Part shown: positions 1 to 64,000 of the stretch, one piece after another
Layout of the letters: every line of letters begins with the position of its first letter
Numbering within the stretch: the stretch's first letter is position 1
Source of the DNA: an uncultured virus (IMG/VR IMGVR_UViG_3300033175_000002)
Lineage: Duplodnaviria > Heunggongvirae > Uroviricota > Caudoviricetes
IMG/VR virus record: IMGVR_UViG_3300033175_000002
DNA: 64,000 nt
Reading direction: 5' to 3' (one strand)
The notes under the pieces: generated by a model
Databases searched by the model: none
What the model saw: the letters and a program-made list of their open reading frames with translations, nothing else
What the model was told of the DNA's origin: nothing
Position numbers and translations under genes: made by a program

Positions 1-337
1 GTCGAATAAAATCGCTGCATAAGTGGGCGTTCTACCAGCTGAAAGAATTCGTGAGCTATAAGGCTCTAGCCGCAGGTATCCCTGTGATACTGGTAGAACC
101 TGCTTACACAAGCAAGACCTGTCATCGGTGTCATCGTATAGGGGATAGGAAAGGGAAAGAGTTCTCCTGTCCTTCGTGTGGTTGGAGTGGCGACGCGGAC
201 TTTAACGGTGCTCGAAACATTGCTGATCTCGGGGCTGTTGTAAACCAGCCCGGAGGTCCGGGGTTGTTCTGCTTAACTATGGCAGAAAAGATTCCAGGGC
301 TACAGAAAGCCCCGTCCTTCAGGGCGGGGTAGTTTAC
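1..337 (+). mobile_element. Right end of IS200/IS605-family element
   Basis: Subterminal hairpin GCCCCGTCC-TTCA-GGGCGGGGT (309-330) followed by AGTTTAC, overlapping the tnpB stop, typical right-end architecture. Confidence 0.8.
3..332 (+). CDS. tnpB: TnpB (IS200/IS605 RNA-guided nuclease), C-terminal part, truncated by window start
   Basis: Frame open from position 3: LHKWAFYQLKEFVSYKA...VEPAYTSKTCHRC...FSCPSCG...DADFNGARNI (zinc finger and RuvC-III motif); visibly lower GC than the rest of the window. Confidence 0.93.
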   Translation, partial: RIKSLHKWAFYQLKEFVSYKALAAGIPVILVEPAYTSKTCHRCHRIGDRKGKEFSCPSCGWSGDADFNGARNIADLGAVVNQPGGPGLFCLTMAEKIPGLQKAPSFRAG

Positions 338-410
338 ATCGGTTTTCTCCTTGGGCCGAGAGCTCGGTCCGGGCCGGGCGATCCCCGGCCCACTATCACA
401 TTTCTCGAAC

Positions 411-440
411 CGAAAAGTATATCTTAGACCGCATCTAAGA
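411..440 (+). promoter_or_regulatory. Archaeal BRE/TATA promoter with adjacent palindromic operator
   Basis: CGAAAAGTATATCT followed by inverted repeat TCTTAGA-N5-TCTAAGA (422-440). Confidence 0.6.
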
Positions 441-447
441 GCCTCTA

Positions 448-600
448 ACGGGTTTGAGGCGCGGTCTTCGGTAGGAATCGGAGCCATAAACCTCAAACCG
501 AGTGCCTCAGAGGCGATCGGCGGGGCTACTTCGATCTGCACTCGAATTGCCGTAAGGCTTTCCTCGTCGGACCTTTCCTCTGGGGCCGAACCCATCATCC
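448..600 (+). ncRNA. Candidate structured RNA / long leader upstream of Ro60 gene (possible Y RNA-like)
   Basis: Stems GGTTTGAGG/CCTCAAACC (451-499), GAGTGC/GCACTC (500-543), GCC-GTAA-GGC hairpin; lies between promoter and TROVE start. Confidence 0.4.
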
Positions 601-619
601 TTGCGTGCGAGGTGCAACT

Positions 620-2143
620 GTGTCCCGATCGACCGACCTATTTTCAAAACCGATTGACTACGATACCGTGAACGAGGATGGCTATCCAGCGTTCGAGGCG
701 ACCGCAGAGCGTCGGTACCTTCAGCTGTTGATGTGCAACACCCTGACCTCCCAGTTCTACGCGACCGAGGGCCGCCTCCTGGCCGAGTCGATCCGGTGGC
801 ACCGGATGGCGGCCGCCGCCGATCCGGAGTTCATGGCAAAGGCCCTGGTCTACACCCGGCAGAAGGGGTACATGAGGCTTCAGCCCGTTCTCGGCCTGGC
901 GATCCTGAGCGAGCTCGACGACAAGAGCTGGTTCCGAGCGGCGTTCCATAAGGTGATCCTCATCCCGTCCGACCTTCAGGACTTGTTCGTCATTCTGGAG
1001 TCGCTCGGCCGAGGCCACGGAGGCAGGTCGATCAAAGACGAGGTCTCGTCCTGGCTCCAGGGGTTGACCCCCTACTGGACGCTGAAGTACAACGGGCGGG
1101 GGCGCGGTTACAACCTGGCCGACATCGTCAGGCTGACCCATCCCATCCCGTCGACCCCAGAGCTGTCGACCCTGTTCCGATACCTCGCCCGGGGAGACGT
1201 CCCGCTGGAGGAGCTGCCCGACCAACTCCGGTACTTCGAGATGGCGAAACGGACCGGGACCCCCAACGACCGGGCCCAGGCCATAGCCCAGGGGCGCCTC
1301 CCTCACGAGGTCGTCACCGGGACGTTCAATATGGATCCGACCCTCTGGTCGGTCCTCGTCCCGAACCTTCCGCTGGGGGCGTTGCTCCGGTTCCTGAGAA
1401 CCCTCGAACGTCATCAGGTCCTCGATGAGCATCGGGGCCCCATCACCGAGCGACTCATGAACCCTTCCGCCATCAAGGCGGCAAAACTGCATCCGGTAGC
1501 GCTCTACAAAGCCTGGTCGGCCGTGTCGGCCCACTGGCTCAAAGCAGCCCTTGAGGGTGCGATCTCGGAGTCGGTCAAGTCGTTGCCCCGGATCCCAGGC
1601 CGGACCGCTATCCTGCTCGATACCTCCGGCAGCATGGCGGGCGTTCAGGCGTTGGCGGCCCTGTTCGCTCTCACACTTCATGAACAGAGCGCCGACGCCG
1701 TCCTGATCGAGTTCGGCTCCGCTGCCCAGGCAATCCCCGTCTCCGAGATGATCGCGTCGAAAGGGTTCCTCGGTGCAGCCTCCGGGTTCGAGGCCATGGG
1801 CTACACTGACCTGGGGGCGCCGATCAGGATGCTGCATCAGCTCCGGCCCACCGTCGACCACGTCGTCGTAGTGACTGACGAGCAGCAGAACGCCGGACCG
1901 AGGTTCGTCGAAGAGATGAAGACCCTCCGGGCCGCGACCGAGACCCCGGTCCGGTCGGTGGTCGTTGACGTTCAGGCCGCTCGGGGGGCAATCGCCCCTC
2001 CTGACGACCCGTTGACCTGGTGGGTCTACGGCTGGTCCGACATCGTCCCCACTCACGTTTGGTCAATCCTGACCCAGAACTTAGACCAGTCCGGAGAGGT
2101 CCGGGCCGTTCAGCTCGACTTCGCCGAGGAGGAGGAGGCTTAA
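620..2143 (+). CDS. TROVE-domain protein with C-terminal vWA domain (Ro60/Rsr-like RNA-binding protein)
   Basis: VNEDGYPAF, LMCNTLTSQFYA, DPEFMAKALVYTR..GYMRLQP, DIVRLTHP, ALLRFLRTL, LLDTSGSM (MIDAS), VTDEQQN; GTG at 620 after GAGGTG. Confidence 0.92.
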   Translation: MSRSTDLFSKPIDYDTVNEDGYPAFEATAERRYLQLLMCNTLTSQFYATEGRLLAESIRWHRMAAAADPEFMAKALVYTRQKGYMRLQPVLGLAILSELDDKSWFRAAFHKVILIPSDLQDLFVILESLGRGHGGRSIKDEVSSWLQGLTPYWTLKYNGRGRGYNLADIVRLTHPIPSTPELSTLFRYLARGDVPLEELPDQLRYFEMAKRTGTPNDRAQAIAQGRLPHEVVTGTFNMDPTLWSVLVPNLPLGALLRFLRTLERHQVLDEHRGPITERLMNPSAIKAAKLHPVALYKAWSAVSAHWLKAALEGAISESVKSLPRIPGRTAILLDTSGSMAGVQALAALFALTLHEQSADAVLIEFGSAAQAIPVSEMIASKGFLGAASGFEAMGYTDLGAPIRMLHQLRPTVDHVVVVTDEQQNAGPRFVEEMKTLRAATETPVRSVVVDVQAARGAIAPPDDPLTWWVYGWSDIVPTHVWSILTQNLDQSGEVRAVQLDFAEEEEA

Positions 2144-2146
2144 CTC

Positions 2147-2446
2147 ATGGCACCTGATATGGAACTCGATTATCGGCTCGGTAAGATGTCGAGCCGAGAC
2201 ATAACGTATCTGAGGGGGAGGACGGGCCGGTACGGCAACCCCCGCGATCCGAAAGACCCCGGCGTCTCGATCCGGGTCAAAGGCTGCTCCTTCGACTGGG
2301 AGACCCGGATGGAAGTCGTCGCACCAGGCAAACCGACGAAACAAGTCAAAATCCTCTGCCCGTGGCTGAAGATCGAGTCGACCGACCCGAGTTTCCCCGG
2401 TGAGATGTGGATTCGGCTCGGTGACCCCGATCTTCATCTCGATTAA
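2147..2446 (+). CDS. Hypothetical protein
   Basis: 99-aa ORF tightly packed between TROVE and SET-like genes. Confidence 0.6.
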   Translation: MAPDMELDYRLGKMSSRDITYLRGRTGRYGNPRDPKDPGVSIRVKGCSFDWETRMEVVAPGKPTKQVKILCPWLKIESTDPSFPGEMWIRLGDPDLHLD

Positions 2447-2476
2447 GTAGTGCCTGAAAAAGTGCGAGGTGTAATC

Positions 2477-3406
2477 GTGTCCCAAAAGTTCTCTCTCCAG
2501 ACAGGTTCCGGGATGCCGGAACTCGTAGCGACCGCCCCCATCAAAAAGGACGAATGGGTGGGGACGTTCGCAGAAAAGGATAGCCTCCGGACAATCATTG
2601 GTATCGAGTCGGCCGCGACCTGGGAGTGCGACGGTCGGGCCCCCTGGCCGAAGATCTATTTCGGCGGAGGCCGGTACAGCTGGCCCGTCCTGGCCAAGAT
2701 GTACTACCTCTCCCCGTCGTCGACGCCGAACGTCGGGATCAGTAGGCAGATCGACCTGATCGCCCTGACGGACATCCCGGCTGGCGCCGTCCTGACCTAC
2801 GACCCGGCGACCGTCGTCCCCCACGGGAACGTCGCCCCGCTCCTGGACGCGGAGCCTCGGTACTTTGGATGCCTGTCGCCCACTCAGATCCGGGCTCTAG
2901 CGTCGGTCATACCCCTCCCAGTCCTGACCGAGTTCGGCGACTTCATCGATCCGCCGTCGATGATCCTCGTCGGGCGGGATCGGGTCGAGGCGGAGGAGCT
3001 CCGGGCCGCCCTAAACTCCATCCTCGGGGAGACCGGCCGTTCGTTTGAGGGGGCGCTGTCTTGGATCTACCCCGATCCACCGACCGGGGCGACTCTGGAC
3101 CGCCTCGGTGACTGGGGCGCCCGCAAAGAGTTTCTTTTCCGTGAGTGGGCGGGGTCGCCCATCGTAGCCGCCGGGGGGGCGGTCGAAGCCCTCGGGCTGA
3201 TGAACCTGTCCGGGCTGGGTTGGTACACCCACCGAGGCACCTCGATCGCCCGGATCCCCGACCCTCGGACGGTCGAGCCGGCGGCCGCCCAGAAGATCGC
3301 AGAATTCTTTCGAGTGGCTCCCGGGGACGCGAGCTTCGTTCACCAGTCGACCGTCGGGCGGGTCCGGATCAGGCCCCTCCCTACCGCCGGGTTCCCGAGG
3401 ATCTGA
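2477..3406 (+). CDS. Protein with degenerate N-terminal SET-like domain and unknown alpha/beta C-terminal domain
   Basis: LVATAPIKKDEWV...YYLSPSSTPNV...LIALTDIPAGAVLTYD follows the SET pattern (ATRDIxxGE...NHSCxPN...ALRDIxxGEELTYDY); GTG start after GTGCGAGGTG. Confidence 0.65.
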   Translation: MSQKFSLQTGSGMPELVATAPIKKDEWVGTFAEKDSLRTIIGIESAATWECDGRAPWPKIYFGGGRYSWPVLAKMYYLSPSSTPNVGISRQIDLIALTDIPAGAVLTYDPATVVPHGNVAPLLDAEPRYFGCLSPTQIRALASVIPLPVLTEFGDFIDPPSMILVGRDRVEAEELRAALNSILGETGRSFEGALSWIYPDPPTGATLDRLGDWGARKEFLFREWAGSPIVAAGGAVEALGLMNLSGLGWYTHRGTSIARIPDPRTVEPAAAQKIAEFFRVAPGDASFVHQSTVGRVRIRPLPTAGFPRI

Positions 3407-3423
3407 GCGAGGGGGTCAGCTGA

Positions 3424-3699
3424 ATGCCCAATTCAGAGCTGAAGCGGATCTACAAGATGTACCCCCATGCGCCTAAGGCGGTCCGGTTCGTGGCCGAGAA
3501 CCCTGGATCCACTCTGAACCAGATTATGGTCGGAGCCGAAATGTCGTACCGGGTCGCGATCGAGACAGTGACCGCGCTTAGGGTGGTCGATGAGCTCATC
3601 CCGGCCCAGGTCCGAGGATTGACCCTCTGGTGGAGACGGGGCCAGGATATGACCGTCGCCGTCGATCCGGTCGACCCCGGTACGGGAGGCGACCCATGA
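3424..3699 (+). CDS. Winged helix-turn-helix protein
   Basis: AVRFVAENPGSTLNQIMVGAEMSYRVAIETVTAL followed by beta-wing with WW. Confidence 0.65.
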   Translation: MPNSELKRIYKMYPHAPKAVRFVAENPGSTLNQIMVGAEMSYRVAIETVTALRVVDELIPAQVRGLTLWWRRGQDMTVAVDPVDPGTGGDP

Positions 3700-3998
3700 C
3701 CCCTCCTCCCCCGGCTAGACTTGAGGTCGTGGCTTACGTTCCGTCCCAGGGGTTCCACGTGCTCGAGCTTCAGATCGATAACCCGAACCCTCTTTCCAGG
3801 TGGTTCGGACCGGCGTCCGAGCTGCCGGTGAAGGCCCCGGTTCGCCTCAGGTTCGCGTCGGCCGAGAAGGCAGTTCTCGAAATCGTCCGGACCAACGTCG
3901 AGGAGCTGGCCGAAGCCCTTCTCTCCCTGGAGGGGGGCGGTGTTCTGGTCGACCCGACGGTCTGGGATGCGATGAGGGCGGCGGGGGCGCCGGGCTGA
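3696..3998 (+). CDS. Hypothetical protein
   Basis: ATGA overlap with upstream stop; coding-like composition. Confidence 0.6.
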   Translation: MTPPPPARLEVVAYVPSQGFHVLELQIDNPNPLSRWFGPASELPVKAPVRLRFASAEKAVLEIVRTNVEELAEALLSLEGGGVLVDPTVWDAMRAAGAPG

Positions 3999-4040
3999 CC
4001 CCCGGCACCCTTAAATATCATAATCGCCAACTAGAGACTT

Positions 4041-4200
4041 GAGACCTGCCTAGGCAGGTCGCCCGGGCGCGGGGATGAGATAGTCTCCAGATACCCTTTC
4101 CGTCAGGGGCGGACGGGGTGTCCTCCAGATACAAGACTTTCTAAACAGCATCTCGCACTGGCTGTCCCCGCCCCGGCCGCACCTCATACGGCTTTTCTCC
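4041..4200 (+). ncRNA. Candidate stand-alone small structured RNA
   Basis: TTAAATA box at 4011, 18-bp palindrome 4043-4060, long imperfect nested hairpin ~4062-4177, TTTTCT at 4193; a separate promoter follows at ~4214. Confidence 0.45.
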
Positions 4201-4250
4201 AAATTCGAGATCCAAAAGGTACATATAATGTGAGCTATATAGGGTGATCT

Positions 4251-4820
4251 ATGGTCCGGTATACGGTAGATCGGGCCGAGTGCGAGGTGAACCTTTTGGA
4301 AGACGTGTCCCATAGATTAGATGCCGAAGTCGTATCGGCCCCGACCACAGAGCAGAAACCGTCATGTAGATGCCAGATTGATCAGTTCAGGAAAGACCAT
4401 CGTCATGGGTTCGAAGACCCCGGAAACATTCCCCGGAAAGATCCCGGCTCGCCCGCAAAACCGCGGTCCCCCTCTATAACGGTGACCTCGTACCGGTTGG
4501 AGGGGCTGGAGCCGGCTTCGCTGACCGACGCAGTCGCCCGGATGAAGAAGGCCCGGGCTCAGGTGACGGTGGCCAAACTCGAGCTGCACGATGCTGAGGT
4601 CGAGCTCAAAGATTCCGAGGCCGAGCATCGAAGTCAGGGGTTGGAGGGGTCGAACGAGAAGCAGAGGGAGGCCGACCTCCGCTTGAAGATCGGGCCGCAG
4701 GTGGCCCGAGTCTCGGATGCAAAACGAATCCTTATCTTGGCCCGGGGCGATTTCGCGAACGCCGTTGCGGACGTCCGGCTGGCCGAATCCCTGATCGATC
4801 TCGCAAAAGCAGTGAGGTGA
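4251..4820 (+). CDS. Coiled-coil hypothetical protein (start uncertain)
   Basis: Promoter-like AAAAGGTACATATA and GGGTGAT RBS upstream; helical C-terminus with GSNEKQREA motif. Confidence 0.6.
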   Translation: MVRYTVDRAECEVNLLEDVSHRLDAEVVSAPTTEQKPSCRCQIDQFRKDHRHGFEDPGNIPRKDPGSPAKPRSPSITVTSYRLEGLEPASLTDAVARMKKARAQVTVAKLELHDAEVELKDSEAEHRSQGLEGSNEKQREADLRLKIGPQVARVSDAKRILILARGDFANAVADVRLAESLIDLAKAVR

Positions 4821-4824
4821 GCCG

Positions 4825-5235
4825 GTGGCAAACCCAATTCCGAAGAGCACAATCCGCAAAGTCATGGGGGGTCGTCTCCCCCCAGACATGCAGGTCGCGA
4901 AATCGGCGGTGGTCGATATGCAGGCCGCCACGATCGAGTTCATCGAATCCATGACTGACCGAGCCTGCTCTCTGGCCCGGGCCCGGATCATGTTGCGGCG
5001 TCCCGGTCACGACCGGGGTACCCGGCTGACCCTGGAGGACGTCCAGACTGCGCTGAATTACTCGCCCGACGAGCTGCCTCAACCCGTGACCGACCCCGAC
5101 CTGGCGGCTCTCGTGATCGGGTTCGCCCTGAACGTCCAGGACGAGCTCTTCACAAAAGAGGAGCTGCGGGAGATGGCCGACGAGATCCTCGTTCGCATGA
5201 AGTACAGGGGCCGGGGACCGGAGGGTGAAAAGTGA
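4825..5235 (+). CDS. Histone-fold protein with C-terminal extension
   Basis: IPKSTIRKVM...QVAKSAVVDMQAATIEFIESMTDRACSLA...TRLTLEDVQTAL matches archaeal histone/NF-YB helix pattern; GAGGTGA RBS. Confidence 0.75.
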   Translation: MANPIPKSTIRKVMGGRLPPDMQVAKSAVVDMQAATIEFIESMTDRACSLARARIMLRRPGHDRGTRLTLEDVQTALNYSPDELPQPVTDPDLAALVIGFALNVQDELFTKEELREMADEILVRMKYRGRGPEGEK

Positions 5236-5510
5236 CCCTATACTCGGCCGACATGGATAACAAGGCCGCTACCGAACGATATTACGCTGCGTGCGAACAG
5301 CGGCGCCCGTTCGTGATCCTCCGGCCAAGAATTTTTCCGGATGGTGACCAGTGGTGCGTCCTCTTGGGGGAGGATCTCCAGAGCGGAGTCGCTGGGTTCG
5401 GGAATACCCCCGATGCCGCCTCAAGAGATTTCGACCGGAACTGGTCGTCGATGCGTGTTGGGCAATTTGGATCGAAAACCTCCCCTGGAGAGCTGGAGGG
5501 GGGCAAGTGA
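5232..5510 (+). CDS. Hypothetical phage protein
   Basis: GTGA overlap; DGDQWCVLLGEDLQSGVAGFGNTP motif resembles small phage proteins. Confidence 0.6.
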   Translation: MTLYSADMDNKAATERYYAACEQRRPFVILRPRIFPDGDQWCVLLGEDLQSGVAGFGNTPDAASRDFDRNWSSMRVGQFGSKTSPGELEGGK

Positions 5511-6121
5511 CCCTCCTTCATACCCAGCTTTACGTTGTAGACGCCACCCCTTACGCGGACCACTGGCCGGTCCGGAACCCTCCCGGCCTACAACCCCTAC
5601 CCAAACCAGTCGGGGGCCTATGGACGTCGACTTACGACAAGGCGAAAGGGAGCGAGTGGGTTCAGTGGTGTCTCAGAGAGGGTTGGGGGGTCCCACCAGG
5701 CCAGGTCTGGGACTGCTGCCTCATCGAGCCCGGGGAGACCCTGAAAATCTGCGAGATCAATTCGTTCGACGATCTGCTGCTGATCCACTCAAAGTTCGGT
5801 CGGCCCGGGTCGGAGGAGCTGACCATCGCCTGCGGGCCTGACCTCGATCCGATACCCCTCTTCAAACCGGTCTGGGCCCACCTCGACTTCGAAGAGATGG
5901 CCCGTCACTATAACGCTATCCATCTGACTGCGGTCGGTGCGCTCGAAACCCGGTTCACCAATCCGGGCCTATATGGATGGGACTGCGAGTCGACGGTCTG
6001 GCTTAGGCCGGAATCCCTGACGGTCCGCCCCCTCGGCCCGGTCCGGTTCGATCCGGTGGAGGAGGTGGAGCCAGAGTTTGATCCGAACCTGGTAGAGACG
6101 GAAGACGAGACCGGGGGGTAG
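5507..6121 (+). CDS. Hypothetical phage protein (KPxGGLWTS motif)
   Basis: GTGA overlap; KPVGGLWTS...LDFEEMARHYNAIHLT...LYGWDCESTVWL. Confidence 0.65.
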   Translation: MTLLHTQLYVVDATPYADHWPVRNPPGLQPLPKPVGGLWTSTYDKAKGSEWVQWCLREGWGVPPGQVWDCCLIEPGETLKICEINSFDDLLLIHSKFGRPGSEELTIACGPDLDPIPLFKPVWAHLDFEEMARHYNAIHLTAVGALETRFTNPGLYGWDCESTVWLRPESLTVRPLGPVRFDPVEEVEPEFDPNLVETEDETGG

Positions 6122-6332
6122 GAGCGGTTATGTCTATAAACGGATTCGATTACATGGAACTCGCCCGGCGACTTGCGGTTATCGGGCCGGCGAGACGCTC
6201 GGCCCGCGATAAGACCCGGCCGCGGCAGCTCTACGTCCACCCGGCGTTCAGGGAATTGGTAGACGGTCTACGGGGCGTCGGGCCGAACCGGGGCGGGACC
6301 CTGAGGCCTGGACGGTTCGATCAGGTGGTCGA

Positions 6333-6605
6333 ATGAGGGGGAACGGTTCTGCCGTCCACCCCTTGGCCGCGATCTCGTTCGAGCTTTGCGATTGCGCCTC
6401 CGTCCTCCTGGAGGAGATCGCCCGGCCCGAGTCGACCCGCAAGGACGTGGCGATTACGTACTCCCTGGCTCTGAGATCGTCTGAACCGGTTGACTGGGCT
6501 GCCGTGAATCGGGCGATCCTGGGCCGGTGGGAAAAGTCGTCCCTGATATGGATCAAGGACCGGGCATGGAAGCTCGCCGAAGGCAAGCCCGTTCGGTGGC
6601 GATGA
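6333..6605 (+). CDS. Hypothetical protein
   Basis: Operon-packed ORF with ATGA overlaps. Confidence 0.55.
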   Translation: MRGNGSAVHPLAAISFELCDCASVLLEEIARPESTRKDVAITYSLALRSSEPVDWAAVNRAILGRWEKSSLIWIKDRAWKLAEGKPVRWR

Positions 6606-6796
6606 CCCTCAGTTTGGACGTCGCCCCCCACATCGAGCAGGCGTTTCGGGCGGAGGTGGGCAAACGGCTCGGCCTCCGAAAGGGTAACCTGAAGCGGGCC
6701 ATGGAAGAGGCCATCGTCGTCTGGATAGCATTCCCTGAGTTCGCGGAGGCTGCTCGGAGCTGCCTGGAGGGTGAAATCCCTCCACCAGACCCTTAA
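6602..6796 (+). CDS. Ribbon-helix-helix DNA-binding protein
   Basis: MTLSLDVAPHIEQAFRAEV...KGNLKRAMEEAIVVWI, archaeal RHH pattern. Confidence 0.7.
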   Translation: MTLSLDVAPHIEQAFRAEVGKRLGLRKGNLKRAMEEAIVVWIAFPEFAEAARSCLEGEIPPPDP

Positions 6797-7177
6797 TTTA
6801 TCCCATCCATTTTTATAAACCCATTTCCGACCCCGTAACGTATAGGGTTGCGGTACGAACCCCCCACCATTCTCATAGTGTCCGGAACGGTCGAGTTGGG
6901 ACCCTGCATTCGCCCGGTTCGATAAAATAGCAAGCTCCCCTCCTCCTCCCGCCCCCTCCCCCAGACCCCCACCCCCACCCACCTCCACCCTGGCCCCGCG
7001 CATCGGGGCCTATATCCCATAAGAATAGTTCTTCAGATGAACCGATCTTGAGCTGTTAGACCGAGCAACCTTACACCTGAAAGGCTGAATAACCGTCCAA
7101 CCCCTCCGAAAAACCCTCGAAACGCTTTTAAGCCCAGCCCCCCACTATATACTGACGATCTGGAGGACATAGCTGAG

Positions 7178-7627
7178 ATGCGAGAAATCAAGGTGCCGAG
7201 GGTCGAGCTGACAGATGAGGCTCGGCTGCTGCTGGATGCCGAGGTCCTGCTCAGCGGCCGGGACATGAAATCGATCGTCTCTGAGCTGATCGTCCAGAAC
7301 GCTAGCCCGCGGGCCCGAGACATTGCGTTCTTGGTGGTCGCAGGGGAACCCCAAACGCCGTCCAGTCGGCCGGCGAACCCCCCCACTCCAGACCCACCCA
7401 GGACCAACTCGTCAGGCCCGGCGGCCGTAGGCCGGACCCAGAAGATCGCCATCCGGCACGACCCCGAAGCCCAAATCCTAATTCGGCGCCGGTGGGCGGA
7501 GAACCCCCGGCCCACCTACCGGTCGATCGCGGAAGATCTGGGTCGGGCCGAGTCGGCCGTCTACAACTGGATACACCGATACCTCCTCGATGAGGAGGAT
7601 GCCGTCGAGGAGGGAGGAGGAGAATAA
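7178..7627 (+). CDS. Transcription regulator (N-terminal RHH-like, Pro-rich linker, C-terminal HTH)
   Basis: PTYRSIAEDLGRAESAVYNWIHRY HTH; GGAGG RBS; TTTTAAG box upstream. Confidence 0.7.
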   Translation: MREIKVPRVELTDEARLLLDAEVLLSGRDMKSIVSELIVQNASPRARDIAFLVVAGEPQTPSSRPANPPTPDPPRTNSSGPAAVGRTQKIAIRHDPEAQILIRRRWAENPRPTYRSIAEDLGRAESAVYNWIHRYLLDEEDAVEEGGGE

Positions 7628-8007
7628 TGTCGACCCAAACCATGAACCCCGGACCGGGCTACTCGGTCAGTTGGTACGAACTCCGGTCGCTCGGGGTCCG
7701 GTCCCCTCCGGACCACCGGTCAGAGCTGGCGGCCGACGTGGGCATGGAAGTGAGGGGGTCGGGCGACGGTGCCTTGATCCCGGTATCGTCCGTCTCGACG
7801 ATGACTTGGGTCTCGGAGGAGCAGTGCACCACGATCGTAGTCGCCCGGCCGGCTGCCCCGTCCTCCGTTCCCGCGTCCGGCCAAGAGTTTCAGACCGTCC
7901 TCGGGGGCCTCGTCCATCAGGCCGGCCTCCGGATCGAACGGTACTCCCTCGATCCCGCCGGTCAGCTGGTCGACCTGATCCTGATCCGGCACGACCCCGT
8001 CAGCTGA
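7627..8007 (+). CDS. Hypothetical protein
   Basis: TAATG overlap with upstream gene. Confidence 0.55.
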   Translation: MSTQTMNPGPGYSVSWYELRSLGVRSPPDHRSELAADVGMEVRGSGDGALIPVSSVSTMTWVSEEQCTTIVVARPAAPSSVPASGQEFQTVLGGLVHQAGLRIERYSLDPAGQLVDLILIRHDPVS

Positions 8008-8014
8008 CGGTCTT

Positions 8015-8113
8015 CCCAGATCGGCCCGTAATTCGCGCAAAGTATATATGCGGTTCGGGCCATAAGGATATGTAGAACCCCCAGCCCGGAAGGGTGGGGG
8101 CGTGCGAGGTGCA
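8015..8113 (+). promoter_or_regulatory. Early promoter/leader module copy 1
   Basis: CCCAGATC-N5-GTAATTCGCGCAAAGTATATATG, GGAA-loop hairpin, GTGCGAGGTGCA; near-identical to 11688-11795. Confidence 0.75.
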
Positions 8114-8116
8114 AAA

Positions 8117-9223
8117 ATGCAAGCAGTGTCCCAAATCGAGCCGACCACTTACGTCGGTCCTACCCAGGTCCTTGACCTGGCCCGCAGCCTCGAAGGGCTG
8201 AGAACCGAAGCCGTCGACTACGTTGTCGAAGGCGCTGACCTGTACTGTCTCGTCGTCGAGCCTGACGAGATCTCGCTGGAGTTCGGGAAGGCCGCCCCCC
8301 AGCCTAACGTCTGCCTGGCCTGGCAGATCGCCGGAGAAAAGAAGACTCTCCCCTTGACTCGCTGGGCTCAGACCCAACTTTCGGATGCATGCGGTATCCC
8401 TATCCGCTACTGGGATCGGATGGCCGAGGCCGGCAAGTACGACCTCTTGGCCGAGAACGTCAACAAGTGGCTCCCCGACCTGACCGGTCGAAGGCTGAGG
8501 ACTTACCCGGGCCTCGTCCGGGCGGTAGTCAGCAACCGATTCCGGGCGCTGGACAACTACGACCTGCTGCTCGCCGCGATCAAAGCGGCCCGAGGATCGA
8601 CCGCGGAGGTCCAGAAGGCGGACGTCACCGAGTCCCGGCTCTACCTGAGGATGATCGACCCCGTCCACACAATCCGGCTGGGCGATGGGTCCGACCTCCA
8701 CCCAGGGGTTGTCATCCGGAACAGTGAGGTCGGGAACGGTGCGCTGATGATCGCCCCCTACTTGTGGAGGCAGGTCTGCAGCAACGGCGCCATCCTGAAA
8801 CACGCCCTCCGAGAGATCCACGTCGGGACGAAGGTCGAGACGGGACTCCTCTCCCACGAGACGATCGCTCTGGAGGGAGAGCTGGCGTACCGGGCGGCTG
8901 AAGACGTCATCACCACGATTTTCAGGGACCAGAGCCGGTTCGAGGAGTACGTCCAATCGATGGACGAATCCCTGGGGGTCCGGATCGCCGACCCGCCGAA
9001 GGTAGTCGAGTCGATGACCCTTCGGCGTCAGGTCACCAAGACCGAGGCGGAACTGATCCTGGCTACCCTGGTCTCCGACCCGACGATCTCCCCTGAGCAT
9101 CGGGGGACCGAGTTCGCCCTTCGGCAGGCTGTCAGCGCCGTCGCCCGGGACATGAAGAACCCCGACCGAGCCGCCGAGCTGGAGATGCTGGCCGCTCGGG
9201 TCTCCGTCGAGGAGCTGATCTAG
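8117..9223 (+). CDS. DUF932/DUF945-like phage protein
   Basis: AQTQLSDACGIPIRYW, RAVVSNRFRALDN, GVVIRNSEVGNGAL, RQVCSNGAI. Confidence 0.8.
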   Translation: MQAVSQIEPTTYVGPTQVLDLARSLEGLRTEAVDYVVEGADLYCLVVEPDEISLEFGKAAPQPNVCLAWQIAGEKKTLPLTRWAQTQLSDACGIPIRYWDRMAEAGKYDLLAENVNKWLPDLTGRRLRTYPGLVRAVVSNRFRALDNYDLLLAAIKAARGSTAEVQKADVTESRLYLRMIDPVHTIRLGDGSDLHPGVVIRNSEVGNGALMIAPYLWRQVCSNGAILKHALREIHVGTKVETGLLSHETIALEGELAYRAAEDVITTIFRDQSRFEEYVQSMDESLGVRIADPPKVVESMTLRRQVTKTEAELILATLVSDPTISPEHRGTEFALRQAVSAVARDMKNPDRAAELEMLAARVSVEELI

Positions 9224-9224
9224 G

Positions 9225-9632
9225 ATGTCTACTGAAATTTTGCAGAGTACCGATCTGGAGGAGCTGCGGAACCACTGGCCTCCCGGGGTCGAGGTGTTCG
9301 AGCTGGCGGCCAAGCTGTCGTCACTCAGATCGGTCTGGCCCACCGATATCGTCCGGGCCATCATCGAGCTGAAGGCTGAGAACGGCTGGAGCGACGAGTT
9401 CGCACTGCTGTTGACGGGTCAGATCATTGACACCCCTGAGATGGTTCGCCGATGGGTCGCCCACATGGGCGTCTCCTTAGGCATAATTCCCAAGGATTCG
9501 GTCTTGCCCCTTCCGCCTCGTGAGGAGGAGGTCGAGGAGGAGGGGGCGGACTCCCCCAACCCGTCCCCGACCCATGCGGTGATGCTCGTCAGATCAGATC
9601 GGACCGCCAACGACGACCCGAACTACCGATGA
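9225..9632 (+). CDS. Hypothetical protein
   Basis: Operon-packed ORF. Confidence 0.55.
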   Translation: MSTEILQSTDLEELRNHWPPGVEVFELAAKLSSLRSVWPTDIVRAIIELKAENGWSDEFALLLTGQIIDTPEMVRRWVAHMGVSLGIIPKDSVLPLPPREEEVEEEGADSPNPSPTHAVMLVRSDRTANDDPNYR

Positions 9633-9645
9633 GGAGGGGGACCAA

Positions 9646-9909
9646 GTGACCGAAAATCTTGACAAGACCTGGCTGGTCCGCGTCCCCGTCGTGGGGTTCG
9701 TTGACGTCATGGTACCTGCCCCAACCAGAGAGGCGGCGTTCAAAGAGGCGGCTGCTGTAGTGGTCCGGCAACCCGAACTCCTGACAGAGCTCGGTCAGCT
9801 GGGGCCGGTCAGCTACTACCGATGCACCGGCCGGTACGAGGCCGCCGTCCCCGAACCGACGAGGATCGAGGTCCTACCGGACCCCGAACCCGTTCCGAGG
9901 GGGGGATAA
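9646..9909 (+). CDS. Hypothetical protein
   Basis: GAGGAGG RBS; operon-packed. Confidence 0.55.
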   Translation: MTENLDKTWLVRVPVVGFVDVMVPAPTREAAFKEAAAVVVRQPELLTELGQLGPVSYYRCTGRYEAAVPEPTRIEVLPDPEPVPRGG

Positions 9910-9910
9910 G

Positions 9911-10471
9911 ATGCACATGATCATCCGCGTCCTGGTCTACGCCCGGGATCATGAGGAGGCTCTAAGTTTGGCCCAGGCCACTGCCGAAAGGCTGGTCGAG
10001 CGGGGGACGTTCGACTACTTCGTCGATTTCAAGGAGGAGGGCGGCGGCCCCGGTCTCTTCGGGCAAGACCGGTGGGGGGCCCGGCCTTACGCCCTCCCCG
10101 TCCACACCGCCAAGCACCCCTGGTATATCATGGCCGGTCTCGACGACGTTATGGCCGCGTTCGATGCCACCCGTCGTGACTTCTTCGACGACCTGGCAAA
10201 GATCAAGTACATGATCGAGAAGTACCCGGCTGAGGACTTGTTCGAGGAGCGGTCCTCGATCCCCCCGGACCCGGACGATCGCAGAGACCACATTTGCATT
10301 TTCAAGCACTATTGCTACTGTGCCGGCCAATACGAGGGCTCGAACGTCTGGCTCTACGATGATACTGCATCCGGGATCCGGGACTCGGATCACCTGCGAA
10401 GGGTGCTCGATGACTGGGACGAGCCCGAAGACTGCCAGCTGTTCGCCGTCCCGTTCGACGTTCATTTTTGA
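9911..10471 (+). CDS. Hypothetical protein
   Basis: MHMIIRVLVYA...FDYFVDF...VPFDVHF; globular composition. Confidence 0.65.
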   Translation: MHMIIRVLVYARDHEEALSLAQATAERLVERGTFDYFVDFKEEGGGPGLFGQDRWGARPYALPVHTAKHPWYIMAGLDDVMAAFDATRRDFFDDLAKIKYMIEKYPAEDLFEERSSIPPDPDDRRDHICIFKHYCYCAGQYEGSNVWLYDDTASGIRDSDHLRRVLDDWDEPEDCQLFAVPFDVHF

Positions 10472-10479
10472 GGTGGCCC

Positions 10480-10812
10480 ATGCACATAGAATTCGAAGCA
10501 CCCCGGCCGAAGTCTGGCCGGGCTGTCAGGGCGGGGGCCGATCTGTGGAGGGCTCGTCCCTGTATAGGGCGGGCCGAATATTTTGCCATGATGACCTGGC
10601 CCGGCGGCTACTTCGAGACTCACGTCGTAGGTGAGGGGGGGACCCGGGTCCAGATCTGGAAGCATGGTCGGTCCCGAGACCTGACCCCCGACCGAGCCCG
10701 AAGGACCTCGGGGTTCTGGTACGCCGAATCCTCGATCGGGTCGATGGACGACTGGGCCCGGTGCCTCGCGGACTACGTCCGGGATAGGGTCGAGGGGAAG
10801 GTGGAGGCATGA
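10480..10812 (+). CDS. Hypothetical protein
   Basis: ATG after GAGGTG RBS. Confidence 0.55.
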   Translation: MHIEFEAPRPKSGRAVRAGADLWRARPCIGRAEYFAMMTWPGGYFETHVVGEGGTRVQIWKHGRSRDLTPDRARRTSGFWYAESSIGSMDDWARCLADYVRDRVEGKVEA

Positions 10813-11630
10813 TCCCCTCCCCGGACCACGTCTACCAGATTCCAGAATGGATCGCCCGCCAAATCCCGGCGCTGATCGGTCCCGAAGAATCGATCTGGGC
10901 CGAAGCGTACCCTCCGGCCGGCGACCCCGACCCGAAGATCGCGTTCACCACGTTCGAGACGCTGTCCCGGCTGGCGGTCGAACCCGTGCTGGCCCGGTCC
11001 GAGGGGGGCCTTACTGCCGCCATCGTCGACGTCTGGACTCGGGTCGAGGCCGAGCTCCCCCTCGTTCCGATGTACGTCCCCCTGAACTTCAGGTCCCTGG
11101 AGGCTTATCAGGCCGGGCTGTCGGCCCTGGCTTACTCGGTCTCCCCAGACGCGAAGGCGGTAGTCTACTGCGGAGAGGGCGGGGTCGTCCAGCGAGCGAT
11201 CCACGAAGGCTGCCTTCAGGAGACGGGTCGGATCGGTCCCTACACCCGAGACCCTACCCGGGTCTTCTGGTGGGCGGTCCTGACCGGGACCGACCCCCTG
11301 AGCAAGGCGGTCGTCGACTGGCTGAGGCTGATCTACGGAGATCATACCGACCTGCTGGCGTTCCTGGGCGGGCTGAACCTCTTGCCCCCCCGGATCAGCT
11401 ACGTGCTGTCCGACGGGGCTCAGTCGGAGCACTGGGACTCCTGGGACGGGGTCGTTGCCTCGGCATCGATCTGGTTCCCGGCCGTTCACCCAGTCCTCGA
11501 CCTGAGCTCCGTCCCAGATGGTGACGTCGAGGCCGCCCAGCACGCGATCGACGAGTGGCTGGATCGGGTGAAGCGTGACCGGGTTTTCCCTCTTCCCCTC
11601 CTCCAGATATCCCGCTTGAGCGATCCATGA
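10809..11630 (+). CDS. Hypothetical protein
   Basis: 273-aa ORF, ATGA overlap, GGAGG RBS. Confidence 0.65.
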   Translation: MIPSPDHVYQIPEWIARQIPALIGPEESIWAEAYPPAGDPDPKIAFTTFETLSRLAVEPVLARSEGGLTAAIVDVWTRVEAELPLVPMYVPLNFRSLEAYQAGLSALAYSVSPDAKAVVYCGEGGVVQRAIHEGCLQETGRIGPYTRDPTRVFWWAVLTGTDPLSKAVVDWLRLIYGDHTDLLAFLGGLNLLPPRISYVLSDGAQSEHWDSWDGVVASASIWFPAVHPVLDLSSVPDGDVEAAQHAIDEWLDRVKRDRVFPLPLLQISRLSDP

Positions 11631-11687
11631 CCCTCGCCCCGCCCACCCCACCAATTTTTACGATCCGCCCCCCCCCCCCCACTCGAT

Positions 11688-11795
11688 CCCCAGATCATGC
11701 TGTAATTCGCGCAAAGTTTATATGGAATACGGCCCTATATAGTATTTGAGGGGCGGCCCGTGAGGGCAGCCCTGAGATGAACAGTGCGAGGTGCA
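11688..11795 (+). promoter_or_regulatory. Early promoter/leader module copy 2
   Basis: CCCAGATC-N5-GTAATTCGCGCAAAGTTTATATG, GTGA-loop hairpin, GTGCGAGGTGCA. Confidence 0.75.
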
Positions 11796-11801
11796 TGAAA
11801 C

Positions 11802-12083
11802 ATGTGTCCCTGGAAAAAAGTCGAAAAAGAGGCCGTGCGCTGCCGGGTCCAGACTGCGGATGCAATCAAGTTCCACTCTGACGGGACTGTGACTGCGATG
11901 CGCGGATACTTCTATCGGAACCGCAAGGCCGAGGAAGGATTGGTAGATGAGATCAAGGCGGTCCCCGGCGCAAGGGTCGTCGACTACGGCTGGCATGAGA
12001 GCCCGTTCTGCGGGGGGGCCAAGGTCGGATCCAAGAAATCCACCTACTACTGGGTCAAGTTCGTTGTCGATGGAGGTCACTGA
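11802..12083 (+). CDS. Hypothetical protein
   Basis: First ORF after promoter module. Confidence 0.6.
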   Translation: MCPWKKVEKEAVRCRVQTADAIKFHSDGTVTAMRGYFYRNRKAEEGLVDEIKAVPGARVVDYGWHESPFCGGAKVGSKKSTYYWVKFVVDGGH

Positions 12084-12187
12084 AATGGTCCCCGTCGACC
12101 TCGGACTGTGCCTGGTGGCGTGCACAATCATATACGAGCTGCATATAAAAATCCTGAAACCTGAGAACCCGAGGAGGTGCAAGAACA

Positions 12188-12505
12188 ATGGACGTTGAAT
12201 CTGTAGTCGAGTACGGTCAGCCCCGGCCAGAGGGGTCGTGGACCCGGCTATGCGTGAAGGTAGGGATCGATACGGCGATTATAAACGGTGACCGAGCGGC
12301 CAAGGACGAGGCCGATCGGGCGGCATGGCACGTCAACAAATCGACCGACCTGCCCACCAGGGTCCGGCGGCTCGCCAGGGGCCGGTACGCGGTCGAGGCC
12401 CAGATCCCGACCCCTTCCCCCTGCGACGAATGCGGGGCGAATGGGGTGGAGAGCTATCCCGGGGAGCATTGCCCGTGCGAGAACGTGCTCAGAGAGGTGG
12501 TATAA
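12188..12505 (+). CDS. Hypothetical protein with C-terminal Cys cluster
   Basis: GGAGGTG RBS; CDECG...HCPC. Confidence 0.6.
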   Translation: MDVESVVEYGQPRPEGSWTRLCVKVGIDTAIINGDRAAKDEADRAAWHVNKSTDLPTRVRRLARGRYAVEAQIPTPSPCDECGANGVESYPGEHCPCENVLREVV

Positions 12506-12898
12506 ATGGAGATCCTCCGAGAAAAGCATCGGATACTGGCCCAGGACGGCGACTATCACATCATCGTCGCCGTCGATGACCGGGCCGGCGAAATCCCGGA
12601 CGCCTACGTCGAACGGCTGATGTACTGGATTCAGTCAGTTTGGGACTGGGAGGCGGTGGAGATCTCCGACGTCCGGGCCGAGGAGATCAGAAGAGCGGAG
12701 TCCGGGGCGGTCTGCTATACGCTGGACCAAGGCGACCTCCGGGGGCTCTTCGGGGGCGAGTTCGTTGACAGCCCGGGACCTCTTCCGGGCTACCCGGAGG
12801 ACCCTGATTCGTGGCCGTCCCTCCAGGCCCACGCCTACATTCCCAGGGAAAGGTTCTCCGAGGAGGTACAGAGGGAGTTGTTCGGGAAGGAGGAGTAG
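12506..12898 (+). CDS. Hypothetical protein
   Basis: GAGGTG RBS, abuts upstream stop. Confidence 0.6.
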   Translation: MEILREKHRILAQDGDYHIIVAVDDRAGEIPDAYVERLMYWIQSVWDWEAVEISDVRAEEIRRAESGAVCYTLDQGDLRGLFGGEFVDSPGPLPGYPEDPDSWPSLQAHAYIPRERFSEEVQRELFGKEE

Positions 12899-12901
12899 AT
12901 C

Positions 12902-13210
12902 ATGGCAAAATTTCAAGTCGAAGGTGCAATTTTCGACACTGAGAAGGCGCAAAGCCACTGGTCCGAGGCTTCGGACTGGAACGGATCTAATCATATATCG
13001 AGGGCAACGGGGAGCCAATGGAACCACGAAGCCCTCTACCTAAGCGCAAAGGGGTGCTACTATGTGGTGAGGTCGTCGGACTTCCAGGGCTCGCAGGATG
13101 AGATGGAGATCTTGACTCCGAGGGAGGCGGCGTCGTGGCTGATCTTAAACGATCACGGCGACGACCTCCCCGGAGATTTGGCCGGGCTGGCTTCTGAGGT
13201 GGTGGAGTGA
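12902..13210 (+). CDS. Hypothetical phage protein
   Basis: FDTEKA...HEALYLSAKGCYY...LTPREAASWL pattern; GGAGG RBS. Confidence 0.65.
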   Translation: MAKFQVEGAIFDTEKAQSHWSEASDWNGSNHISRATGSQWNHEALYLSAKGCYYVVRSSDFQGSQDEMEILTPREAASWLILNDHGDDLPGDLAGLASEVVE

Positions 13211-13425
13211 CCCCCGCCCCTCTGAAGGCCGGCGACCGAGTCCGGTTCGCGTCCCCGTTCGGGGGCACCGAGCTGGGCCGGATCGAGGAGCTTGATGATA
13301 TATCCGCGACTGTGATCGCCGACCAGGACGAGACCCTGTTCGTCCTGGCAACGAAAGACCTGATACGGGCCTGATCCGGGCCCGGTACCCCCGGATCGTG
13401 CGAGAAAATTTAGGAGTGTCCCAAC

Positions 13426-13875
13426 ATGAGCATAACCCTGAGCAAAAAGCATGGGGTCAACCCTGGCCTCATAAACTGCTATTTCTGCGGTGAAACAAAA
13501 GAGATCGCCCTATACGGTCGCCTCCCCGGTGATCAGGAGGCGCCGAGGGCCGGCGTCCTGAACCTCGAACCCTGCGAAACGTGCAGGGATCTGATGTCCC
13601 GGGGGATCCTGCGAATCTCGACCCGGGATGGCGAGGCCGAGAAGTGCGAGGCCGCTCGGGATGAGGCCCGGCGGGCCGGGGCCCCGTTCATACCGAACCC
13701 GTGGCGGTCGGGGGGCTGGGTGGTCGTCTCCGAGGAGGCAATCCGAAGAGTTCTCCCTCCCGAGCAGGCCGAGGCCCTGCTGCAGCAGAGGTGGGGGTTC
13801 GTCGAGGACTCCCACTGGGACCGGCTCGGGCTGCCGAGATCCCCGACGGTCGAGGCCGAGGCGGGAGGCGACTGA
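13426..13875 (+). CDS. Hypothetical phage protein with two CxxC pairs
   Basis: MSITLSKKHGVNPGLINCYFCG...EPCETC. Confidence 0.7.
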   Translation: MSITLSKKHGVNPGLINCYFCGETKEIALYGRLPGDQEAPRAGVLNLEPCETCRDLMSRGILRISTRDGEAEKCEAARDEARRAGAPFIPNPWRSGGWVVVSEEAIRRVLPPEQAEALLQQRWGFVEDSHWDRLGLPRSPTVEAEAGGD

Positions 13876-14107
13876 GATGCCGTCTGATGAGTGCCAGATG
13901 ACCTCCGGTCTCCCCTCCTGGGCGGACCGGGCTACCCGGGGCCGCCATCATGCGGCCAAGGTCTGTCCTATAATGTCGTACCGGTCAAATCCCCCGGTCG
14001 CTGTCGACTGCGTCAGGGAGCGGTGCGCTGCATGGTTCTGGCCTCACCAGGAGGGGGAGTACGGTCAAGGGTACTGCAAGCTGATCGGTCCGGGGAGGCA
14101 GGTCTGA

Positions 14108-14409
14108 TGGGCCGGCCCCGAAAGCATCCGAAGCTGTATAACTTCGGATGGCTGCTCCGGCAGTCCGTCGATCTGCTGAGGACTGATTCTCAGATCGCTG
14201 GGTTGGTCGGTTGCACCCCGGCGGACGTGACCTCCGCCCGCCGAGCCTACGGAATCCTGGCGATGCGGCCCCAGGGCGCGAACCGGTTCATCAGGTCTCC
14301 GGTCCAGATCTCCCACTACCTCGAACGGGAGGAGTGCTACATAGCCAAGGCCCGACGGCTGATGCGGGGCGAGCTGGTCGACCCTGCCTGCGGGGAGTGG
14401 TGCGAGTGA
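14108..14409 (+). CDS. Possible HTH protein (start approximate)
   Basis: RTDSQIAGLVGCTPADVTSARRAYGI. Confidence 0.45.
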
Positions 14410-15018
14410 TATACAAGACCGTGACTGCAACCAACTTCCTCCGAGGAGAGCTCTGGCCGACGAGGTCGATCGGCCGGCACGACCTCACGGCCCGGTGGGT
14501 GGAGGGGAAGGGGATCGAGGTCGTCGACCCCACCGGCAACCGGGTCGACGTCTGTTACGCGTCGACCGCGGACTGCTGGACTTGTTATGCCTACCTCCGG
14601 ACCAGTCAGGGGTCGGTGTTCATCGGCGGGTGGCAGCACGGGGTCGGGCCGACTCCGACCCGGAAACGCCCGCCCAAGTTCGAGAACTTGGTCGAGGCGA
14701 TCAACGCGGGCCGGACCTATACTTCGACTGACCAGCTGCCGCTTAGCTGCGGCAGAAACCCGAGGAGGAGGTGATTCCGATGCTATACGTCGCTATGATT
14801 CGGATGAGGTCTCCCTCCCACGTCCGCTTCGGGCTGTTCGTCGACCACGGGTGCGCCGGCGATCTGACCCTCCGGACCGAGGAGTTCGAGGACTTCGTTC
14901 GGAAGCTGGGGGCGTTTGTCAACGAGGATGCGGCCCGGCCGGACCGAGACGGGTACTTTAAAATGCTCGTCGAGGATGGGATGGACGCAGAGTCGAGACG
15001 GATTCAGGAGGGTCGTCG

Positions 15019-15375
15019 ATGAACCCCACAGAACGAGACCGCTGGCTGGCCGGGCTGAAACCCGGCGATAAAGTCATGTACCGGCGGGCTGGCAGCACAA
15101 AAACAATCGTCGAAGCCGAGGTCGTCCGGCGGACCCCCACCGGCCAGATCGTGCTGAAGGGCGGTCGCCGGTTCCGACCGGACGGATCCGAGATCACTTC
15201 GTCGTCCTGGGATCGGGTTCGGATCGAACCCTCGTCCCCTGAGCTTCTGGAGGAGGCCCGGGCAAGGGTTCGGCTGCTCGATCTCCGGGGGGTCAACTGG
15301 GAGACCGTACCCAAGGATGTCATCTCCGAAGTCCACGATCTGCTTGTGCAGCGGGGGGTGCTCAAGGATGCCTAG
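15019..15375 (+). CDS. Hypothetical phage protein (SH3-like beta barrel)
   Basis: WLAGLKPGDKV...VVRRTPTGQIVL...RFRPDG. Confidence 0.6.
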   Translation: MNPTERDRWLAGLKPGDKVMYRRAGSTKTIVEAEVVRRTPTGQIVLKGGRRFRPDGSEITSSSWDRVRIEPSSPELLEEARARVRLLDLRGVNWETVPKDVISEVHDLLVQRGVLKDA

Positions 15376-15561
15376 CTACCGAGCTACCCGGCAGCGGAGG
15401 GTCGAGGCTGCCCAGCGATGGGCCGCCGAGCGGCATCAGCAGGCAAGGGTCCGGGCGGACGCCCTCTCGGTCCTCGACCCGGGCTGGGCCCCACCGCGTC
15501 GCCCCCACGGTCACATTCACAATCGGCTGGTGGTCCGAGTCGTTCCGAGGAGGTCGGGCTG

Positions 15562-15891
15562 ATGCTCTTCAAGCCTGAGCACATACCGATGATCCGGTCG
15601 GGCCGGAAGACCCAGACGCGTCGAACTTGGAAAACTCCGAGGGCGAAGGTGGGGTCGACCCACCTCCTCAAGACCCAGATGCTCTCCTCGGAGAACTTCG
15701 GCCGGATCGAGATCCTGAACGTTCATCGGGAGCCCCTCAGCTCCATGACCGACATCGACGCCCGGGCTGAAGGGTATGATACCCTCGATGAGTTCCGGGT
15801 CGTCTGGGAGCGGATCAACGGTCCTGGCTCATGGGACCCTGACCTATGGGTCTATGTGGTGCAGTTCAAGTTCGCGGAGGGGGGGCGGTGA
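15562..15891 (+). CDS. ASCH-domain protein
   Basis: MLFKPEHIPMIRSGRKTQTRR...DARAEGY...WVYVVQF. Confidence 0.88.
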   Translation: MLFKPEHIPMIRSGRKTQTRRTWKTPRAKVGSTHLLKTQMLSSENFGRIEILNVHREPLSSMTDIDARAEGYDTLDEFRVVWERINGPGSWDPDLWVYVVQFKFAEGGR

Positions 15892-16132
15892 GGTTGTTTT
15901 TTGGCGGACCGTCCGAGAACGACGGGCGGAAAACCCGATCGCCGCTTGTCACCGTGTACTTCAGGGGTACTCGGTACCGGATAGTCCATTCGCGGGTCGA
16001 TCCCCAGTTCGATCGAACCCCGGTCTCAGCACCGAACGCTCTATACATATCAGAGCGGTGCGGCAGCGAGCCGGTTACAACCTCGATCTCCTCCCCGCTT
16101 ATCTTCATCGAGGCCGATCATGGGGGTCGGTT

Positions 16133-16540
16133 ATGAGTCAGGGCTGCACCCTGGCCGCCCTGGAAAAGATCGGCCCGGCGACAGCCCGGTCGGTATCTGA
16201 TTTTTCGGGGCTGTCATATGCGGCGGTCGGTGCCAACATCCGGCGGCTCCTGACGTGGGATCTGGTCCGCCGATACGGCATTTCGGCGAAGTCGAAGAAG
16301 GCTGGGGCCCCGGCGATCGTCTGGATCGTCGCTGGGCCGATCGAACCTCGCGCCCCGCCGAGGCGGCTTACCTTTGGATTTTGGCGCCGAGCTGACCGAA
16401 CCGGGCCGGTCATCGGCCGGACCGGGCGCCCGATCGCCCTGCTCGACTGCTGCGAGGCGGTCGAGCCCCTCGGAGAGGAGGGATCGGAGGCCGGACCCCT
16501 ATCTAAGATGGGGCTAGTTCCCAGTCCAAACATGATTTAG
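16133..16540 (+). CDS. Winged-helix protein
   Basis: LAALEKIGPATARSVSDFSGLSYAAVGANIRRLLTWDLVRR. Confidence 0.6.
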   Translation: MSQGCTLAALEKIGPATARSVSDFSGLSYAAVGANIRRLLTWDLVRRYGISAKSKKAGAPAIVWIVAGPIEPRAPPRRLTFGFWRRADRTGPVIGRTGRPIALLDCCEAVEPLGEEGSEAGPLSKMGLVPSPNMI

Positions 16541-16558
16541 ACAGGAGGTGCAAGAACA

Positions 16559-17047
16559 ATGGACGCAAACAAGATGAGGAAGATAGCAGGAGTTATGTTC
16601 GGGATGGTTGCGATCCTGATAGTGGTCGCGCTGATGATACCCGCCCCCCAACCCGTCTCTGACTACAGCGGCGCCCTCACGGAGGATGCGGTAAAGGCCG
16701 AGCTGCCTTCGACCGAGAGGGGAGCTCAGGTCTCGGTCGTAGACGGTGGGGTGGTGACGGTCACCCGGACCATGAAGCCGAACCTGACCCCGGCCATGAT
16801 GCTCTCCGGAGGCCGGATCGATACGATCGAGGTCTTCGAGGCGCTGTTCGAAGATCCTCGCATCGAGCAGGTGATGGTAATCTCGAACACCGAGTTCACG
16901 GACAAATATGGGCAGTCGACTAAGGGGGCCGGTTGCTGGTACCGCTTATCCCGGGCGACCGCTGACAGGGTGAACTGGGACGTGATGCCGTTCGAGAACT
17001 TGGATCAGATTGCTGATGCCTACTTCGTCCACCCGGCGCTGCGGTGA
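16559..17047 (+). CDS. Membrane-anchored surface protein
   Basis: N-terminal basic plus hydrophobic segment KIAGVMFGMVAILIVVALMI; GGAGGTG RBS. Confidence 0.7.
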   Translation: MDANKMRKIAGVMFGMVAILIVVALMIPAPQPVSDYSGALTEDAVKAELPSTERGAQVSVVDGGVVTVTRTMKPNLTPAMMLSGGRIDTIEVFEALFEDPRIEQVMVISNTEFTDKYGQSTKGAGCWYRLSRATADRVNWDVMPFENLDQIADAYFVHPALR

Positions 17048-17058
17048 GAGGTGGCCCG

Positions 17059-18666
17059 ATGGTATCGTACATCAACCACGAGCTCCTGACTCCGGGCGCC
17101 CTGGAGTACCGGGAATATCAGGTCGGGCTGGCCCTCGAAGCGACCGACAAAAACTCGCTGGTAGTGCTGCAGACCGGGCTGGGGAAGACCCCCATCCTGC
17201 TCCTGTTGGCGCTCGCCAAGTGGAGCGAGGGCAAGGTCCTGGTCTTGGCCCCGACCCGGCCCCTGGTCGAACAGCACCGGCGTTTCTTCCGGGCCATGAT
17301 GGTCGTCCCTGACGAGGAGGTGGAGTTCGTCCACGGGCTCGTCCCGCCTTCGGAGCGGGCCCGGATCTACTCCCGGGCGAAGGTGATCGTCTCCACCCCC
17401 CAGACGATCAGGTCGGACCTGGACGAACCCCTGGCCCGGCAAATCGCCCTCGTCTGTTTCGATGAGGCCCACCGGGCGGTCGGTGCCTACGCCTACTGCG
17501 ACGTTGCGGCCAAGCTGCGGCAGTTCCGGTCCCCGGCTCTCGTCGTCGGGCTGACGGCATCCCCAGGGACCACCCCCGAAGCGGTCGATGAGGTTTGCCG
17601 CAACCTCGGGATCGAGCAGAGGTTATCTCGGTCGAGGACCGATCCCGACGTCGCCCCGCACGTCCAGCCGATCGCCGAGGAGGTGGTCGAGGTCCCCCTC
17701 GAACCCCAGATGGCGGAGGCCCTGAAAACCCTTCACGCGATGACCCAGGCCCTCTACGACGAGGTGAACGAGAAGGCCCGCCCCTCCCTCTGGCGGGACC
17801 GGATCGGGGCGGGGACCGCGAAGTCCGATATCATCCGGAGGTCGAAACGTGTCTCGGCCATGATATCGAGCTCGAAGAACGTCCGGACCGCTGGAGCCAC
17901 CCCGCTCCCATCGGGGGCGTATATAGTGGTCCGAGACCTGGCCGGCATCACCATGCTGCGTCATGCTATCGAGCTGGCGGAGTCCCAGGGGGCGTTTGTC
18001 CTCTGGGACTACCTCGTCAGCCTGGAGCAGAAGCCCACGAAAGCGGCGGCCATGATCCGGGCGACTGCCGGCTACAAGAAGCTGATACGTCTCCTGTCGG
18101 CCGCGGGGTTCGGGAGCGGGACCGAGGGACCGGCGGTCTCCCCGAAGCTCTCCACGATCCGGGGGCTGGTCGATGGTACCCTGACGGCGGACCCCGAATC
18201 AAAGATCCTGATCTTCTCGAACTACCGGGCTGCCGTCGAGACTATTTTCAGGATGCTGCGGCGGCCCGGCCTTGCTCCGGTTCGCCCTGCGAGGTTCATC
18301 GGCCAGGCCGACGGCCGAGTCAACCGGGGGATGAAGCAGGCCGACCAGCGTCGGGCGGTCGAAATGTTCCGTTCCGGGGAGGTGAACGTCTTGGTCGCCA
18401 CCTCGGTAGGCGAGGAGGGGATCGACATCCCTGGCGTCGACCTCTGCATCTTCCACGAACCGGTACCGAGCGCGATCCGTCACGTCCAGAGGCGGGGGAG
18501 GACTGGGAGGTTCGAGGCCGGCCGGTGCATCATCCTGGTCTCGAAAGGAGTCGATGAAGCGTCGCTTGCGGCCAGCCGGAGGGCTGAACGGAGCATGGCG
18601 ACCGCTCTGAACGATCCGACCCGGCAAACGACTTTGGAACCTCTCCAATCCGAGCAGGGGGGCTAA
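17059..18666 (+). CDS. Hef/FANCM-like SF2 DEAH helicase without the ERCC4 nuclease domain
   Basis: REYQ, LQTGLGKT, LAPTRPLVEQH, FDEAHRAVG, GLTASPG, VATSVGEEGIDIP, QRRGRTGR. Confidence 0.93.
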   Translation: MVSYINHELLTPGALEYREYQVGLALEATDKNSLVVLQTGLGKTPILLLLALAKWSEGKVLVLAPTRPLVEQHRRFFRAMMVVPDEEVEFVHGLVPPSERARIYSRAKVIVSTPQTIRSDLDEPLARQIALVCFDEAHRAVGAYAYCDVAAKLRQFRSPALVVGLTASPGTTPEAVDEVCRNLGIEQRLSRSRTDPDVAPHVQPIAEEVVEVPLEPQMAEALKTLHAMTQALYDEVNEKARPSLWRDRIGAGTAKSDIIRRSKRVSAMISSSKNVRTAGATPLPSGAYIVVRDLAGITMLRHAIELAESQGAFVLWDYLVSLEQKPTKAAAMIRATAGYKKLIRLLSAAGFGSGTEGPAVSPKLSTIRGLVDGTLTADPESKILIFSNYRAAVETIFRMLRRPGLAPVRPARFIGQADGRVNRGMKQADQRRAVEMFRSGEVNVLVATSVGEEGIDIPGVDLCIFHEPVPSAIRHVQRRGRTGRFEAGRCIILVSKGVDEASLAASRRAERSMATALNDPTRQTTLEPLQSEQGG

Positions 18667-18803
18667 CGGGAACACTTTTTTATATCGGAGCGCCCCCAAT
18701 CAATACCAAACCAGTATTTCGGGGGCCCAAGCAGGCTCCCGGCCGATAAATTCGTGCGAGGAGGCTCCGACGTGTCCCATTCAGTCTATACAGGGGTGGT
18801 GGC

Positions 18804-19415
18804 GTGACCCCGTCCCCCCCCACAAAGATCCACGAAATTTTTTCAAGTATCCAAGGCGAAGGCCCCTGGTCAGGCCGGCCGTGCGTGTTCATCCGGCTCT
18901 TCGGCTGCAACTCGAACTGCAAGGGCTGCGATACTCCGCAGGCGTCTCCGAGGTTGATGCAGCCGGCGGAGATCCTTGATGCCGTCCCGGACCACCCTCT
19001 CCCGATCGTGATCACTGGGGGCGAACCCTGCCTACAGGCTGAGCAGCTGAGGATGATTGCGGTCATGCTGCCCATCGGGGGGATGAGGCCGCTTGCCCTG
19101 GAGACGAACGGAACGATCCCGCTCGATCCCGATCTGGTCGAGCGGTTCGACCTGATCGTGGTCGGCTACACCGACGACGACCTGAGCGGGGTCCTCGACC
19201 CCATCAACGTCGATCAGTTCTTCGAAGAAATCCCAGCCGAGACGCTGCACCCAAAAGACGATCGGACCGAGACCTGCCCACTATGCGGAGCCGAGTTCGT
19301 CCTGAGCCGAGCAAAGCGGTTCAAGAAACCCCGACCTCCGAAAGAGGAGATCGAGCCGGTCGAAACCGCTCAGGTCGACCCCGGCCCAGAGGAGGGAGAG
19401 GATGAGCAGATCTAA
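18804..19415 (+). CDS. Truncated QueE-like radical SAM protein fused to unrelated C-terminus
   Basis: EIFSSIQGEG...FIRLFGCNSNCKGCDT, ITGGEP, LETNGT; then acidic segment and CPLCG. Confidence 0.8.
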   Translation: MTPSPPTKIHEIFSSIQGEGPWSGRPCVFIRLFGCNSNCKGCDTPQASPRLMQPAEILDAVPDHPLPIVITGGEPCLQAEQLRMIAVMLPIGGMRPLALETNGTIPLDPDLVERFDLIVVGYTDDDLSGVLDPINVDQFFEEIPAETLHPKDDRTETCPLCGAEFVLSRAKRFKKPRPPKEEIEPVETAQVDPGPEEGEDEQI

Positions 19416-20046
19416 GTACGACTGGACCAAAATCAGCAACGAGTTCATCGAGGGCATTCTGAGAGAGGATGGCTCTATATGGTACCCGACCCTCGAAGAT
19501 CTTGCCGAACGATACGGCATGAGAGCAGGGTACCTCCGGGCCAGAGCGGGGTCAGGTCCCGACGGATACGTCCGGGGCAAATCGTGGTACAGCCTCCGAA
19601 GCGAGCATCTAGCCCGCGTCGAGCAGCTGCACAGGGAGGAGGCGGCGAAGGCCAAGGCCCGGGCGTCGGCCAACTTCGACCAGAGCTGTATCGTGGTGGC
19701 CCGGAACGGTATCGCCATGATCGCCTCATGGTTCAAGGACGCCCAGGCCCGAGCCGTCCAGGGCCCTGATGGGGTGACCGCGTACCCCCTGATCCCCGCG
19801 GCGACGCTCAACATGCTGAGCCACGCGGCCACGAACTTCCAGCGGCTCGGCCGGTTGGCCCTCGGTGAACCCTCCGAGATCCGGGCCGACGACGTGACGG
19901 TGACGGTGACCGAGGAGGATGAGTTCGATCGGCTTGAGCGTGCTCTCCGCCAGCTGAGTCCCGAGGAGCAGGTCGCGTTCGACCGGGCGTTCAGCAAGCT
20001 CACTGGCCTGCCGCCGGTATGCGGGGCGGATGAGTCGGAGGCATAA
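19402..20046 (+). CDS. Probable terminase small subunit
   Basis: YDWTKISNEFIEG...PTLEDLAERYG N-terminal HTH; RLALGEPSE; upstream of TerL. Confidence 0.7.
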   Translation: MSRSKYDWTKISNEFIEGILREDGSIWYPTLEDLAERYGMRAGYLRARAGSGPDGYVRGKSWYSLRSEHLARVEQLHREEAAKAKARASANFDQSCIVVARNGIAMIASWFKDAQARAVQGPDGVTAYPLIPAATLNMLSHAATNFQRLGRLALGEPSEIRADDVTVTVTEEDEFDRLERALRQLSPEEQVAFDRAFSKLTGLPPVCGADESEA

Positions 20047-20391
20047 GATGGATCCCTGGTTCTGGTTCTATTCAGCTCACTCCTCGCTACTTCGACCCTC
20101 CGGAGTGGGCCGATCGAGCGGTCCGTCTGCGAGGTGTCGGGCAAGATACCGCCACTACTGCCCACCCTTCTGCGGAGTGATTTTGAATACCTCTGGCGGG
20201 CGACTGAAAATTTCTGCGACAAAACTTGAATCCGTGAGGAGGATGTAACAAAATGAGGTCAGGGCGGTTCGGGCCCGGTCGGTGTGGGGTCTGCGGGCGC
20301 CCCCTGAACGGGGGCGGGCTCGAGAAGGTCGGCTTCGGGCTCGTATGCTGGACCTGTTTTCAATCAGGCGAAAAAGGAGGAGGAGATAGTC

Positions 20392-20715
20392 TTGTGCAGA
20401 GCTCCAGATCGAGACGGGCGGCTCAGTCGGCCCTCGACCGGTTCTGAGACTGATCCGCTCGTCGAGAAGCTGGCCGATCATGTCCACGACCAGTGGACGG
20501 GTTGGATGCAGCACCTATTCAGGAGGTGCCAGACGAACCCCTGTACCGGTGAGGAGGTGATACCCGCCGAGACGGTCTATCGGTGGCGTCGCCTGATGGA
20601 TACACCGTACTGCGAGCTGGCTGAAGCCGCGAAGGAATCCGATCGGATCGAAGCCCGACGGATCCTCGTCGTGCTGGGGTTGCGGTCCGCTCCGGAGGAT
20701 GAGGCCGGGCCGTGA
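20392..20715 (+). CDS. RyR-domain-like phage protein
   Basis: EKLADHVHDQW...TPYCELAEAAKESDR. Confidence 0.6.
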   Translation: MCRAPDRDGRLSRPSTGSETDPLVEKLADHVHDQWTGWMQHLFRRCQTNPCTGEEVIPAETVYRWRRLMDTPYCELAEAAKESDRIEARRILVVLGLRSAPEDEAGP

Positions 20716-22361
20716 CCCGCAAAGGGAGGCCCCGGCGAGGATGCGGGCCGATGAGCTCGACTGCCAAGCAGGCCAGGATGATCGCAGACCAGCTCCGGGC
20801 GTCGGGTCTGGAATCGATAGATCTGGGCAGACTGACCAACCCGACCGATCAGCTTCGAGCCCAGCTGGCCGTCGCCCGGCCCCTCTACGAGTCGTCTCTG
20901 ACAAGATTTCTTCGTCAGGCCTGGCCGATAATCGAGCCGGGCACCGAGTTCGTCGACAACTGGCATATCCAATACCTATCCGAATGGCTGGAGCTCGTCA
21001 CCGAGGGAGTCGTCCGGAGGCTGGCGGTCTGTGAACCTCCCCGCCACATGAAGTCCGATCTCGGGACCGTTGTCTGGCCGTGCTGGGAGTGGACTCGGCA
21101 GCCGGAACTCCAGTACCTCACGAGCTCGTACGCCGAGACCCTGAGCAAGACCCACTCCCGGAAACGGAGGAGGCTGCTCAAGTCGAGCTGGTACACCTCT
21201 CTCTGGCCCGGGACCCAGATCGATCCAGCGATGGACCAGACCAGCTTCTTCGAATCGACTGCGGGCGGCCACATGATCGCATCGAGCGTGACCGGGTTCG
21301 CGACAGGGCTCGGCGGGAATCGGGTCATCATCGACGACCCGATGAACCCCAAGCAGGCCCTCTCCGACGCCGAGAGGGAGCGGCTGAACGAGACCGTCAA
21401 GAACACGCTGCTGACCAGGCTGAACGACAAGAAGAGGGATGCGATCGTCCTATTCATGCAGAGGCTGAACGTCGACGATACCGTCGCCTACCTGACGGGC
21501 CTCGACGATTCCGATCTGCCCGAAGACCAGATCGTGATCAAGTCCGGGGAGTGGACGATCATTCGACTGCCGGCGGTCGCCGAGGCGGATACCGTCGTCA
21601 GGTTCCCGAAGGGCGGCCGGCCCCCGTTCGTCTGGAGGAAAGGACAAGCCCTCTGGGAGGCTCGGGAGGGGCTGGCCGTTCTTCGGCAGATGAGGCTCGA
21701 CCTCGGCGAAGAGGACTTCTCTGCCCAGTACCTTCAGCGCCCCCAGCCTCGGGGCGGCGCGGTATTCAAGCATGACTGGCTGTCTCATATCTACTACCAG
21801 CCGCCGGCTCGGGTCCCGGTCGAGGCGGTCATCCAGTCCTGGGACATGAGCTTCAAGGACAACGAGGGGTCGTCCCGGACCGTCGGCCAGGTCTGGGGCA
21901 GGTACAAGCTCGAGAACTACTTGCTCGACGAGGTCGCCGGCCAATGGGACTTCACGACCGCCCTGGCTCAGGTTCGCATGCTAAAAAAACGGTGGCCCAT
22001 GTCGATGCCGATCCTGATCGAGGATACGGCCAACGGCCCGGCTATCATTTCGACCCTGAAATCCGAGATCGCTGGGATCCTGCCGGTGACACCCGAGGGC
22101 TCGAAGATCGCCCGGGCGAAGGCGGTCACTCCCGTCTTCGAGTCGGGCCTCGTCTGGCTGCCCGACCCGGCCCGGTACGACTTCGTGCCTGAGTTCGTCC
22201 AAGAGCTCACCCGGTTCCGGGGTCTCCAGAGCAAGACGATCAAGACCGACCGGGTCGATGCCGCCTCACAGGCCATCAGCTACCTAGAGAGGACGTTCGG
22301 GCTGAGGTCGCTGGTCGAAGACGACTCGCCAAAAAAGGTACTGCTAGCGAGCCGTCGCTGA
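20712..22361 (+). CDS. terL: Terminase large subunit
   Basis: DNWHI, PPRHMKS (Walker A), IIDDP (Walker B), MQRL, QSWD, IEDTANG, DRVDA. Confidence 0.95.
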   Translation: MTRKGRPRRGCGPMSSTAKQARMIADQLRASGLESIDLGRLTNPTDQLRAQLAVARPLYESSLTRFLRQAWPIIEPGTEFVDNWHIQYLSEWLELVTEGVVRRLAVCEPPRHMKSDLGTVVWPCWEWTRQPELQYLTSSYAETLSKTHSRKRRRLLKSSWYTSLWPGTQIDPAMDQTSFFESTAGGHMIASSVTGFATGLGGNRVIIDDPMNPKQALSDAERERLNETVKNTLLTRLNDKKRDAIVLFMQRLNVDDTVAYLTGLDDSDLPEDQIVIKSGEWTIIRLPAVAEADTVVRFPKGGRPPFVWRKGQALWEAREGLAVLRQMRLDLGEEDFSAQYLQRPQPRGGAVFKHDWLSHIYYQPPARVPVEAVIQSWDMSFKDNEGSSRTVGQVWGRYKLENYLLDEVAGQWDFTTALAQVRMLKKRWPMSMPILIEDTANGPAIISTLKSEIAGILPVTPEGSKIARAKAVTPVFESGLVWLPDPARYDFVPEFVQELTRFRGLQSKTIKTDRVDAASQAISYLERTFGLRSLVEDDSPKKVLLASRR

Positions 22362-22371
22362 ACTGGAGGAG

Positions 22372-22824
22372 ATGGATATGCGAGAATATACTTTGGACTC
22401 GAATGGGGTCGGTTCGGAGGGGGAACTCGTCGAACTGATCAGGTGGGCTGGCCGCGTTCCGGGGGGCGTGCTGGAGGATGTCGACCTCAGTGGAGTGAAC
22501 TTGGACGCAACCAATTTTAGCGAGTGCGTAGTCCAGAACGTGATTTTCTCGAACTGTTCACTGCGAGCTACGAAATGGGGGAGGGGGTCCGTCTGGGCGT
22601 GCCTGTTCCGCGGGGCCGACCTGACCTTCGCAGATTTCAGAGAGGCCGAGCCCTTCAAATGCGACTTCGAAGACGCCAGGCTGCAGGACGTCATGTTCTC
22701 TCCGACGTGGAACCCTCTGACGTGCTGGGGGTCGGATCCCCGGTACGGTTGGAACAGGGATTTCGACGGGCTGGAGTTCGAACAGGTCTACCGATGGTGG
22801 CCAATCAAACTGAACCGCTGCTGA
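22372..22824 (+). CDS. Pentapeptide-repeat protein
   Basis: VDLSGVNLDATNFSE...FRGADLTFADFRE...FEDARL. Confidence 0.8.
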   Translation: MDMREYTLDSNGVGSEGELVELIRWAGRVPGGVLEDVDLSGVNLDATNFSECVVQNVIFSNCSLRATKWGRGSVWACLFRGADLTFADFREAEPFKCDFEDARLQDVMFSPTWNPLTCWGSDPRYGWNRDFDGLEFEQVYRWWPIKLNRC

Positions 22825-22855
22825 AACGTCTGCCTAAATGGAGCGGGGGGACAAA

Positions 22856-24673
22856 ATGGGGGAACAGACTGATACGAAGCCGGGGCCTCGGGGTCTCGGT
22901 CATAGGGTCCGCAGGGTTCGACTATTCCAGAACCCTGCGGAGAAAACCCATATAACGGTCAGCCAGATCGCCGGCCGGGACCTGTACAGCTTCCTGAAGA
23001 CCTATCCGACCGCGGATACCCGGTACCCGTACTACCGAGACCTCGTCCGGTTCGACCCGGCTCTGAGGACGGGATCGAGATCGATATCGCTGCTGCTGAT
23101 GAGGAGCTACCGAGGGCCTCGACTCGATGCGACCGACCCTGAGTACGTCCAGACACCCGGGTTCCTCGACCGCGTCGACCAGCTCTTGGCCGAACTCGAT
23201 TTCGGGCATCGGCTCGGCTCGATCTCGCGGAACCTGACCCGGGACGGGGTCGTCTACTATCGGGTGCACCGGGACGAACCCGGCGGTCCGATCACCAGGC
23301 TGGAGTTCCTTCCGGCGGATACCGTGACGATCCTGTCGAAAGACTACCTCGAATCCGAGACCCAGGCCGACGAGGTGATCACCGAGGCGGACTACTACGT
23401 GGTGAACGAATCGGCCCAGATCAAGTCGCTCGACGAGCTTGAAAAGGTGGCAAACGATCCCGATTCGCCGGTCGAAGTGCTCGACCCGGCCGAAGCGTTC
23501 CTCATCTCCTGGGAGGCGGACGACTGTCTGGTCGAGGATCGGTTTGGTCGGATGACTCTGGGGCTGATCGGCGTTTCGCCGCTGGAGACCGCAGCGTTCT
23601 TCAGCCGGGTCAAGCTGGCGGCCGTCCTGGATTACTCCCGATGGCTCAAACTGGCTATGCCCCGGTGGTTCGCCGGGATCGATCTGTCGAACCTGATCCT
23701 GCCGGAAGAGATGCCGGGGTCGACCCGGACCGAACGGCTGACCAAAGCAATCGAGTCCGCGGACGAGCTGTTCAAGCAGTTCCAGGATCAGCTGTACTAC
23801 GTCGACGACGATGAGGCGAGCCCGACCCACGGCCAGCTCCTCCCACCGGAACCTGACGATTTCGTGATGCATACCGACGGGGTCGTCATGGAACAGAAGG
23901 GCGGAGCTTCCGTCCACGGTGACGTGTCCGGGCACGTCGAACTCTGCGACCGGGCGATATCGTCGATCCTCGGCATCCCGATGACGATGCTAGGGTACGA
24001 TCGGGGGACGACTTACGCTAGCGCCAGGGTGACCGAACAGTTCATGAGCGGGTTCGGTGGGGGCCTAATCCGAGAGATCGAGTCGAGCTTGATCTCGTTC
24101 CTGAGAGCCGAGTTCGGTCGGCGGAGCTGGATCTCTACCTCCACCGACTGGGAGAACCTGTACCTCGACTACCTCGTCGATGATACCGCTCGGCTGGTCG
24201 AAGAAGCGACCGCCAAAAAGGTCGAGATCGAGAAGGACGTCCTCGTAACCCAGGCAGTCGCCGCCGTCTGGACGGTCGGCGGGATCCGGCTCAGGGAGAT
24301 GAGAGCCGCCCTCCGGGATCATACGATCCTGTTCTCCGGGTTGCTCGACCTCCCCGCAGGCGAGGGCGACGAGTTCTACACGGCTCCCGTCGCCGGGATG
24401 CCGCTGACCGGAGGGTCGCTCCTGAGGCAGGCCGCCCACGTCCATACCGAGACCGAACCCACCCTCGACGCCAGGCTGGAGGCGGCTCTCGAAGAGGCTA
24501 CGGTCGTCTCCGAGCAAGGCGAGCTCGTGATCGAGGCGGGGCTGTACGGCGCCCATAAGACCGAGATCAACAAGTTCCTTGCCGAGCTGGCAGACGTGGT
24601 CGAGGCCGAGGGCGACTCCCTGGAGCTGGGGGACGGTCCCGTCCAGGTCGATGACGAGGAGGGGTCGGAGTGA
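22856..24673 (+). CDS. Portal protein
   Basis: Position after TerL, ~605 aa, LTRDGVVY, GVSPLE, ISSILGIPMTMLG...TYASA. Confidence 0.82.
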   Translation: MGEQTDTKPGPRGLGHRVRRVRLFQNPAEKTHITVSQIAGRDLYSFLKTYPTADTRYPYYRDLVRFDPALRTGSRSISLLLMRSYRGPRLDATDPEYVQTPGFLDRVDQLLAELDFGHRLGSISRNLTRDGVVYYRVHRDEPGGPITRLEFLPADTVTILSKDYLESETQADEVITEADYYVVNESAQIKSLDELEKVANDPDSPVEVLDPAEAFLISWEADDCLVEDRFGRMTLGLIGVSPLETAAFFSRVKLAAVLDYSRWLKLAMPRWFAGIDLSNLILPEEMPGSTRTERLTKAIESADELFKQFQDQLYYVDDDEASPTHGQLLPPEPDDFVMHTDGVVMEQKGGASVHGDVSGHVELCDRAISSILGIPMTMLGYDRGTTYASARVTEQFMSGFGGGLIREIESSLISFLRAEFGRRSWISTSTDWENLYLDYLVDDTARLVEEATAKKVEIEKDVLVTQAVAAVWTVGGIRLREMRAALRDHTILFSGLLDLPAGEGDEFYTAPVAGMPLTGGSLLRQAAHVHTETEPTLDARLEAALEEATVVSEQGELVIEAGLYGAHKTEINKFLAELADVVEAEGDSLELGDGPVQVDDEEGSE

Positions 24674-24909
24674 TCGAGAGGACGGTCACCCCGACCTCCC
24701 CACCGGGGACCACCGCTACCGACCTGCTGGAGCTCGTCCCCGACGGCCGGGGCTGGGTCGACGTGTTCGTTTCGGTCCCGGTCAAGATAGGGTGCGCTGT
24801 CGTTCAAAGAGGGGTCTACGTGCAGGTAGCGAAACCGGCCGAGACCAGGATCCGGGTCTTCGTCCGGAGGCTGATCGATCCGGCGGTCCGCACCTGGGGG
24901 GACGCATGA
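24670..24909 (+). CDS. Hypothetical protein
   Basis: GTGA overlap with portal stop. Confidence 0.5.
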   Translation: MIERTVTPTSPPGTTATDLLELVPDGRGWVDVFVSVPVKIGCAVVQRGVYVQVAKPAETRIRVFVRRLIDPAVRTWGDA

Positions 24910-25387
24910 ACGGGGGGTACCTCCTCCCGGCTTCCCTGGGAACCCACCCCTGCTCGGAGCTGGTCTCGGTCGGCGAGTCGCTGACCTACCACCACCCGGA
25001 CTACATCCGGACCTTCGCCCACCAGACCGCAGCGGTTGCGGCCGTCCAAGAGACTGCGATCGCCGGGCTGGATATCGCAGTCGGCGATCTGCTGACGTAC
25101 CTGAACCTCGTCTCGATGCAGTTCGGGCTGACCGTCGTCGCTGCCGAGGACTTGGATGCCGAGGACGAGATCGAGGAGGATGGCCGGTGAACCTGATACC
25201 GTGCGTATCGAACCCGGTGACGCTGGTCGTCGTTGACTGGTCAAACCCTCCGAACTGGGACCGGTTCTTGGCCGAGAACGATGAGGCCGTCCAGAGCGGT
25301 CGGATCTTCCCCGACGGGATGGGGCAGGGCATCGGATAATTGTTGGTCGGTCCGGGGAGGCCGGTCCAACAAATAGCTAGCGCCGTT

Positions 25388-28300
25388 ATGGGGTGGGGGA
25401 TGACGGAAGTCGAGGATATCGTCGAAGAGATGGGGAACCGGTTCGCGGTCCGAGTGAGCGACCGCACCAGAGAGAACCTGATCCGGGCCTACGGCCGAGG
25501 CGCCGACCTGGTCGCTTACGAGGCGACCGGGAAGACCGGGCCGGTGAGCCTGGGCGGGAGCACCCCCAGCCGCGTCGACGCGGTCATCAAAGAGGTCTGC
25601 AAACCTATCGAAGACTGGAACCGGCAGCTAGCGTCGGATGTCAGCGACGCGGTCCGCCAAAAGATGGCTGAGGGAGCCAGCCCCGGTGAGCTAGCCCGGT
25701 TCATCCGGGAAGACCTGGCCGAGAAGATCGGAGACCGGCCCGTGACGATCCATCGGGACGGCAAACGGCCTTGGACATCGACCCCTAAAAATTATGCAGA
25801 TCTCGTATCGAGGACCCTGCCGAACCGGCTTCGCAACGAGGCTTATCTCGAGCACGGCGAAAAGATGGGGATCTACGACGGCTGGGTCTCTATCGCTACC
25901 GGGGACGAGAGGATGTGCTCGATCTGTGGAGCGAGGCACGGTCGCTTCTTCCCGTTCGGCGCCGACGTCCCCCCATACCACCCCCGGTGCAGGTGCCGAG
26001 CCGTCCTCCACCTGAGAGAAGGGGCGACCCCTCCCGAGGGGGCCCCGTCTCCTGAAGAGCTGGCCTGGTGCAAGGTCGCCTGGGAGGAGATCGACGATGC
26101 CTACGCCAAGGTTGTCGCTCTCGACGAGGAACGGAAACGGCTCGCTATTCGAGCCCGCGGGGAGCCCCTCGCCGGGGCGGATGCTAAGAAGCTGGCCCAG
26201 ATCGAGGCCCAGATGGCCCGGCTCCGGAGCAAAGCCGCGAAGAAGCAGGCCGAGCTGTACCGCGTCCGAGCGAAGTTCCACGCTCAGATGAGCTGGCAGC
26301 AGGCTGAGGATCGGCTGCGGGTCGGGGCCGGTCGAGACTTCGCCCACTTCGAAGGGCTTAAGAACTCCGCTGCCCGGGACGTCGGCGCCGTCCTGAACGC
26401 CTACATGACCGACTACCCTGAGTTCTTCGCCGACCAGATGGGGCTCGTCCTGACCCATACCGAGATCGGCCGAGGGGCGGTCGATCGGACCCTTCAGCGG
26501 GAGATGGTCGACGAGCTCGTTCGGCGGGGTGCCTCCCGGGACTGGGCCCAGTTCGTCGTCGGTCAGCAGGCCAAAGGTCGCGCATCCGAGCTTGTCAAAT
26601 CGCTGATGATTCCTCCCGAGGGGATACCCTGGGCTACCCGACGCGGTGACCTGGGGGGTCTTCGCGTCCTGGTGCTGCACGACCAGACCGTCGGGGACCT
26701 CGACGCTCTTTCGGCTGCGATGCTGCAGGACGTTCTGGCTGGTCGGCGGTCGTGGGGGTCGGAGAACCCGCTCTCGGTGATCGAGTCCGAGATGGGGAGG
26801 ACGATCGCTAGCAAGCTCGACCTCGCGTACAAAGGGACCCTCCTATCCGACCTGTACGACTCGATCGGACCGGCCCGGATTCGGGACGAGCTGAGCGCCC
26901 AGGCTACCGTGTCCCGTCAGGACTTCCTGGCCGAGGCGTGGGTCGAGTTCCGACTGTCCCCGTCACCCCGCCCCCTGGCTACGGCCGTCGGCCGGTACAT
27001 GGAGGAGGAACTCCAGGTCTACGAACAGCAGCATCGGGGGCAGGTTCGTCCAGCGGGATCGCTCGGGGCCAGGTTGCTCGACCCGGCCACCCCAGTCCGC
27101 GGTGAGGTCCCGAAAGGGCCGAACGAAGCCGAGATCGATGCGAAGGTCGAAGAATCGAAACGGTTGCGGCAGCGGTGGGCTGACCTCGCGGCAACCATCC
27201 GATCCATGAACGCTCATATCAAACGCCTGGCTAGCCGGGCTGCGATACCCAGAGCTGAGATCGGGTCGGCCGAGGCTCGGTACGCTATCGCTCGGGAGGC
27301 CGAGACCGAGCTGACCCAGACCCACCGGGCGATCCTCGACATCGATGCCTGGTTCAGGTCGTCCGGCGTTTCCCCGGTGCCTATCGCCCCCTGGTCGGAG
27401 TCCCGGATCGAGCTCGACCCGATGCCCGACCTCCGCGGCGAAGCTATGAGGAAAGCTCTCGCGCTCGAAAAACAGATCGAGCAGGGGATAGCCCAGCTCC
27501 GGACCTGGGCTGCTGAGATCGAGGACTTCAACTCGAACGTCGTCACCGAGATCGAGTCGGGGATGGGCGAGGACGAGATGAGGTCGTGGCTGGCGACCGT
27601 GATCTCGACCCATAAAGAGATGCGAGCTCTCCACAAGTCGCTCGAACCTCTGGTCGCGCCCGTCAAGGAGTGGCTGGATCGAGACCTCGGTCCGGCCCTG
27701 GCCGATTCCCATCCCGACAAAACCAAGATCGCCCACACTCTCGGTTCCCTGCTGGAGATGATCAAGGGGCGGCTGGCGGGCGAAGCTGCCGAGAAGCTGC
27801 GCGAGGCCGCGGCCCCCCACCCCGGAGGCGTCCACGAGACCGCTGAGATGGTGGACCTCCGGGCGCGATTGCTCGAAACCGAGGCCGAGCTGGCCCGGCT
27901 TCGGGCCGAGGGATCAGTCGGAACCATACCGCAGAGGAACCAGCTCCTCAAAGAGGTCGTCGACATGAGGCGTGAGTACGGGGAGCTCATGAAGGCTGAC
28001 GTCCTCGCCCGGTCGAAGGTGCCTCACGGTCGAGCCGTCAAAGAATCTGATAAGCATCTTCGGACCTACCTGGCCGACACCTACGGCCACAAGGTCCGGG
28101 TCAATTACGGTGCGGTTGCGAAAGATAGCGCCAACCTGCTGAACTCGATGGTCGCCGAGTACATGGAGTACGCCCCGACCCCCAAAAAGGGGTTCGGCTC
28201 GATCGGTGACGCTGCCACGTCCGGCCGCGGTGACTATTCGTCCGCTTATGCGTTCACCAGCGGCAAAATGTTCGGGCCGACCGATCGGGTCGGGCTGTAC

Positions 28301-29965
28301 CTGAACGGGAGCTCGGAATATTTTGGGGACCGCTCGAACTTGATCGCGTCCCTCCGTCGAGACGTTCAAGTCGGGTTCCACCCGCCGGGGACCGATACCG
28401 AGAAGGGCGTGATCGATCACGAGATGGCCCACGTCCTCGACATCTGGTACGGGCTCAGCAACAATCGCAAAATTAACGCCATCTGGGATAAGCACTTCAC
28501 TAAGGAGATCAAGTCGGGACTGTCCGAGTACGCCCTGGAAAACGAGCGAGAATTTATCGCGGAAGCCTGGAGCGAGTACAAGAACTCGCCGAACCCCCGG
28601 CCCATATCGGTCGAGGTCGGTCAAGCGATCGAGGAGCGGATCGCGTTTACCCTCAAGCGGAAGGGTCGATCGTTGCCGGGTCGGGTCGAGTCCCCCAAAC
28701 CGACCGTCCCGCCCCAGATGAAAGAACGGCTCAAAAGCCTGAGATCGAAGTTCGGAGGGCTCCGACTCTACATCCTCACCTGGAACGAGACCGCATCGAA
28801 ACTCCAGGGGGAGGGGCTGGTCCGGTCCCAGGTCGAGACGTACGTCCGGCAGCAAGAGACCGCGCTCAAGAACGCTGTCACCGCTGCCCAGGTGGCCGCC
28901 GAGATCCGGCAGATCGAAGAGATGTACCGGGCCGCTGGAGAGGAGGTACCCGGGAAAGAGATCGATTCGACCGTCCCACCGGCGACCCGGCTCGATTTCG
29001 ATGAGCTCGTCGAGAAACGGGCCAAGCTCTCGAAAAAGAGGTTCGCCGACCTGCTCTCCCAGATGAGGACCCACCTCCGGGTCGTGGCCTCGTTCAACGA
29101 GTCGATCGAATCCCAGATCACTGCAGATGCGGATTTCTACGTCCTGGTGGCCCGTCGAGCTATTGCGGCTGGGGCCCTCCAGACCGCGGTCGAGGTGGCG
29201 TCCGAGCTGCTGGCGGTGGCCGAGGAGATCGAACGGGCGACCGGCGAGGACTACGTTTCGAAAATCTCCCCGGACCCCCGCGAGATCGAGCTCGTCGTGA
29301 CCGAAGCCGAGATTCAGTCGAAGATCGAGGAGGCGAAAAAGAGAGCCGAGGGGGAGGCGAAACCACCCGAACCGGTCCCAGGTGGTCCCAACCCCTATCA
29401 AGATCCCGGGTCAAAAATGTACGCCTGGGGCGGGTTCGAGCGCAGCGTCACCGCGGAAGAGCGGAAGGTCATCGACCGCTACTGCTCGAACGATTTCGAA
29501 GAGATCAACCCCCTCCTGAGAGAGAGCCGAAACTTCGTCCGCGAGGGGGACCCCGACCTGGTCGAAAAGATTCAGATCCTCGACGACGTCGTGTCCCGGG
29601 GACGCCTGAAACCCCAGACCGTCTACCGAGGGATGACCGGCTACCCAGAGGTCGTTCAAAAGTTCGTGAAAGGCGTCGGGACGGAGGTCATGGATAAAGC
29701 GTTTGTTTCTACGACAGCCGACCTCGACGTGGCAAAAGGGTTCGCGGCTGACAGCATGGGGCTACCTTCTGTCCTGCTGGAGATCCAAGTGCCAAAAGGG
29801 GCTCCGGGGGTGTTCGTGGCCCCCTTCTCCGAAGCAGTAACCGAGACGGGCGCTAACGAGAACGAGATCCTGTTGCCCCGGAACAGCCGGTTCAAAATAT
29901 TGAGCGCGACCCGCTCTTCAGATGGTTCGTATCGGGTCGCTGCCGAGATGATAGTGGAGGGTTGA
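25388..29965 (+). CDS. MuF (SPP1 gp7-like) head morphogenesis protein fused to two zincin-like domains and a C-terminal ADP-ribosyltransferase
   Basis: GDERMCSICG...PPYHPRCRC (MuF); HEMAH...LSEYA...EFIAEAW; INPLLR...TVYRG...FVSTT...ENEILLPR (R-S-E ART); start uncertain (25340-25400). Confidence 0.9.
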   Translation: MGWGMTEVEDIVEEMGNRFAVRVSDRTRENLIRAYGRGADLVAYEATGKTGPVSLGGSTPSRVDAVIKEVCKPIEDWNRQLASDVSDAVRQKMAEGASPGELARFIREDLAEKIGDRPVTIHRDGKRPWTSTPKNYADLVSRTLPNRLRNEAYLEHGEKMGIYDGWVSIATGDERMCSICGARHGRFFPFGADVPPYHPRCRCRAVLHLREGATPPEGAPSPEELAWCKVAWEEIDDAYAKVVALDEERKRLAIRARGEPLAGADAKKLAQIEAQMARLRSKAAKKQAELYRVRAKFHAQMSWQQAEDRLRVGAGRDFAHFEGLKNSAARDVGAVLNAYMTDYPEFFADQMGLVLTHTEIGRGAVDRTLQREMVDELVRRGASRDWAQFVVGQQAKGRASELVKSLMIPPEGIPWATRRGDLGGLRVLVLHDQTVGDLDALSAAMLQDVLAGRRSWGSENPLSVIESEMGRTIASKLDLAYKGTLLSDLYDSIGPARIRDELSAQATVSRQDFLAEAWVEFRLSPSPRPLATAVGRYMEEELQVYEQQHRGQVRPAGSLGARLLDPATPVRGEVPKGPNEAEIDAKVEESKRLRQRWADLAATIRSMNAHIKRLASRAAIPRAEIGSAEARYAIAREAETELTQTHRAILDIDAWFRSSGVSPVPIAPWSESRIELDPMPDLRGEAMRKALALEKQIEQGIAQLRTWAAEIEDFNSNVVTEIESGMGEDEMRSWLATVISTHKEMRALHKSLEPLVAPVKEWLDRDLGPALADSHPDKTKIAHTLGSLLEMIKGRLAGEAAEKLREAAAPHPGGVHETAEMVDLRARLLETEAELARLRAEGSVGTIPQRNQLLKEVVDMRREYGELMKADVLARSKVPHGRAVKESDKHLRTYLADTYGHKVRVNYGAVAKDSANLLNSMVAEYMEYAPTPKKGFGSIGDAATSGRGDYSSAYAFTSGKMFGPTDRVGLYLNGSSEYFGDRSNLIASLRRDVQVGFHPPGTDTEKGVIDHEMAHVLDIWYGLSNNRKINAIWDKHFTKEIKSGLSEYALENEREFIAEAWSEYKNSPNPRPISVEVGQAIEERIAFTLKRKGRSLPGRVESPKPTVPPQMKERLKSLRSKFGGLRLYILTWNETASKLQGEGLVRSQVETYVRQQETALKNAVTAAQVAAEIRQIEEMYRAAGEEVPGKEIDSTVPPATRLDFDELVEKRAKLSKKRFADLLSQMRTHLRVVASFNESIESQITADADFYVLVARRAIAAGALQTAVEVASELLAVAEEIERATGEDYVSKISPDPREIELVVTEAEIQSKIEEAKKRAEGEAKPPEPVPGGPNPYQDPGSKMYAWGGFERSVTAEERKVIDRYCSNDFEEINPLLRESRNFVREGDPDLVEKIQILDDVVSRGRLKPQTVYRGMTGYPEVVQKFVKGVGTEVMDKAFVSTTADLDVAKGFAADSMGLPSVLLEIQVPKGAPGVFVAPFSEAVTETGANENEILLPRNSRFKILSATRSSDGSYRVAAEMIVEG

Positions 29966-29967
29966 CG

Positions 29968-30390
29968 ATGGAACATCCCGATATGGCCGAGCTAACTTAC
30001 GCCTCGTGCGTTGCGTGTAAACATAAGAGCCTGACCGGGCCTACCTGTACTGCTTACCCTGACGGTATCCCCGAACCCATCTTAGCGGGGCGGGTCTCTC
30101 ACCTGGACTCGTACCCAGGGGACAACGGGATCAGGTTCGACCGTGAGGAGGGGTCGGAGTGGATCCGGTTCACCTGGCAGACTACTGAGGAGGGGAGGCG
30201 GGTCGTAGGGCTGGCCCGGGCTGCGGTCGAGACCTGGAACCGCGACTTCCTTCGGCGGAGGTGGTCCGAACCGGAGGACGGTCTTAGGGCTGAGTACTCC
30301 CGGGTCGTCTCCCTGCTGGCCGAGGCCCAGCCCCTCGATACCGAATCCCCGCTTCCCAGGCCCAAACTGCTGACCCGGTGGGGGCCCTGA
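29968..30390 (+). CDS. Cys-rich protein, candidate immunity protein 1
   Basis: CVACKH...CTAYPDGIP..IL.G...H...YPGDNGIRF; directly after the toxin domain. Confidence 0.6.
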   Translation: MEHPDMAELTYASCVACKHKSLTGPTCTAYPDGIPEPILAGRVSHLDSYPGDNGIRFDREEGSEWIRFTWQTTEEGRRVVGLARAAVETWNRDFLRRRWSEPEDGLRAEYSRVVSLLAEAQPLDTESPLPRPKLLTRWGP

Positions 30391-30414
30391 CCGGCCCGCC
30401 TTAAAATTTAGGCT

Positions 30415-30628
30415 GTGCAGATCGGCCATAACTTGTGATAATTTTGGATCCGTAAGTCTGAAGATTCCGGGAAAACTGCTAAACCGCTACCAGGCTCGGC
30501 CGTCCTAGCCTCGCGTTGGCGGCCGATCTCGATCGGGCCTTTATGTTAGAAGCTCGGGTTTTATCTGGCCCGTTTATTCAATTTTATATCGAATTATCCT
30601 GGCCGTTGAATCTGGTTCGGGCCGAATC
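30415..30628 (+). repeat. Long direct repeat copy 1
   Basis: 30415-30614 matches 58281-58480 with 2 mismatches; similarity extends 14 bp further. Confidence 0.97.
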
Positions 30629-30697
30629 TCGGCTATCAGACTAAAAATTCAAAGTTGCCCGAAAGGTATTTATGAACATTCTCGCCTATAATGACTC

Positions 30698-30886
30698 ATG
30701 GTTATCGGACCGGCTCCGGTTTGCCTGGACTGCCGTCATCTGAGGCTCAAAAAGGGGAACATTCACTGTGAAGCGTTCCCGGACGAAATCCCGGCCGAGA
30801 TATGGATCGGGGGAGCTTCGCATGACGAACCCTTCCCGGGGGACCATGGGATCCGGTTCGAACCGAAGGATGACGTCGAACCCTGA
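30698..30886 (+). CDS. Cys-rich protein, candidate immunity protein 2 (paralogue of 29968)
   Basis: CLDCRH...CEAFPDEIP..IW.G...H...FPGDHGIRF; own TATA-like box GAAAGGTATTTATG at 30661. Confidence 0.65.
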   Translation: MVIGPAPVCLDCRHLRLKKGNIHCEAFPDEIPAEIWIGGASHDEPFPGDHGIRFEPKDDVEP

Positions 30887-30971
30887 CGAGCCCCGTACCG
30901 CCCATTCGATTCTATTTTGCTGACTTGCCCGGTTCCGGAGGGGGTCGAAGTCAGTCGTACGGAGGACCGTC

Positions 30972-31262
30972 ATGCCTACTAAAACTTGTGGACGTACTTG
31001 CTGCCCGTCTTGTGGATGCGAACTTGAGATCACCGAGACCGAGGAGGGATCGCTGGGCTGTATCGAGTTCCTCGGACCTGAGGCCCTGCTGCTGGCCGGA
31101 TACGTGAAGACTCGAAACGGGGCCATCATGTTCGTCGGACCCGACGGGACCGCCTACTCCCGGACCGAGGCGGTAACCAAATTCGGTCTGTCCGAGGTCG
31201 AACATCAGGAGCGGAAGGCTGCTGCGGCCGATCGGACGGTGATCAAGCTCGGGAAGTGGTGA
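30972..31262 (+). CDS. Hypothetical zinc-ribbon protein
   Basis: GGAGG RBS; CCPSCG. Confidence 0.55.
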   Translation: MPTKTCGRTCCPSCGCELEITETEEGSLGCIEFLGPEALLLAGYVKTRNGAIMFVGPDGTAYSRTEAVTKFGLSEVEHQERKAAAADRTVIKLGKW

Positions 31263-31267
31263 CTCCC

Positions 31268-31507
31268 ATGATCGACCTCGACTCTCTGCTTACGTTATCG
31301 TTTGGGGGGGTGGCCGGGCTGGCTGCCGGAGGGCTGATCGCTTACCATCACTTCAAACGGCTGCTGAACGCTGCCACCGATCTGCTCATAGCCATCCGGG
31401 ACGCTGCGGTCGACGATCGGATCACCGAGGAGGAGTTCCAGCAGATCATAGCTGCGGGTGGAGCTGTGATCGCTGAGCTGAGAGGGATTCGTAAACCGAA
31501 CCACTGA
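31268..31507 (+). CDS. Small single-pass membrane protein
   Basis: LLTLSFGGVAGLAAGGLIAY hydrophobic segment. Confidence 0.6.
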   Translation: MIDLDSLLTLSFGGVAGLAAGGLIAYHHFKRLLNAATDLLIAIRDAAVDDRITEEEFQQIIAAGGAVIAELRGIRKPNH

Positions 31508-31720
31508 TCGGACTGTTAGGCCGGTCCTAGAACCGGCCTAGAATACGCTAAATCTGGCCGTTAACCCTCGATTTATGCAGTATTTTGGCGATTAGACGGC
31601 CCAACCCGAGGCAAACTCATTTATACTTGAAAATTTGAAGTATAAGTTCGGGTGGGCGGGTCTGGAGTGGGGGAATCGCCTATACGCCCCTGGGGAGGGG
31701 CTAACCTGGAACCTAACTGC

Positions 31721-32953
31721 ATGATCGGGGAATTTTCGTTCGTGTCGGGCTCTCCGGTCGCCTTCGATCGGGCCGATGGGGGATCGGCCCGGATCGAGGG
31801 GCCGATGCTCAAAGAAGGCGTCTGGAACGGGATCTACGTCCCAGCCGCCGCTATCGAGGAGGCCCTACCCTCGATCCTCGGTCGGTACTGGCTGTCCGGT
31901 CACCTGGACGAAGGCTCCGAACCGTCTTGGCACTCGACCGCTATGGGGCTCGTCTCCGAGGCGGAGCTTCGAGGTGACGAGGCCGAGACGTGGATCGTCG
32001 TCGAACCGTGGCTCGACCGGATCCCGCCGGACCTGACCGATGCATTAGAGAGCGGAGAGCGGGTCGGAGTTTCAGCTGATTTTCGGGCCCAGTTCGTCGA
32101 AGAGGAGGGCGAGTTTAACGGCGTCCCGTACTCCGAGCGTGTACTTCACATGTATTATCTGCACGTGGCGTACGTGCCTCTTGGAGCTTGTTCAGTCGAT
32201 GACGGCTGCTTTTCGAGGATGTCGTTCAAGTCTGGAGTGGGTGTAATGACGAAGAAATCTGTCAAGGAGAAGCTGGTCCATCAGGCCGATGATGACGAGG
32301 GCGAAGTCGAGGAGGGGACCGTCACGGTCGTCTCTTTCAACAAGCCCGACGACGTCAGAGATTTCGTCCAGATGGTTCAGGATCAAGACGACCCAGCAGT
32401 GGCAGCCGAGATGCTGATCGGGCTCGCTGAATGGGTCGTCACGAACTGGGAGGACGGAACCGGCCCGTTCATAGCGCCACTGGAACCCGTCGAGGAGGGG
32501 TTCGGGAAGGGTGGAAAAAAGGTCTCCGAGAAGAAGTACGCCAAGAAGGTCGATGACAAGGAGCCGGCCAAGCTGTCCCCGACCAAGGCGTTCATCAAGC
32601 GCCGCCTTCAGAGGGTGATGCCGAACCTCACCGAGGAGCGGTTCGAGGAGGCGTACAATGGGGTCGATGAGGAGGTTCTGATCACGATCCTCGAGGACGT
32701 CGAGACCCTGCTCGATAGCGTCACCCAGGTCGCCGAGGAGGTCGAGGAGATCGTCGAGGAGATCGAGGATGAGGTCGGTGAGGGGGAGACCGGGTTTGCG
32801 AAATCCACTGCGAAGCGGTCGCCTCCGACCAAGATCAAGATCCAGCGGTCGCCGAAGACCAGCAAGCCGAGTTTCGCCGAGATGAAGAAGGGGTACAACA
32901 AGCGGCTCGGCATCAAATGCCCGAAGAGGGAAACGAGTGGGGGGAGCAAGTAG
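31721..32953 (+). CDS. Prohead protease fused to acidic scaffold region
   Basis: LKEGVWNG, WLSGH, VGVSADF, HVAYVPLGACSVDDGC, then E/K-rich tail; upstream of capsid genes. Confidence 0.78.
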   Translation: MIGEFSFVSGSPVAFDRADGGSARIEGPMLKEGVWNGIYVPAAAIEEALPSILGRYWLSGHLDEGSEPSWHSTAMGLVSEAELRGDEAETWIVVEPWLDRIPPDLTDALESGERVGVSADFRAQFVEEEGEFNGVPYSERVLHMYYLHVAYVPLGACSVDDGCFSRMSFKSGVGVMTKKSVKEKLVHQADDDEGEVEEGTVTVVSFNKPDDVRDFVQMVQDQDDPAVAAEMLIGLAEWVVTNWEDGTGPFIAPLEPVEEGFGKGGKKVSEKKYAKKVDDKEPAKLSPTKAFIKRRLQRVMPNLTEERFEEAYNGVDEEVLITILEDVETLLDSVTQVAEEVEEIVEEIEDEVGEGETGFAKSTAKRSPPTKIKIQRSPKTSKPSFAEMKKGYNKRLGIKCPKRETSGGSK

Positions 32954-33568
32954 ATGGCTCTAACTGGTTTAAGGGCCGGGTTCATCAAAGCCGGGCTGAC
33001 CGACATTACGGTCTGGCTCTACGAGGGCAATCTGACGGTCGGGTCGTCCCGGCGCCCGGGGGGGCTGTCCGTCAAGACGGCCATCGCTGCCAACGAGATC
33101 GAGGCCGGAGATATCGTCGAGTTCTGGGACCACACTGCGCTGACTCCGGATGCTACCCAGATGACGCCCGTCGTCCGGCCGATGACCGGGAACGGAGCCG
33201 CTTACGTGGCGGTGGTCGCTGAGGTCTTCCCGGCTGAGCGGTCGCCGGCCCAGAACGTCACCGATCTTGCCGAGATGCTGGCAAACCACTACCTCCGGAA
33301 GGCCAGGATCGTTCCGTTCGGGATGACCGGTCAGGTTCAGTACGAGGTCACCATACCCACAAACGGCACGGGAGCCGATTCGATCGATGTCGGGGTACCC
33401 GGGGCGCTGGCGTTCAACCTGGCTACGAAGAAGCTCGTCTACGAGGCAAGCATGGGCTCCGAGTGGATCCCGCTGCTTCACCTCGAAGGGTCAACGACCG
33501 TCGACGTGACGGACGGGATGATCTTCGGCATCGGCATCAAGACTCTGGAGAAAATTGGCGCGACCTGA
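32954..33568 (+). CDS. Probable capsid decoration/cement protein
   Basis: Position between protease and major capsid; beta-rich 204 aa. Confidence 0.55.
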   Translation: MALTGLRAGFIKAGLTDITVWLYEGNLTVGSSRRPGGLSVKTAIAANEIEAGDIVEFWDHTALTPDATQMTPVVRPMTGNGAAYVAVVAEVFPAERSPAQNVTDLAEMLANHYLRKARIVPFGMTGQVQYEVTIPTNGTGADSIDVGVPGALAFNLATKKLVYEASMGSEWIPLLHLEGSTTVDVTDGMIFGIGIKTLEKIGAT

Positions 33569-33593
33569 TAACTAAGGAGTGGGGGGAAACAAT

Positions 33594-34586
33594 ATGCCAA
33601 TAGGAGATTCTCCGGTCGGCAATCTGCCGAACGATCCATACATTCAGAAGGAGTTCTACGAGCCCGAGATCTACGGGCAGGTGACCCGCAAGCTGGCGCC
33701 TCTGATCGAGTTCCTGCCTCGGGTCGAGGCGGACGCTGAGGCGATCGTAGCTCTGAGGGAACAGCATTCCGCGAGCGACGACCCTAAGATGAGGTACCCG
33801 GCGATCCACGTTCCCGGAACGGAGTTCGCCCGGGTCACGATCAGCGGGCTCGAAGAGATCAGCACCGTCCTCGCCGAGGAGGGCCTGGAGTTCGCCATCT
33901 CGACTAGAGCTCGGCGCTGGGCCGTGAACCTGCCCCAGATCGAGTCGACCTACCGGCGCGTCGCGTACTGGATGGGCGACTACCTGAGCATGAAGCTCTT
34001 CACCAACCTGAAGGCGTTCGTGACTCAGGAGACCGCCGGGATGCAGTTCTACGACCGGTCGGTGATCAAGTGGGGGGCGCAAGGGTTCAACCCGATCACC
34101 GACCTCCGCAAGATGAAGACCGATATGCGGGACTTCCGGAAAGGGTTCAACGTCGACAACTTCTACGTCGAGTCGTCCAAGTACGACCAGCTGATCGATT
34201 TCCTGATCAACCTCGATATCGATCTCGACACCCGGAAAAATATGTTCGGGATGCCCGAGGCCGAGGCCGAGCAGCTGTACATCCCGATCCTGGGGGCGAC
34301 CGTCCACAGCGTCGTCTACGGGCTCGATGCGGGCGACCTCCTGGCCCTTGACTCCCGGAACCGGCCGGCAACCCTGTACTACGGCCGGAACCCTGAGTAC
34401 GGTCCTGCCGAGAACTGGGAGATGGAAAACGGGGAGTCGGTCGAGAACGATCTCGGGCTGCACAGCTTCGGCTACTTCGACAACCGGACCCACGACACGA
34501 TCCGGCAGCTCTGGTTCGAGCAGGGCATCCTCGTCACTGAACCCCAGGCCGGGCTGTTCGTTCCGAACGGCACCTACGGGATCTGA
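33594..34586 (+). CDS. Major capsid protein (HK97 fold, by position and size)
   Basis: 330 aa; KWGAQGFNPITDL motif reminiscent of gpE-like capsids; C-terminal ILVTEPQAGLF. Confidence 0.78.
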   Translation: MPIGDSPVGNLPNDPYIQKEFYEPEIYGQVTRKLAPLIEFLPRVEADAEAIVALREQHSASDDPKMRYPAIHVPGTEFARVTISGLEEISTVLAEEGLEFAISTRARRWAVNLPQIESTYRRVAYWMGDYLSMKLFTNLKAFVTQETAGMQFYDRSVIKWGAQGFNPITDLRKMKTDMRDFRKGFNVDNFYVESSKYDQLIDFLINLDIDLDTRKNMFGMPEAEAEQLYIPILGATVHSVVYGLDAGDLLALDSRNRPATLYYGRNPEYGPAENWEMENGESVENDLGLHSFGYFDNRTHDTIRQLWFEQGILVTEPQAGLFVPNGTYGI

Positions 34587-34595
34587 AGGGGGTCG

Positions 34596-35852
34596 ATGAC
34601 TATGGGCATCGGTTTCCTGGGGTTCCCGAAAAAGATCATCCGCAACCTGTTCGACGGCCGGATCGAGTTCGACGAGTTTGACGGGGGAGGGAACCCTCTC
34701 CAGAACGTCGGGCAGGCCGCTGAGGGGACCGACGTTCCGACCCTCGCCCAGGTCGAGGGGATGCTGGCCGAGCTTCCGGGGGGGGAAGCTGAGGTCAAGA
34801 GAGAGGAGTACGAAGGGCTGGAGGAGCGGGTCGACGACCTGGAGGTCACCCGTGGGATCCCTCAAATCCCTGAGATCATGGCGGTCCGGGCCGGTCGGAT
34901 CGACCTGAACGGTGAGGCCCCCGTTCAGGTGAGGTTCAAGGAGGCCCTGCCTCCCGAGATCATGGGGGACGAGGTTGCTCCGTTCGACGTCGGCACTTCC
35001 GGGTTTACGTTGGTGGGTACCGCGGACGGTGGATCCCAGAAGACTGCGACGTTCACGTTCGTTGCCGGGCACCACCTTTCCGGCGAGGATCCCGCCACGA
35101 ACCTCACTGCTGAGGTCGACACCTCATTTCTGATCGCCGTCGACGAAGACGTGGATGCGGAGGAGTTCAAGCTCGTCCAGCTGGACAACACCTCGCTTGA
35201 TTCTGGGGCAGCGATTGCGGCCGAAATGGAGACTAAGATCCAGGCCCTCGGTGGGATCTACGCTGCGGTGACCGTCGCCTACCAGACGACTCCGAACCAC
35301 CTCAAGATCACCTCCGGGACGAAAGGGACCGGCTCGAAGGTGGCCGTCACGAACGCCCCGTCCAAGGACGTTTGCGACGAGCTGAAGATCGGGGACGATG
35401 GGGTCAGTACCGATGGGACCGGGAACGTTGCCAACGGTGACGCAGTTACGATCGAGGAGGCTCTCGATGTCATCGGGGCTGCGTTCACCACGTTCGACGT
35501 TGTCGAGGGCGAGGGAGCCGACGAGGGCAGGATCGTGCTCAGGTCGAAGAAGGCCGACGAGACCGCGTCCGTCCTGATAGGGTCTGGGACGGGTAGCGCT
35601 GCACTGGGGTTCACTCCGACCGACGTAGTCTACGGGGAGAAGGGTCTCGGCTACGAGACCGATATGGAGGACTCCGAGTACTTCGTCATCCCGGTCATGG
35701 AGGGGACCGCCCAGGAAAGCCTCGGTGATATGGAGCTGTCGATCATCGACAAGACCCCGTCCGGGTTCAAGATCGCCTGCGAGACCCTAGCGGCTACTGA
35801 GACGGTGGCGTTCGTCATCTTCGGGGTCGCGGCTGAACCGGTGGAGGAGTGA
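34596..35852 (+). CDS. Acidic virion structural protein
   Basis: Directly after MCP; GAAIAAEMETKIQA...LKITSGTKGTGSKVAV repeats of structural beta domains. Confidence 0.6.
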   Translation: MTMGIGFLGFPKKIIRNLFDGRIEFDEFDGGGNPLQNVGQAAEGTDVPTLAQVEGMLAELPGGEAEVKREEYEGLEERVDDLEVTRGIPQIPEIMAVRAGRIDLNGEAPVQVRFKEALPPEIMGDEVAPFDVGTSGFTLVGTADGGSQKTATFTFVAGHHLSGEDPATNLTAEVDTSFLIAVDEDVDAEEFKLVQLDNTSLDSGAAIAAEMETKIQALGGIYAAVTVAYQTTPNHLKITSGTKGTGSKVAVTNAPSKDVCDELKIGDDGVSTDGTGNVANGDAVTIEEALDVIGAAFTTFDVVEGEGADEGRIVLRSKKADETASVLIGSGTGSAALGFTPTDVVYGEKGLGYETDMEDSEYFVIPVMEGTAQESLGDMELSIIDKTPSGFKIACETLAATETVAFVIFGVAAEPVEE

Positions 35853-35925
35853 GAGGAGCAGGGGGGACCCTCTCTTCCTTCCCCAGTGATCCGGCGGACA
35901 AACTGAGATTTGGAGGTACTACATT

Positions 35926-36363
35926 TTGAAACAAGTTCCGAAAGCTCCGAAGGGGAGGCGGGCGACCGAAGTCCCGACCGACCCGAAACATCTCGGCCCG
36001 GCCCAGATCGCCGAGCTGATAGCTGAACTCAGGAGGAGGCCCGAAGTCCCGATCGAGACCTTGACTGCCGACCACGGTACGGTCGAGGGTATCATCGACC
36101 TGCTGATCGTGAAGGGGCACGTTACCCTGGCGGAGGTTCAAGATTTCGGAGACCGCTACCAGTCGGGCGTGTCTGCGCTGGTCATGCTCTGTATCGAGAA
36201 GGGGCTGTTTACGGAGGCTGAGATGAACGCGGCTCTGGTCTCGTTCCATCATGTGATCCGGGCTTACGGCCATGGGTCAATGGTGACGCCGGACCAGATA
36301 TTCTCGGCCCGGCAGGCCCACCTCAAGACTCTGCTGGAGCAGGTCGAGGCCGAGGCTGGATAG
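35926..36363 (+). CDS. Hypothetical protein
   Basis: GGAGGT RBS, TTG start. Confidence 0.55.
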   Translation: MKQVPKAPKGRRATEVPTDPKHLGPAQIAELIAELRRRPEVPIETLTADHGTVEGIIDLLIVKGHVTLAEVQDFGDRYQSGVSALVMLCIEKGLFTEAEMNAALVSFHHVIRAYGHGSMVTPDQIFSARQAHLKTLLEQVEAEAG

Positions 36364-36378
36364 ATCGAGCGGGGAGCG

Positions 36379-38112
36379 GTGGGGGAGGCGATCGATCTCA
36401 TGGTGGATATGCTGGTTCTGGCTGATCGAACTCTGCCGAGCCCCTGGACTAAAGTTACGTCTGCCGACGGGAACTACGTCCGATGCGCCGCGTCAGGCTG
36501 CTGGGGTACCGGCGGCGATTCCACCCACCGTCATCTATCAGTCCCAACATATTCCGAGAGCCCGGGTACGTCCGCTGCTCAATCCGGGACTGGGGCGACT
36601 CGCCTCGTCGTCCACAATCATCTGATATCTGCGACTTATTCGGGGGATTCGAGCAACGATCCCCTTTATTACACCCTGGCTCTGTGGAAAATCGACTACG
36701 ATACCTGGCACAACGATAAGGCGATGCCCGAGGGTGTCGTCGTTCTATCCTACTCCTCGATATCCTCAAGCGGTTGGACTCGATGGTCTGCCGGCGACGG
36801 GAGACTGATCAAGCTGGGGTTTCCGGGGGGCTCCGGTGGCAGATCTACCCACACCAACCATTCGCTATCGGCGACCCTCAATGACTCCTCCGCGGGCGCG
36901 GAAGTGAAGTCCGGGTTCGGTGCGTTTTTCGGTCTGGTCGAAGACCACCCCCATTCGACCGTAACTATTAGCACCGTTTCCTCCGCGTCTCTGTTTCCTA
37001 GCCTCGTCAAAACCCGGTTCTACCTCGTCGATGACGATATAGACGAGATACCCGCGGGTATCGTGGTATTTTTTGACGGTACTCCCCGGAACCACTGGGA
37101 GCTGCTGAGCGATTGGTCGGGGAAGTTTCCGATGAGTGCGAACTCGTCCCCGGATCTAGTCTCCGGGGACCACAATCACCCGAACAATTCCGTCTCTTCA
37201 AATTATGCTTCGATGAATGGTGGGGCGGTTCAATCCGGATCTGGCGCGGCATGCGTAGCCGGTGCTCACCTCCACGCCAACTACGTTACCCTCGGTGATA
37301 CCGAAGCGGTGCCCCCGTTCGTACATCTCATACCGTATCGTCTGGTGTCCACCCAACCGCTAGGGGCGCCGCCACCCGAAGAAAATTCAAAAACCTGGTC
37401 AATCGATGCGGTTATGAAGGTTGCCCGGGCCGCGTCATGGAGCTCATCCGGGCGGCTGCTGAAGGGAATCGAGAAGACCGTCCCGGGATCGGTTGCTCTG
37501 CTGAAGGCGGTCGATGAGGCCGTCCCGGGAACGGTTGCTCTGCTGAAGGCGGTCGATGAGGCCGTCCCGGGAACGGTTGCTCTGCTGAAGGCGGTCGATG
37601 AGGCCGTCCCGGGAACGGTTGCTCTGCTGAGGACCGAATCGGTAGCGACCGACCTGACCGGGCGTTTTCTCCGAGTGGGGGAGGTTCCGTTCGGAGTCGA
37701 TGCCGCCCTCCAACTGCAGGACGTGGTCGCTGAGGCAGAGGTCGGGGTTCTGGTCCGCTACGTCTGGGCGGGGGGGCTTGATGTATCGGTGTTCCTCGCT
37801 CGATCCCGGGCGGTCGGAACTTTGCTCCAGAGCGCTTTCTCGTGTGGTTCCGGGGCGCCGTGCAGGATTTCGGTATCGTTCGCCCGCGACTATCCCCGGC
37901 CGAGGATGCCCTTCGTTCGAGAGACCCTGAGACCTGCCCCCTCTGGAGGACGTCCGGCCGACCCGGTCCGATGGGATCGGGAGGGGGAGAGGGCCCCGCT
38001 CGTTCGAGAGACCCTGGAGCCCGTTCCGACTGGAGACCGGCCTTCTGATCCGATCGACTGGGGCGCGATCGAACTGAAAGGCCGAGAGAAGGTCGTCCGG
38101 CGGTGGTACTAG
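36379..38112 (+). CDS. Fibre-like protein A (HxH-motif head, 14-residue repeat shaft)
   Basis: THRH, HNH, HPH, HLH motifs; N-terminus paralogous to 39933 ORF. Confidence 0.65.
   Translation: MGEAIDLMVDMLVLADRTLPSPWTKVTSADGNYVRCAASGCWGTGGDSTHRHLSVPTYSESPGTSAAQSGTGATRLVVHNHLISATYSGDSSNDPLYYTLALWKIDYDTWHNDKAMPEGVVVLSYSSISSSGWTRWSAGDGRLIKLGFPGGSGGRSTHTNHSLSATLNDSSAGAEVKSGFGAFFGLVEDHPHSTVTISTVSSASLFPSLVKTRFYLVDDDIDEIPAGIVVFFDGTPRNHWELLSDWSGKFPMSANSSPDLVSGDHNHPNNSVSSNYASMNGGAVQSGSGAACVAGAHLHANYVTLGDTEAVPPFVHLIPYRLVSTQPLGAPPPEENSKTWSIDAVMKVARAASWSSSGRLLKGIEKTVPGSVALLKAVDEAVPGTVALLKAVDEAVPGTVALLKAVDEAVPGTVALLRTESVATDLTGRFLRVGEVPFGVDAALQLQDVVAEAEVGVLVRYVWAGGLDVSVFLARSRAVGTLLQSAFSCGSGAPCRISVSFARDYPRPRMPFVRETLRPAPSGGRPADPVRWDREGERAPLVRETLEPVPTGDRPSDPIDWGAIELKGREKVVRRWY
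37456..37630 (+). repeat. 42-bp coding tandem repeat (three identical units plus partial/degenerate flanks)
   Basis: Unit CGGTTGCTCTGCTGAAGGCGGTCGATGAGGCCGTCCCGGGAA encoding KAVDEAVPGTVALL. Confidence 0.95.
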
Positions 38113-38114
38113 TC

Positions 38115-38543
38115 ATGACTGGAGACATAGCCCAAGAAATGGACCGGCTCGGGACCAAGCTCGAAACTGAGGTCGTGGCCCGGATCCGGTCGGGGGTACC
38201 TCCCCCGAACGCGCCGTCTACGATCAAGAAAAAAAAGTCGACGACTACGTTGATCGATGAGGGTGACCTGATCGGAAGCGTAACCCATCAGCTGAGCATC
38301 GACCGGGACTTGGTCGAGCTGAAGGTAGGGATCTTCGACCCGGTGGTGGCGGAGACTGCCGCCTACAACGAGTTCGGCGTCCCGGGAAACATGGAGGGGA
38401 CCGACCCGTTGCCGGGCCAGAGGATCCCGACAAGATCGTTCCTGAGAGCTACGTTCGATGAGAGCGTAGACAAACTGCTCGCTGAGTTCGAAGATCGGGT
38501 CGCTGAACAGATCGAGACCGACTGGATCGGCCCGAAGGGCTGA
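38115..38543 (+). CDS. Neck / tail-completion protein
   Basis: PPNAPSTIKKK...LIDEGDLIGSVT...AYNEFG...IPTRSFLR. Confidence 0.8.
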   Translation: MTGDIAQEMDRLGTKLETEVVARIRSGVPPPNAPSTIKKKKSTTTLIDEGDLIGSVTHQLSIDRDLVELKVGIFDPVVAETAAYNEFGVPGNMEGTDPLPGQRIPTRSFLRATFDESVDKLLAEFEDRVAEQIETDWIGPKG

Positions 38544-38624
38544 TCTGAGAGACTGGGATGCGGGATCGTTTGGGGCGATTCCGTGTCCGACAACTGAAAG
38601 ATTAGTTTGGAGTGGGGGGAAAAA

Positions 38625-39200
38625 ATGGCTGCTACACTAGCTATCCAAGAAGGAAACGGGTCCGGGCCTACCTGGACTACGGTCACGCTCGGCCGGTTCT
38701 GTCTGGCTGACCTGTACAACCCTGGAGATCAGTACCCGTGCGTCGTGCCTGCGGGCGGGTTCAACTATAGCTACTGGAAACATTTCAGGCTGTACCTGTC
38801 CGGGAGTTTTACGAAAATCAACAACGTCCGGTTCTACACGTCGGGGAACATCAAGACCAACTGGGCCCTCGGGACTGGTGGGGCCATGCTGGTCTGCCGT
38901 CGGGATTCCGGGCCGAATGGTTGCCCGGCTGGAAACTACGCGCAGGCCCACGGGTCCCAGGGCGTCTCCGGAACGTACGTCAAGGACGAGACGAACGGTC
39001 ATGCCTACTACAAGGGCCAGACCGTCGATCCGACTGATGCGGACACCTACACCAGCGCGAACCCCTTGTTGATCGACAACAACGATTACGTTGCGGAGGG
39101 CGGGACTTATGCGGTCGTGCTCCAGCTCAAGTTCACCAGCGATGCAACCCAGGGGGAGAAACCGAACGAGTCACTGACGTTCCTGGTCGACGAGATCTGA
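38625..39200 (+). CDS. Probable virion structural protein
   Basis: Same GGAGTGGGGGG RBS as capsid/sheath/tube; beta-rich. Confidence 0.55.
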   Translation: MAATLAIQEGNGSGPTWTTVTLGRFCLADLYNPGDQYPCVVPAGGFNYSYWKHFRLYLSGSFTKINNVRFYTSGNIKTNWALGTGGAMLVCRRDSGPNGCPAGNYAQAHGSQGVSGTYVKDETNGHAYYKGQTVDPTDADTYTSANPLLIDNNDYVAEGGTYAVVLQLKFTSDATQGEKPNESLTFLVDEI

Positions 39201-39215
39201 GCAGGAGACTCCGAG

Positions 39216-39920
39216 ATGGACGATACCCGGCCCAACGACGGTTTGCATAACCACGTTTTGAAGTACTTTTGGACACGGGTCCTGGACGATGGGGTGGCCT
39301 GCGAAACTCAGTTCGACCTGGAGACTGGCGAGGAACGGGGCTGGACCCCGCCCCCTCCTCGTCCTCTTTCTCAGGTGGCATGGGTCCCGTTCTCGCCCGA
39401 GCTGGCGGAGAAGGTGACCTCCCTGGGTCAGCCCGCGGTATCTCTGCCGATACCACCGATCGTGATGGATCTCGACCCCAGGGCGAGATCGTACCGGGTC
39501 GAGATCCGGCCGACCATGTTCTGGGGGGCGACGTCGGGGTTCAGGGCCGACGAGGTGATCGGAGACCAACCGATATTCCATCGGTCCGCTGCTGTCCACC
39601 TGTCCGACTACTACCTCTGTTCCCGGTGCGGGACGGCGTTCACCTGGGACGGGACCGGGACGCTGGAGTGTCCTGAGTGCAAAACCCGTAACCAATGGTT
39701 CTGCTCTCGGTGCAAGTCGCTGAAGCTGAACCCGAAGTTCTACCCGAGAGGGGAGGTCCGTTGCCCTGACTGTGAAGTGGAGGGCGTACCACATGGTCTG
39801 TTGAAAATAAATAATCTGGTGCTGATGTCGTTCTCGTGGCTAGAGACGATCTACAACGTAGGTATCGAGGGTAAGTTCAAACTAAGTTTCGGTGAAGAAG
39901 AGATCCGGATCGAGCATTAG
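39216..39920 (+). CDS. Multi-zinc-ribbon protein
   Basis: Four CxxC pairs: CSRC, CPEC, CSRC, CPDC. Confidence 0.7.
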   Translation: MDDTRPNDGLHNHVLKYFWTRVLDDGVACETQFDLETGEERGWTPPPPRPLSQVAWVPFSPELAEKVTSLGQPAVSLPIPPIVMDLDPRARSYRVEIRPTMFWGATSGFRADEVIGDQPIFHRSAAVHLSDYYLCSRCGTAFTWDGTGTLECPECKTRNQWFCSRCKSLKLNPKFYPRGEVRCPDCEVEGVPHGLLKINNLVLMSFSWLETIYNVGIEGKFKLSFGEEEIRIEH

Positions 39921-39932
39921 AGGATCGTCATC

Positions 39933-42137
39933 ATGGCTTACATGTACGTTCTGGGAACCCATACGAGTCCGCCTAGCCCGTGGGAGGTCGTATCGACCTG
40001 GAACGGAAAATACCTGCGGACCTGCTCCTCAGTTTACGATTCGGGGACGGTCGCGGGGGCCTCCACCCACCGGCACAACATAACGGCCGGGACGAGCGGG
40101 CAGTGCGCTGAGACCCGGATCTCTACCAAATCTCCAATATACTACGCGCTAGCTAAACATAGTCATACCTGGACGACGAAACAGACCGGGATCTCGAACA
40201 ACGATCCCTCGTTCTACCAGCTCGTTCTGTGGAGGATCGACGTTTCGGTCTGGGAGACGTACCACCGCTGTTTCCCGGCGGGAGCAGTCTTAATCGGCCG
40301 GGGGGCGCTGACCTACTCCGGGCTGACCCGGATCTCTGCGCTTGACGGCCGGCTGATCAAGCTCGGTCCTGTGGGAGTGACCGGCGGTCGGGCCACCCAC
40401 GGGAACCATTCGGTCAACTTCAAGCTCGATGCGGCGTCCGGGGGGGTGGGGGGGGAGACTGGGATGACATCCCTAAGCGAGGACTTCGACAGCCATGATC
40501 ATACCATAGCCGCAACTGGGATTGACTCCGTGTCGGTTATGCCCGCCCGAGTTCAGACTCCCGTCTACGAGGTCACCGTATCGGAGACTGCTGGGGCACC
40601 GGTCAACACGGTTTGCTTTTTCGATGGTGTCCCGTCGTCCCGGTGGACTTCGCTTGGGGGAACCTGGGGCACCAGGTTCATCGAAGGGGCGAGTTCCGGG
40701 CCGACACTGGCCGGCACCGATTCCCATTCTCATCCGAACGCTTCAATCCAGTCCTCGAACCATTCCGGGATTACCGATTATTTCGTACCGCCCTCCGGCT
40801 CGGTGGTAGCTAGCTATCCTCACTCCCACCTGGCTGTGTTGATGTTCGAACAGGCTGATTGCGTGCCACCGCACGTGACGCTCTGCCCGTACTACCTGAA
40901 CGCGGAGGTCTCGAAGATCAACAAGGACCTGCCCAAGACCTTTCCGCTGTCGGTGGTCATGCAGCAGGTTCGGACGAAAACGTTCCCGGTGGGGGTCCGG
41001 ATGCAGACGGATGGATCCCAGTTCATCCAGGCTGATGCGGTCATTGCCGTCGAAAACCAGGAGGTGGACCTGACCGTCGACTCGGTCTTGGTGGAGGCTA
41101 ACGTTCCGGCCGAGTTCGAGACCGGGCTCCTCGCATCGGTCCGGTCCCGTGCTACGGTGATGGGGTCGGCTCTGCTGATTCCCGAGGGTGCCAGCTGCGG
41201 AATTTCTGTCTACCTGGCAAAACGGGTACAGGGGACCCCGCTCGTGCTCGACTCGATGCTGAAATCGTACGTCGACCAGTTCGACAAAGTTCAGATGCTC
41301 GTCCAGGGCATGGAGTGGGCGAACCGGCTCGATACGTCGACCGGGGCCGAGCTCGACCTGAAGTGGGGGCACGTGTTCGGGTTGTCTCGGTGGACTGGCG
41401 AGAGCGATGAGTCCTACCGGCTTCGAATCAAGACGTTCACCCTGGCGGCGACCGGATGCGGAGCAGCTCCGGCCGTCGAACAAATCCTGAACGAGCTCGT
41501 CGGGATGCCAGGGGTCTCTGACGTTCAAACACTCTGGCCCGGGGAGGTTCATATCAAGTTCTGTGAGCCCGATGCAATCCGGGCCGTTCTCGAAAAGGAG
41601 AGCCTGATCAGGGCGATGGTCGAGATGTCACTTGCTGCGGGGATCGATTACACCCTGTACCTCCCGATCCGAGATCTGGCAGTTTCGGCGGCGTTCCGAG
41701 GCCCTAGCCGAGAGCGGATCGAGGTCGATTCGCTGCTGGCCCGGCTCGACCGGACCTCGGAACTGGGGTCTACTGTGGGTCTGGTCGGGATGGTGGCCGA
41801 GGGGGCGGACGTCTCGGCCCTGCTGGTGAGGACCCCGCCCTTTCCCTTCCGGTCATCGGTCAGGCTGCTGAGACGAGCCGAGTCGTCGGTCGGGACGACC
41901 TCCCTGCTGAGACTGACCCGGACCGAGCAAGCCTCCGGGTCGGCAGTCTTGATGGCCCGGCGCGTGAAGACTGCTCAGGTCGGCTCTGCGATGAGAAGAG
42001 ACCGTCGGCCGGCGGGCTGTCCAGTGACTAGCGCTCTGAGGGTGCGTCGGAGAACTCAGCTAACGTTGCGGGCGAGACTGAGATCGACCTCGGCTTCGAC
42101 CGTTTCTCTGTCCGCTCTGGTGGTGGCCGCCTCATGA
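39933..42137 (+). CDS. Fibre-like protein B fused to baseplate wedge-like domain
   Basis: HxH-motif N-terminus; central LDTSTGAELDLKWGHVFGLSRWTGESDESYRLRIK (P2 gpI/Mu gp48-like pattern). Confidence 0.7.
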   Translation: MAYMYVLGTHTSPPSPWEVVSTWNGKYLRTCSSVYDSGTVAGASTHRHNITAGTSGQCAETRISTKSPIYYALAKHSHTWTTKQTGISNNDPSFYQLVLWRIDVSVWETYHRCFPAGAVLIGRGALTYSGLTRISALDGRLIKLGPVGVTGGRATHGNHSVNFKLDAASGGVGGETGMTSLSEDFDSHDHTIAATGIDSVSVMPARVQTPVYEVTVSETAGAPVNTVCFFDGVPSSRWTSLGGTWGTRFIEGASSGPTLAGTDSHSHPNASIQSSNHSGITDYFVPPSGSVVASYPHSHLAVLMFEQADCVPPHVTLCPYYLNAEVSKINKDLPKTFPLSVVMQQVRTKTFPVGVRMQTDGSQFIQADAVIAVENQEVDLTVDSVLVEANVPAEFETGLLASVRSRATVMGSALLIPEGASCGISVYLAKRVQGTPLVLDSMLKSYVDQFDKVQMLVQGMEWANRLDTSTGAELDLKWGHVFGLSRWTGESDESYRLRIKTFTLAATGCGAAPAVEQILNELVGMPGVSDVQTLWPGEVHIKFCEPDAIRAVLEKESLIRAMVEMSLAAGIDYTLYLPIRDLAVSAAFRGPSRERIEVDSLLARLDRTSELGSTVGLVGMVAEGADVSALLVRTPPFPFRSSVRLLRRAESSVGTTSLLRLTRTEQASGSAVLMARRVKTAQVGSAMRRDRRPAGCPVTSALRVRRRTQLTLRARLRSTSASTVSLSALVVAAS

Positions 42138-43675
42138 TGCCCCTCGTCGTCACCGTGCTCCCTGAAATGAACCGGGTCGTCGGGACGTTCGATCTGGATT
42201 CGTTCGAGTCGTGGTGGATCTCGGACCCGTTCCCGGGGTCAGTCGAGACCGTTCTCGATCTGGTCCGAGTCCACGGCGAGTACTATTTCGCGTTATGCCG
42301 GATGACTGACGGATCCTGGACGGTGTTTCGATCGAACAACTACGGCCGGAGCTGGTCCGAGATCTGGAACCATCCCCACGAGATTTTCGGGTTCATTTCG
42401 ATCGACTGGGGTTGGGTCGTGTTCCCGGCCGCTGACGGCTGGTACGAAACTACGACCACCGGAAACTCGATCCTGAAAAAGTCCGATGCGGGACCGGCGA
42501 GCCTGCCCGGGAAGGGGATGCCCGTCACCGAGGATAGGGTCCTGTACCATTCCGGGTCGAAGGTCTGGGCGACCGAAGATCGGGCCGAGAGCTGGGACCT
42601 GTCGTTCGATGGGACTTCGATCTGGTCCGGGGACTCCAGCCCTGCGATCGCCGGAGGGTACTCGCTGGTTCTCGCCGGGATCGGGCCGTACCTGCTGAGA
42701 TCCGAGACCCAGGGGGGGTCCTGGGAGGTGGCCCGAAAGCTGACCAACGACCGGATCATTCGAGAGATTTTGGCGATCAACCCGTCTGCGGGCGCCGCTG
42801 CCGAGTTCGTAGTCAAGGTCGAGCTCGTCGGGCAGGACAAGTTCCGCTACTACACCGTGACCGGCCGAGGAGAGGTCTGGACTCCCCGATGGGATCGGCT
42901 GTACTCGGCAGGGGTGACCCTGGCAGGGTACGAAAGCACCGTCCCGGTGGTCGGGGGGATGGACTACCTCCAGTTCGCCGGAGGGATGAAGTTCGACTCG
43001 GTCCTGGGGCGGCCCGTTCCGAGCCTGAAATTCTCGCGGAACGGGGTCGACTGGACTACGATCGACTTGGAGAAGACCCACACCTCCCCGACGACCCCGT
43101 TCCTGGTCAGCACTTACACCTGGAAGGTGATCACCGGGCCGCCCTGCCATCACACTTACGTCTACTATACCAGGTACCGGTGGGGCGTGAGCTGGTCGAT
43201 GAGGTTCACGGCCAGGAAAGAGTTCAAGCTGAGCTCGTTCGGGGCGCGAGCACTGGCTGTAGACTGGGTTCCCGAATCGCTAGACGGTTCGGTCCTGGTG
43301 AAAAAAGCGTTCCCGGTGCCAATGTCGATGAACGTCCCGATGCAGAAGGCTATTCCGGTTCTTTGGCACGTCCGACCATTCCTGCAGGGGACCGTACCCG
43401 AGGGGGTCGACTGTGATTCGATCCTCGTCCATCAGCAGACCGAGACGATCCCGGCCAGCTGTCGGGTCTGCAAGACCCTTCGGGTTGGTGCCCAGGGCCA
43501 CGTTGCGGTTCGGGGCAGATCGTCCCGGGGGGTCAGCGTCGGAGCGTTCTTCGTCCGGAGCTTGTTCGACTCGATGCTGGTCGACGCGGAGCACTACTTC
43601 CCGCAGTGGTGGAACCTCCACTGCCCGCCCCGGCCGTGGCGGGTATTCAACTCGAAAAAAGAGAGGTACGACTGA
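42134..43675 (+). CDS. Asp-box (BNR) beta-propeller receptor-binding-like protein
   Basis: RSNNYGRSW, ATEDRAESW, RSETQGGSW, SRNGVDW. Confidence 0.72.
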   Translation: MMPLVVTVLPEMNRVVGTFDLDSFESWWISDPFPGSVETVLDLVRVHGEYYFALCRMTDGSWTVFRSNNYGRSWSEIWNHPHEIFGFISIDWGWVVFPAADGWYETTTTGNSILKKSDAGPASLPGKGMPVTEDRVLYHSGSKVWATEDRAESWDLSFDGTSIWSGDSSPAIAGGYSLVLAGIGPYLLRSETQGGSWEVARKLTNDRIIREILAINPSAGAAAEFVVKVELVGQDKFRYYTVTGRGEVWTPRWDRLYSAGVTLAGYESTVPVVGGMDYLQFAGGMKFDSVLGRPVPSLKFSRNGVDWTTIDLEKTHTSPTTPFLVSTYTWKVITGPPCHHTYVYYTRYRWGVSWSMRFTARKEFKLSSFGARALAVDWVPESLDGSVLVKKAFPVPMSMNVPMQKAIPVLWHVRPFLQGTVPEGVDCDSILVHQQTETIPASCRVCKTLRVGAQGHVAVRGRSSRGVSVGAFFVRSLFDSMLVDAEHYFPQWWNLHCPPRPWRVFNSKKERYD

Positions 43676-44085
43676 TGACCCTCGAAGTCTCGATCAAAGC
43701 GGTCCGGGATGCGATCAATATTCCCGAGGTGGGGGAGCTGTCGGATGACGCTATCCAATCGGGGATCGATCGGGCCCGTCCGAAGGTGGCCACTCGACTC
43801 GGTGGAGGCGAGCCCGACGAACTCGTCTGGGCCGCCCAGGTCTCGACCGCCGCGTACCTGGTCGCCCTGACCTATGCGACCCGGTCCCATAACGTCCATC
43901 CTGGGGCCTATAATCCCACCTCGGGCCGATGGGAGCCCGTCGCGGGAGCTGAGGGGCGCGATTGGTCCCAGGTGCTAAATCATCTGAAAGGACTGATGGA
44001 CGATTACCTCGATGAGCTTACGCCGAAAGACGAGGCGCCGAAGCACGTCCGGTACCTCGCTTGCGGTCACTGGGGGAGAGGATAG
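43675..44085 (+). CDS. Probable head-tail adaptor
   Basis: SIKAVRDAI...LSDDAIQSGIDRA helical pattern; position. Confidence 0.6.
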   Translation: MTLEVSIKAVRDAINIPEVGELSDDAIQSGIDRARPKVATRLGGGEPDELVWAAQVSTAAYLVALTYATRSHNVHPGAYNPTSGRWEPVAGAEGRDWSQVLNHLKGLMDDYLDELTPKDEAPKHVRYLACGHWGRG

Positions 44086-44703
44086 ATGCCGTTCAGTCCG
44101 GCCCAGATCCAAAGGTTGTTCTCGTGGATCCCCAAAACGATCGGCGGGGTGACCTATCCGGCGGTTTGGTCGGATCAGTGGGCAGCGTCTCCGACGTACC
44201 CGGTGATCGTGCTTACCCTGGCGCCGACTGGCCGGACGATGGGGTTCGATTCGTTTCTCGGGACCGAACCGAACCAGGACGAGGAGGGAGAAGTCTACGA
44301 CGACCGGTGGGGGCATTACGAAAAGGCAACGGTTACGGTTGATTTTCAGACCGCGTCTCCGACCGAGAGAGATTCGTTCGGCCACCTGTTCGAAATCGAG
44401 GTGATCCGGTCGAGGTTCGATCTCGACTGGCAACAGGACAAGCTGAAGGTCCTCGACGTGCTTCTGAGCGGCGCGGCGCTGTCTTATCGTGACGCTCATG
44501 GGCGTGTTATATATAGGTCAGTGACAGACTTAGAAATCGAAGGCGAAATTAGCTGGATCGAGCAAGTTCCCGCGATAAAATCTTTTGAGGCCCTCGTCCA
44601 CGGTTCATCCAGCGAGAACGACCTAAGATACTTCATCTACGTGCCTGGTCGAGTCGGAGTTTCGGTTCGGCTCATTGGCCCGGCGCAGGAGAACTTAGGG
44701 TGA
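44086..44703 (+). CDS. Probable tail terminator/neck protein
   Basis: PTYPVIVL...YRSVTDLEI; position upstream of sheath. Confidence 0.6.
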   Translation: MPFSPAQIQRLFSWIPKTIGGVTYPAVWSDQWAASPTYPVIVLTLAPTGRTMGFDSFLGTEPNQDEEGEVYDDRWGHYEKATVTVDFQTASPTERDSFGHLFEIEVIRSRFDLDWQQDKLKVLDVLLSGAALSYRDAHGRVIYRSVTDLEIEGEISWIEQVPAIKSFEALVHGSSSENDLRYFIYVPGRVGVSVRLIGPAQENLG

Positions 44704-44977
44704 TCATCTTGCGCGTTCGGAGAATCGATGCTATGAGAAGGGGTCTCATCTCGAGAGATGAGTACCAGGCAGCCGTGTTGAAGGGGGCCGACCCTAAAGA
44801 GATCATCGAGGTCGAGGATCGGCCCGTCAAGCGGGCTGCCAAGAGCAGAGCTGCCTCGTCCGAGGGAGGGGTTCCTCGGGCGAGCAGGTCGGTGAAGATC
44901 GAGACCGGGATGGTCGTCGAGACCGTTCCGGCGTCCGACTGAGCCGAGCCAGATAACCGTCTGGAGTGGGGGGAAAC

Positions 44978-46615
44978 ATGTTCGAATACGGCAGTCAGTT
45001 TTCGTATGTAGGGCTGACTGTGGAGCTGAGGAGCGTCGGTAAGGTCCCGCTCATCATCGGTCGTGGCGTCGCTGCGATCGTGGGCGAGGCAGTCCGGGGG
45101 CCGGTCGGGGAGACCGTCCTCCTAGGGACCTCTGCCGATGCCCGTGCTCTGTTCCACAGCGGCCCGGTCTGCGACGGTTGCGAGATGCTGTTCGCCCAGG
45201 GGGTCGATGTCGTCGCCGCCACCAAGGTCGGCGGGACCGGGATCGCGACCGCTGAGGTCGAGGTCAAAACCGGAGCAGTGACGCTTGACCCGCCGGTCGT
45301 CGGCAAGTTCGTCGCCAGTAGCCCGGGGGCATGGGGAAACAGCATCCGGGGCGAGATCGCTGAGGGGAGCTACTCCTCTTACGAGGTGGGGAGCTTCATC
45401 GGGGACGGGACGGTCGGCCCGTACTACTTCGACAACTGGGACCTGGAGGAGGATACTTCCAACTTCCTTCTTGTCAGCGGGGTCTCCAAATCGATCGTCT
45501 ACAAAGACGAAGACCTGGAGACTGGAAAAGTCTTCTTCGATAAGAAGGCCGGATCGGTGACGTTCTACGATGGCCAAGGCCCGACCGCTGCCGACGTAGT
45601 CGACTACTCGACCAAGTACAAAACCCGGAAGGTGATCCTGACCGACGGCCGCAAGACCGAGCTGTACCCGGTATCGAGCTATATCAAGCTCCAGGCCGCG
45701 CTGTTGCGGTCCGGGATCGCCCGGTACGAACCCGAGCCCGGGGAGACCCATCTGCCAGACTGCGGGGTGTTTTGGCTGGCGGGTGGTGCTGAGGGGGCGT
45801 CGATTACGACCGATGATTGGAAAGATGCTCTAGCGTTGCTCCTGAAGCTGCCCGAGGGTGTCGTTCCGACTACGCTCGTGATATGTGACCACGAGGTCGC
45901 CGAAGAGACGAATGACCTGATCCCGATCCTCGACGGGTTCACTGTAGAGGCCGCGAACCGATTCGTACCGATGATCGGGTTCGTGGCAGCCAAGAAAAAT
46001 TCGACGATGGCGGATCTTCTGCGGCTGAAATCCAGCTACAACAACCCTCATCTGGTGATCGTCGGGAACGGCTGGGACGACTCCCAGCCTGAGCAGAACC
46101 TCGCCGTGGCTCGGGCCGGGACCGAGGCTGCTCTGAGCCTGGGCGATTCGGCGGCCGATATCAACAACGTGATCCACGACGCCAACAGCCTGCTAGTCCA
46201 GTTCACTCCCGAGGAGACGGACGTTCTCACGTACAATTCGGTGGACGTGATCGTCAAGGAGTGGGCAGGGATTAAGCCCTACGTCGGCGTGACGACTGCT
46301 GCGGATGACAACTTCCTCCGGTGCGTCGATATGAGGACTGTCGACCACTGCATGAACTCCCTGAACTACATCGCGAAACGGTTCTATCACCGGAGGCGAA
46401 CTCAGCAGACCCTCGCCGCCATGAAGGGTACCCTGGACTCATTTTTCGAGGAGCTGGTCAGACTCCAGGTTCTCGACGACTTCAAGGTCTCTATCAGGGC
46501 GAACCCGCTCGACCGGAACAAGATCGATATCGATCTGTGGATTCAGTGCGTCGGCCATATCGAGCGGATTCACACGGTCATGAGCGTCGGCTACTGGAGC
46601 GCGAGGATGGCTTAA
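44978..46615 (+). CDS. Contractile tail sheath protein
   Basis: AIVGEAVRGPVGE, ASSPGAWGNSI, LAGGAEG, DMRTVDH, IERIH. Confidence 0.9.
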   Translation: MFEYGSQFSYVGLTVELRSVGKVPLIIGRGVAAIVGEAVRGPVGETVLLGTSADARALFHSGPVCDGCEMLFAQGVDVVAATKVGGTGIATAEVEVKTGAVTLDPPVVGKFVASSPGAWGNSIRGEIAEGSYSSYEVGSFIGDGTVGPYYFDNWDLEEDTSNFLLVSGVSKSIVYKDEDLETGKVFFDKKAGSVTFYDGQGPTAADVVDYSTKYKTRKVILTDGRKTELYPVSSYIKLQAALLRSGIARYEPEPGETHLPDCGVFWLAGGAEGASITTDDWKDALALLLKLPEGVVPTTLVICDHEVAEETNDLIPILDGFTVEAANRFVPMIGFVAAKKNSTMADLLRLKSSYNNPHLVIVGNGWDDSQPEQNLAVARAGTEAALSLGDSAADINNVIHDANSLLVQFTPEETDVLTYNSVDVIVKEWAGIKPYVGVTTAADDNFLRCVDMRTVDHCMNSLNYIAKRFYHRRRTQQTLAAMKGTLDSFFEELVRLQVLDDFKVSIRANPLDRNKIDIDLWIQCVGHIERIHTVMSVGYWSARMA

Positions 46616-46633
46616 GGAGTGGGGGGGCAGATC

Positions 46634-47113
46634 ATGGCTGTCGTAATCCGTGACGGGTACAACATCGAAGCGACTAGCAGCAACGACGTGGTCATTTCGG
46701 TCGCTAGTGTATGGTTCCCGTGCAAACGTCTCAGCTACGCTAAGACGATCGAGGTCAAGGAGGAGTGGGGAACTGGGAGCCATCTCCCGTACGCCCTGAC
46801 AACCCACAACATCGGGTTCACGGGGTCGTTCGACGTGGGGACTTGGCTGTCTGATGGCGATCGCCACGCTTTGACCTATCTACTCGAAGACCAGGCCGAT
46901 GAGGGGATCCCGATCTATTTCGATATCATGATCATGGATCGGTTCCCGTCGAAAGACCAGGATGCCGGGACGGTCTCGACCGGGAACGTCGGTCGAGCGG
47001 TCTTCGAGAAGCTGCTCAACTGTAAGGTGACGAAGAGCGGTCGGGACTATCCCGAGAACAACACTGTACTGACTCAGTACGAGTTCAAGGCTATGGAGAG
47101 GTCCCCGCTATAG
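46634..47113 (+). CDS. Tail tube protein
   Basis: Directly after sheath; ~160 aa; FTGSF...KLLNCKV...YEFKA. Confidence 0.8.
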   Translation: MAVVIRDGYNIEATSSNDVVISVASVWFPCKRLSYAKTIEVKEEWGTGSHLPYALTTHNIGFTGSFDVGTWLSDGDRHALTYLLEDQADEGIPIYFDIMIMDRFPSKDQDAGTVSTGNVGRAVFEKLLNCKVTKSGRDYPENNTVLTQYEFKAMERSPL

Positions 47114-47150
47114 GGCCCTCTCCAAGAACCATTTTTCGTAGGTGATTTTG

Positions 47151-47678
47151 ATGGCTGAAACAAAGGGGAAGGGGAAGGGAAACGGAACCGGAAAGGGCAA
47201 GCGTCTTACCCGGCGCATCGTTCTGGACGGTATTCGGTACCGAGAGGATGTCGACCTCCCAGGGTACCCGGGGTACTGCGTTACGATTCGGCCTCTGCGA
47301 GACGTCGAGGTGATGGGGCTCGTCTCCGATATGAGGGGGGCGGCTGGCCGGTTGGACGACCTCCAGAAGCTTGCCGAGGACCCTGACGGGAAGGCTAAGG
47401 TTGCCGAGGCCCTGCGGGCGGACTCTGATATGATGGGGCTTCTCAAACAGGTCTGCGAGCTGGGGATCGTGGCCGATACCGAAGAGGAGGACCTGTCCTC
47501 GGTGTTCGATGAGATGGTAGGGTTCTCGATTTTCATCATCGGTATGCGAATCCTGGAGCTCTCCCATATCACCGACGAGGGGGTGGACGATTTTTTCGGA
47601 GCGGTGACGGAAACGTCGTCCTCTCCCTCCACCTCGGAGGATGGCGGATCGGTGGGGGAGGGGACCCCCGCGACCTGA
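47151..47678 (+). CDS. Tail assembly chaperone (gpG-like)
   Basis: VTIRPL motif; between tube and tape measure; slippery site near 3' end. Confidence 0.78.
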   Translation: MAETKGKGKGNGTGKGKRLTRRIVLDGIRYREDVDLPGYPGYCVTIRPLRDVEVMGLVSDMRGAAGRLDDLQKLAEDPDGKAKVAEALRADSDMMGLLKQVCELGIVADTEEEDLSSVFDEMVGFSIFIIGMRILELSHITDEGVDDFFGAVTETSSSPSTSEDGGSVGEGTPAT

Positions 47679-48034
47679 CTACCGTGCAGGTGGCTGTTGC
47701 GCTGTACTGCACCGCCCGGGAACTGGAGATCCGGGCGGGTCTTGAGTCCGGAGGCGGTCCGGCTGGATCGTCTTCAGGTCGGTCACGCGGACCGACGAAC
47801 CGTCGTCAGGCCGGACCGCTGACCGGCCGGCCGCCCCTGAAGTGGGCCAACAAAGACGGGTCGACCGGATACCTGACCCACGAGGAGTACATCAATCTCC
47901 GGAGGCGGTCCCGGGGCGAACATGTCCCCGGCGGTATAGCCGACTACCTGGCGAAACGGAAGGCCGACCAGAAGGACTCGCCGGTAACGAAAGCGATCGG
48001 GCTGAGCAACGAGGAGGAGGAGGGCGAGCAGTGA
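47597..48034 (+). CDS. Tail assembly chaperone -1 frame extension (gpT-like)
   Basis: -1 frame open from T TTT TTC (47591-47597) to stop at 48034. Confidence 0.72.
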   Translation, partial: RSGDGNVVLSLHLGGWRIGGGGDPRDLTTVQVAVALYCTARELEIRAGLESGGGPAGSSSGRSRGPTNRRQAGPLTGRPPLKWANKDGSTGYLTHEEYINLRRRSRGEHVPGGIADYLAKRKADQKDSPVTKAIGLSNEEEEGEQ

Positions 48035-50985
48035 AGATCCGGGACCTCTATTTCCGGATGCAAGTTCTCGATCAGGCCACGAAACACCTGACCGATACAA
48101 GAGTGCTGGCCGACCGAGTCGGGCAGACCGTCGCTACCGTCGAGACGCGGGTGAACGATCGGGCTTCGGCCCCGCTCCAGAAGGTGGCGGCCGCTGCCCA
48201 GACCGTCCAGACCACGTTCTCCAATTTTCAGAACGTTGGATCGAATGCGAGCCGGACTCTGGGGGCGGCCGGTGACGCCGGTGCCAAGGCTGCGTCCGGG
48301 ATGGATCGGGCCGCTTCTGCTACAAACCGGTTGGCGGCCGGGCTGAGCAACGTCCAGACCCGAGCAGGTCAGGCGGCCTCTTCGGTGGGGCAGGTCGGCG
48401 CCAAGCTGGATTCAATCGAGCGCGGAGCTACCAAGGTCTCTGCGGCGACCGGGGCGATCGTGGGGATTTCGGTCTACAAAGCCGCGGACTATCAAGAGCT
48501 CCTGAAGGGGATCGAGGCCCGGGCGTCCTCCCCCGAAGTCGCGAAAGAGATCACGTCGTGGGTCGAGGAGGGGGGATCCAAATCCTATTCGTCCCAGTTC
48601 CAGCGGGCTCGGGCTGCCGCGAAGCTGACGACCGGAGCCGCCGGAGGTCTCGTCGGGGCCTCCGACAATGCCGACCTTCAAAAAGAGTTTCTGGAGGAGC
48701 TTGAGCTGACCCTAGCGGTGCAGGGGGCTGCGTCGAACGCCAGCATCCGCACCCTGGGCGATGCCGATAACATGCTCGAGTCGTTCGTCGGGGGGAACGT
48801 CTCCTCGCTGAACAAACTGATACCCGGCTACCAGCTGAGCAATGAAAAGGTGGCCGAGCTGCGAGAACAGTACCGGCGGACGATGCCCGAGCTCAAGAAC
48901 TTCAATGATCAGCAGGTCGACCTGTACATCGGGATGAAAGAGGGCCTCAAAATCATGAAAGAGGCGAACGAGGGGAAGGACCCGATCGTGTCGGCGGTCA
49001 CCGAGATGAGGATGGCTTACGAAAAGCTGTCCGTTGCGATCGGGACCCCTCTGGTCGGCTCGTTCGAGGCAGTTGCGTCCGGGCTGCACAAGCTCGCAAC
49101 GCTGGCCGAGAAGTACCCGGATGCCACCAAGTACGTTTCGTTCGGGTTGGCTCTGGCGTTCGTGGGGGCGTCTGGGGCCGTCGTCTCCGCTCAGGTCCTC
49201 GGAGCTCTGACCACCCTGAAAGCGCTCGGCGGAGTCGCGTCCGTCGTCACTGCCCCGCTCAAGATCCTGACGGCCGCTCAGTGGCTCCTGAACGTTGCGA
49301 TGGCGGCCAACCCCATCGGGATCCTGATCATCGCCGGGGCCGCGTTGCTGGCGCTCCTCGTCTACATCGCCTACCGGACCGGGGCCCTGGCGAAAGCCTG
49401 GGAGTACCTGAAGTCCCTCGATCTGGGGGGGACCCTGTCGGCCGGCGTCGACTGGGCTAAGGAGAAGTGGTCCGACTTCCTCGCCATCGTGGACGGGGTC
49501 AGCTCGAAGCTGAAAGGGATGTCGGCCGGCGAGTTTCTGAAGGGCGCGATATCGATGGCGATCAAGGTCTCGCCGGGCGGGATGGTGGCGGCCGTCCTGA
49601 CCCAGAAGATCCCGGGACTGCTGACCTGGATCTGGGATTCGATTACGACCCTGACCGACCGCCTCAAAGACTGGTTGGAGGGGCTGATCCCTGACTGGCT
49701 GGGTCAGGTCGTCAAGTGGCTGCAGGGAGCGTGGGGCTACCTCAAGGATCTGTACGGGACGTTCCGGGGCTGGTACGATCGCCTCAAAATGATTCTGTTC
49801 GGCGGGTACAACGAGCAGGGGCAGTTCGAGGCCGGGATCGCCACTAAGATCGGCGACCGGATCGTCGATGCCCTGCGAGGCGCCCCCTTGATCGGGGGTC
49901 TTGTGACCCAGATGACTGCCGAGGGCGAGGCCGCCCAGGCCAAGGCCGAGGGGAAGACCGAATCCGAGACGATGCGGGAGCTCACCGGGATCGATCGGTT
50001 CCGGGGAAAGGATCATGCCGGCGAGGTCTACGTCATCGAGTACAAAGCAAAAGATCTGTACGCCGACTTGATGCAAGAGAAATACGGGACTGATACCCTC
50101 TCCTGGTCCGAGTGGCAGAAGCTTCCCGATGCCCACAAGGGTCTGTTCGACGAGAAGCTGAAATCGATAACTATCGAGGCCGCGAAGGCCCGAGGGTACG
50201 ACGTTGACAAGGCCAAAGCGATCGAGAAGGCTTTTTCGGGCGGAGAACCCCCGGTCGAGCTCCCTCCTGCCGTCGAGGAGCATTACGCCGAGACGGGGGC
50301 GGCCCAGCAGCAGCAGCGGACCGAGGCGAGGGAGGCTGAACAGAATATACTCGATTTTCTGGGGGCTGAGATACCGACCGGAGGAGCTCCGACTAGCGTC
50401 GATGCGATCGAGTTCGCCGGCCGGCAGATCCCCGTTTACGATCAGGCCGATCTGAGGGGGACCGGCTGGGGAACGAACGTCCGGATCAACGATTCGGGGC
50501 AGGCCGTTATGGAGGTGGATATCGATTCGCTTCCGCATAAACAGAAGCTTGAGTTTCAGCAAAAGTACGGCTTCACCCAGTTCGTCCCGAAACTTGAACG
50601 CGGTGGCGGGGTCGAGGAGACCGGGGGAGCGGTCGTCCACGCCGGCGAAGAGTACTCCCCGGCCCAGGTCGTCCGGAAAACGACTGCGGCCGAACGGTTG
50701 GCTGACTCGATTCTGGCGCTGTTCGGGCTGGGCGAGACCGGGGCCGAGTCTCGGGAGATGGCCCGGACCGCTGTCCCTCTGCCCCGGTCCGAGGGAGGCG
50801 AGGTCGAACCCGGGGCCGGATCTGAAAGCGGTCCTCGGGTGTTGGTTCAGGTGCAGGGGCCGCTCATGCACGTCGACCGGATCGAGCGGGAGGTCGACCT
50901 CAACGACGCAATCTGGAAACTGAGGACGATGCTTGATGATATGGCCCGGCGGGGCGAGGGCAACTATCTTGGTGGGGGGTGGTGA
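48031..50985 (+). CDS. Tape measure protein
   Basis: Ala-rich helical; AAQWLLNVAMAANPIG; Trp-periodic repeats; GGAVVHAGE near C-terminus. Confidence 0.9.
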   Translation: MKIRDLYFRMQVLDQATKHLTDTRVLADRVGQTVATVETRVNDRASAPLQKVAAAAQTVQTTFSNFQNVGSNASRTLGAAGDAGAKAASGMDRAASATNRLAAGLSNVQTRAGQAASSVGQVGAKLDSIERGATKVSAATGAIVGISVYKAADYQELLKGIEARASSPEVAKEITSWVEEGGSKSYSSQFQRARAAAKLTTGAAGGLVGASDNADLQKEFLEELELTLAVQGAASNASIRTLGDADNMLESFVGGNVSSLNKLIPGYQLSNEKVAELREQYRRTMPELKNFNDQQVDLYIGMKEGLKIMKEANEGKDPIVSAVTEMRMAYEKLSVAIGTPLVGSFEAVASGLHKLATLAEKYPDATKYVSFGLALAFVGASGAVVSAQVLGALTTLKALGGVASVVTAPLKILTAAQWLLNVAMAANPIGILIIAGAALLALLVYIAYRTGALAKAWEYLKSLDLGGTLSAGVDWAKEKWSDFLAIVDGVSSKLKGMSAGEFLKGAISMAIKVSPGGMVAAVLTQKIPGLLTWIWDSITTLTDRLKDWLEGLIPDWLGQVVKWLQGAWGYLKDLYGTFRGWYDRLKMILFGGYNEQGQFEAGIATKIGDRIVDALRGAPLIGGLVTQMTAEGEAAQAKAEGKTESETMRELTGIDRFRGKDHAGEVYVIEYKAKDLYADLMQEKYGTDTLSWSEWQKLPDAHKGLFDEKLKSITIEAAKARGYDVDKAKAIEKAFSGGEPPVELPPAVEEHYAETGAAQQQQRTEAREAEQNILDFLGAEIPTGGAPTSVDAIEFAGRQIPVYDQADLRGTGWGTNVRINDSGQAVMEVDIDSLPHKQKLEFQQKYGFTQFVPKLERGGGVEETGGAVVHAGEEYSPAQVVRKTTAAERLADSILALFGLGETGAESREMARTAVPLPRSEGGEVEPGAGSESGPRVLVQVQGPLMHVDRIEREVDLNDAIWKLRTMLDDMARRGEGNYLGGGW

Positions 50986-50989
50986 TTTC

Positions 50990-51412
50990 GTGGGTTTCGT
51001 TCAAGTCGAGATCGGGGCAATTAAACTAGGGGAACGAGTGAAGGTCGAGAAGGGGGGGTCCCCCTGGGAGCGGAATCGGTCCGAGTCCCAGGCCAAACCG
51101 AACCCGATCGATATCACCTGGGAGCAGCGGTTCGGCATAGCGATTCATGAGCCGGTCGGCCGCAAACCGATCACCCAGGTGACTCAGCCTAAAGCCCTCT
51201 GGAGCTGCACGATGCAGTTCAACACTACCAACGAGGACTCGATGGCCGAGGTCCGAGACCTGACCGTCGGGCCCCATATCGTGCGGACGAGTCTCGACTC
51301 GATCTGCATGTACCTGGAACGGAAGCGGATGACCCAGCCCGGGGGCACGACCGACTTTTATTACAACTGTACCCTCTCGTTCATTGAAGCCAACGACCGG
51401 GGGACCACTTGA
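50990..51412 (+). CDS. Tail tube initiator / baseplate protein (P2 gpU-like)
   Basis: IAIHEPVGRKPITQ...CTLSFIE; follows tape measure. Confidence 0.65.
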   Translation: MGFVQVEIGAIKLGERVKVEKGGSPWERNRSESQAKPNPIDITWEQRFGIAIHEPVGRKPITQVTQPKALWSCTMQFNTTNEDSMAEVRDLTVGPHIVRTSLDSICMYLERKRMTQPGGTTDFYYNCTLSFIEANDRGTT

Positions 51413-53028
51413 TGGCGCTCGATCACCTCGTTACGATCGACGGGGTCGACGTGTCGCCGTGGGTCGAATCGATCCGGGCCGATGAGAACTTCAACTACAA
51501 CGAGGGTGACAAGATCGATATCACCATCATCCACATCAACAACATGTTTCTGGGGAAGTTCCAGACCGACCACGAGATCAAGGTCGCCCTCTACAACGAG
51601 ATGGTTCACTGCGCCGGACGAGGCCGACGAGGAGAGACCACCTCCGTCCGGCACGAGTTCGTTCTGGCCGATGGCGAGGTCCAGAAGGTGAGCTACCGGC
51701 CGAACCGGATCGTCGTCGAGGGCGTCTGCCTGGTGGGGACCCTGGGCGATGCCCTCAAAGAAGACTACGATGCCAAAATGAAAACGGTGACGACGGTCGT
51801 CAACGATCTGCTGAACATGCATCGAGACCAGTCCGCCCACGGCGACAAAATCAAGGGGCGAGTGATCGATATTACCTCCGACCACCTGTACGACTATCAG
51901 TGGCCCATATTCAAGGCGGGCCAGGTGAGCTATCAGACTGCCCTCACCCACCTCGCTACCAAGGTCGGAGCGATCTGGTTCGTCGATGAGTTCGGGATGT
52001 TCTATTTCACCGACCCCAAACCGCAGAAGGGGATGATCGACCTCGACCCGTACATGATGGATCCGGACGAAGCGGAGACCGTGATTGGTCACTCGAACAT
52101 CCTCCGGGTCGTGGGGTCGGGCGTCTACCCGCCGTCCAGTGAGTACTCGCCGCTGGAGACTCATGAGCGGTTTTTCGCCGAGGCCCGAAACGACAAGTCG
52201 ATCGAGCGCCACGGGGAGCTGGTCGCTCCTGTCCTGTACGACCCGAATCTGTCGACCCAGTCGCTCGTCGATGAGAAGGCGACGAACCTCGCAGAGTTCT
52301 ACAAGATCGCTGAGAACGTTGCCCGGCCGAAGCTGGTCGGGTTCGTCCCGCCGATCCTTTCGTTCGTGAAGTTTCACGCTGGGGTGACGAACTACTCGGG
52401 CTGCCCCCAGAAGATCACCCTCGGGGAGAAGTCCGAACTGATTGACGGGCTCTGCGTTCGGCGGATCGTAGAATACTCCAGCCGCGGCCTCCTCTGCGAG
52501 ATCGAGGTGGCAACGTCGGTCCCAGAGATGGGGCTCCTCTACATCAAGGGAGACGAGGATGCGGTGATCCTCCGGGGAGGCGATCCGGACGAGGCCGACG
52601 AGGCCCATATCGATGCAGTCAAAAAGCTGTCCGACGACGAGCTCAAAGACCTGGTCGAGGAGGAGGAGGAGGAACCTCCGGTCGAGGAGGAGGAGGAAAC
52701 TCTGGAGACGGTCGAGATCGAGATCGATGGGCGGGCCTTCCGGGCGGCTGTAGTGACCGAGGGTGGGGCGAAATTCCTGCTCGTCCCGCCGGAGATCATC
52801 CCGTCGCTGTTCGATCTGGCGAAAGGAGATCGGGACCGCCGGATCCGGGCCTACGATACCCTGGACACTGGCGAATCTTGGATGTACTACCAGGTCGACC
52901 GGGCGGAGGCTCGGGTCGTCCGGGACCGGACTACTCTCCTCGGCTGGCATCGGGTCGTCCCCTGGAACGATCCGAGCTCCACCTCGGTTGCCAAGAACCT
53001 CGCCGGGGGGTGGCCGGACTATGCGTAG
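51409..53028 (+). CDS. Baseplate hub protein (gpD/gp27-like) with acidic C-terminal extension
   Basis: VTIDGVDVS, LTHLATKVGAIWFVDEFGMFYF, SIERHGE. Confidence 0.75.
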   Translation: MMALDHLVTIDGVDVSPWVESIRADENFNYNEGDKIDITIIHINNMFLGKFQTDHEIKVALYNEMVHCAGRGRRGETTSVRHEFVLADGEVQKVSYRPNRIVVEGVCLVGTLGDALKEDYDAKMKTVTTVVNDLLNMHRDQSAHGDKIKGRVIDITSDHLYDYQWPIFKAGQVSYQTALTHLATKVGAIWFVDEFGMFYFTDPKPQKGMIDLDPYMMDPDEAETVIGHSNILRVVGSGVYPPSSEYSPLETHERFFAEARNDKSIERHGELVAPVLYDPNLSTQSLVDEKATNLAEFYKIAENVARPKLVGFVPPILSFVKFHAGVTNYSGCPQKITLGEKSELIDGLCVRRIVEYSSRGLLCEIEVATSVPEMGLLYIKGDEDAVILRGGDPDEADEAHIDAVKKLSDDELKDLVEEEEEEPPVEEEEETLETVEIEIDGRAFRAAVVTEGGAKFLLVPPEIIPSLFDLAKGDRDRRIRAYDTLDTGESWMYYQVDRAEARVVRDRTTLLGWHRVVPWNDPSSTSVAKNLAGGWPDYA

Positions 53029-53146
53029 CGAAATGTTCCACCAGATGACCCAGGATCGAAGATCTCCGGGTCAAGGCTACAATCAGGCCAGACCGAACCC
53101 GAACCATCGGTTCCGGGGCAGCTCTGCATGTACGGGGGGTTTCTGA

Positions 53147-54325
53147 ATGGTCGGACAGACCCGTCAAGGCAGGCTGCTGGACGGAACCCGGCGAGACACC
53201 CGCCAGATCAATCGGATCGAGCTGATCGCCGCTGAGAAGATCTGGCCCCACCTGGCCCCGTTCGACGGAGACAAAGACTTCAACCAGGTCGACGGCGCCC
53301 TCCGGGATCGAGCCACCCCGAAAGGGGCGGCCAAACAAAAGATGAGGTGGAGGATCAATACCCTCCAGCGGGGACCGGCTGATAGCAGGTTCAGCGGTCA
53401 CCCCTGGACTCCGAGGGTCGGAGACCTCTGCGTCGTCCTCTGGTACAACAATGAGAAGGGGATAGTGATCGGGACGATCCCGAACAAGGAGCAGGAACCG
53501 GTATGCCGGCCCGGCTCGAATACCAGGACTACGTACGATCAGGTCTGGAAAATTACGCCGTGGGACGAACCGAGCCGAAATGCTGAGCTCGATTTCAACA
53601 AGTTCCCGGATCCACGAAACCCCGATTGCTTGAAGTGGTGGGACGAGCGGCCCGGGGGGAAGGGGCGGGACTGGGTATTTTCAAAGAATTGTAAGCCCGG
53701 GAACGACGAACCAAGCTGCAAGAGCTGTACCGGGCCAGACCACATCCTGCAGGGGTGTTCGTGGTTCAAACTGCTCTCGGACAAAACCCTCGCGAGCTGC
53801 GGGAAACCTGATCGGGTCTGGCACCACCACCTGTCCGGGTCGACGATGTTTCTCGATAAAGATGGTGTGATTTATATCGAGAACCGACTATCGGAGGAGC
53901 CGAAAGGCCATATCAAGTTCTTCCCCGACGGGAAGATCGAAATCCAGTCCCGGTCGAAATCGTCGGGAGCGGTCTGCGGCTGTTCCGGGGACGGGTCGGG
54001 TATCATCGCGGGTGCCAGAGTCACCCTCCTCCGGAACGGCGAGATCGAGCTTAACAACCTGGACGTGGGCGGCGAAAGCACGGCGTTCATCCGCATCGCT
54101 GCGGATGGTGAGATCACCATAAAGACTCCTCGAAAGATATCGATTATTTCCGAGGAGGAGGACGTCTTGATCAAGGCGGCCACCAAGATTACACTTGATG
54201 CACCGCTGATCGACGAAGTTACCGGACTTGTGCACAACCACGGGAACCAGATCATCGACGGGTCTTGCGACCATGGGGCGTGCAGCTGTCCCTGTGGTGG
54301 AGGCGGAGACTGCCCTCTGGAATAG
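53147..54325 (+). CDS. Baseplate central spike (gpV-like)
   Basis: PRVGDLCVVLW...IVIGTI OB-fold motif; HLSGS beta-helix repeats; Cys/His-rich tip. Confidence 0.78.
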   Translation: MVGQTRQGRLLDGTRRDTRQINRIELIAAEKIWPHLAPFDGDKDFNQVDGALRDRATPKGAAKQKMRWRINTLQRGPADSRFSGHPWTPRVGDLCVVLWYNNEKGIVIGTIPNKEQEPVCRPGSNTRTTYDQVWKITPWDEPSRNAELDFNKFPDPRNPDCLKWWDERPGGKGRDWVFSKNCKPGNDEPSCKSCTGPDHILQGCSWFKLLSDKTLASCGKPDRVWHHHLSGSTMFLDKDGVIYIENRLSEEPKGHIKFFPDGKIEIQSRSKSSGAVCGCSGDGSGIIAGARVTLLRNGEIELNNLDVGGESTAFIRIAADGEITIKTPRKISIISEEEDVLIKAATKITLDAPLIDEVTGLVHNHGNQIIDGSCDHGACSCPCGGGGDCPLE

Positions 54326-54333
54326 AGGGGGGG

Positions 54334-54819
54334 ATGATCGAAATGGGGGACCTGAAACTGAACATGGATCTGAGGGCGGGGGAGATCAAGTGCCATCGGT
54401 TGGTCGACCTGGTCTTGACCCCGGACGGGGACCTCGCCCTGACTCAGTCAGACCACGAGATGGGGCAACAAACGATGCTGGTCTATTTCGCTACGCCGAA
54501 GGGTGAGATGATCGATCCCGACGAGGGCTCGATCTTCTTCGATTATATGCACAAGCCGCTGACCAAAAATCGAATGGCGTCCCTATCCGTCGAGCTGCGG
54601 GCCGAGCTGGGGGAGTTCTTCCCTGAGCTGGGCGTCTACCGCGTGACCCTGACCCAAACCGATCACCGGCGCGTGTTTCTGACGGTGCATTGTTCCGTGG
54701 GGGCGCTGACCTACCTGTTCTCGCCGGAGGATGTGCTTCACTTGAACATGCAGCTGGCCCAGACCCGGGAATCCCTTCGGTGGGGGGTCGATGACGTGAT
54801 GCCTGGAGGGGTGTACTGA
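54334..54819 (+). CDS. Baseplate gp25/gpW-like protein
   Basis: TPDGDLALT...ATPKGEMIDPDEGS. Confidence 0.75.
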   Translation: MIEMGDLKLNMDLRAGEIKCHRLVDLVLTPDGDLALTQSDHEMGQQTMLVYFATPKGEMIDPDEGSIFFDYMHKPLTKNRMASLSVELRAELGEFFPELGVYRVTLTQTDHRRVFLTVHCSVGALTYLFSPEDVLHLNMQLAQTRESLRWGVDDVMPGGVY

Positions 54820-56249
54820 TGGCGGATGAACCTCGAAAAGTGTCCCGCATCTCAACTGAGATGCAGCTCTACCAGCAGGCGGCGAACCCGAACCTACAGG
54901 GGTACGGCAGGTTCCAGGTCCTCGGGACCATCAACCGGTCGGTCGCGGTTCAGGTCCGCAAACTCGAGGAGCTCGTATTCGAGGCGAGCGCGAACCTCTC
55001 GATCCGGACCGCGGCCGGGAAGTACCTCGATGCGCTGGTCATCGATCGGCTCCCTGAAGGGAGGCTCGGTGGGAACCGGGCGGGGGGTTACGTCACGTTC
55101 CACCGGTTCATCCCCGCCGGGGAGGATATCGAGATACCCGCGTTCACTGAGGTCGTTCGGCCCACCGAGGACGGGACCAATCCGATCGTGTTCCGGACCG
55201 TCGAGGACGTCGTCCTGGAGGCGGGCGATACCGCGGTCGTGGCCCAGATCGAGGCCGTCGAGGCGGGGACCCGGGGGAACGTTCCGGCGTTTTCCATCGT
55301 GGCGGTTACGGATTCGCTGGTTGGCGTTGACTGGATCGAGAACCCGATGCCGATCTCTGGCGGGACCGAGCCCGAGACGGACTCTTCCCTGCGGAGGAGG
55401 TACATCCACGCCATCCTCGTCCCCGGCCGGGCGACCAAATCGCTGATCGAACAGCATCTACTCGCCCTCCCAACCGTATCCGAGGCGTCGGTGGCCCATG
55501 TTGGGGGCGGGGACGTCGAGATAGTGGTCGATACCTCCGAGGGGGTCCTCGGGTCGACTTACGAGATCTGGCAGGCAATCAGGGAGAACCTGGCCGCTGG
55601 GGTGACTGCCCGGGGGGTGCTGGCTGCAACGGCCGGCGATCCGTCCCGGGCCTTGCTCGGGGATTCTGCCGGGGGCCAGATCTGGGTTCGGCCCACCCAG
55701 CATATACTATCCCTCGATTCGCTGGAGGTCACTTACTTCGATGTGCTGGGTCGGGCGAGGACCGGAGTCTGTTCCATCCCGGATGCTACCCCCAGAGGGG
55801 CGGCGCTGAGGATGACCATGGAGGATGAGGATGATCGGGCCGTCGATATCCGGTCGGTCGATTACGATGGCCCCTACGAGTACGAGCTGTTTATCGGGCT
55901 CGGAGAGATGCCGTACCTTTACAACCTCCCTGAGCCCGTCCTCGTCTCTGTCGTCGGTCAGGTTCGGGTGGATCCGACCGCCCCGGTGGGGTTGCTCCCG
56001 GCGATCGAGGCGTCGGTGAGCGATTTTCTGAACCAGTACCGGATCGGAGAGGCGATCGAGTACTCTGACGTCGTCTTCAAAGCGATCGGTCTCGATTCCG
56101 GAACGGGGGTACCGTTCGAGGGGGTCGATGAAATTGTTTCTTGTCAGATATCGGCGAAGTATCAGATGATCGACCGATTCGGCCTAAGGATAGCAGTGGA
56201 CTCGGACGAGCGGGTCCGGGCCGGGACGGTTCGGTTCGAGTACGTCTAG
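54819..56249 (+). CDS. Baseplate J-like wedge protein
   Basis: TAAGKYLD, EAVEAGTRGNV, GGTEPETDSSLRRR. Confidence 0.92.
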   Translation: MADEPRKVSRISTEMQLYQQAANPNLQGYGRFQVLGTINRSVAVQVRKLEELVFEASANLSIRTAAGKYLDALVIDRLPEGRLGGNRAGGYVTFHRFIPAGEDIEIPAFTEVVRPTEDGTNPIVFRTVEDVVLEAGDTAVVAQIEAVEAGTRGNVPAFSIVAVTDSLVGVDWIENPMPISGGTEPETDSSLRRRYIHAILVPGRATKSLIEQHLLALPTVSEASVAHVGGGDVEIVVDTSEGVLGSTYEIWQAIRENLAAGVTARGVLAATAGDPSRALLGDSAGGQIWVRPTQHILSLDSLEVTYFDVLGRARTGVCSIPDATPRGAALRMTMEDEDDRAVDIRSVDYDGPYEYELFIGLGEMPYLYNLPEPVLVSVVGQVRVDPTAPVGLLPAIEASVSDFLNQYRIGEAIEYSDVVFKAIGLDSGTGVPFEGVDEIVSCQISAKYQMIDRFGLRIAVDSDERVRAGTVRFEYV

Positions 56250-56263
56250 TTTGGGGTGACGTT

Positions 56264-56713
56264 ATGGGGGGAAAAGTGAATCCAGGTATCCAGGGAGGAG
56301 AGCTCCAGGCTTTCCTCGAAACCAAGTTCCCGATGACCACGGGTCGGCTGAGAAGGTTCCGGCCCTACGGACGGTCGGAACTTGAGGCATTGCTCGGAGT
56401 GGTCGTCGAGCCCGGCCCACAGGTGACTCTGCACGCTTTTCCGGGGCTGAGGATCGGAGATCATCAGGTCCCGCCGAAGTTCTTGCGGGTGTCAAGGGGC
56501 CAGATCGGAACCGAGGTGTTTCGCGAGAGCGATAGCGGGATCAAGAACGTCCGGATACTTTCGAAAGACGAGATCGTTCAGTACTACTACGATCTGGTCG
56601 TGGCAGGGTATACCCAGGCCGAGCTCGAGCTGACCCTGAACTCCGACTTTCCGCCGGCCATCGTCCGGGGACTGAAGAGAGATGCCCCGGTCGTCGAACC
56701 GAGGAGGGGATGA
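56264..56713 (+). CDS. Hypothetical protein
   Basis: GGGGTGA RBS; operon-packed. Confidence 0.55.
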   Translation: MGGKVNPGIQGGELQAFLETKFPMTTGRLRRFRPYGRSELEALLGVVVEPGPQVTLHAFPGLRIGDHQVPPKFLRVSRGQIGTEVFRESDSGIKNVRILSKDEIVQYYYDLVVAGYTQAELELTLNSDFPPAIVRGLKRDAPVVEPRRG

Positions 56714-56714
56714 T

Positions 56715-57062
56715 ATGGGCGGGCTAGAGGTCATCGACGTCCATCTGCTGAAGCTCTCGTTCGCGTTCGGCTTGCTGCTGATCGTTTCGGGAGCGGCCCA
56801 CGTCTACATGGGGTGCAAGTTCCGATCCATGGAGGGCTTGCTTCGGATCGTGGCCCAGCAGAACCGGGCTCTGTCTACCGAGAGGGCGAACGCCCTGGAG
56901 AAGGTTGCCCAGCTTCAGATGACCCTGGAGGAGGACCTCGCCGTCCGGGCGGCCCTGAAGCGGTGCGCGGATCGGGCGACCTCCCTCGAAGAGCTGAAAG
57001 GGTGCGTTCACGAGTACGTTGCCCCGATCGAACCGGTGAAGGGCGGCGAGGGGGATGCATGA
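56715..57062 (+). CDS. Membrane protein with coiled coil
   Basis: LSFAFGLLLIVSGAAHVYM then heptad region. Confidence 0.6.
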   Translation: MGGLEVIDVHLLKLSFAFGLLLIVSGAAHVYMGCKFRSMEGLLRIVAQQNRALSTERANALEKVAQLQMTLEEDLAVRAALKRCADRATSLEELKGCVHEYVAPIEPVKGGEGDA

Positions 57063-57433
57063 GCCCTGAAGCGGTCATCTGGATCCTCGGGATGCTGTTC
57101 ATCATCGTCGGGACCGTTGCCGCATGGCTGGCGTTCAGCTTCCGGCACCTGCGGGGAACGGTGTACGTGTCCCTTGCGGAGGTCGGGGAGCTGCTCGTCC
57201 TCATCGCTCGATGGTACAAACTCGAGGATCCCGAGGAGAAGGCTGCCCGGATCCTAAAGATGGATCGGGAGACGCTGAAGCTAGAGATCGAGCGGGGCAA
57301 CCTCATGATGCTGATAGCGCGTCGGGCCGAGGCGATCCTCGCTACGCTGAAATCTGCCGTCCCCGATGCGGGGAGGCTCATCCACGACATCGAGGACGAT
57401 TTCTGTGGGGATGGTCGGCAGCGTGGAGGCTGA
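57059..57433 (+). CDS. Membrane protein
   Basis: AVIWILGMLFIIVGTVAAWLAF; ATGA overlap. Confidence 0.6.
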   Translation: MSPEAVIWILGMLFIIVGTVAAWLAFSFRHLRGTVYVSLAEVGELLVLIARWYKLEDPEEKAARILKMDRETLKLEIERGNLMMLIARRAEAILATLKSAVPDAGRLIHDIEDDFCGDGRQRGG

Positions 57434-57434
57434 T

Positions 57435-58187
57435 ATGGAGTACATCGTCGAACCGCTGGATTTTCGCAAGTATTTCTACACGTGCGTGATCCTGGCGATA
57501 GTCTGTCTGCTTACCGGCCTCGCCGCGGTCTCGATCAGCGGTTACGCGGGCGTGCTGGAGACCTCGATCAAGGGGACGGGGTCGATGGACGTCCGGCATC
57601 ATACTGAGAGGGCGGCCGACGTGGCGATGGCCCAGAACGCGACCGTCGTCTACCAGTCCTCGATTACCGGGTCGGTGGACGATATGGCCCGGGCCTTCTC
57701 GACCTCGTTCATGGTCTTTGGCGCGGGAGGGACCCGTCGGGACCAGTACGTCGTCAAAGGGTCTGGGGCCGGCAACAAAGTCGAGTTCCGAGCTACCCAG
57801 CTCTCGGGGGATTTCGTCGGTGAAGGCGATATCGTCTTGAGGATGGAAGACGATCGCGAAAGCTTCGAGTCCCGGATAGTCCTCGATTCGACTGCTGGGG
57901 AGGCGGTGTTCCAGGGGCGCGTCAAAGCTCGTGACCCCGTCGGAAGGCCGTTCACCGTGGAAGAGATCGAAGCGGTCGGGGCGTTCCTGATCGAGTCGTA
58001 CTTGCTGGAGGAGGAGCCTCCGGAGACCGTCGCGAACTGGCTGACGTTCTGCTCGCTCATCAACACCGAGCTCCAGTCCGTTGCGCCGGGGGCTTACGTC
58101 ACGCCCGAAGGCTATACCCTGGACGGGTGGGGGAACCTCACCCCGGACCAAGACTGCCCTACCGGCCGATGCCCTTACGCGAGCTGA
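57435..58187 (+). CDS. Membrane-anchored/secreted beta-rich protein
   Basis: YFYTCVILAIVCLLTGLAAVSI then beta-rich domain; ends CPTGRCP. Confidence 0.6.
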   Translation: MEYIVEPLDFRKYFYTCVILAIVCLLTGLAAVSISGYAGVLETSIKGTGSMDVRHHTERAADVAMAQNATVVYQSSITGSVDDMARAFSTSFMVFGAGGTRRDQYVVKGSGAGNKVEFRATQLSGDFVGEGDIVLRMEDDRESFESRIVLDSTAGEAVFQGRVKARDPVGRPFTVEEIEAVGAFLIESYLLEEEPPETVANWLTFCSLINTELQSVAPGAYVTPEGYTLDGWGNLTPDQDCPTGRCPYAS

Positions 58188-58280
58188 CGTTCTGGGGAGG
58201 CCCGATGCCCGATCCGAGGCGTCGGGCCAAACCCACCCGAAATCGAGCAGCATCGCCCTCATCCGCCTATTTTTTGATGC

Positions 58281-58494
58281 GTGCAGATCGGCCATAACTT
58301 GTGATAATTTTGGATCCGTAGGTCTGAAGATTCCGGGAAAACTGTTAAACCGCTACCAGGCTCGGCCGTCCTAGCCTCGCGTTGGCGGCCGATCTCGATC
58401 GGGCCTTTATGTTAGAAGCTCGGGTTTTATCTGGCCCGTTTATTCAATTTTATATCGAATTATCCTGGCCGTTGAATCTGATCCGAGCCGAATC
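58281..58494 (+). repeat. Long direct repeat copy 2
   Basis: Near-identical to 30415-30628. Confidence 0.97.
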
Positions 58495-58598
58495 CTGGTC
58501 CACGGATGGAAAAAAAGATGTCTGTGGATCACTTTCGGCCCGTGCGTGTCCGTAAAGAGTTTATATGCTGTAGAATATTATCTCATGGAGACTAATGT

Positions 58599-58907
58599 AT
58601 GGCGGGGCCTGGGAAGCTGTACTCGATCGGTGAGGTTCGGACCGCTGCCGAGGTGGTCCTAGGCTGGTCCCGGCGAGTGCTCCCTCCCGTCATCGTGTTC
58701 TCTCCAAAATCCGTCGCGGTTCGGAGCGATTCAGAGATCGGCTATTACTCGTGTTGGGAGGAGTTTGGTACGTGGTCCTGTTCGTGTCCCAGCTTTTATA
58801 TTTCAGGATCGTGTAAGCATCTAGTCCGGGCGAAGTTGGCCGCAGTCCATGAAGCTGATCGAGTGACGACCGCTGCGCCTCGGGCCATGTCTGCCTTGAT
58901 CGAATAG
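58599..58907 (+). CDS. SWIM zinc-finger protein
   Basis: WSCSCPSFYISGSCKHL; AAAGAGTTTATATG promoter upstream. Confidence 0.8.
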   Translation: MAGPGKLYSIGEVRTAAEVVLGWSRRVLPPVIVFSPKSVAVRSDSEIGYYSCWEEFGTWSCSCPSFYISGSCKHLVRAKLAAVHEADRVTTAAPRAMSALIE

Positions 58908-59020
58908 GGCTCGCGTGGCTGGTTCCAGATGGGGTCCGAGGCATCATTTTAATGCGACCGTAAAGTAAATAATATAAGAGTGGGATACTTAGGGCAGAGA
59001 CTGCCGTGCGAGGTGGTGCG

Positions 59021-59359
59021 ATGCTTAGACGTGTCCCAACAGAAGTCCACATTAAACGCCCCGAAGTTTCGAGCCGGATCGATGCCGACGGAGTCCGGAG
59101 GCTATCGTCCCGAGAGATGCGGGAGAAGTGGCGGGTGCCTCCCGGTGCTGTTTTGATGAGATTGAACGGGTCGGTCCGGCCTGATCTGCTCGATCTGGTT
59201 GCCGATTCGGAAGCTTTCGTTTTCGGGTATCGTCTCCCTTCCGAGGGGTCCGACTCGATCATCGCGATGGTCGTGTCGTCTTCTCCCGGGACGACTGGGT
59301 GCGTGAGGACCAAGCTTCCGATCAAGGACATCCTCCCGCTTGATGAGGGGTCTCGATGA
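59021..59359 (+). CDS. Hypothetical protein
   Basis: GTGCGAGGTG RBS motif. Confidence 0.55.
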   Translation: MLRRVPTEVHIKRPEVSSRIDADGVRRLSSREMREKWRVPPGAVLMRLNGSVRPDLLDLVADSEAFVFGYRLPSEGSDSIIAMVVSSSPGTTGCVRTKLPIKDILPLDEGSR

Positions 59360-59545
59360 CCCGGATCGACCCGGATCTGATGGCCGACGTCGCCGTCGAG
59401 AGCCGGATGCAAGCGTTCGCCGACCGGCTCCGAGACGTCCCGGTCGAGGCCCTGGTAAACGAGCTTCTGCGTGTCCCGACAGAAGATCTAGTCGCCGAGC
59501 TTCGGCGGAGGGGCATCTCAATTGGATCGTGTGAGGTAGATAATT

Positions 59546-60445
59546 TTGAACGAATCCGTGCGTAGCGAAACAGTAGACTCGGTCGAGATCACCTCGATCC
59601 GAGATCAAGCCGGGGACCGGAAACTGACCCCGGTCGAAGAGCAGGCCCTTCTCAACGTTGGCCGAGCTGCCTACCAGCTGCATGAGGAGTTCTCGGTTCC
59701 GTGGCCTAGGATCGCCGCGATGGGCAATTTCGTGACCGCCGTCGTCGAACTGATCTCTACCCCAGTTCGGGAGATCAGGTTCAGCATCAACGAAGAGGGC
59801 AACATCCTCGTCGGGCTGAACGATCTGGACGAGGATGCAGAGGTCGAACGCGGGACGGGCGAGACAACCCCTCCCAGTGACGATACCCCCCTCCCCCCAG
59901 ATCCCACTGCGAGCAACCCTTACGTGGCTATGTGGACCTCCCGGATCAAGGGGCTCGTCCCAGAAGGGTTCCCGGTCGGGAAGCCGGCCGAGTGGACCGC
60001 CGCTAACGAATGGTCTGCCCGCCGGATAGCTAGCTCGCTGGGGTATTCGCCCTCGACCGTTTCGAATGCGGTCACCATCTTGTGCAGGCTCGGGTGGCTG
60101 CGGCAGAGCTGGTCACCGAACGTCCCCCGGCTGTTCATGTACTACATCGCCGACCCCGCCGAGGAGGAGGGGAAGCCGCCCGGGTTGCTGTCGGAACTTT
60201 CCGACTCGGATATCATCGCCTGCCTGCCCGATGAACCCCCGCGTCCGGGCGAAGCTGTTTCGCTGGGGGCGCCTGGGACAGTCCGGGCCGTCGCTGACGA
60301 GTTCTGCGTCCGCAAGTCGCTGGCGTCTGAGCGGTTGCGGAAACTGTACACCGCGAAGAAGATCGGTCGGGTCTGGACGGTCATCCACACCGGCGGAGTC
60401 CCGGTCAACGGCTGCGTGTACTTCAAGAAGGGGGGCGACCTGTGA
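59546..60445 (+). CDS. Protein with two winged-helix domains
   Basis: SARRIASSLGYSPSTVSNAVTILCRLGWL and TVRAVADEFCVRKSLASERLRKLYTAKKI. Confidence 0.7.
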   Translation: MNESVRSETVDSVEITSIRDQAGDRKLTPVEEQALLNVGRAAYQLHEEFSVPWPRIAAMGNFVTAVVELISTPVREIRFSINEEGNILVGLNDLDEDAEVERGTGETTPPSDDTPLPPDPTASNPYVAMWTSRIKGLVPEGFPVGKPAEWTAANEWSARRIASSLGYSPSTVSNAVTILCRLGWLRQSWSPNVPRLFMYYIADPAEEEGKPPGLLSELSDSDIIACLPDEPPRPGEAVSLGAPGTVRAVADEFCVRKSLASERLRKLYTAKKIGRVWTVIHTGGVPVNGCVYFKKGGDL

Positions 60446-60807
60446 ACCAGGTCGTCGTTCGAGGCACCCCGGAGTGGAGCCCCTCCGAGGGCCCCCTCAT
60501 CCAGATCATCGGGATCGAGGGGGTGGCGGTAAAATCCGAGCTACCCCCTGAGTACCTGGCCATGTACCCTCACATGTACTGTCCCGAGCCGGGGTCGCAG
60601 ACGGTCGTCATCAGGATGTCCCCAGAAGTGATGCTGATTGTCCCCCCAGACCCGCGACCCACCCCGAAAAAGACATTCGGGGAGCTCGTCCGGGTCATGC
60701 AAAAATGCAGGGACAACCTTCGCCAGGTCTCGGCGGCTTCTGAGAGGAGAGCGAAGGAAAAGCAGCAGAAATGGCTGTCTAAGGGGCCGATCGAGGTCCG
60801 CATCTGA
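60442..60807 (+). CDS. Hypothetical protein
   Basis: GTGA overlap. Confidence 0.55.
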   Translation: MNQVVVRGTPEWSPSEGPLIQIIGIEGVAVKSELPPEYLAMYPHMYCPEPGSQTVVIRMSPEVMLIVPPDPRPTPKKTFGELVRVMQKCRDNLRQVSAASERRAKEKQQKWLSKGPIEVRI

Positions 60808-60813
60808 GGTACC

Positions 60814-61329
60814 ATGCATCCGAAAAGCAAACCAAAAGGGTCGGCTGAATCCCAACCCCGACCCGTTGCCCGAATCGTCGAGATGGGGGCGGGGGCCGAG
60901 GCGGTCCCCGACCTCACCGAACCCGTTGACCAGCTTACCGTCGTCAAGGTACCCTATCGGGACCCTGAGCTCGAAGCGGCCGAACAGATCGATGACCAGG
61001 ACGCGAAGACGATTGCTGTCGTCGCACTGTTCCTCCGGTCCCTGCCTCCGTACGCTAGCGCTCCGATCGAGGATCGAAAAGAGCTGGGGCGGGAGTGGGC
61101 GACCGCTGGCATATCCCTGGAGGAGATCGCGGCATGGGTGGCAGTCGGGGTCGCCTCCCCTCGGAGGGCGGTCGAGCTCAAGCAGTTCGGCCTGAGTCCC
61201 GGGGACGTTGCTTCTCCTACCGTTGATGGGGGGCCTACGATCGGCCACCTCTATAACGAGAGCAAGATCAATATCGAGACCGCTGTCTCCTACTCCCGGA
61301 AGGTGGCTGCGGGGAGGTCCCACCAGTGA
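60814..61329 (+). CDS. Hypothetical protein
   Basis: GAGGT RBS; WATAGISLEEIAAWVAVG helical motif. Confidence 0.55.
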   Translation: MHPKSKPKGSAESQPRPVARIVEMGAGAEAVPDLTEPVDQLTVVKVPYRDPELEAAEQIDDQDAKTIAVVALFLRSLPPYASAPIEDRKELGREWATAGISLEEIAAWVAVGVASPRRAVELKQFGLSPGDVASPTVDGGPTIGHLYNESKINIETAVSYSRKVAAGRSHQ

Positions 61330-61733
61330 CCAGCAGCCTCTACAAAGATTTCGTCGGACGGCGGGTCCGGATTGCGGGCAGGTCTGGCGTCGTGGTTGGT
61401 GAGCTGTTAATAGTCTCCGATTACGAGCTCACCGTCCAAGGCGCCACCGGCACCGTCGTCCTCATGAAGGGGTCGGTCTGGTCCGTCGAGCTGTCCGGGT
61501 CGACTGAATGCGCCGGACAGATCGTCCAGGGCGAGATCCTTTCGAAGCTGGTCGGGGAGAAGGTCTCCATCGTCGTTGGGGGGAACGTTGGCCTTTCCGG
61601 TACCATCCTGAAGGTGAGCCGATACGAGATCGAGATCAAGTCCGGGGACCGGGTTGTCCTCGTGCCAAAAGGATCCGTCGACCGGATCGTGATCGCTGGG
61701 AAGGGCGAGGTTTTCGGAGCGCGGGCCAAGTAG
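61326..61733 (+). CDS. Tandem Sm/Hfq-like fold protein
   Basis: Two repeats of VGxxVxI...GxLxxVSxYExxI....VLxxKGSVxxI. Confidence 0.7.
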   Translation: MTSSLYKDFVGRRVRIAGRSGVVVGELLIVSDYELTVQGATGTVVLMKGSVWSVELSGSTECAGQIVQGEILSKLVGEKVSIVVGGNVGLSGTILKVSRYEIEIKSGDRVVLVPKGSVDRIVIAGKGEVFGARAK

Positions 61734-61806
61734 GCCCGCCCCCTCCCACAAGGATTATATTCGGGTGGCAAGATATAGGGATCTTGTATCTGGAGGTGCG
61801 GAAAGC

Positions 61807-62277
61807 GTGTCCCAACTCGATCCGGGATTATCCCCGATCAAATCGATACCAGTCGGTGATGTGTACCGGAGGCTGTCCGATCTGGAGGCCCGATTCGATT
61901 CGGAGACGGCCCGGTTATGGGCCGACAACGAAAAGCTGCGATCCGAGAACGCTGCGATCCGAAAAGAGCTGGTGGCCCATCAGGAGCGGCTTGCCGGGAT
62001 GCGGTCGGGTCTGCTTCATCTGATGGATCGTGAGCGGTCCTACAATGCCCAGCGATACCAAGATCTGGCAGCCCAGATCAGCTCCCTTGTCCGGGGCGCA
62101 AAAACCAAGTCGCTTACGTTCTCGGAGCTGAGGGGTTTTCTTCACATCGATGCTCCGACCCTGACCCGGGCCGCGAAAGCTGCTTGTGCTTCTGACCCTG
62201 ACCTGGAGATTTGTTTCGTAGCGGGGTCGAAGAAGGAGAAACAAATATGTTTTGGAGGAGATCGTTGTCTGCAATAA
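61807..62277 (+). CDS. Coiled-coil plus winged-helix protein next to candidate origin
   Basis: GGAGGTG RBS; heptads then LTFSELRGFLHIDAPTLTRAAK. Confidence 0.65.
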   Translation: MSQLDPGLSPIKSIPVGDVYRRLSDLEARFDSETARLWADNEKLRSENAAIRKELVAHQERLAGMRSGLLHLMDRERSYNAQRYQDLAAQISSLVRGAKTKSLTFSELRGFLHIDAPTLTRAAKAACASDPDLEICFVAGSKKEKQICFGGDRCLQ

Positions 62278-62526
62278 AACAATAATCCTGAGATTTGGAG
62301 CCCTGGAGAAAAACCGGGGTTAAAAATTGTAGTGTATGTATGTATGTATGTATGTATGTAGTCGTAACCATATTGATAGATAGATAGATAGATATCGATA
62401 GATATCGATCGGTTGATAGATCTTTAGGAGGTCAGTCGATTTGTGCGAGGTTTCGGTCGTCCCACCAGAAAATTGTTTTATTGCGCCAACAACCACCACC
62501 GTAGAAATTTCTAGGGTGGTGGTGGC
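62278..62526. other. Candidate replication origin
   Basis: AT-rich intergenic region with (TGTA)7, (GATA)5 and 32-bp palindrome immediately upstream of MCM. Confidence 0.6.
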
Positions 62527-64000
62527 TTGACTGAGCTGTCCGGGCCGTGGGGAAAAGTGACTCCCGAGGAGATCGAACGGTTCTTGTCGACCCGGTACCG
62601 GGACCGGATCCTGGAGCTGGCAGAACGGGGTCCCGACCGGTTCAGCCTGGTCGTTTCGTTCCGGGACGTGGCCCGGTTCAGCGTAGACCTGGCCGAGGGG
62701 CTGCTCGATCAGCCCACCGAGGTCATCGAGCTGTTCGAGGAGGTCTTGAGGTCGGCAGATCTACCGCTAGACGTCGACCTGTCCCAGTTCAGGGTTCTCG
62801 TCTCGGATCTGCCCGATTCCCAGAGGGTGACGGTCAACGACCTCCGGTCCGAGCATATCGGCCGGCTGATCGAGATCGTGGGTCTCGTCCGCACCGCTAC
62901 CGAGGTCCGGCCCCGGATCGTCAACTCGGTGTTCGAGTGCCAGCGATGCGGCCACATATTCTCGATCTTCCAGAATCAGTCGAAGTTTCGGGAGCCGTAC
63001 TCCTGTCCGAACCAGGCTTGCGATCGGAAGGGCCCGTTCCGGCTGATTCTCGCGAGGAGCAAGTACGTCGATGCCCAGAACATCCGAGTCCAGGCCCTAT
63101 ACGAGGAGCTGGACGGGGGCGAGATCCCCCAGACCCTCGACGTCCAGGTCGAACGCGACCTGACGGCCAAGGTCTTCCCCGGCGACGTCGTCGAGTTCGC
63201 CGGGGTGCTGAGGTCGTACCAGAGGTCGACCCAGGTCGGGAAGAGCTCCTACTTCGACCTGTTCCTCGACTGCCGGGGGCTGAGGGTCCGGAACAAGGAC
63301 CTCCTCGACACGGAGCTCACTCCCGAGGACGAGGACGAGATCCGACGGTTGGCGCGATCCCCGGACGCCCTCGGCCAGGTATCGAGCTCCTTAGTCCCGT
63401 ACATCCACGGGCACGACCCGATCAAACGCGCTATAGCCCTCCAGATCTTCAGCGCTCCGGAGGTTCGGCGGCCCGATGGAACCACAGTCCGGGGGGACGT
63501 CCACATCCTCCTGTGCGGGGATCCTGGTGTCGCAAAAAGTCAGATTCTCCGGAGGGCCGCAAAGCTGTCTCCCCGGAGCGTGTACACCTCCGGCAAGTCG
63601 GCCAGCGGGGTCGGGCTGACTGCCGCCGCCGTGAAGGACGACTCGGGCCGGTGGACGGTGGAGGGAGGAGCCCTCGTCCTGGCCGACGGCGGGTTCGCCT
63701 GCATCGATGAGCTGGACAAGATCGGCAAGGACGACCTGGGCTCGATTCATGAAGCCCTCGAACACCAGACGATCTCGTTCATGAAGGCGGGGATCAATGC
63801 GGTCCTACGGTGCAGGTCGCCGGTCCTAGCGGCGTGTAACCCGGTCGGTGAGAGGTTCGACCTCATGGAGCCCATATCAGCTCAGCTCGGGGTCCCGGCG
63901 GCGCTGCTGACCCGGTTCGACCTCGTCTACGCTCTGATCGACGACCCCGACCCGGACCGGTCCCGCCAGATGGTCGACCACATCTTGGCGTCGTACGTGG
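62527..64000 (+). CDS. mcm: MCM replicative helicase, truncated by window end (missing from ORF track)
   Basis: Manual translation from TTG 62527: LRSEHIGRLIEIVGLVR, FECQRCGH, HILLCGDPGVAKSQ, ACIDELDK, AACNP, LLTRFDL. Confidence 0.95.
   Translation, partial: MTELSGPWGKVTPEEIERFLSTRYRDRILELAERGPDRFSLVVSFRDVARFSVDLAEGLLDQPTEVIELFEEVLRSADLPLDVDLSQFRVLVSDLPDSQRVTVNDLRSEHIGRLIEIVGLVRTATEVRPRIVNSVFECQRCGHIFSIFQNQSKFREPYSCPNQACDRKGPFRLILARSKYVDAQNIRVQALYEELDGGEIPQTLDVQVERDLTAKVFPGDVVEFAGVLRSYQRSTQVGKSSYFDLFLDCRGLRVRNKDLLDTELTPEDEDEIRRLARSPDALGQVSSSLVPYIHGHDPIKRAIALQIFSAPEVRRPDGTTVRGDVHILLCGDPGVAKSQILRRAAKLSPRSVYTSGKSASGVGLTAAAVKDDSGRWTVEGGALVLADGGFACIDELDKIGKDDLGSIHEALEHQTISFMKAGINAVLRCRSPVLAACNPVGERFDLMEPISAQLGVPAALLTRFDLVYALIDDPDPDRSRQMVDHILASYV

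What the first reader, a model, noticed from the sequence alone, without database searches (positions are those of the whole stretch)
4011..4200. Stand-alone ncRNA candidate with a loop complementary to two viral ribosome-binding sites
Seen: TATA-like box, palindrome GACCTGCCTAGGCAGGTC, nested stems (CCGGG-GCGGGGA/TCCCCGC-CCCGG; GAGAT/ATCTC; AGTCT/AGACT; GATACCC/GGGTGTC; TCCGTC/GGCGGA) and a T-rich end. CTCCAGATAC occurs twice (4085, 4123). 4122-4136 is the exact reverse complement of 61782-61796, the RBS of the origin-adjacent wHTH gene, and 4119-4130 of 7158-7169, the RBS of the HTH regulator. Inference: trans-acting anti-SD sRNA (or second Ro60 ligand); alternatively CTCCAGATAC is a DNA operator. 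A few 15-nt matches are expected by chance in 64 kb; the support is that both fall on RBSs.
Basis: partly seen in the sequence, partly recalled or inferred. Interest (0 to 1): 0.72.

Follow-up and report, generated by a model that had tools for sequence, protein, structure and literature searches.

The report
Archaeal virus anti-ribosome-site small RNA
A tailed virus, probably of methane-producing archaea, carries a small RNA gene whose exposed loop matches a word repeated at the translation starts of many of its own genes, and loop and word change together in two related viruses, so the RNA probably switches those genes off, though this is untested.

Summary
Loop 4149-4158 complements GTGCGAGGTG (one G-U). 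That word occurs 6 times on the + strand, never on the - strand (0.1 expected), each 5-8 nt before an ORF start and each followed by a second box, GTGTCCC (6 of 6, versus 1 of 36 other GAGGTG sites). Two related viruses carry an RNA of like architecture at the syntenic place with changed loops, and their ribosome-binding sites change to match: 5 of 5 paired + strand sites lie before ORF starts in L056/G002, 1 of 1 in L128. Best reading: a trans-acting RNA that blocks translation of a set of viral genes, working like P1 c4 but not of that family. Expression, repression, box B's partner, host and any immunity role are unproven. No Rfam match; not a Y RNA by the features tested.

The parts
4010..4018 (+). 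TATA-like box of the RNA gene; start site inferred near 4041 from usual archaeal spacing (recalled)
   Evidence: TATA-like words also precede the relatives' RNAs (L056 7581-7587, L128 2739-2747)
4041..4195 (+). Predicted small RNA, about 155 nt; ends inferred
   Evidence: z -4.00 for 4041-4190; no Rfam match
4043..4060 (+). 5' hairpin (the 18-nt palindrome); L128 has a hairpin of other sequence at the same place, L056 lacks one
4063..4075 (+). 5' strand of closing helix P1 (CCGGG, bulged C, GCGGGGA); best candidate partner of box B in two weak registers (4065-4071, 4072-4077)
   Evidence: CCGGG...CCCGG closes the RNA in 3 of 3 viruses
4082..4138 (+). Inserted arm, absent in L056 and L128; stem 4090-4096/4116-4122 shows A-U to G-C and U-G to U-A changes in two strain contigs
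4122..4136 (+).
   Evidence: unpaired probability 0.65-0.99
4146..4164 (+). Guide hairpin; 4149-4158 CAUCUCGCAC pairs with box A GUGCGAGGUG (9 Watson-Crick + 1 G-U)
   Evidence: unpaired probability 0.78-0.96
4165..4176 (+). 3' strand of P1
4177..4200 (+). 3' hairpin with anti-SD-like loop and pyrimidine run (likely end); stem broken by G4190T in two strain contigs, not seen in relatives
605..626 (+). Target: box A 605-614, box B 620-626 at GTG start of Ro60 (TROVE/vWA) gene
2462..2483 (+). Target: box A and box B at GTG start 2477 (309-aa unknown protein)
4280..4311 (+). Target just downstream of the RNA gene: before TTG 4296, or codons 10-20 if ATG 4251 is the start
8102..8132 (+). Target at start 8117 of DUF932-like gene
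11784..11810 (+). Target at start 11802 (93-aa unknown)
13398..13422 (+). Shorter box A (8 pairs) plus box B before ATG 13426
18754..18778 (+). Shorter box A plus box B at a short upstream ORF before the radical-SAM gene
59006..59037 (+). Target at start 59021 (112-aa unknown)
61782..61813 (+). Target of the secondary guide (15 nt), with partial box A and full box B at GTG start 61807
62443..62452 (+). Box A (9 pairs) about 114 nt upstream of the MCM start, box B degenerate; L056 has its own word at the MCM start
7158..7169 (+). Weak possible target of the arm (12 nt) at the HTH gene start 7178; no box B

Best explanation
4041-4195 is a separately promoted viral small RNA. Its closing helix presents a hairpin loop that pairs in trans with a word (box A) built around the Shine-Dalgarno site of 6 to 10 viral genes, mostly first genes behind TATA-like boxes in the non-structural region (Ro60, DUF932-like, the origin-adjacent gene, the MCM leader, unknown proteins). 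Pairing covers the ribosome-binding site and so most likely blocks initiation, shutting many operons with one RNA. In this lineage an inserted arm adds a 15-nt guide for the 61807 gene, and a second box (B) over or near the start codon is probably a second contact, perhaps with the 5' strand of P1. SHOWN in sequence: motif, placement, complementarity, co-variation in three viruses, stem co-variation in strains. INFERRED: transcription, pairing in the cell, repression rather than activation, box B partner, timing or immunity role.
For: GTGCGAGGTG 6 on +, 0 on -, 0.10 expected; 6 of 6 before an ORF start by a loose rule with background 0.24, 4 of 6 by an automatic gene model versus 8 of 36 other GAGGTG sites; box B follows 6 of 6 versus 1 of 36. 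CTCGCAC occurs once on the + strand of 64 kb, in this loop. Syntenic RNAs in L056 and L128 follow homologues of the same upstream gene and fold best on + (z -3.18 vs -1.29; -1.97 vs -0.30). Their loops pair with their own start regions: L056 guide 5 of 5 + strand sites before ORF starts in 43,260 nt, L128 guide 1 of 1 in 4,999 nt. GTGCGAGG 9/0/0 and GCGTGGTG 0/0/1 on the + strands of the three viruses. Shuffled RNAs hold such a complement in 57, 25 and 43 of 20,000. Differences between guide and target are G-U compatible in all three. Six box-A starts rank 2-6 and 9 of 89 by energy with accessibility. Strain contigs: compensatory stem change; no change listed in 4121-4189 against 14 in 3856-3958.
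Against: No expression data. Only three lineages, one a 5-kb fragment with a single target; RNA homology rests on synteny and architecture, as MAFFT did not align them in structural register. Guide windows were chosen after seeing the targets. Energy ranking is poor for L056's whole RNA (ranks 7, 18, 24, 29, 45 of 63; hairpin alone puts 2 of its 5 targets in the top 9) and for 2477 and 18772 (19, 24 of 89); the best window hit is another gene (25400) through the unconserved 3' hairpin. Window and L056 guides cross-pair over 9 nt, so specificity is partial. The L056 site at 9631 probably lies inside the first codons, not at the start. Box B has no perfect complement on the + strand of the window and no counterpart seen in the relatives. 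In the window alone the - strand folds as well as +. A4078C would let 4076-4080 pair with the guide loop and could mask it (by-hand reading). One search showed 40 of 277 rows; 4 changes in the X17 contig and 10 in the X20 contig are unplaced.
Confidence: 0.72

Rival explanations
1. The RNA pairs with the same sites but activates or stabilises the mRNAs, or guides their processing, by opening leader structures in which boxes A and B are tied up.
For: Several leaders fold with box A or box B paired in cis, e.g. 58982-58988 with box B at 59031; hairpins lie just upstream of targets in L056 and L128. M. mazei sRNA154 both stabilises and represses targets (PMC5867862, passages).
Against: The paired stretch includes the Shine-Dalgarno core itself in all three viruses; the cis folds share no common pattern.
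Confidence: 0.1
2. Boxes A and B are binding sites of a viral protein (on RNA or DNA); the loop is an inverted operator copy or, if the - strand is made, a decoy.
For: 7 of 10 sites lie behind TATA-like words (6 within 140 nt; Ro60 about 190 nt); box B is invariant in three reading frames yet lacks a good RNA partner; RHH and HTH genes are present; - strand z -3.40.
Against: Sites are on one strand only, overlap the SD, with A-B gaps of 5-15 nt; the inverted copy sits in a hairpin loop in 3 of 3 viruses, differs from targets by G-U-compatible letters, and relatives fold best on +. A protein partner remains possible for box B alone.
Confidence: 0.08
3. A general anti-SD RNA aimed at host or late viral mRNAs; the match to box A is a by-product of SD likeness.
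For: The RNA holds three anti-SD-like stretches; the 3' hairpin gives the best energy hit, at 25400.
Against: The match runs 4 nt beyond the SD core into a prefix shared by 6 sites (next commonest prefix 3 of 42, not at starts) and changes with it in relatives, in L128 even inside the SD. Host mRNAs were not tested.
Confidence: 0.05
4. Y-like RNA bound by the viral Ro60.
For: 1.9 kb from the Ro60 gene on the same strand; P1 has a bulged C.
Against: No GNCGAAN0-1G motif and no TTCGA in the three RNAs; no tRNA-like call; in G002 the Ro60 gene is only 26% alike, on the other strand, about 8 kb away, and has its own tRNA-like neighbours.
Confidence: 0.03
5. The stretch is the minus-strand ORF 4050-4313, or terminator plus promoter DNA only.
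For: An 87-codon ORF exists.
Against: No Pfam hit; two single-base insertions and one deletion in the X17 contig shift its frame; ORFs over the relatives' RNAs look unrelated by eye.
Confidence: 0.02

Closest known systems
c4 antisense RNA of phages P1 and P7 (immI)
   Same: Small folded viral RNA whose loops pair in trans with ribosome-binding regions; encoded just upstream of a target; a few matched changes in RNA and target separate related viruses (PMC5320573 and PMC8198154, passages).
   Different: No Rfam match at this locus; archaeal virus; 6-10 sites spread over the genome rather than one operon; one loop gives both SD cover and specificity; second box lies downstream; RNase P processing and immunity not shown.
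Methanosarcina mazei sRNA41, sRNA154, sRNA162
   Same: Trans-acting archaeal sRNAs that mask ribosome-binding sites of several mRNAs, by loops in sRNA154 (PMC5867862, passages; PMC3432209, passages).
   Different: Host-encoded and metabolic; here virus-encoded, with a near-invariant target word that co-varies with the guide. Sequence homology not tested directly; no Rfam hit.
Tant antisense RNA of halovirus PhiH
   Same: RNA-based immunity control in an archaeal tailed virus acting on ribosome-binding sites of an early gene (PMC4284463, passages).
   Different: Tant is made from the opposite strand of its one target and triggers cleavage; this RNA acts in trans on many sites by about 10 pairs.
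CI RNA of satellite phage P4 (recalled, no call)
   Same: Small immunity RNA pairing with split target sequences in early transcripts.
   Different: Acts by transcription termination on its own operon in E. coli; not tested here.
Bacterial Y RNAs (YrlA)
   Same: Lies within 4 kb of a Ro60 gene on the same strand in this genome.
   Different: Lacks the 5' motif and tRNA-like domain described in PMC4201824 (passages).

Membership tests
c4 antisense RNA (P1/P7) | Match to the curated family model | tested here: not met
   No Rfam match over 4011-4200 at E up to 10, none in the window at gathering score, none over the relatives' RNAs at E up to 1. That Rfam holds a c4 model is stated in PMC5320573.
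c4 antisense RNA (P1/P7) | Three stems with two target-binding loops, one on the RBS and one on an upstream sequence | tested here: inconclusive
   Three-way junction with one conserved guide loop; second contact (box B) lies downstream and its partner is unresolved.
c4 antisense RNA (P1/P7) | Matched changes of RNA and target between related viruses | tested here: met
   Three viruses, three guide/target pairs.
c4 antisense RNA (P1/P7) | Encoded directly upstream of a target gene | tested here: met
   Next start region downstream is a target in 3 of 3 viruses: 4280, L056 7761, L128 2961.
c4 antisense RNA (P1/P7) | Cut from a precursor by RNase P to about 77 nt | not testable with these tools
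   No RNA reads available.
c4 antisense RNA (P1/P7) | Needed for lysogeny and superinfection immunity through repression of an antirepressor | not testable with these tools
   No integrase or antirepressor family among the proteins scanned; about 2.9 kb of the 66,877-nt contig is outside the window.
Bacterial Y RNA (YrlA) | GNCGAAN0-1G near the 5' end | tested here: not met
   0 of 3 RNAs; L056 has GGCGAA without the final G.
Bacterial Y RNA (YrlA) | tRNA-like domain | tested here: not met
   No ARAGORN call, no TTCGA.
Bacterial Y RNA (YrlA) | Within 4 kb of Ro60 on the same strand | tested here: inconclusive
   Met in the window; not in G002; L128 too short.
Archaeal trans-acting anti-RBS sRNA (sRNA41/154/162 kind) | Intergenic RNA with unpaired stretch complementary to several RBSs | tested here: met
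   (prediction only)
Archaeal trans-acting anti-RBS sRNA (sRNA41/154/162 kind) | Expression and translational repression shown | not testable with these tools
   No RNA run listed.
PhiH Tant-type cis antisense RNA | Transcribed from the opposite strand of its target | tested here: not met
   RNA and targets lie on the same strand, up to 55 kb apart.

The most novel reading that the evidence does not exclude
An RNA-only master switch of an archaeal virus: one small RNA, recognising a two-part word at the start of nearly every early operon and of the replication module, holds the virus quiet or times its cycle, and the changing guide/target word defines immunity groups among related viruses; new guides are added as inserted arms.
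Probability: 0.3. Interest if true: 0.88.

Novelty: new variant of a known kind. Interest (0 to 1): 0.76.

Why it matters
Gene control in viruses of methanogens is little known, and the RNA control described for an archaeal virus in the papers I saw (PhiH Tant) is cis-antisense on one gene. A trans RNA with a genome-wide set of targets that co-vary with it would show that archaeal viruses can run a regulon by RNA, gives exact guide/target pairs for a direct compensatory test of Shine-Dalgarno-dependent repression in methanogens, and offers three natural, partly orthogonal repressor/target pairs as genetic tools.

Tried and rejected
No RNA holder listed among 22 runs: no evidence on expression either way. 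Exact and gapped RNA patterns found nothing in viral contigs. The two-box target pattern gave 24 loci; 23 look like chance (one two-box site each, no protein similarity to the window) and one is the near-identical record G001. G001 starts at window 11673, so it lacks the RNA. Phage collection: two weak Rhodococcus hits, E 3. Protein-led scans with the 4251 protein, Ro60, terminase and the 2147 protein gave no further relative holding the locus; the genome scan gave five bacterial loci only. Of the 12 loci examined closely, L127 repeats the L056 virus and L128 is the third; the more distant DUF932 group (L129-L135, L155) showed no such RNA by motif or descriptor search, but these are fragments. 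No host genome set could be searched, so host targets and proviruses are untested. DNA alignments of the three RNAs were not in structural register, so no covariance model was built. Bacterial promoter/terminator scan is not suited to an archaeal virus. A search for a perfect box-B complement on the + strand found none; one non-coding site with a single G-U at 58982. A repeat check was out of register and was replaced. In the gene-start set, 6 of 89 window starts were entered by hand (replacing 4 automatic ones) and 1 of 63 for G002 (one base off); two of the six full box-A targets are among them. Literature searches showed no paper describing this RNA (listings only, except the six papers read in passages); subscription papers and supplements were not seen, nor the primary c4 papers.

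Full report
Setting. The window is most of a tailed virus with contractile tail (terminase, sheath, baseplate) and archaeal traits: MCM helicase, histone-fold protein and Ro60. The contig is about 66.9 kb. Near-identical DNA is held by sludge and digester runs. A more distant relative of its DUF932-like protein (41-42% identity) clusters with a protein from a Methanothrix MAG, so the host is probably Methanothrix; this is inference. Nearly all genes lie on the + strand.

Observation. The 15-nt match to 61782-61796 is beyond chance once its place is counted (27 of 20,000 shuffles hit any of 89 start regions; 688 hit anywhere); the 12-nt match alone is not striking (899 of 20,000). The region folds better than shuffles on both strands. 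Rfam and ARAGORN give nothing here.

GTGCGAGGTG (box A) occurs 6 times on the + strand and never on the - strand, against 0.10 expected. All six lie 5-8 nt before a start codon of an ORF of 93-507 codons (605, 2462, 4280, 8102, 11784, 59006). The loose rule has a background of 0.24 per site; an automatic gene model places 4 of the 6 at starts, against 8 of 36 other GAGGTG sites. GTGTCCC occurs 16 times on + and never on - (2.5 and 1.3 expected). Shorter box-A sites with box B lie at 13398 and 18754, and a box A alone at 62443 upstream of MCM. The only + strand CTCGCAC in 64 kb is in the loop of hairpin 4146-4164, predicted open (0.78-0.96 unpaired); 4149-4158 pairs with box A by 9 Watson-Crick pairs and one G-U.

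Strains. Contigs from two other runs (X17, X20; one contig each, depth 20 and 3.3) share A4093G with T4119C (A-U to G-C), G4120A (U-G to U-A), C4096T, T4097C, A4078C, C4062T and two single-base insertions. This supports the arm's stem on the + strand, alters the first CTCCAGATAC copy, and, with the deletion at 4192 in X17, shifts the frame of the minus-strand ORF. No change is listed in 4121-4189, against 14 shared ones in 3856-3958; only 40 of 277 rows were shown, and 4 (X17) and 10 (X20) changes of these contigs are unplaced.

Relatives. Searches with the DUF932-like protein gave two related viruses: L056 (record G002, 59% identity; L127 overlaps and extends it) and L128 (57%, 5 kb). Both keep the gene order of window genes 2147, 2477 and 3696. 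At the place of the RNA (in L128 after one extra gene) each has a TATA-like word, a helix closed by CCGGG...CCCGG, an A/U-rich linker, a 3' hairpin, a pyrimidine run, and then the next promoter. Both fold better on + than -. The loops differ: UCCUCGCAGA in L056, UGCACCACGC in L128. The start regions differ to match. In 43,260 nt held of the L056 virus, 5 of 5 + strand sites pairing 9 or more nt with its guide lie before ORF starts, among them MCM and the gene next to the RNA (one probably inside the first codons); GTGCGAGG is absent there. In L128 the single paired site is the next ribosome-binding site, GCGTGGTGTA, a word absent from the other two viruses. CTGCGAGG also occurs 4 times on the window's + strand, none at a modelled gene start. 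Shuffled RNAs hold such complements in 57, 25 and 43 of 20,000; the words were picked after inspection, so these are not clean P values, but the loop position is fixed by structure and synteny.

Energy ranking with accessibility. Window RNA against 89 start regions: box-A genes rank 2, 3, 4, 5, 6, 9, 19 and 24; 61807 ranks 8 through the arm; 7178 ranks 14; rank 1 is gene 25400 through the unconserved 3' hairpin. L128: 1 of 8. L056: 7, 18, 24, 29, 45 of 63 with the whole RNA, whose pyrimidine tail dominates; with the hairpin alone MCM ranks 1 and the neighbour gene 6, the other three fall outside the top 9. Window and L056 guides cross-pair over 9 nt, so discrimination between those two is slight.

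Mechanism. Most likely the loop nucleates on box A and covers the Shine-Dalgarno core, blocking initiation, as described for M. mazei sRNA41 and loop 2 of sRNA154 (PMC5867862, passages). Seven of ten sites lie in leaders behind TATA-like words and none of the ten in the head and tail module, so one RNA could silence the early and replication genes together. Whether this is timing, a quiet carrier state or immunity is open: no integrase or antirepressor family was found among the proteins scanned. Box B lies in three reading frames, so it is constrained as nucleotides; its best partners in the RNA are weak and lie in P1's 5' strand (-11.9 and -8.0 kcal/mol); a protein, a cis partner (58982) or an RNA in the missing 2.9 kb are possible, and no counterpart was seen in the relatives.

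Comparison. It works like P1/P7 c4, whose loops cover ribosome-binding sites and whose few matched changes separate the two phages (PMC5320573, PMC8198154, passages), but it fails the family model and has many dispersed targets, so it is not filed as c4. PhiH Tant is cis-encoded (PMC4284463, passages). Y-RNA features from PMC4201824 (passages) are not met. Nine literature searches listed no description of this RNA; the library lacks most subscription papers. An earlier scan note reports a similar anti-SD hairpin RNA in another archaeal virus; it is unchecked and I could not compare sequences, but it suggests the kind is not unique.

Verdict. Real structured RNA gene, about 0.9; pairs with the virus's own start regions, about 0.8; represses them, about 0.72; immunity-type master switch, about 0.3. 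New variant of a known kind; interest 0.76.

Noticed in passing
window 30415-30628 and 58281-58494: Two 214-nt direct repeats, 98% identical, non-coding and AT-richer, flanking the head/tail gene block.
   Followed up: no
window 8015-8061 and 11689-11735: Shared promoter module (79% identical) in front of two box-A target genes; L056 has a similar duplicated promoter-leader with a GAAA hairpin at 7735-7785 and 11180-11230.
   Followed up: partly
window about 425-604: Long, strongly pairing leader between a TATA-like word and the Ro60 start; possible Ro60-associated RNA, no full Y-RNA motif.
   Followed up: partly
window 51-347: C-terminal piece of a TnpB-like ORF with an IS200/IS605-type end; weak HgcC, sot0042 and HEARO hits. 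TnpB label recalled from the sequence pattern.
   Followed up: no
window 25340-29965: 1541-codon head-morphogenesis protein with a C-terminal ADP-ribosyltransferase-like family hit.
   Followed up: no
L125 8300-10300 (record G002): A second, distant Ro60 gene (26% identity) on the minus strand with repeated tRNA-like elements upstream, one called tRNA-Thr; they look like YrlA-type RNAs.
   Followed up: partly
window 62330-62420 and L056 2230-2380: AT-rich short tandem repeats between the wHTH-like gene and MCM in both viruses; probable replication origin.
   Followed up: no
window 37456-37665: 42-nt tandem repeat inside a structural-region gene.
   Followed up: no
window 6046-6316 and 6326-6547: Deletions of 269 and 220 nt in strain contigs of runs X18 and X17, removing small genes.
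   Followed up: no
window 2477-3406: Target gene product has a SET-domain-like stretch by eye (recalled motif); no Pfam hit.
   Followed up: no

What the first reader, a model, noticed from the sequence alone, without database searches (positions are those of the whole stretch)
25388..29965. Giant MuF head protein carrying stacked effectors: dead zincin, live zincin and ADP-ribosyltransferase
Seen: N-terminal MuF; two homologous domains, VIESEMGR...LSAQA...DFLAEAWVEF...PSPRPLA (~26790, His lost) and VIDHEMAH...LSEYA...EFIAEAWSEY...PNPRPIS (~28420, HExxH intact); helical spacers; C-terminal ART with YRG, STT and ENE. Known: MuF polymorphic toxins are described from bacterial phages, generally with one toxin domain; ExE-type R-S-E ARTs modify arginine; T4 Alt is a capsid-delivered ART. 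Inference: a virion-delivered, multi-effector host-takeover or anti-defence protein in an archaeal virus, perhaps self-processed by the protease.
Basis: partly seen in the sequence, partly recalled or inferred. Interest (0 to 1): 0.85.

Follow-up and report, generated by a model that had tools for sequence, protein, structure and literature searches.

The report
Methanogen virus head toxin with antidotes
A virus that most likely infects methane-making archaea carries a giant head protein with two working enzyme cargoes and one long-dead enzyme scaffold, followed by two small proteins of an unnamed family that appear to act as matched antidotes by plugging the enzymes with a swappable front end.

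Summary
One ORF (probable start 25400) encodes MuF, a dead zincin (Z1), helical repeats, an intact lethal-factor-like zincin (Z2), more repeats and an R-S-E/ExE ART. MCM, Hef, a histone fold, TATA/BRE boxes and Methanothrix-labelled relatives point to an archaeal host.

The interpretation needs changes. MuF+zincin and MuF+ART toxins are published, and stacked forms occur in other phages. Z1 is not a cargo: it is dead in all six clade members, forms one clade, and can be the only module after MuF. Cargo varies behind it (none, ART+ART, Z2+ART), and Z2 is swapped internally. Relatives without a live zincin keep their ARTs, which argues against self-processing.

New here: the two small Cys-rich genes downstream belong to an unnamed family tied to MuF-type cargo genes. 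Its N-terminal arm length follows cargo class. A predicted complex puts the second protein's arm in Z2's active site (0.78, best control 0.01). A Methanosarcina provirus holds a five-copy array with mixed arms.

Best reading: a virion-borne MuF polymorphic toxin with modular-arm immunity proteins. No activity, binding or packaging has been measured.

The parts
25400..29965 (+). MuF fusion gene, about 1521 aa (residue numbers below count from ATG 25388 = P0001)
   Evidence: start from relatives and the 25388 A>G variant in 4 of 4 runs
25400..26032 (+). MuF / SPP1 gp7 minor head domain with CxxC...HPxCRC motif; several relatives carry an intein in this motif
   Evidence: Pfam PF04233, TIGR01641, PHROG head-morphogenesis families; inteins
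26051..26269 (+). Long two-helix hairpin between MuF and Z1
   Evidence: model secondary structure; kept in all six clade members
26279..27037 (+). Z1: catalytically dead zincin of the lethal-factor (ATLF)-like lineage; fixed part of the N-terminal block
   Evidence: fold match Z 11.5 to 1yqy 558-778; both motif histidines absent in 6 of 6; the dead copies form one clade, SH-aLRT 99, quick tree
27116..27721 (+). Two ~100-aa helical spacer units
   Evidence: homologous to units in P0005/P0006; similarity inside P0001 is weak and mostly transitive
27872..28556 (+). Segment exchanged between close relatives (linker helix plus most of Z2)
   Evidence: 49% identity to P0003 against 98% in the segment after it and 77% / 99% in the two before it; an X15 contig joins across it with a replaced allele
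28028..28666 (+). Z2: intact zincin (H1011, E1012, H1015, E1055, Y1048)
   Evidence: model pLDDT 92.7; top folds LF domain IV, Certhrax N-domain, PPEP-2/3; phrog_324 C-terminal part
28697..29281 (+). Two further helical spacer units
   Evidence: no ESM Atlas feature hit
29420..29962 (+). R-S-E ADP-ribosyltransferase, Alt/VIP2 type, ExE motif (R1414, S1441, E1491, E1493)
   Evidence: PF03496 E 5e-20; R, S and E invariant in a 10-row alignment; nearest solved sequences Vip2, CdtA, iota Ia
29968..30390 (+). CRP1: Cys-rich small protein with a 13-residue N-terminal arm, fused to a 75-aa tail that matches the C-terminus of the cargo-less relative P0007; candidate ART immunity protein
   Evidence: phrog_33375; 42% identical to CRP2, E 6e-12; tail score 97 against shuffles 33+-5, maximum 53 of 300; binding to the ART not tested
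30415..30628 (.). 214-bp non-coding element, second copy at 58281-58494 (98%)
   Evidence: no Rfam match; folds no better than shuffles, z 0.22
30660..30675 (+). Archaeal BRE/TATA-like box about 25 nt before the CRP2 start
   Evidence: pattern occurs 5 times against 0.36 expected, but it was chosen after seeing the sites
30698..30886 (+). CRP2: 62-aa Cys-rich protein with an 8-residue arm; candidate inhibitor (immunity protein) of Z2
   Evidence: predicted complex 0.78 against best control 0.01, arm in the active-site cleft; family context

Best explanation
This is a MuF polymorphic-toxin locus of a contractile-tailed virus of a methanogen (probably Methanothrix or kin). Shown from sequence: a fixed N-terminal block (MuF, hairpin, dead zincin) carries a variable chain of helical units and enzyme cargoes, here an intact lethal-factor-like zincin and an ExE ART. 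Inferred: MuF loads one or a few copies into the head beside the portal, and the protein enters the next cell with the DNA. There the ART modifies arginines and the zincin cuts a host or rival-virus protein; the targets are unknown. The dead zincin is a binding or structural domain and needs no antidote. Inferred from context and one model: the producing cell is protected by two paralogous small Zn-finger-like proteins whose N-terminal arm plugs the active site. The short-arm CRP2 pairs with Z2 and the longer-arm CRP1 with the ART. Because the arm is encoded right behind the cargo's 3' end, crossovers in the conserved scaffold can swap cargo and arm together and leave arrays of orphan antidotes.
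For: Position between portal-like gene and capsid protease/major capsid genes. Cargo differs across the clade: none (P0007, P0008), ART+ART (P0005, P0006), Z2+ART (P0001, P0003). Internal Z2 swap. Run X9 differs at 23 listed sites in the gene: 15 non-synonymous and 1 synonymous in Z2+ART, 2 and 5 elsewhere, Fisher p 0.0034. The CRP family lies behind head-type cargo genes: of 66 distinct upstream proteins, 42 have one zincin, 11 a JAB-like domain, 5 one ART, 5 two domain calls (one probably a split domain), 3 none; 40 of 75 hit PF04233. Arm length is median 7 after a zincin (n=34), 17 after JAB-like (n=11) and 17.5 after ART (n=6); p 1.8e-5 and 0.0018. CRP2-Z2 complex scores 0.78, best of 3 controls 0.01; the mark was reached by 116 of 157 solved and 2 of 215 mismatched pairs; runs agree in at least 98% of contacts, partner pLDDT at least 71; CRP2 residues 1-6 touch H1011, E1012 and the edge strand, and H1015 is in the interface. 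L019, whose MuF-zincin NCBI names as Methanosarcina thermophila, has five tandem CRPs, two with JAB-type arms like those of L021/L022/L025. Bxa (MuF-ART) is toxic, modifies arginines and has two immunity genes (PMC11699363, passages).
Against: No activity, binding, expression or packaging was measured. Within the zincin class, arm sequence did not track zincin similarity (Mantel rho 0.046, 379 of 2000 permutations as high; partial 0.022). In the P0003 swap the predicted interface is no more diverged than the rest (16 of 34 against 63 of 136 identical). A peptide in a protease cleft can be a substrate as well as an inhibitor. The arm-length test ignores relatedness; cargo labels are clustered on the CRP tree (11 changes against 15.7 shuffled). 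About 76% of sites in these domains are non-synonymous, so 15 of 16 does not prove positive selection. No integrase or repressor was found among the ORFs scanned, so a temperate lifestyle is not shown. The Methanothrix labels come from short contigs that appear to be of one MAG.
Confidence: 0.62

Rival explanations
1. Polyvalent protein with self-processing (first reader; Iyer 2017 model): Z2 cuts the chain in the head or after entry to free the ART, and CRP2 only times that cut.
For: Iyer 2017 proposes autoproteolysis by embedded zincins and cites P1 DdrB (PMC5512222 section 8). Z2 lies upstream of the ART, and the linkers are proline-rich. Pro-Pro endopeptidases are among the fold neighbours.
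Against: P0005 and P0006 carry two ARTs with no HExxH. In most CRP loci the zincin is the last or only cargo. Z2 is the most variable part, while linkers and ART are 97-98% conserved in P0003; a self-cutting enzyme should be as conserved as its sites.
Confidence: 0.14
2. The protein acts mainly in the infected or lysogenic cell (superinfection exclusion, growth arrest, virus-virus conflict) as a toxin-antitoxin-like module, not as injected cargo.
For: CRP2 has its own promoter-like box. Orphan arrays suit protection against rival viruses. A 170-kDa protein is large for passage through a tail (inference).
Against: The fusion to MuF and the place in the head operon are kept in the clade. SPP1 gp7 is a virion protein (PMC5576092 passage). 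Giant MuF-ART proteins occur in isolated phages. The two roles do not exclude each other.
Confidence: 0.14
3. The CRPs are generic MuF partners or assembly factors (or Z2 substrates), not immunity proteins, and the zincin is a morphogenesis protease.
For: One scaffold follows at least three unrelated cargo types. PHROGs files the zincin inside a 'head morphogenesis' family. The model cannot tell substrate from inhibitor.
Against: Arm length and composition change with cargo class. Nearly identical scaffolds carry different arms beside different cargoes (L019 against L021/L022/L025, SH-aLRT 92). Five tandem copies with mixed arms fit an immunity array. The virus has a separate protease-like gene at 31652. 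No CRP follows cargo-less P0008 in the 180 bases held (weak).
Confidence: 0.1

Closest known systems
MuF polymorphic toxins (Zhang 2012 PMC3482391; Jamet 2017 PMC5576092), including Bxa of Bacteroides stercoris (PMC11699363)
   Same: N-terminal MuF in the head module, variable cargo, small ORFs behind it. ATLF zincin and ADPrib_exo_Tox are both listed cargoes (32 and 27 mentions in supplement 2). Bxa has two immunity genes. Zhang's table lists the MuF system for Euryarchaeota.
   Different: Two live cargoes in one chain, a fixed dead zincin, exchange of an internal rather than the last domain, and two paralogous immunity candidates of one unnamed scaffold. Jamet's table has no 'Methano' entry.
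Polyvalent proteins (Iyer 2017, PMC5512222)
   Same: Several unrelated enzymes in one phage-delivered chain; zincin is the hub domain, 1-5 copies; built up by domain accretion.
   Different: [quoted passage not shown] Here the ART is R-S-E, the host archaeal, and linked immunity candidates exist.
T4 Alt and MuF-fused Alt/VIP2 ARTs (Iyer 2022, PMC9503650)
   Same: R-S-E ART fused to MuF and predicted to be packaged; weak PHROG Alt-like match.
   Different: No zincins are described with them in the passages read; the archaeal target is unknown.
Anthrax lethal factor / edema factor / Certhrax domain set (ATLF, PF07737) and PPEP peptidases
   Same: Same zincin lineage by fold. That family also pairs dead zincin domains with a live zincin or a VIP2-like ART (domain roles recalled).
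   Different: 10-17% identity in the structural alignments, different order, delivery by a virus head; no sign of protective-antigen-type delivery or of a eukaryotic target. It is a parallel use of the same parts, not membership.

Membership tests
MuF polymorphic toxin | N-terminal MuF domain | tested here: met
   TIGR01641 just above cut-off; PF04233 E 3.7e-6
MuF polymorphic toxin | Encoded in the head/DNA-packaging module of a tailed virus | tested here: met
   terminase upstream, protease-like and major capsid genes downstream, sheath and baseplate further on; the portal is called from position only
MuF polymorphic toxin | C-terminal toxin domain with intact catalytic residues | tested here: met
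   ART with R-S-E/ExE
MuF polymorphic toxin | Cargo varies among relatives with a conserved N-terminus | tested here: met
   in the closest pair the exchange is internal
MuF polymorphic toxin | Small downstream immunity ORF(s) | tested here: inconclusive
   two small ORFs; context and one predicted complex support the role; neutralisation not shown
MuF polymorphic toxin | Temperate virus or provirus | tested here: inconclusive
   no integrase among the ORFs scanned; the window may not hold the whole genome; related CRP loci include a provirus record and proteins named from Methanosarcina genomes
MuF polymorphic toxin | Toxic activity and packaging in virions | not testable with these tools
   needs assay and proteomics
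Polyvalent proteins (Iyer 2017) | Two or more unrelated enzyme domains in one chain | tested here: met
   zincin plus ART
Polyvalent proteins (Iyer 2017) | ART of the H-Y-D (Tox-ART-HYD2) type, not Alt/VIP2 | tested here: not met
   the ART is R-S-E, VIP2-like
Polyvalent proteins (Iyer 2017) | Processing by the embedded zincin | not testable with these tools
   comparative evidence is against a need for it
ATLF-like (lethal factor/PPEP) zincin, Z2 | HExxH plus downstream Glu, zincin fold | tested here: met
   PF07737 hits relatives but not P0001 itself
ATLF-like zincin, Z1 as an active enzyme | Metal-binding HExxH site | tested here: not met
   both histidines absent in 6 of 6 copies; fold kept
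Described immunity families (Pfam/NCBIfam/PDB) | CRP matches a named family | tested here: inconclusive
   0 of 56 Pfam, 0 of 5 NCBIfam, no PDB match; only unnamed phrog_33375; HMM libraries miss remote kin
Archaeal (methanogen) tailed virus | Archaeal replication, chromatin and promoter signatures | tested here: met
   MCM E 1.6e-140, Hef E 3e-137, histone fold above cut-off, BRE/TATA-like boxes, Methanothrix-labelled cluster members; no CRISPR or provirus link obtained

The most novel reading that the evidence does not exclude
The Cys-rich proteins are an undescribed, widespread immunity family in which one conserved Zn-finger-like scaffold displays an exchangeable N-terminal arm. The arm plugs the active sites of unrelated MuF cargoes (zincin, JAB-like, ART) and is swapped together with the cargo's 3' end. 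Methanogen viruses use these virion-borne toxins and orphan-antidote arrays against each other, and this virus carries one antidote for each live cargo of a multi-cargo chain.
Probability: 0.4. Interest if true: 0.82.

Novelty: new variant of a known kind. Interest (0 to 1): 0.62.

Why it matters
What MuF toxins do is still open, and the papers read here describe tested members only from bacterial phages. This locus extends them, with stacked cargoes, to a virus of methanogens found in sludge, digesters, landfill and oil facilities. It gives a concrete candidate for arginine ADP-ribosylation and proteolysis during archaeal infection. If the arm model holds, one small scaffold that neutralises three enzyme folds is a new immunity design and a marker for finding hidden toxins. 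It can be tested now, because family members sit in cultured Methanosarcina thermophila and M. acetivorans.

Tried and rejected
Own genome: none is held.

Host link: two scans of GTDB genomes (MuF-Z1 alignment, portal alignment) found no relative, so there is no provirus link.

Annotated phages: tblastn gave no match for the whole protein or the capsid protein, only weak bacterial phage ART and zincin hits for single domains.

More clade members: two alignment searches added none (only 8000 candidates scored each). A terminase scan added only L004 as a close relative.

Structure: Foldseek on the 551-residue model gave nothing at E<=0.001. The ESM Atlas had no usable hit for the spacers and only unnamed viral clusters for CRP2.

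Expression: no RNA holder was listed; this says nothing about expression.

Origin of Z2: whether Z2 arose by duplication of Z1's ancestor or was imported is unresolved; the quick tree does not join them, but support is weak and the careful tree did not finish.

Spacers: they are not clearly repeats within P0001 alone (1 of 6 pairs above all shuffles), and the CRP1/P0007 tail is not matched by the spacer profile.

JAB-like label: it rests on the E, HxH, S, D motif (motif as in Zhang's table). Pfam and PDB gave no support.

Arm specificity within zincins: Mantel test negative.

214-bp repeat as structured RNA: rejected.

Earlier scan notes: four look-ups gave nothing on this locus or family.

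Literature: 10 searches found no description of this architecture, of MuF toxins in methanogen viruses, or of the CRP family. The library lacks most subscription papers, and the supplements of Iyer 2017, Zhang 2012 and Liu 2021 were not seen.


Full report
1. OBSERVATION. The ORF is real: 25340/25388-29965 on the plus strand, 1525 aa from ATG 25388 (P0001; residue numbers below use this start). Pfam finds MuF at 84-205 and ADPrib_exo_Tox at 1350-1513; NCBIfam finds the SPP1 gp7 domain just above its cut-off. The two zincin-like repeats, Z1 and Z2, are 32% identical over 113 aa, E 2e-15. AlphaFold models of the N-terminal 551 residues (pLDDT 82) and of Z2 (pLDDT 93) both match anthrax lethal factor domain IV best: Z 11.5, rmsd 4.5, 187 aligned and Z 12.6, rmsd 3.6, 181 aligned. 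For Z2 the next rows are the Certhrax N-domain, PPEP-2/3 and the edema and lethal factor N-domains. The true start is probably ATG 25400: relatives begin at or next to it, and 25388 reads G in 4 of 4 runs laid.

2. CONTEXT AND HOST. The gene lies in the head operon of a contractile-tailed virus: terminase, a portal-sized gene (called from position only), MuF, a protease-like gene, major capsid, sheath, tape measure, baseplate. The window encodes MCM (E 1.6e-140), a Hef-like helicase (E 3e-137) and a histone fold. BRE/TATA-like boxes occur 5 times against 0.36 expected (pattern chosen after seeing the sites). NCBI labels fragments of relative P0006 and a member of this virus's Hef cluster as Methanothrix sp.; the accessions look like one MAG, and the P0006 fragments lie on 1-2 kb contigs. 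The locus is held by runs from sludge, digesters, landfill, wastewater and an oil facility (21 rows, 16 studies, 8 rows possibly the source). An archaeal, methanogen host is well supported. The genus is only probable, since two GTDB scans found no provirus.

3. THE DEAD ZINCIN IS NOT A CARGO. A search of 1.84 billion representatives with Z1 gave 94 hits; 88 of 94 contain HExxH, many of them in MuF+zincin proteins. Four of the six without it (P0005-P0008) form, with P0001 and P0003, a clade sharing MuF, hairpin and Z1; the other two are a fragment and an unrelated protein. Both motif histidines are absent in 6 of 6 clade members, and the six dead domains group with SH-aLRT 99 in a quick tree of 136 domains. 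The Z1 core is 35-57% identical across lineages, as conserved as the ARTs (35-40%). P0008 is a complete 533-aa protein that ends right after Z1. Z1 was therefore inactivated once, long ago, and kept: a binding or structural domain (inference). The lethal-factor family also uses dead zincin domains for binding (recalled).

4. CARGO IS POLYMORPHIC, ALSO INTERNALLY. Behind Z1 the clade has nothing (P0008), a short tail (P0007), two ARTs (P0005, P0006) or Z2 plus ART (P0001, P0003). The cargoes are separated by ~100-aa helical units, related mainly through cross-matches between lineages. P0003 is 88% identical overall and 97% in the ART, but 49% over residues 829-1054. A landfill contig joins across the same segment with a replaced allele, and contigs from three runs break near 28556-28591. 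For run X9, 27 of 28 differences in the covering contig were listed, 23 inside the gene: 10 of 10 in Z2 and 5 of 6 in the ART are non-synonymous, against 2 of 7 elsewhere (Fisher p 0.0034). This shows that variation concentrates in the live domains. It does not prove positive selection, as about 76% of sites are non-synonymous. Self-processing by Z2 is unlikely to be needed, because P0005 and P0006 have no HExxH.

5. THE DOWNSTREAM GENES. ORFs 29968-30390 (CRP1) and 30698-30886 (CRP2) share a 55-aa CxxC...CxAFPDGIP...H...PGD module (42% identical; phrog_33375). It has no Pfam (0 of 56), NCBIfam (0 of 5) or PDB match. A scan of viral contigs confirmed 103 relatives, of which the best 80 were kept. 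76 had an upstream ORF by my rule, and 75 remained without the window's own. Of these, 40 hit MuF, 3 minor capsid 2, 3 VG15 and 3 portal only. Among 66 distinct upstream proteins the cargo was one zincin in 42, a JAB-like domain in 11 (label by motif only), one ART in 5, two domain calls in 5 (ART-zincin L067, zincin-ART L083, ART-ART L081, two zincins L079, one probable split), and none in 3 (the ART and JAB profiles were built partly from these rows, and the zincin profile was iterated on them). So zincin+ART stacks exist elsewhere, and one small scaffold follows unrelated cargoes.

The arm before the first cysteine differs by class. I gave 56 of the 80 loci, leaving out duplicates and unclassifiable ones; 2 had no start call and 3 with a domain after the zincin were set aside. 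Median arm length was 7 after a zincin (n=34), 17 after JAB-like (n=11; 9 of 11 with an acidic motif) and 17.5 after an ART (n=6). CRP2's arm is 8 residues and CRP1's is 13. Labels are clustered on the CRP tree, so the p values (1.8e-5, 0.0018) overstate independence. However, L019 (zincin) groups with L021/L022/L025 (JAB-like) at SH-aLRT 92 and has a different arm. Of 80 loci, 75 have one CRP, 4 have two and 1 has five. L019's array holds two zincin-type and two JAB-type arms and one apparently broken copy. NCBI names its MuF protein and first CRP as Methanosarcina thermophila, and L025's CRP as M. acetivorans.

One complex was predicted, Z2 with CRP2, both as alignments. It scored 0.78 against a best control of 0.01; this mark was reached by 116 of 157 solved complexes and 2 of 215 mismatched pairs. 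Runs agreed in at least 98% of contacts, and partner pLDDT was at least 71. CRP2 residues 1-6 lie in the cleft against H1011, E1012, Y1048 and the edge strand, with H1015 and E1055 in the interface, like a substrate or a TIMP-type plug (analogy recalled). Four of 10 X9 changes in Z2 fall on this interface (p 0.07), and six within one residue (p 0.035). Against the model: arm sequence did not track zincin similarity across 35 loci (rho 0.046, 379 of 2000), and the P0003 swap is no more diverged at the interface than elsewhere. The zincin closest to Z2 (L019) does have the second most similar arm. CRP1-ART was not modelled. CRP1's 75-aa tail matches the C-terminus of cargo-less P0007 (97 against 33+-5), which suggests that the whole cargo block was inserted or deleted between Z1 and this tail.

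6. MECHANISM. Shown: the anatomy, an intact Z2 site, intact ART motifs, a dead and conserved Z1, cargo exchange, CRP linkage and arm classes. Inferred: packaging through MuF (SPP1 gp7 is a 1-2-copy virion protein, PMC5576092 passage); delivery with the DNA; arginine ADP-ribosylation (ExE rule recalled; shown for the MuF-ART Bxa, PMC11699363 passages); proteolysis of an unknown host or rival target; and protection of the producer by CRP2 (Z2) and CRP1 (ART). Confidence 0.62. Rivals are self-processing (0.14), action in the resident cell only (0.14), and CRPs as assembly factors or substrates (0.10).

7. WHAT IS KNOWN. Jamet 2017 (PMC5576092; passages, section 7, search of supplement 2, first nine places per term): 20% of 191 MuF toxins carry a metallopeptidase and 14% an ART; ATLF and ADPrib_exo_Tox are listed, including a 1499-aa cyanophage MuF-ART; no 'Methano' entry. 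Zhang 2012 (PMC3482391; passages; first 300,000 characters held; main supplement not seen) lists the MuF system for Euryarchaeota and shows no CRP-like immunity family in the passages seen. Iyer 2017 (PMC5512222; abstract, passages, sections 8, 9, 34; FTP files not seen) describes multi-zincin polyvalent proteins and autoproteolysis, excludes Alt/VIP2 ARTs, and notes paucity in archaea. Iyer 2022 (PMC9503650; passages) reports MuF-fused Alt/VIP2 ARTs. Liu 2021 (PMC8651126; passages, tables not seen) lists ARTs in haloviruses HVTV-1 and HCTV-5 and does not mention MuF. PMC8879888 (passages) was not relevant. Ten searches found no account of this architecture or of the CRP family; unseen supplements and subscription papers could hold them.

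8. VERDICT. The protein is a new variant of a known kind: it works like, and meets most tested criteria of, a MuF polymorphic toxin. What lifts it is the archaeal host, the anciently fixed pseudo-zincin, the internal cargo swap, and above all the unnamed modular-arm antidote family, which has members in cultured Methanosarcina and can be tested directly. Interest 0.62; novel case probability 0.4, interest 0.82 if true.

Noticed in passing
window 30415-30628 and 58281-58494: 214-bp non-coding direct repeat (98%), each copy followed by an archaeal TATA-like box; the two copies flank the capsid and tail gene block. No Rfam match, no stable fold.
   Followed up: partly
window 4825-5235: Virus-encoded histone-fold protein (PF00808 above cut-off).
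   Followed up: no
window 62527-64000, 17044-18666, 605-2143, 18804-19415, 51-332: MCM helicase, Hef-like helicase without the nuclease part, TROVE/Ro60 protein and a TnpB fragment, QueE-like radical SAM protein.
   Followed up: partly
L019 4001-5103: Five tandem Cys-rich genes (one apparently broken) with near-identical scaffolds and different arms behind a MuF-zincin gene named from Methanosarcina thermophila.
   Followed up: yes
L020-L025, L028, L041, L042, L048, L049, L064 (upstream ORF C-termini): A ~190-aa MuF cargo with an E...HNHP...S..D motif (JAB-like by motif only), unknown to Pfam and PDB.
   Followed up: partly
P0005, P0007, P0104, P0108, L006, L048: An intein sits in the MuF cysteine motif in some relatives and is absent in near-identical ones.
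   Followed up: no
P0006 C-terminal ART: The second ART has D-T-E where the others have ExE, which suggests another target or lower activity.
   Followed up: no
window 37456-37665: 42-nt tandem repeat (about 4 copies) inside the 577-aa ORF at 36379.
   Followed up: no
run X13, record 4: A more diverged allele matches in patches from MuF through to the ART, so a third full-architecture lineage seems to exist; another X13 contig joins 30733 to 31338, skipping the ORF at 30972.
   Followed up: no
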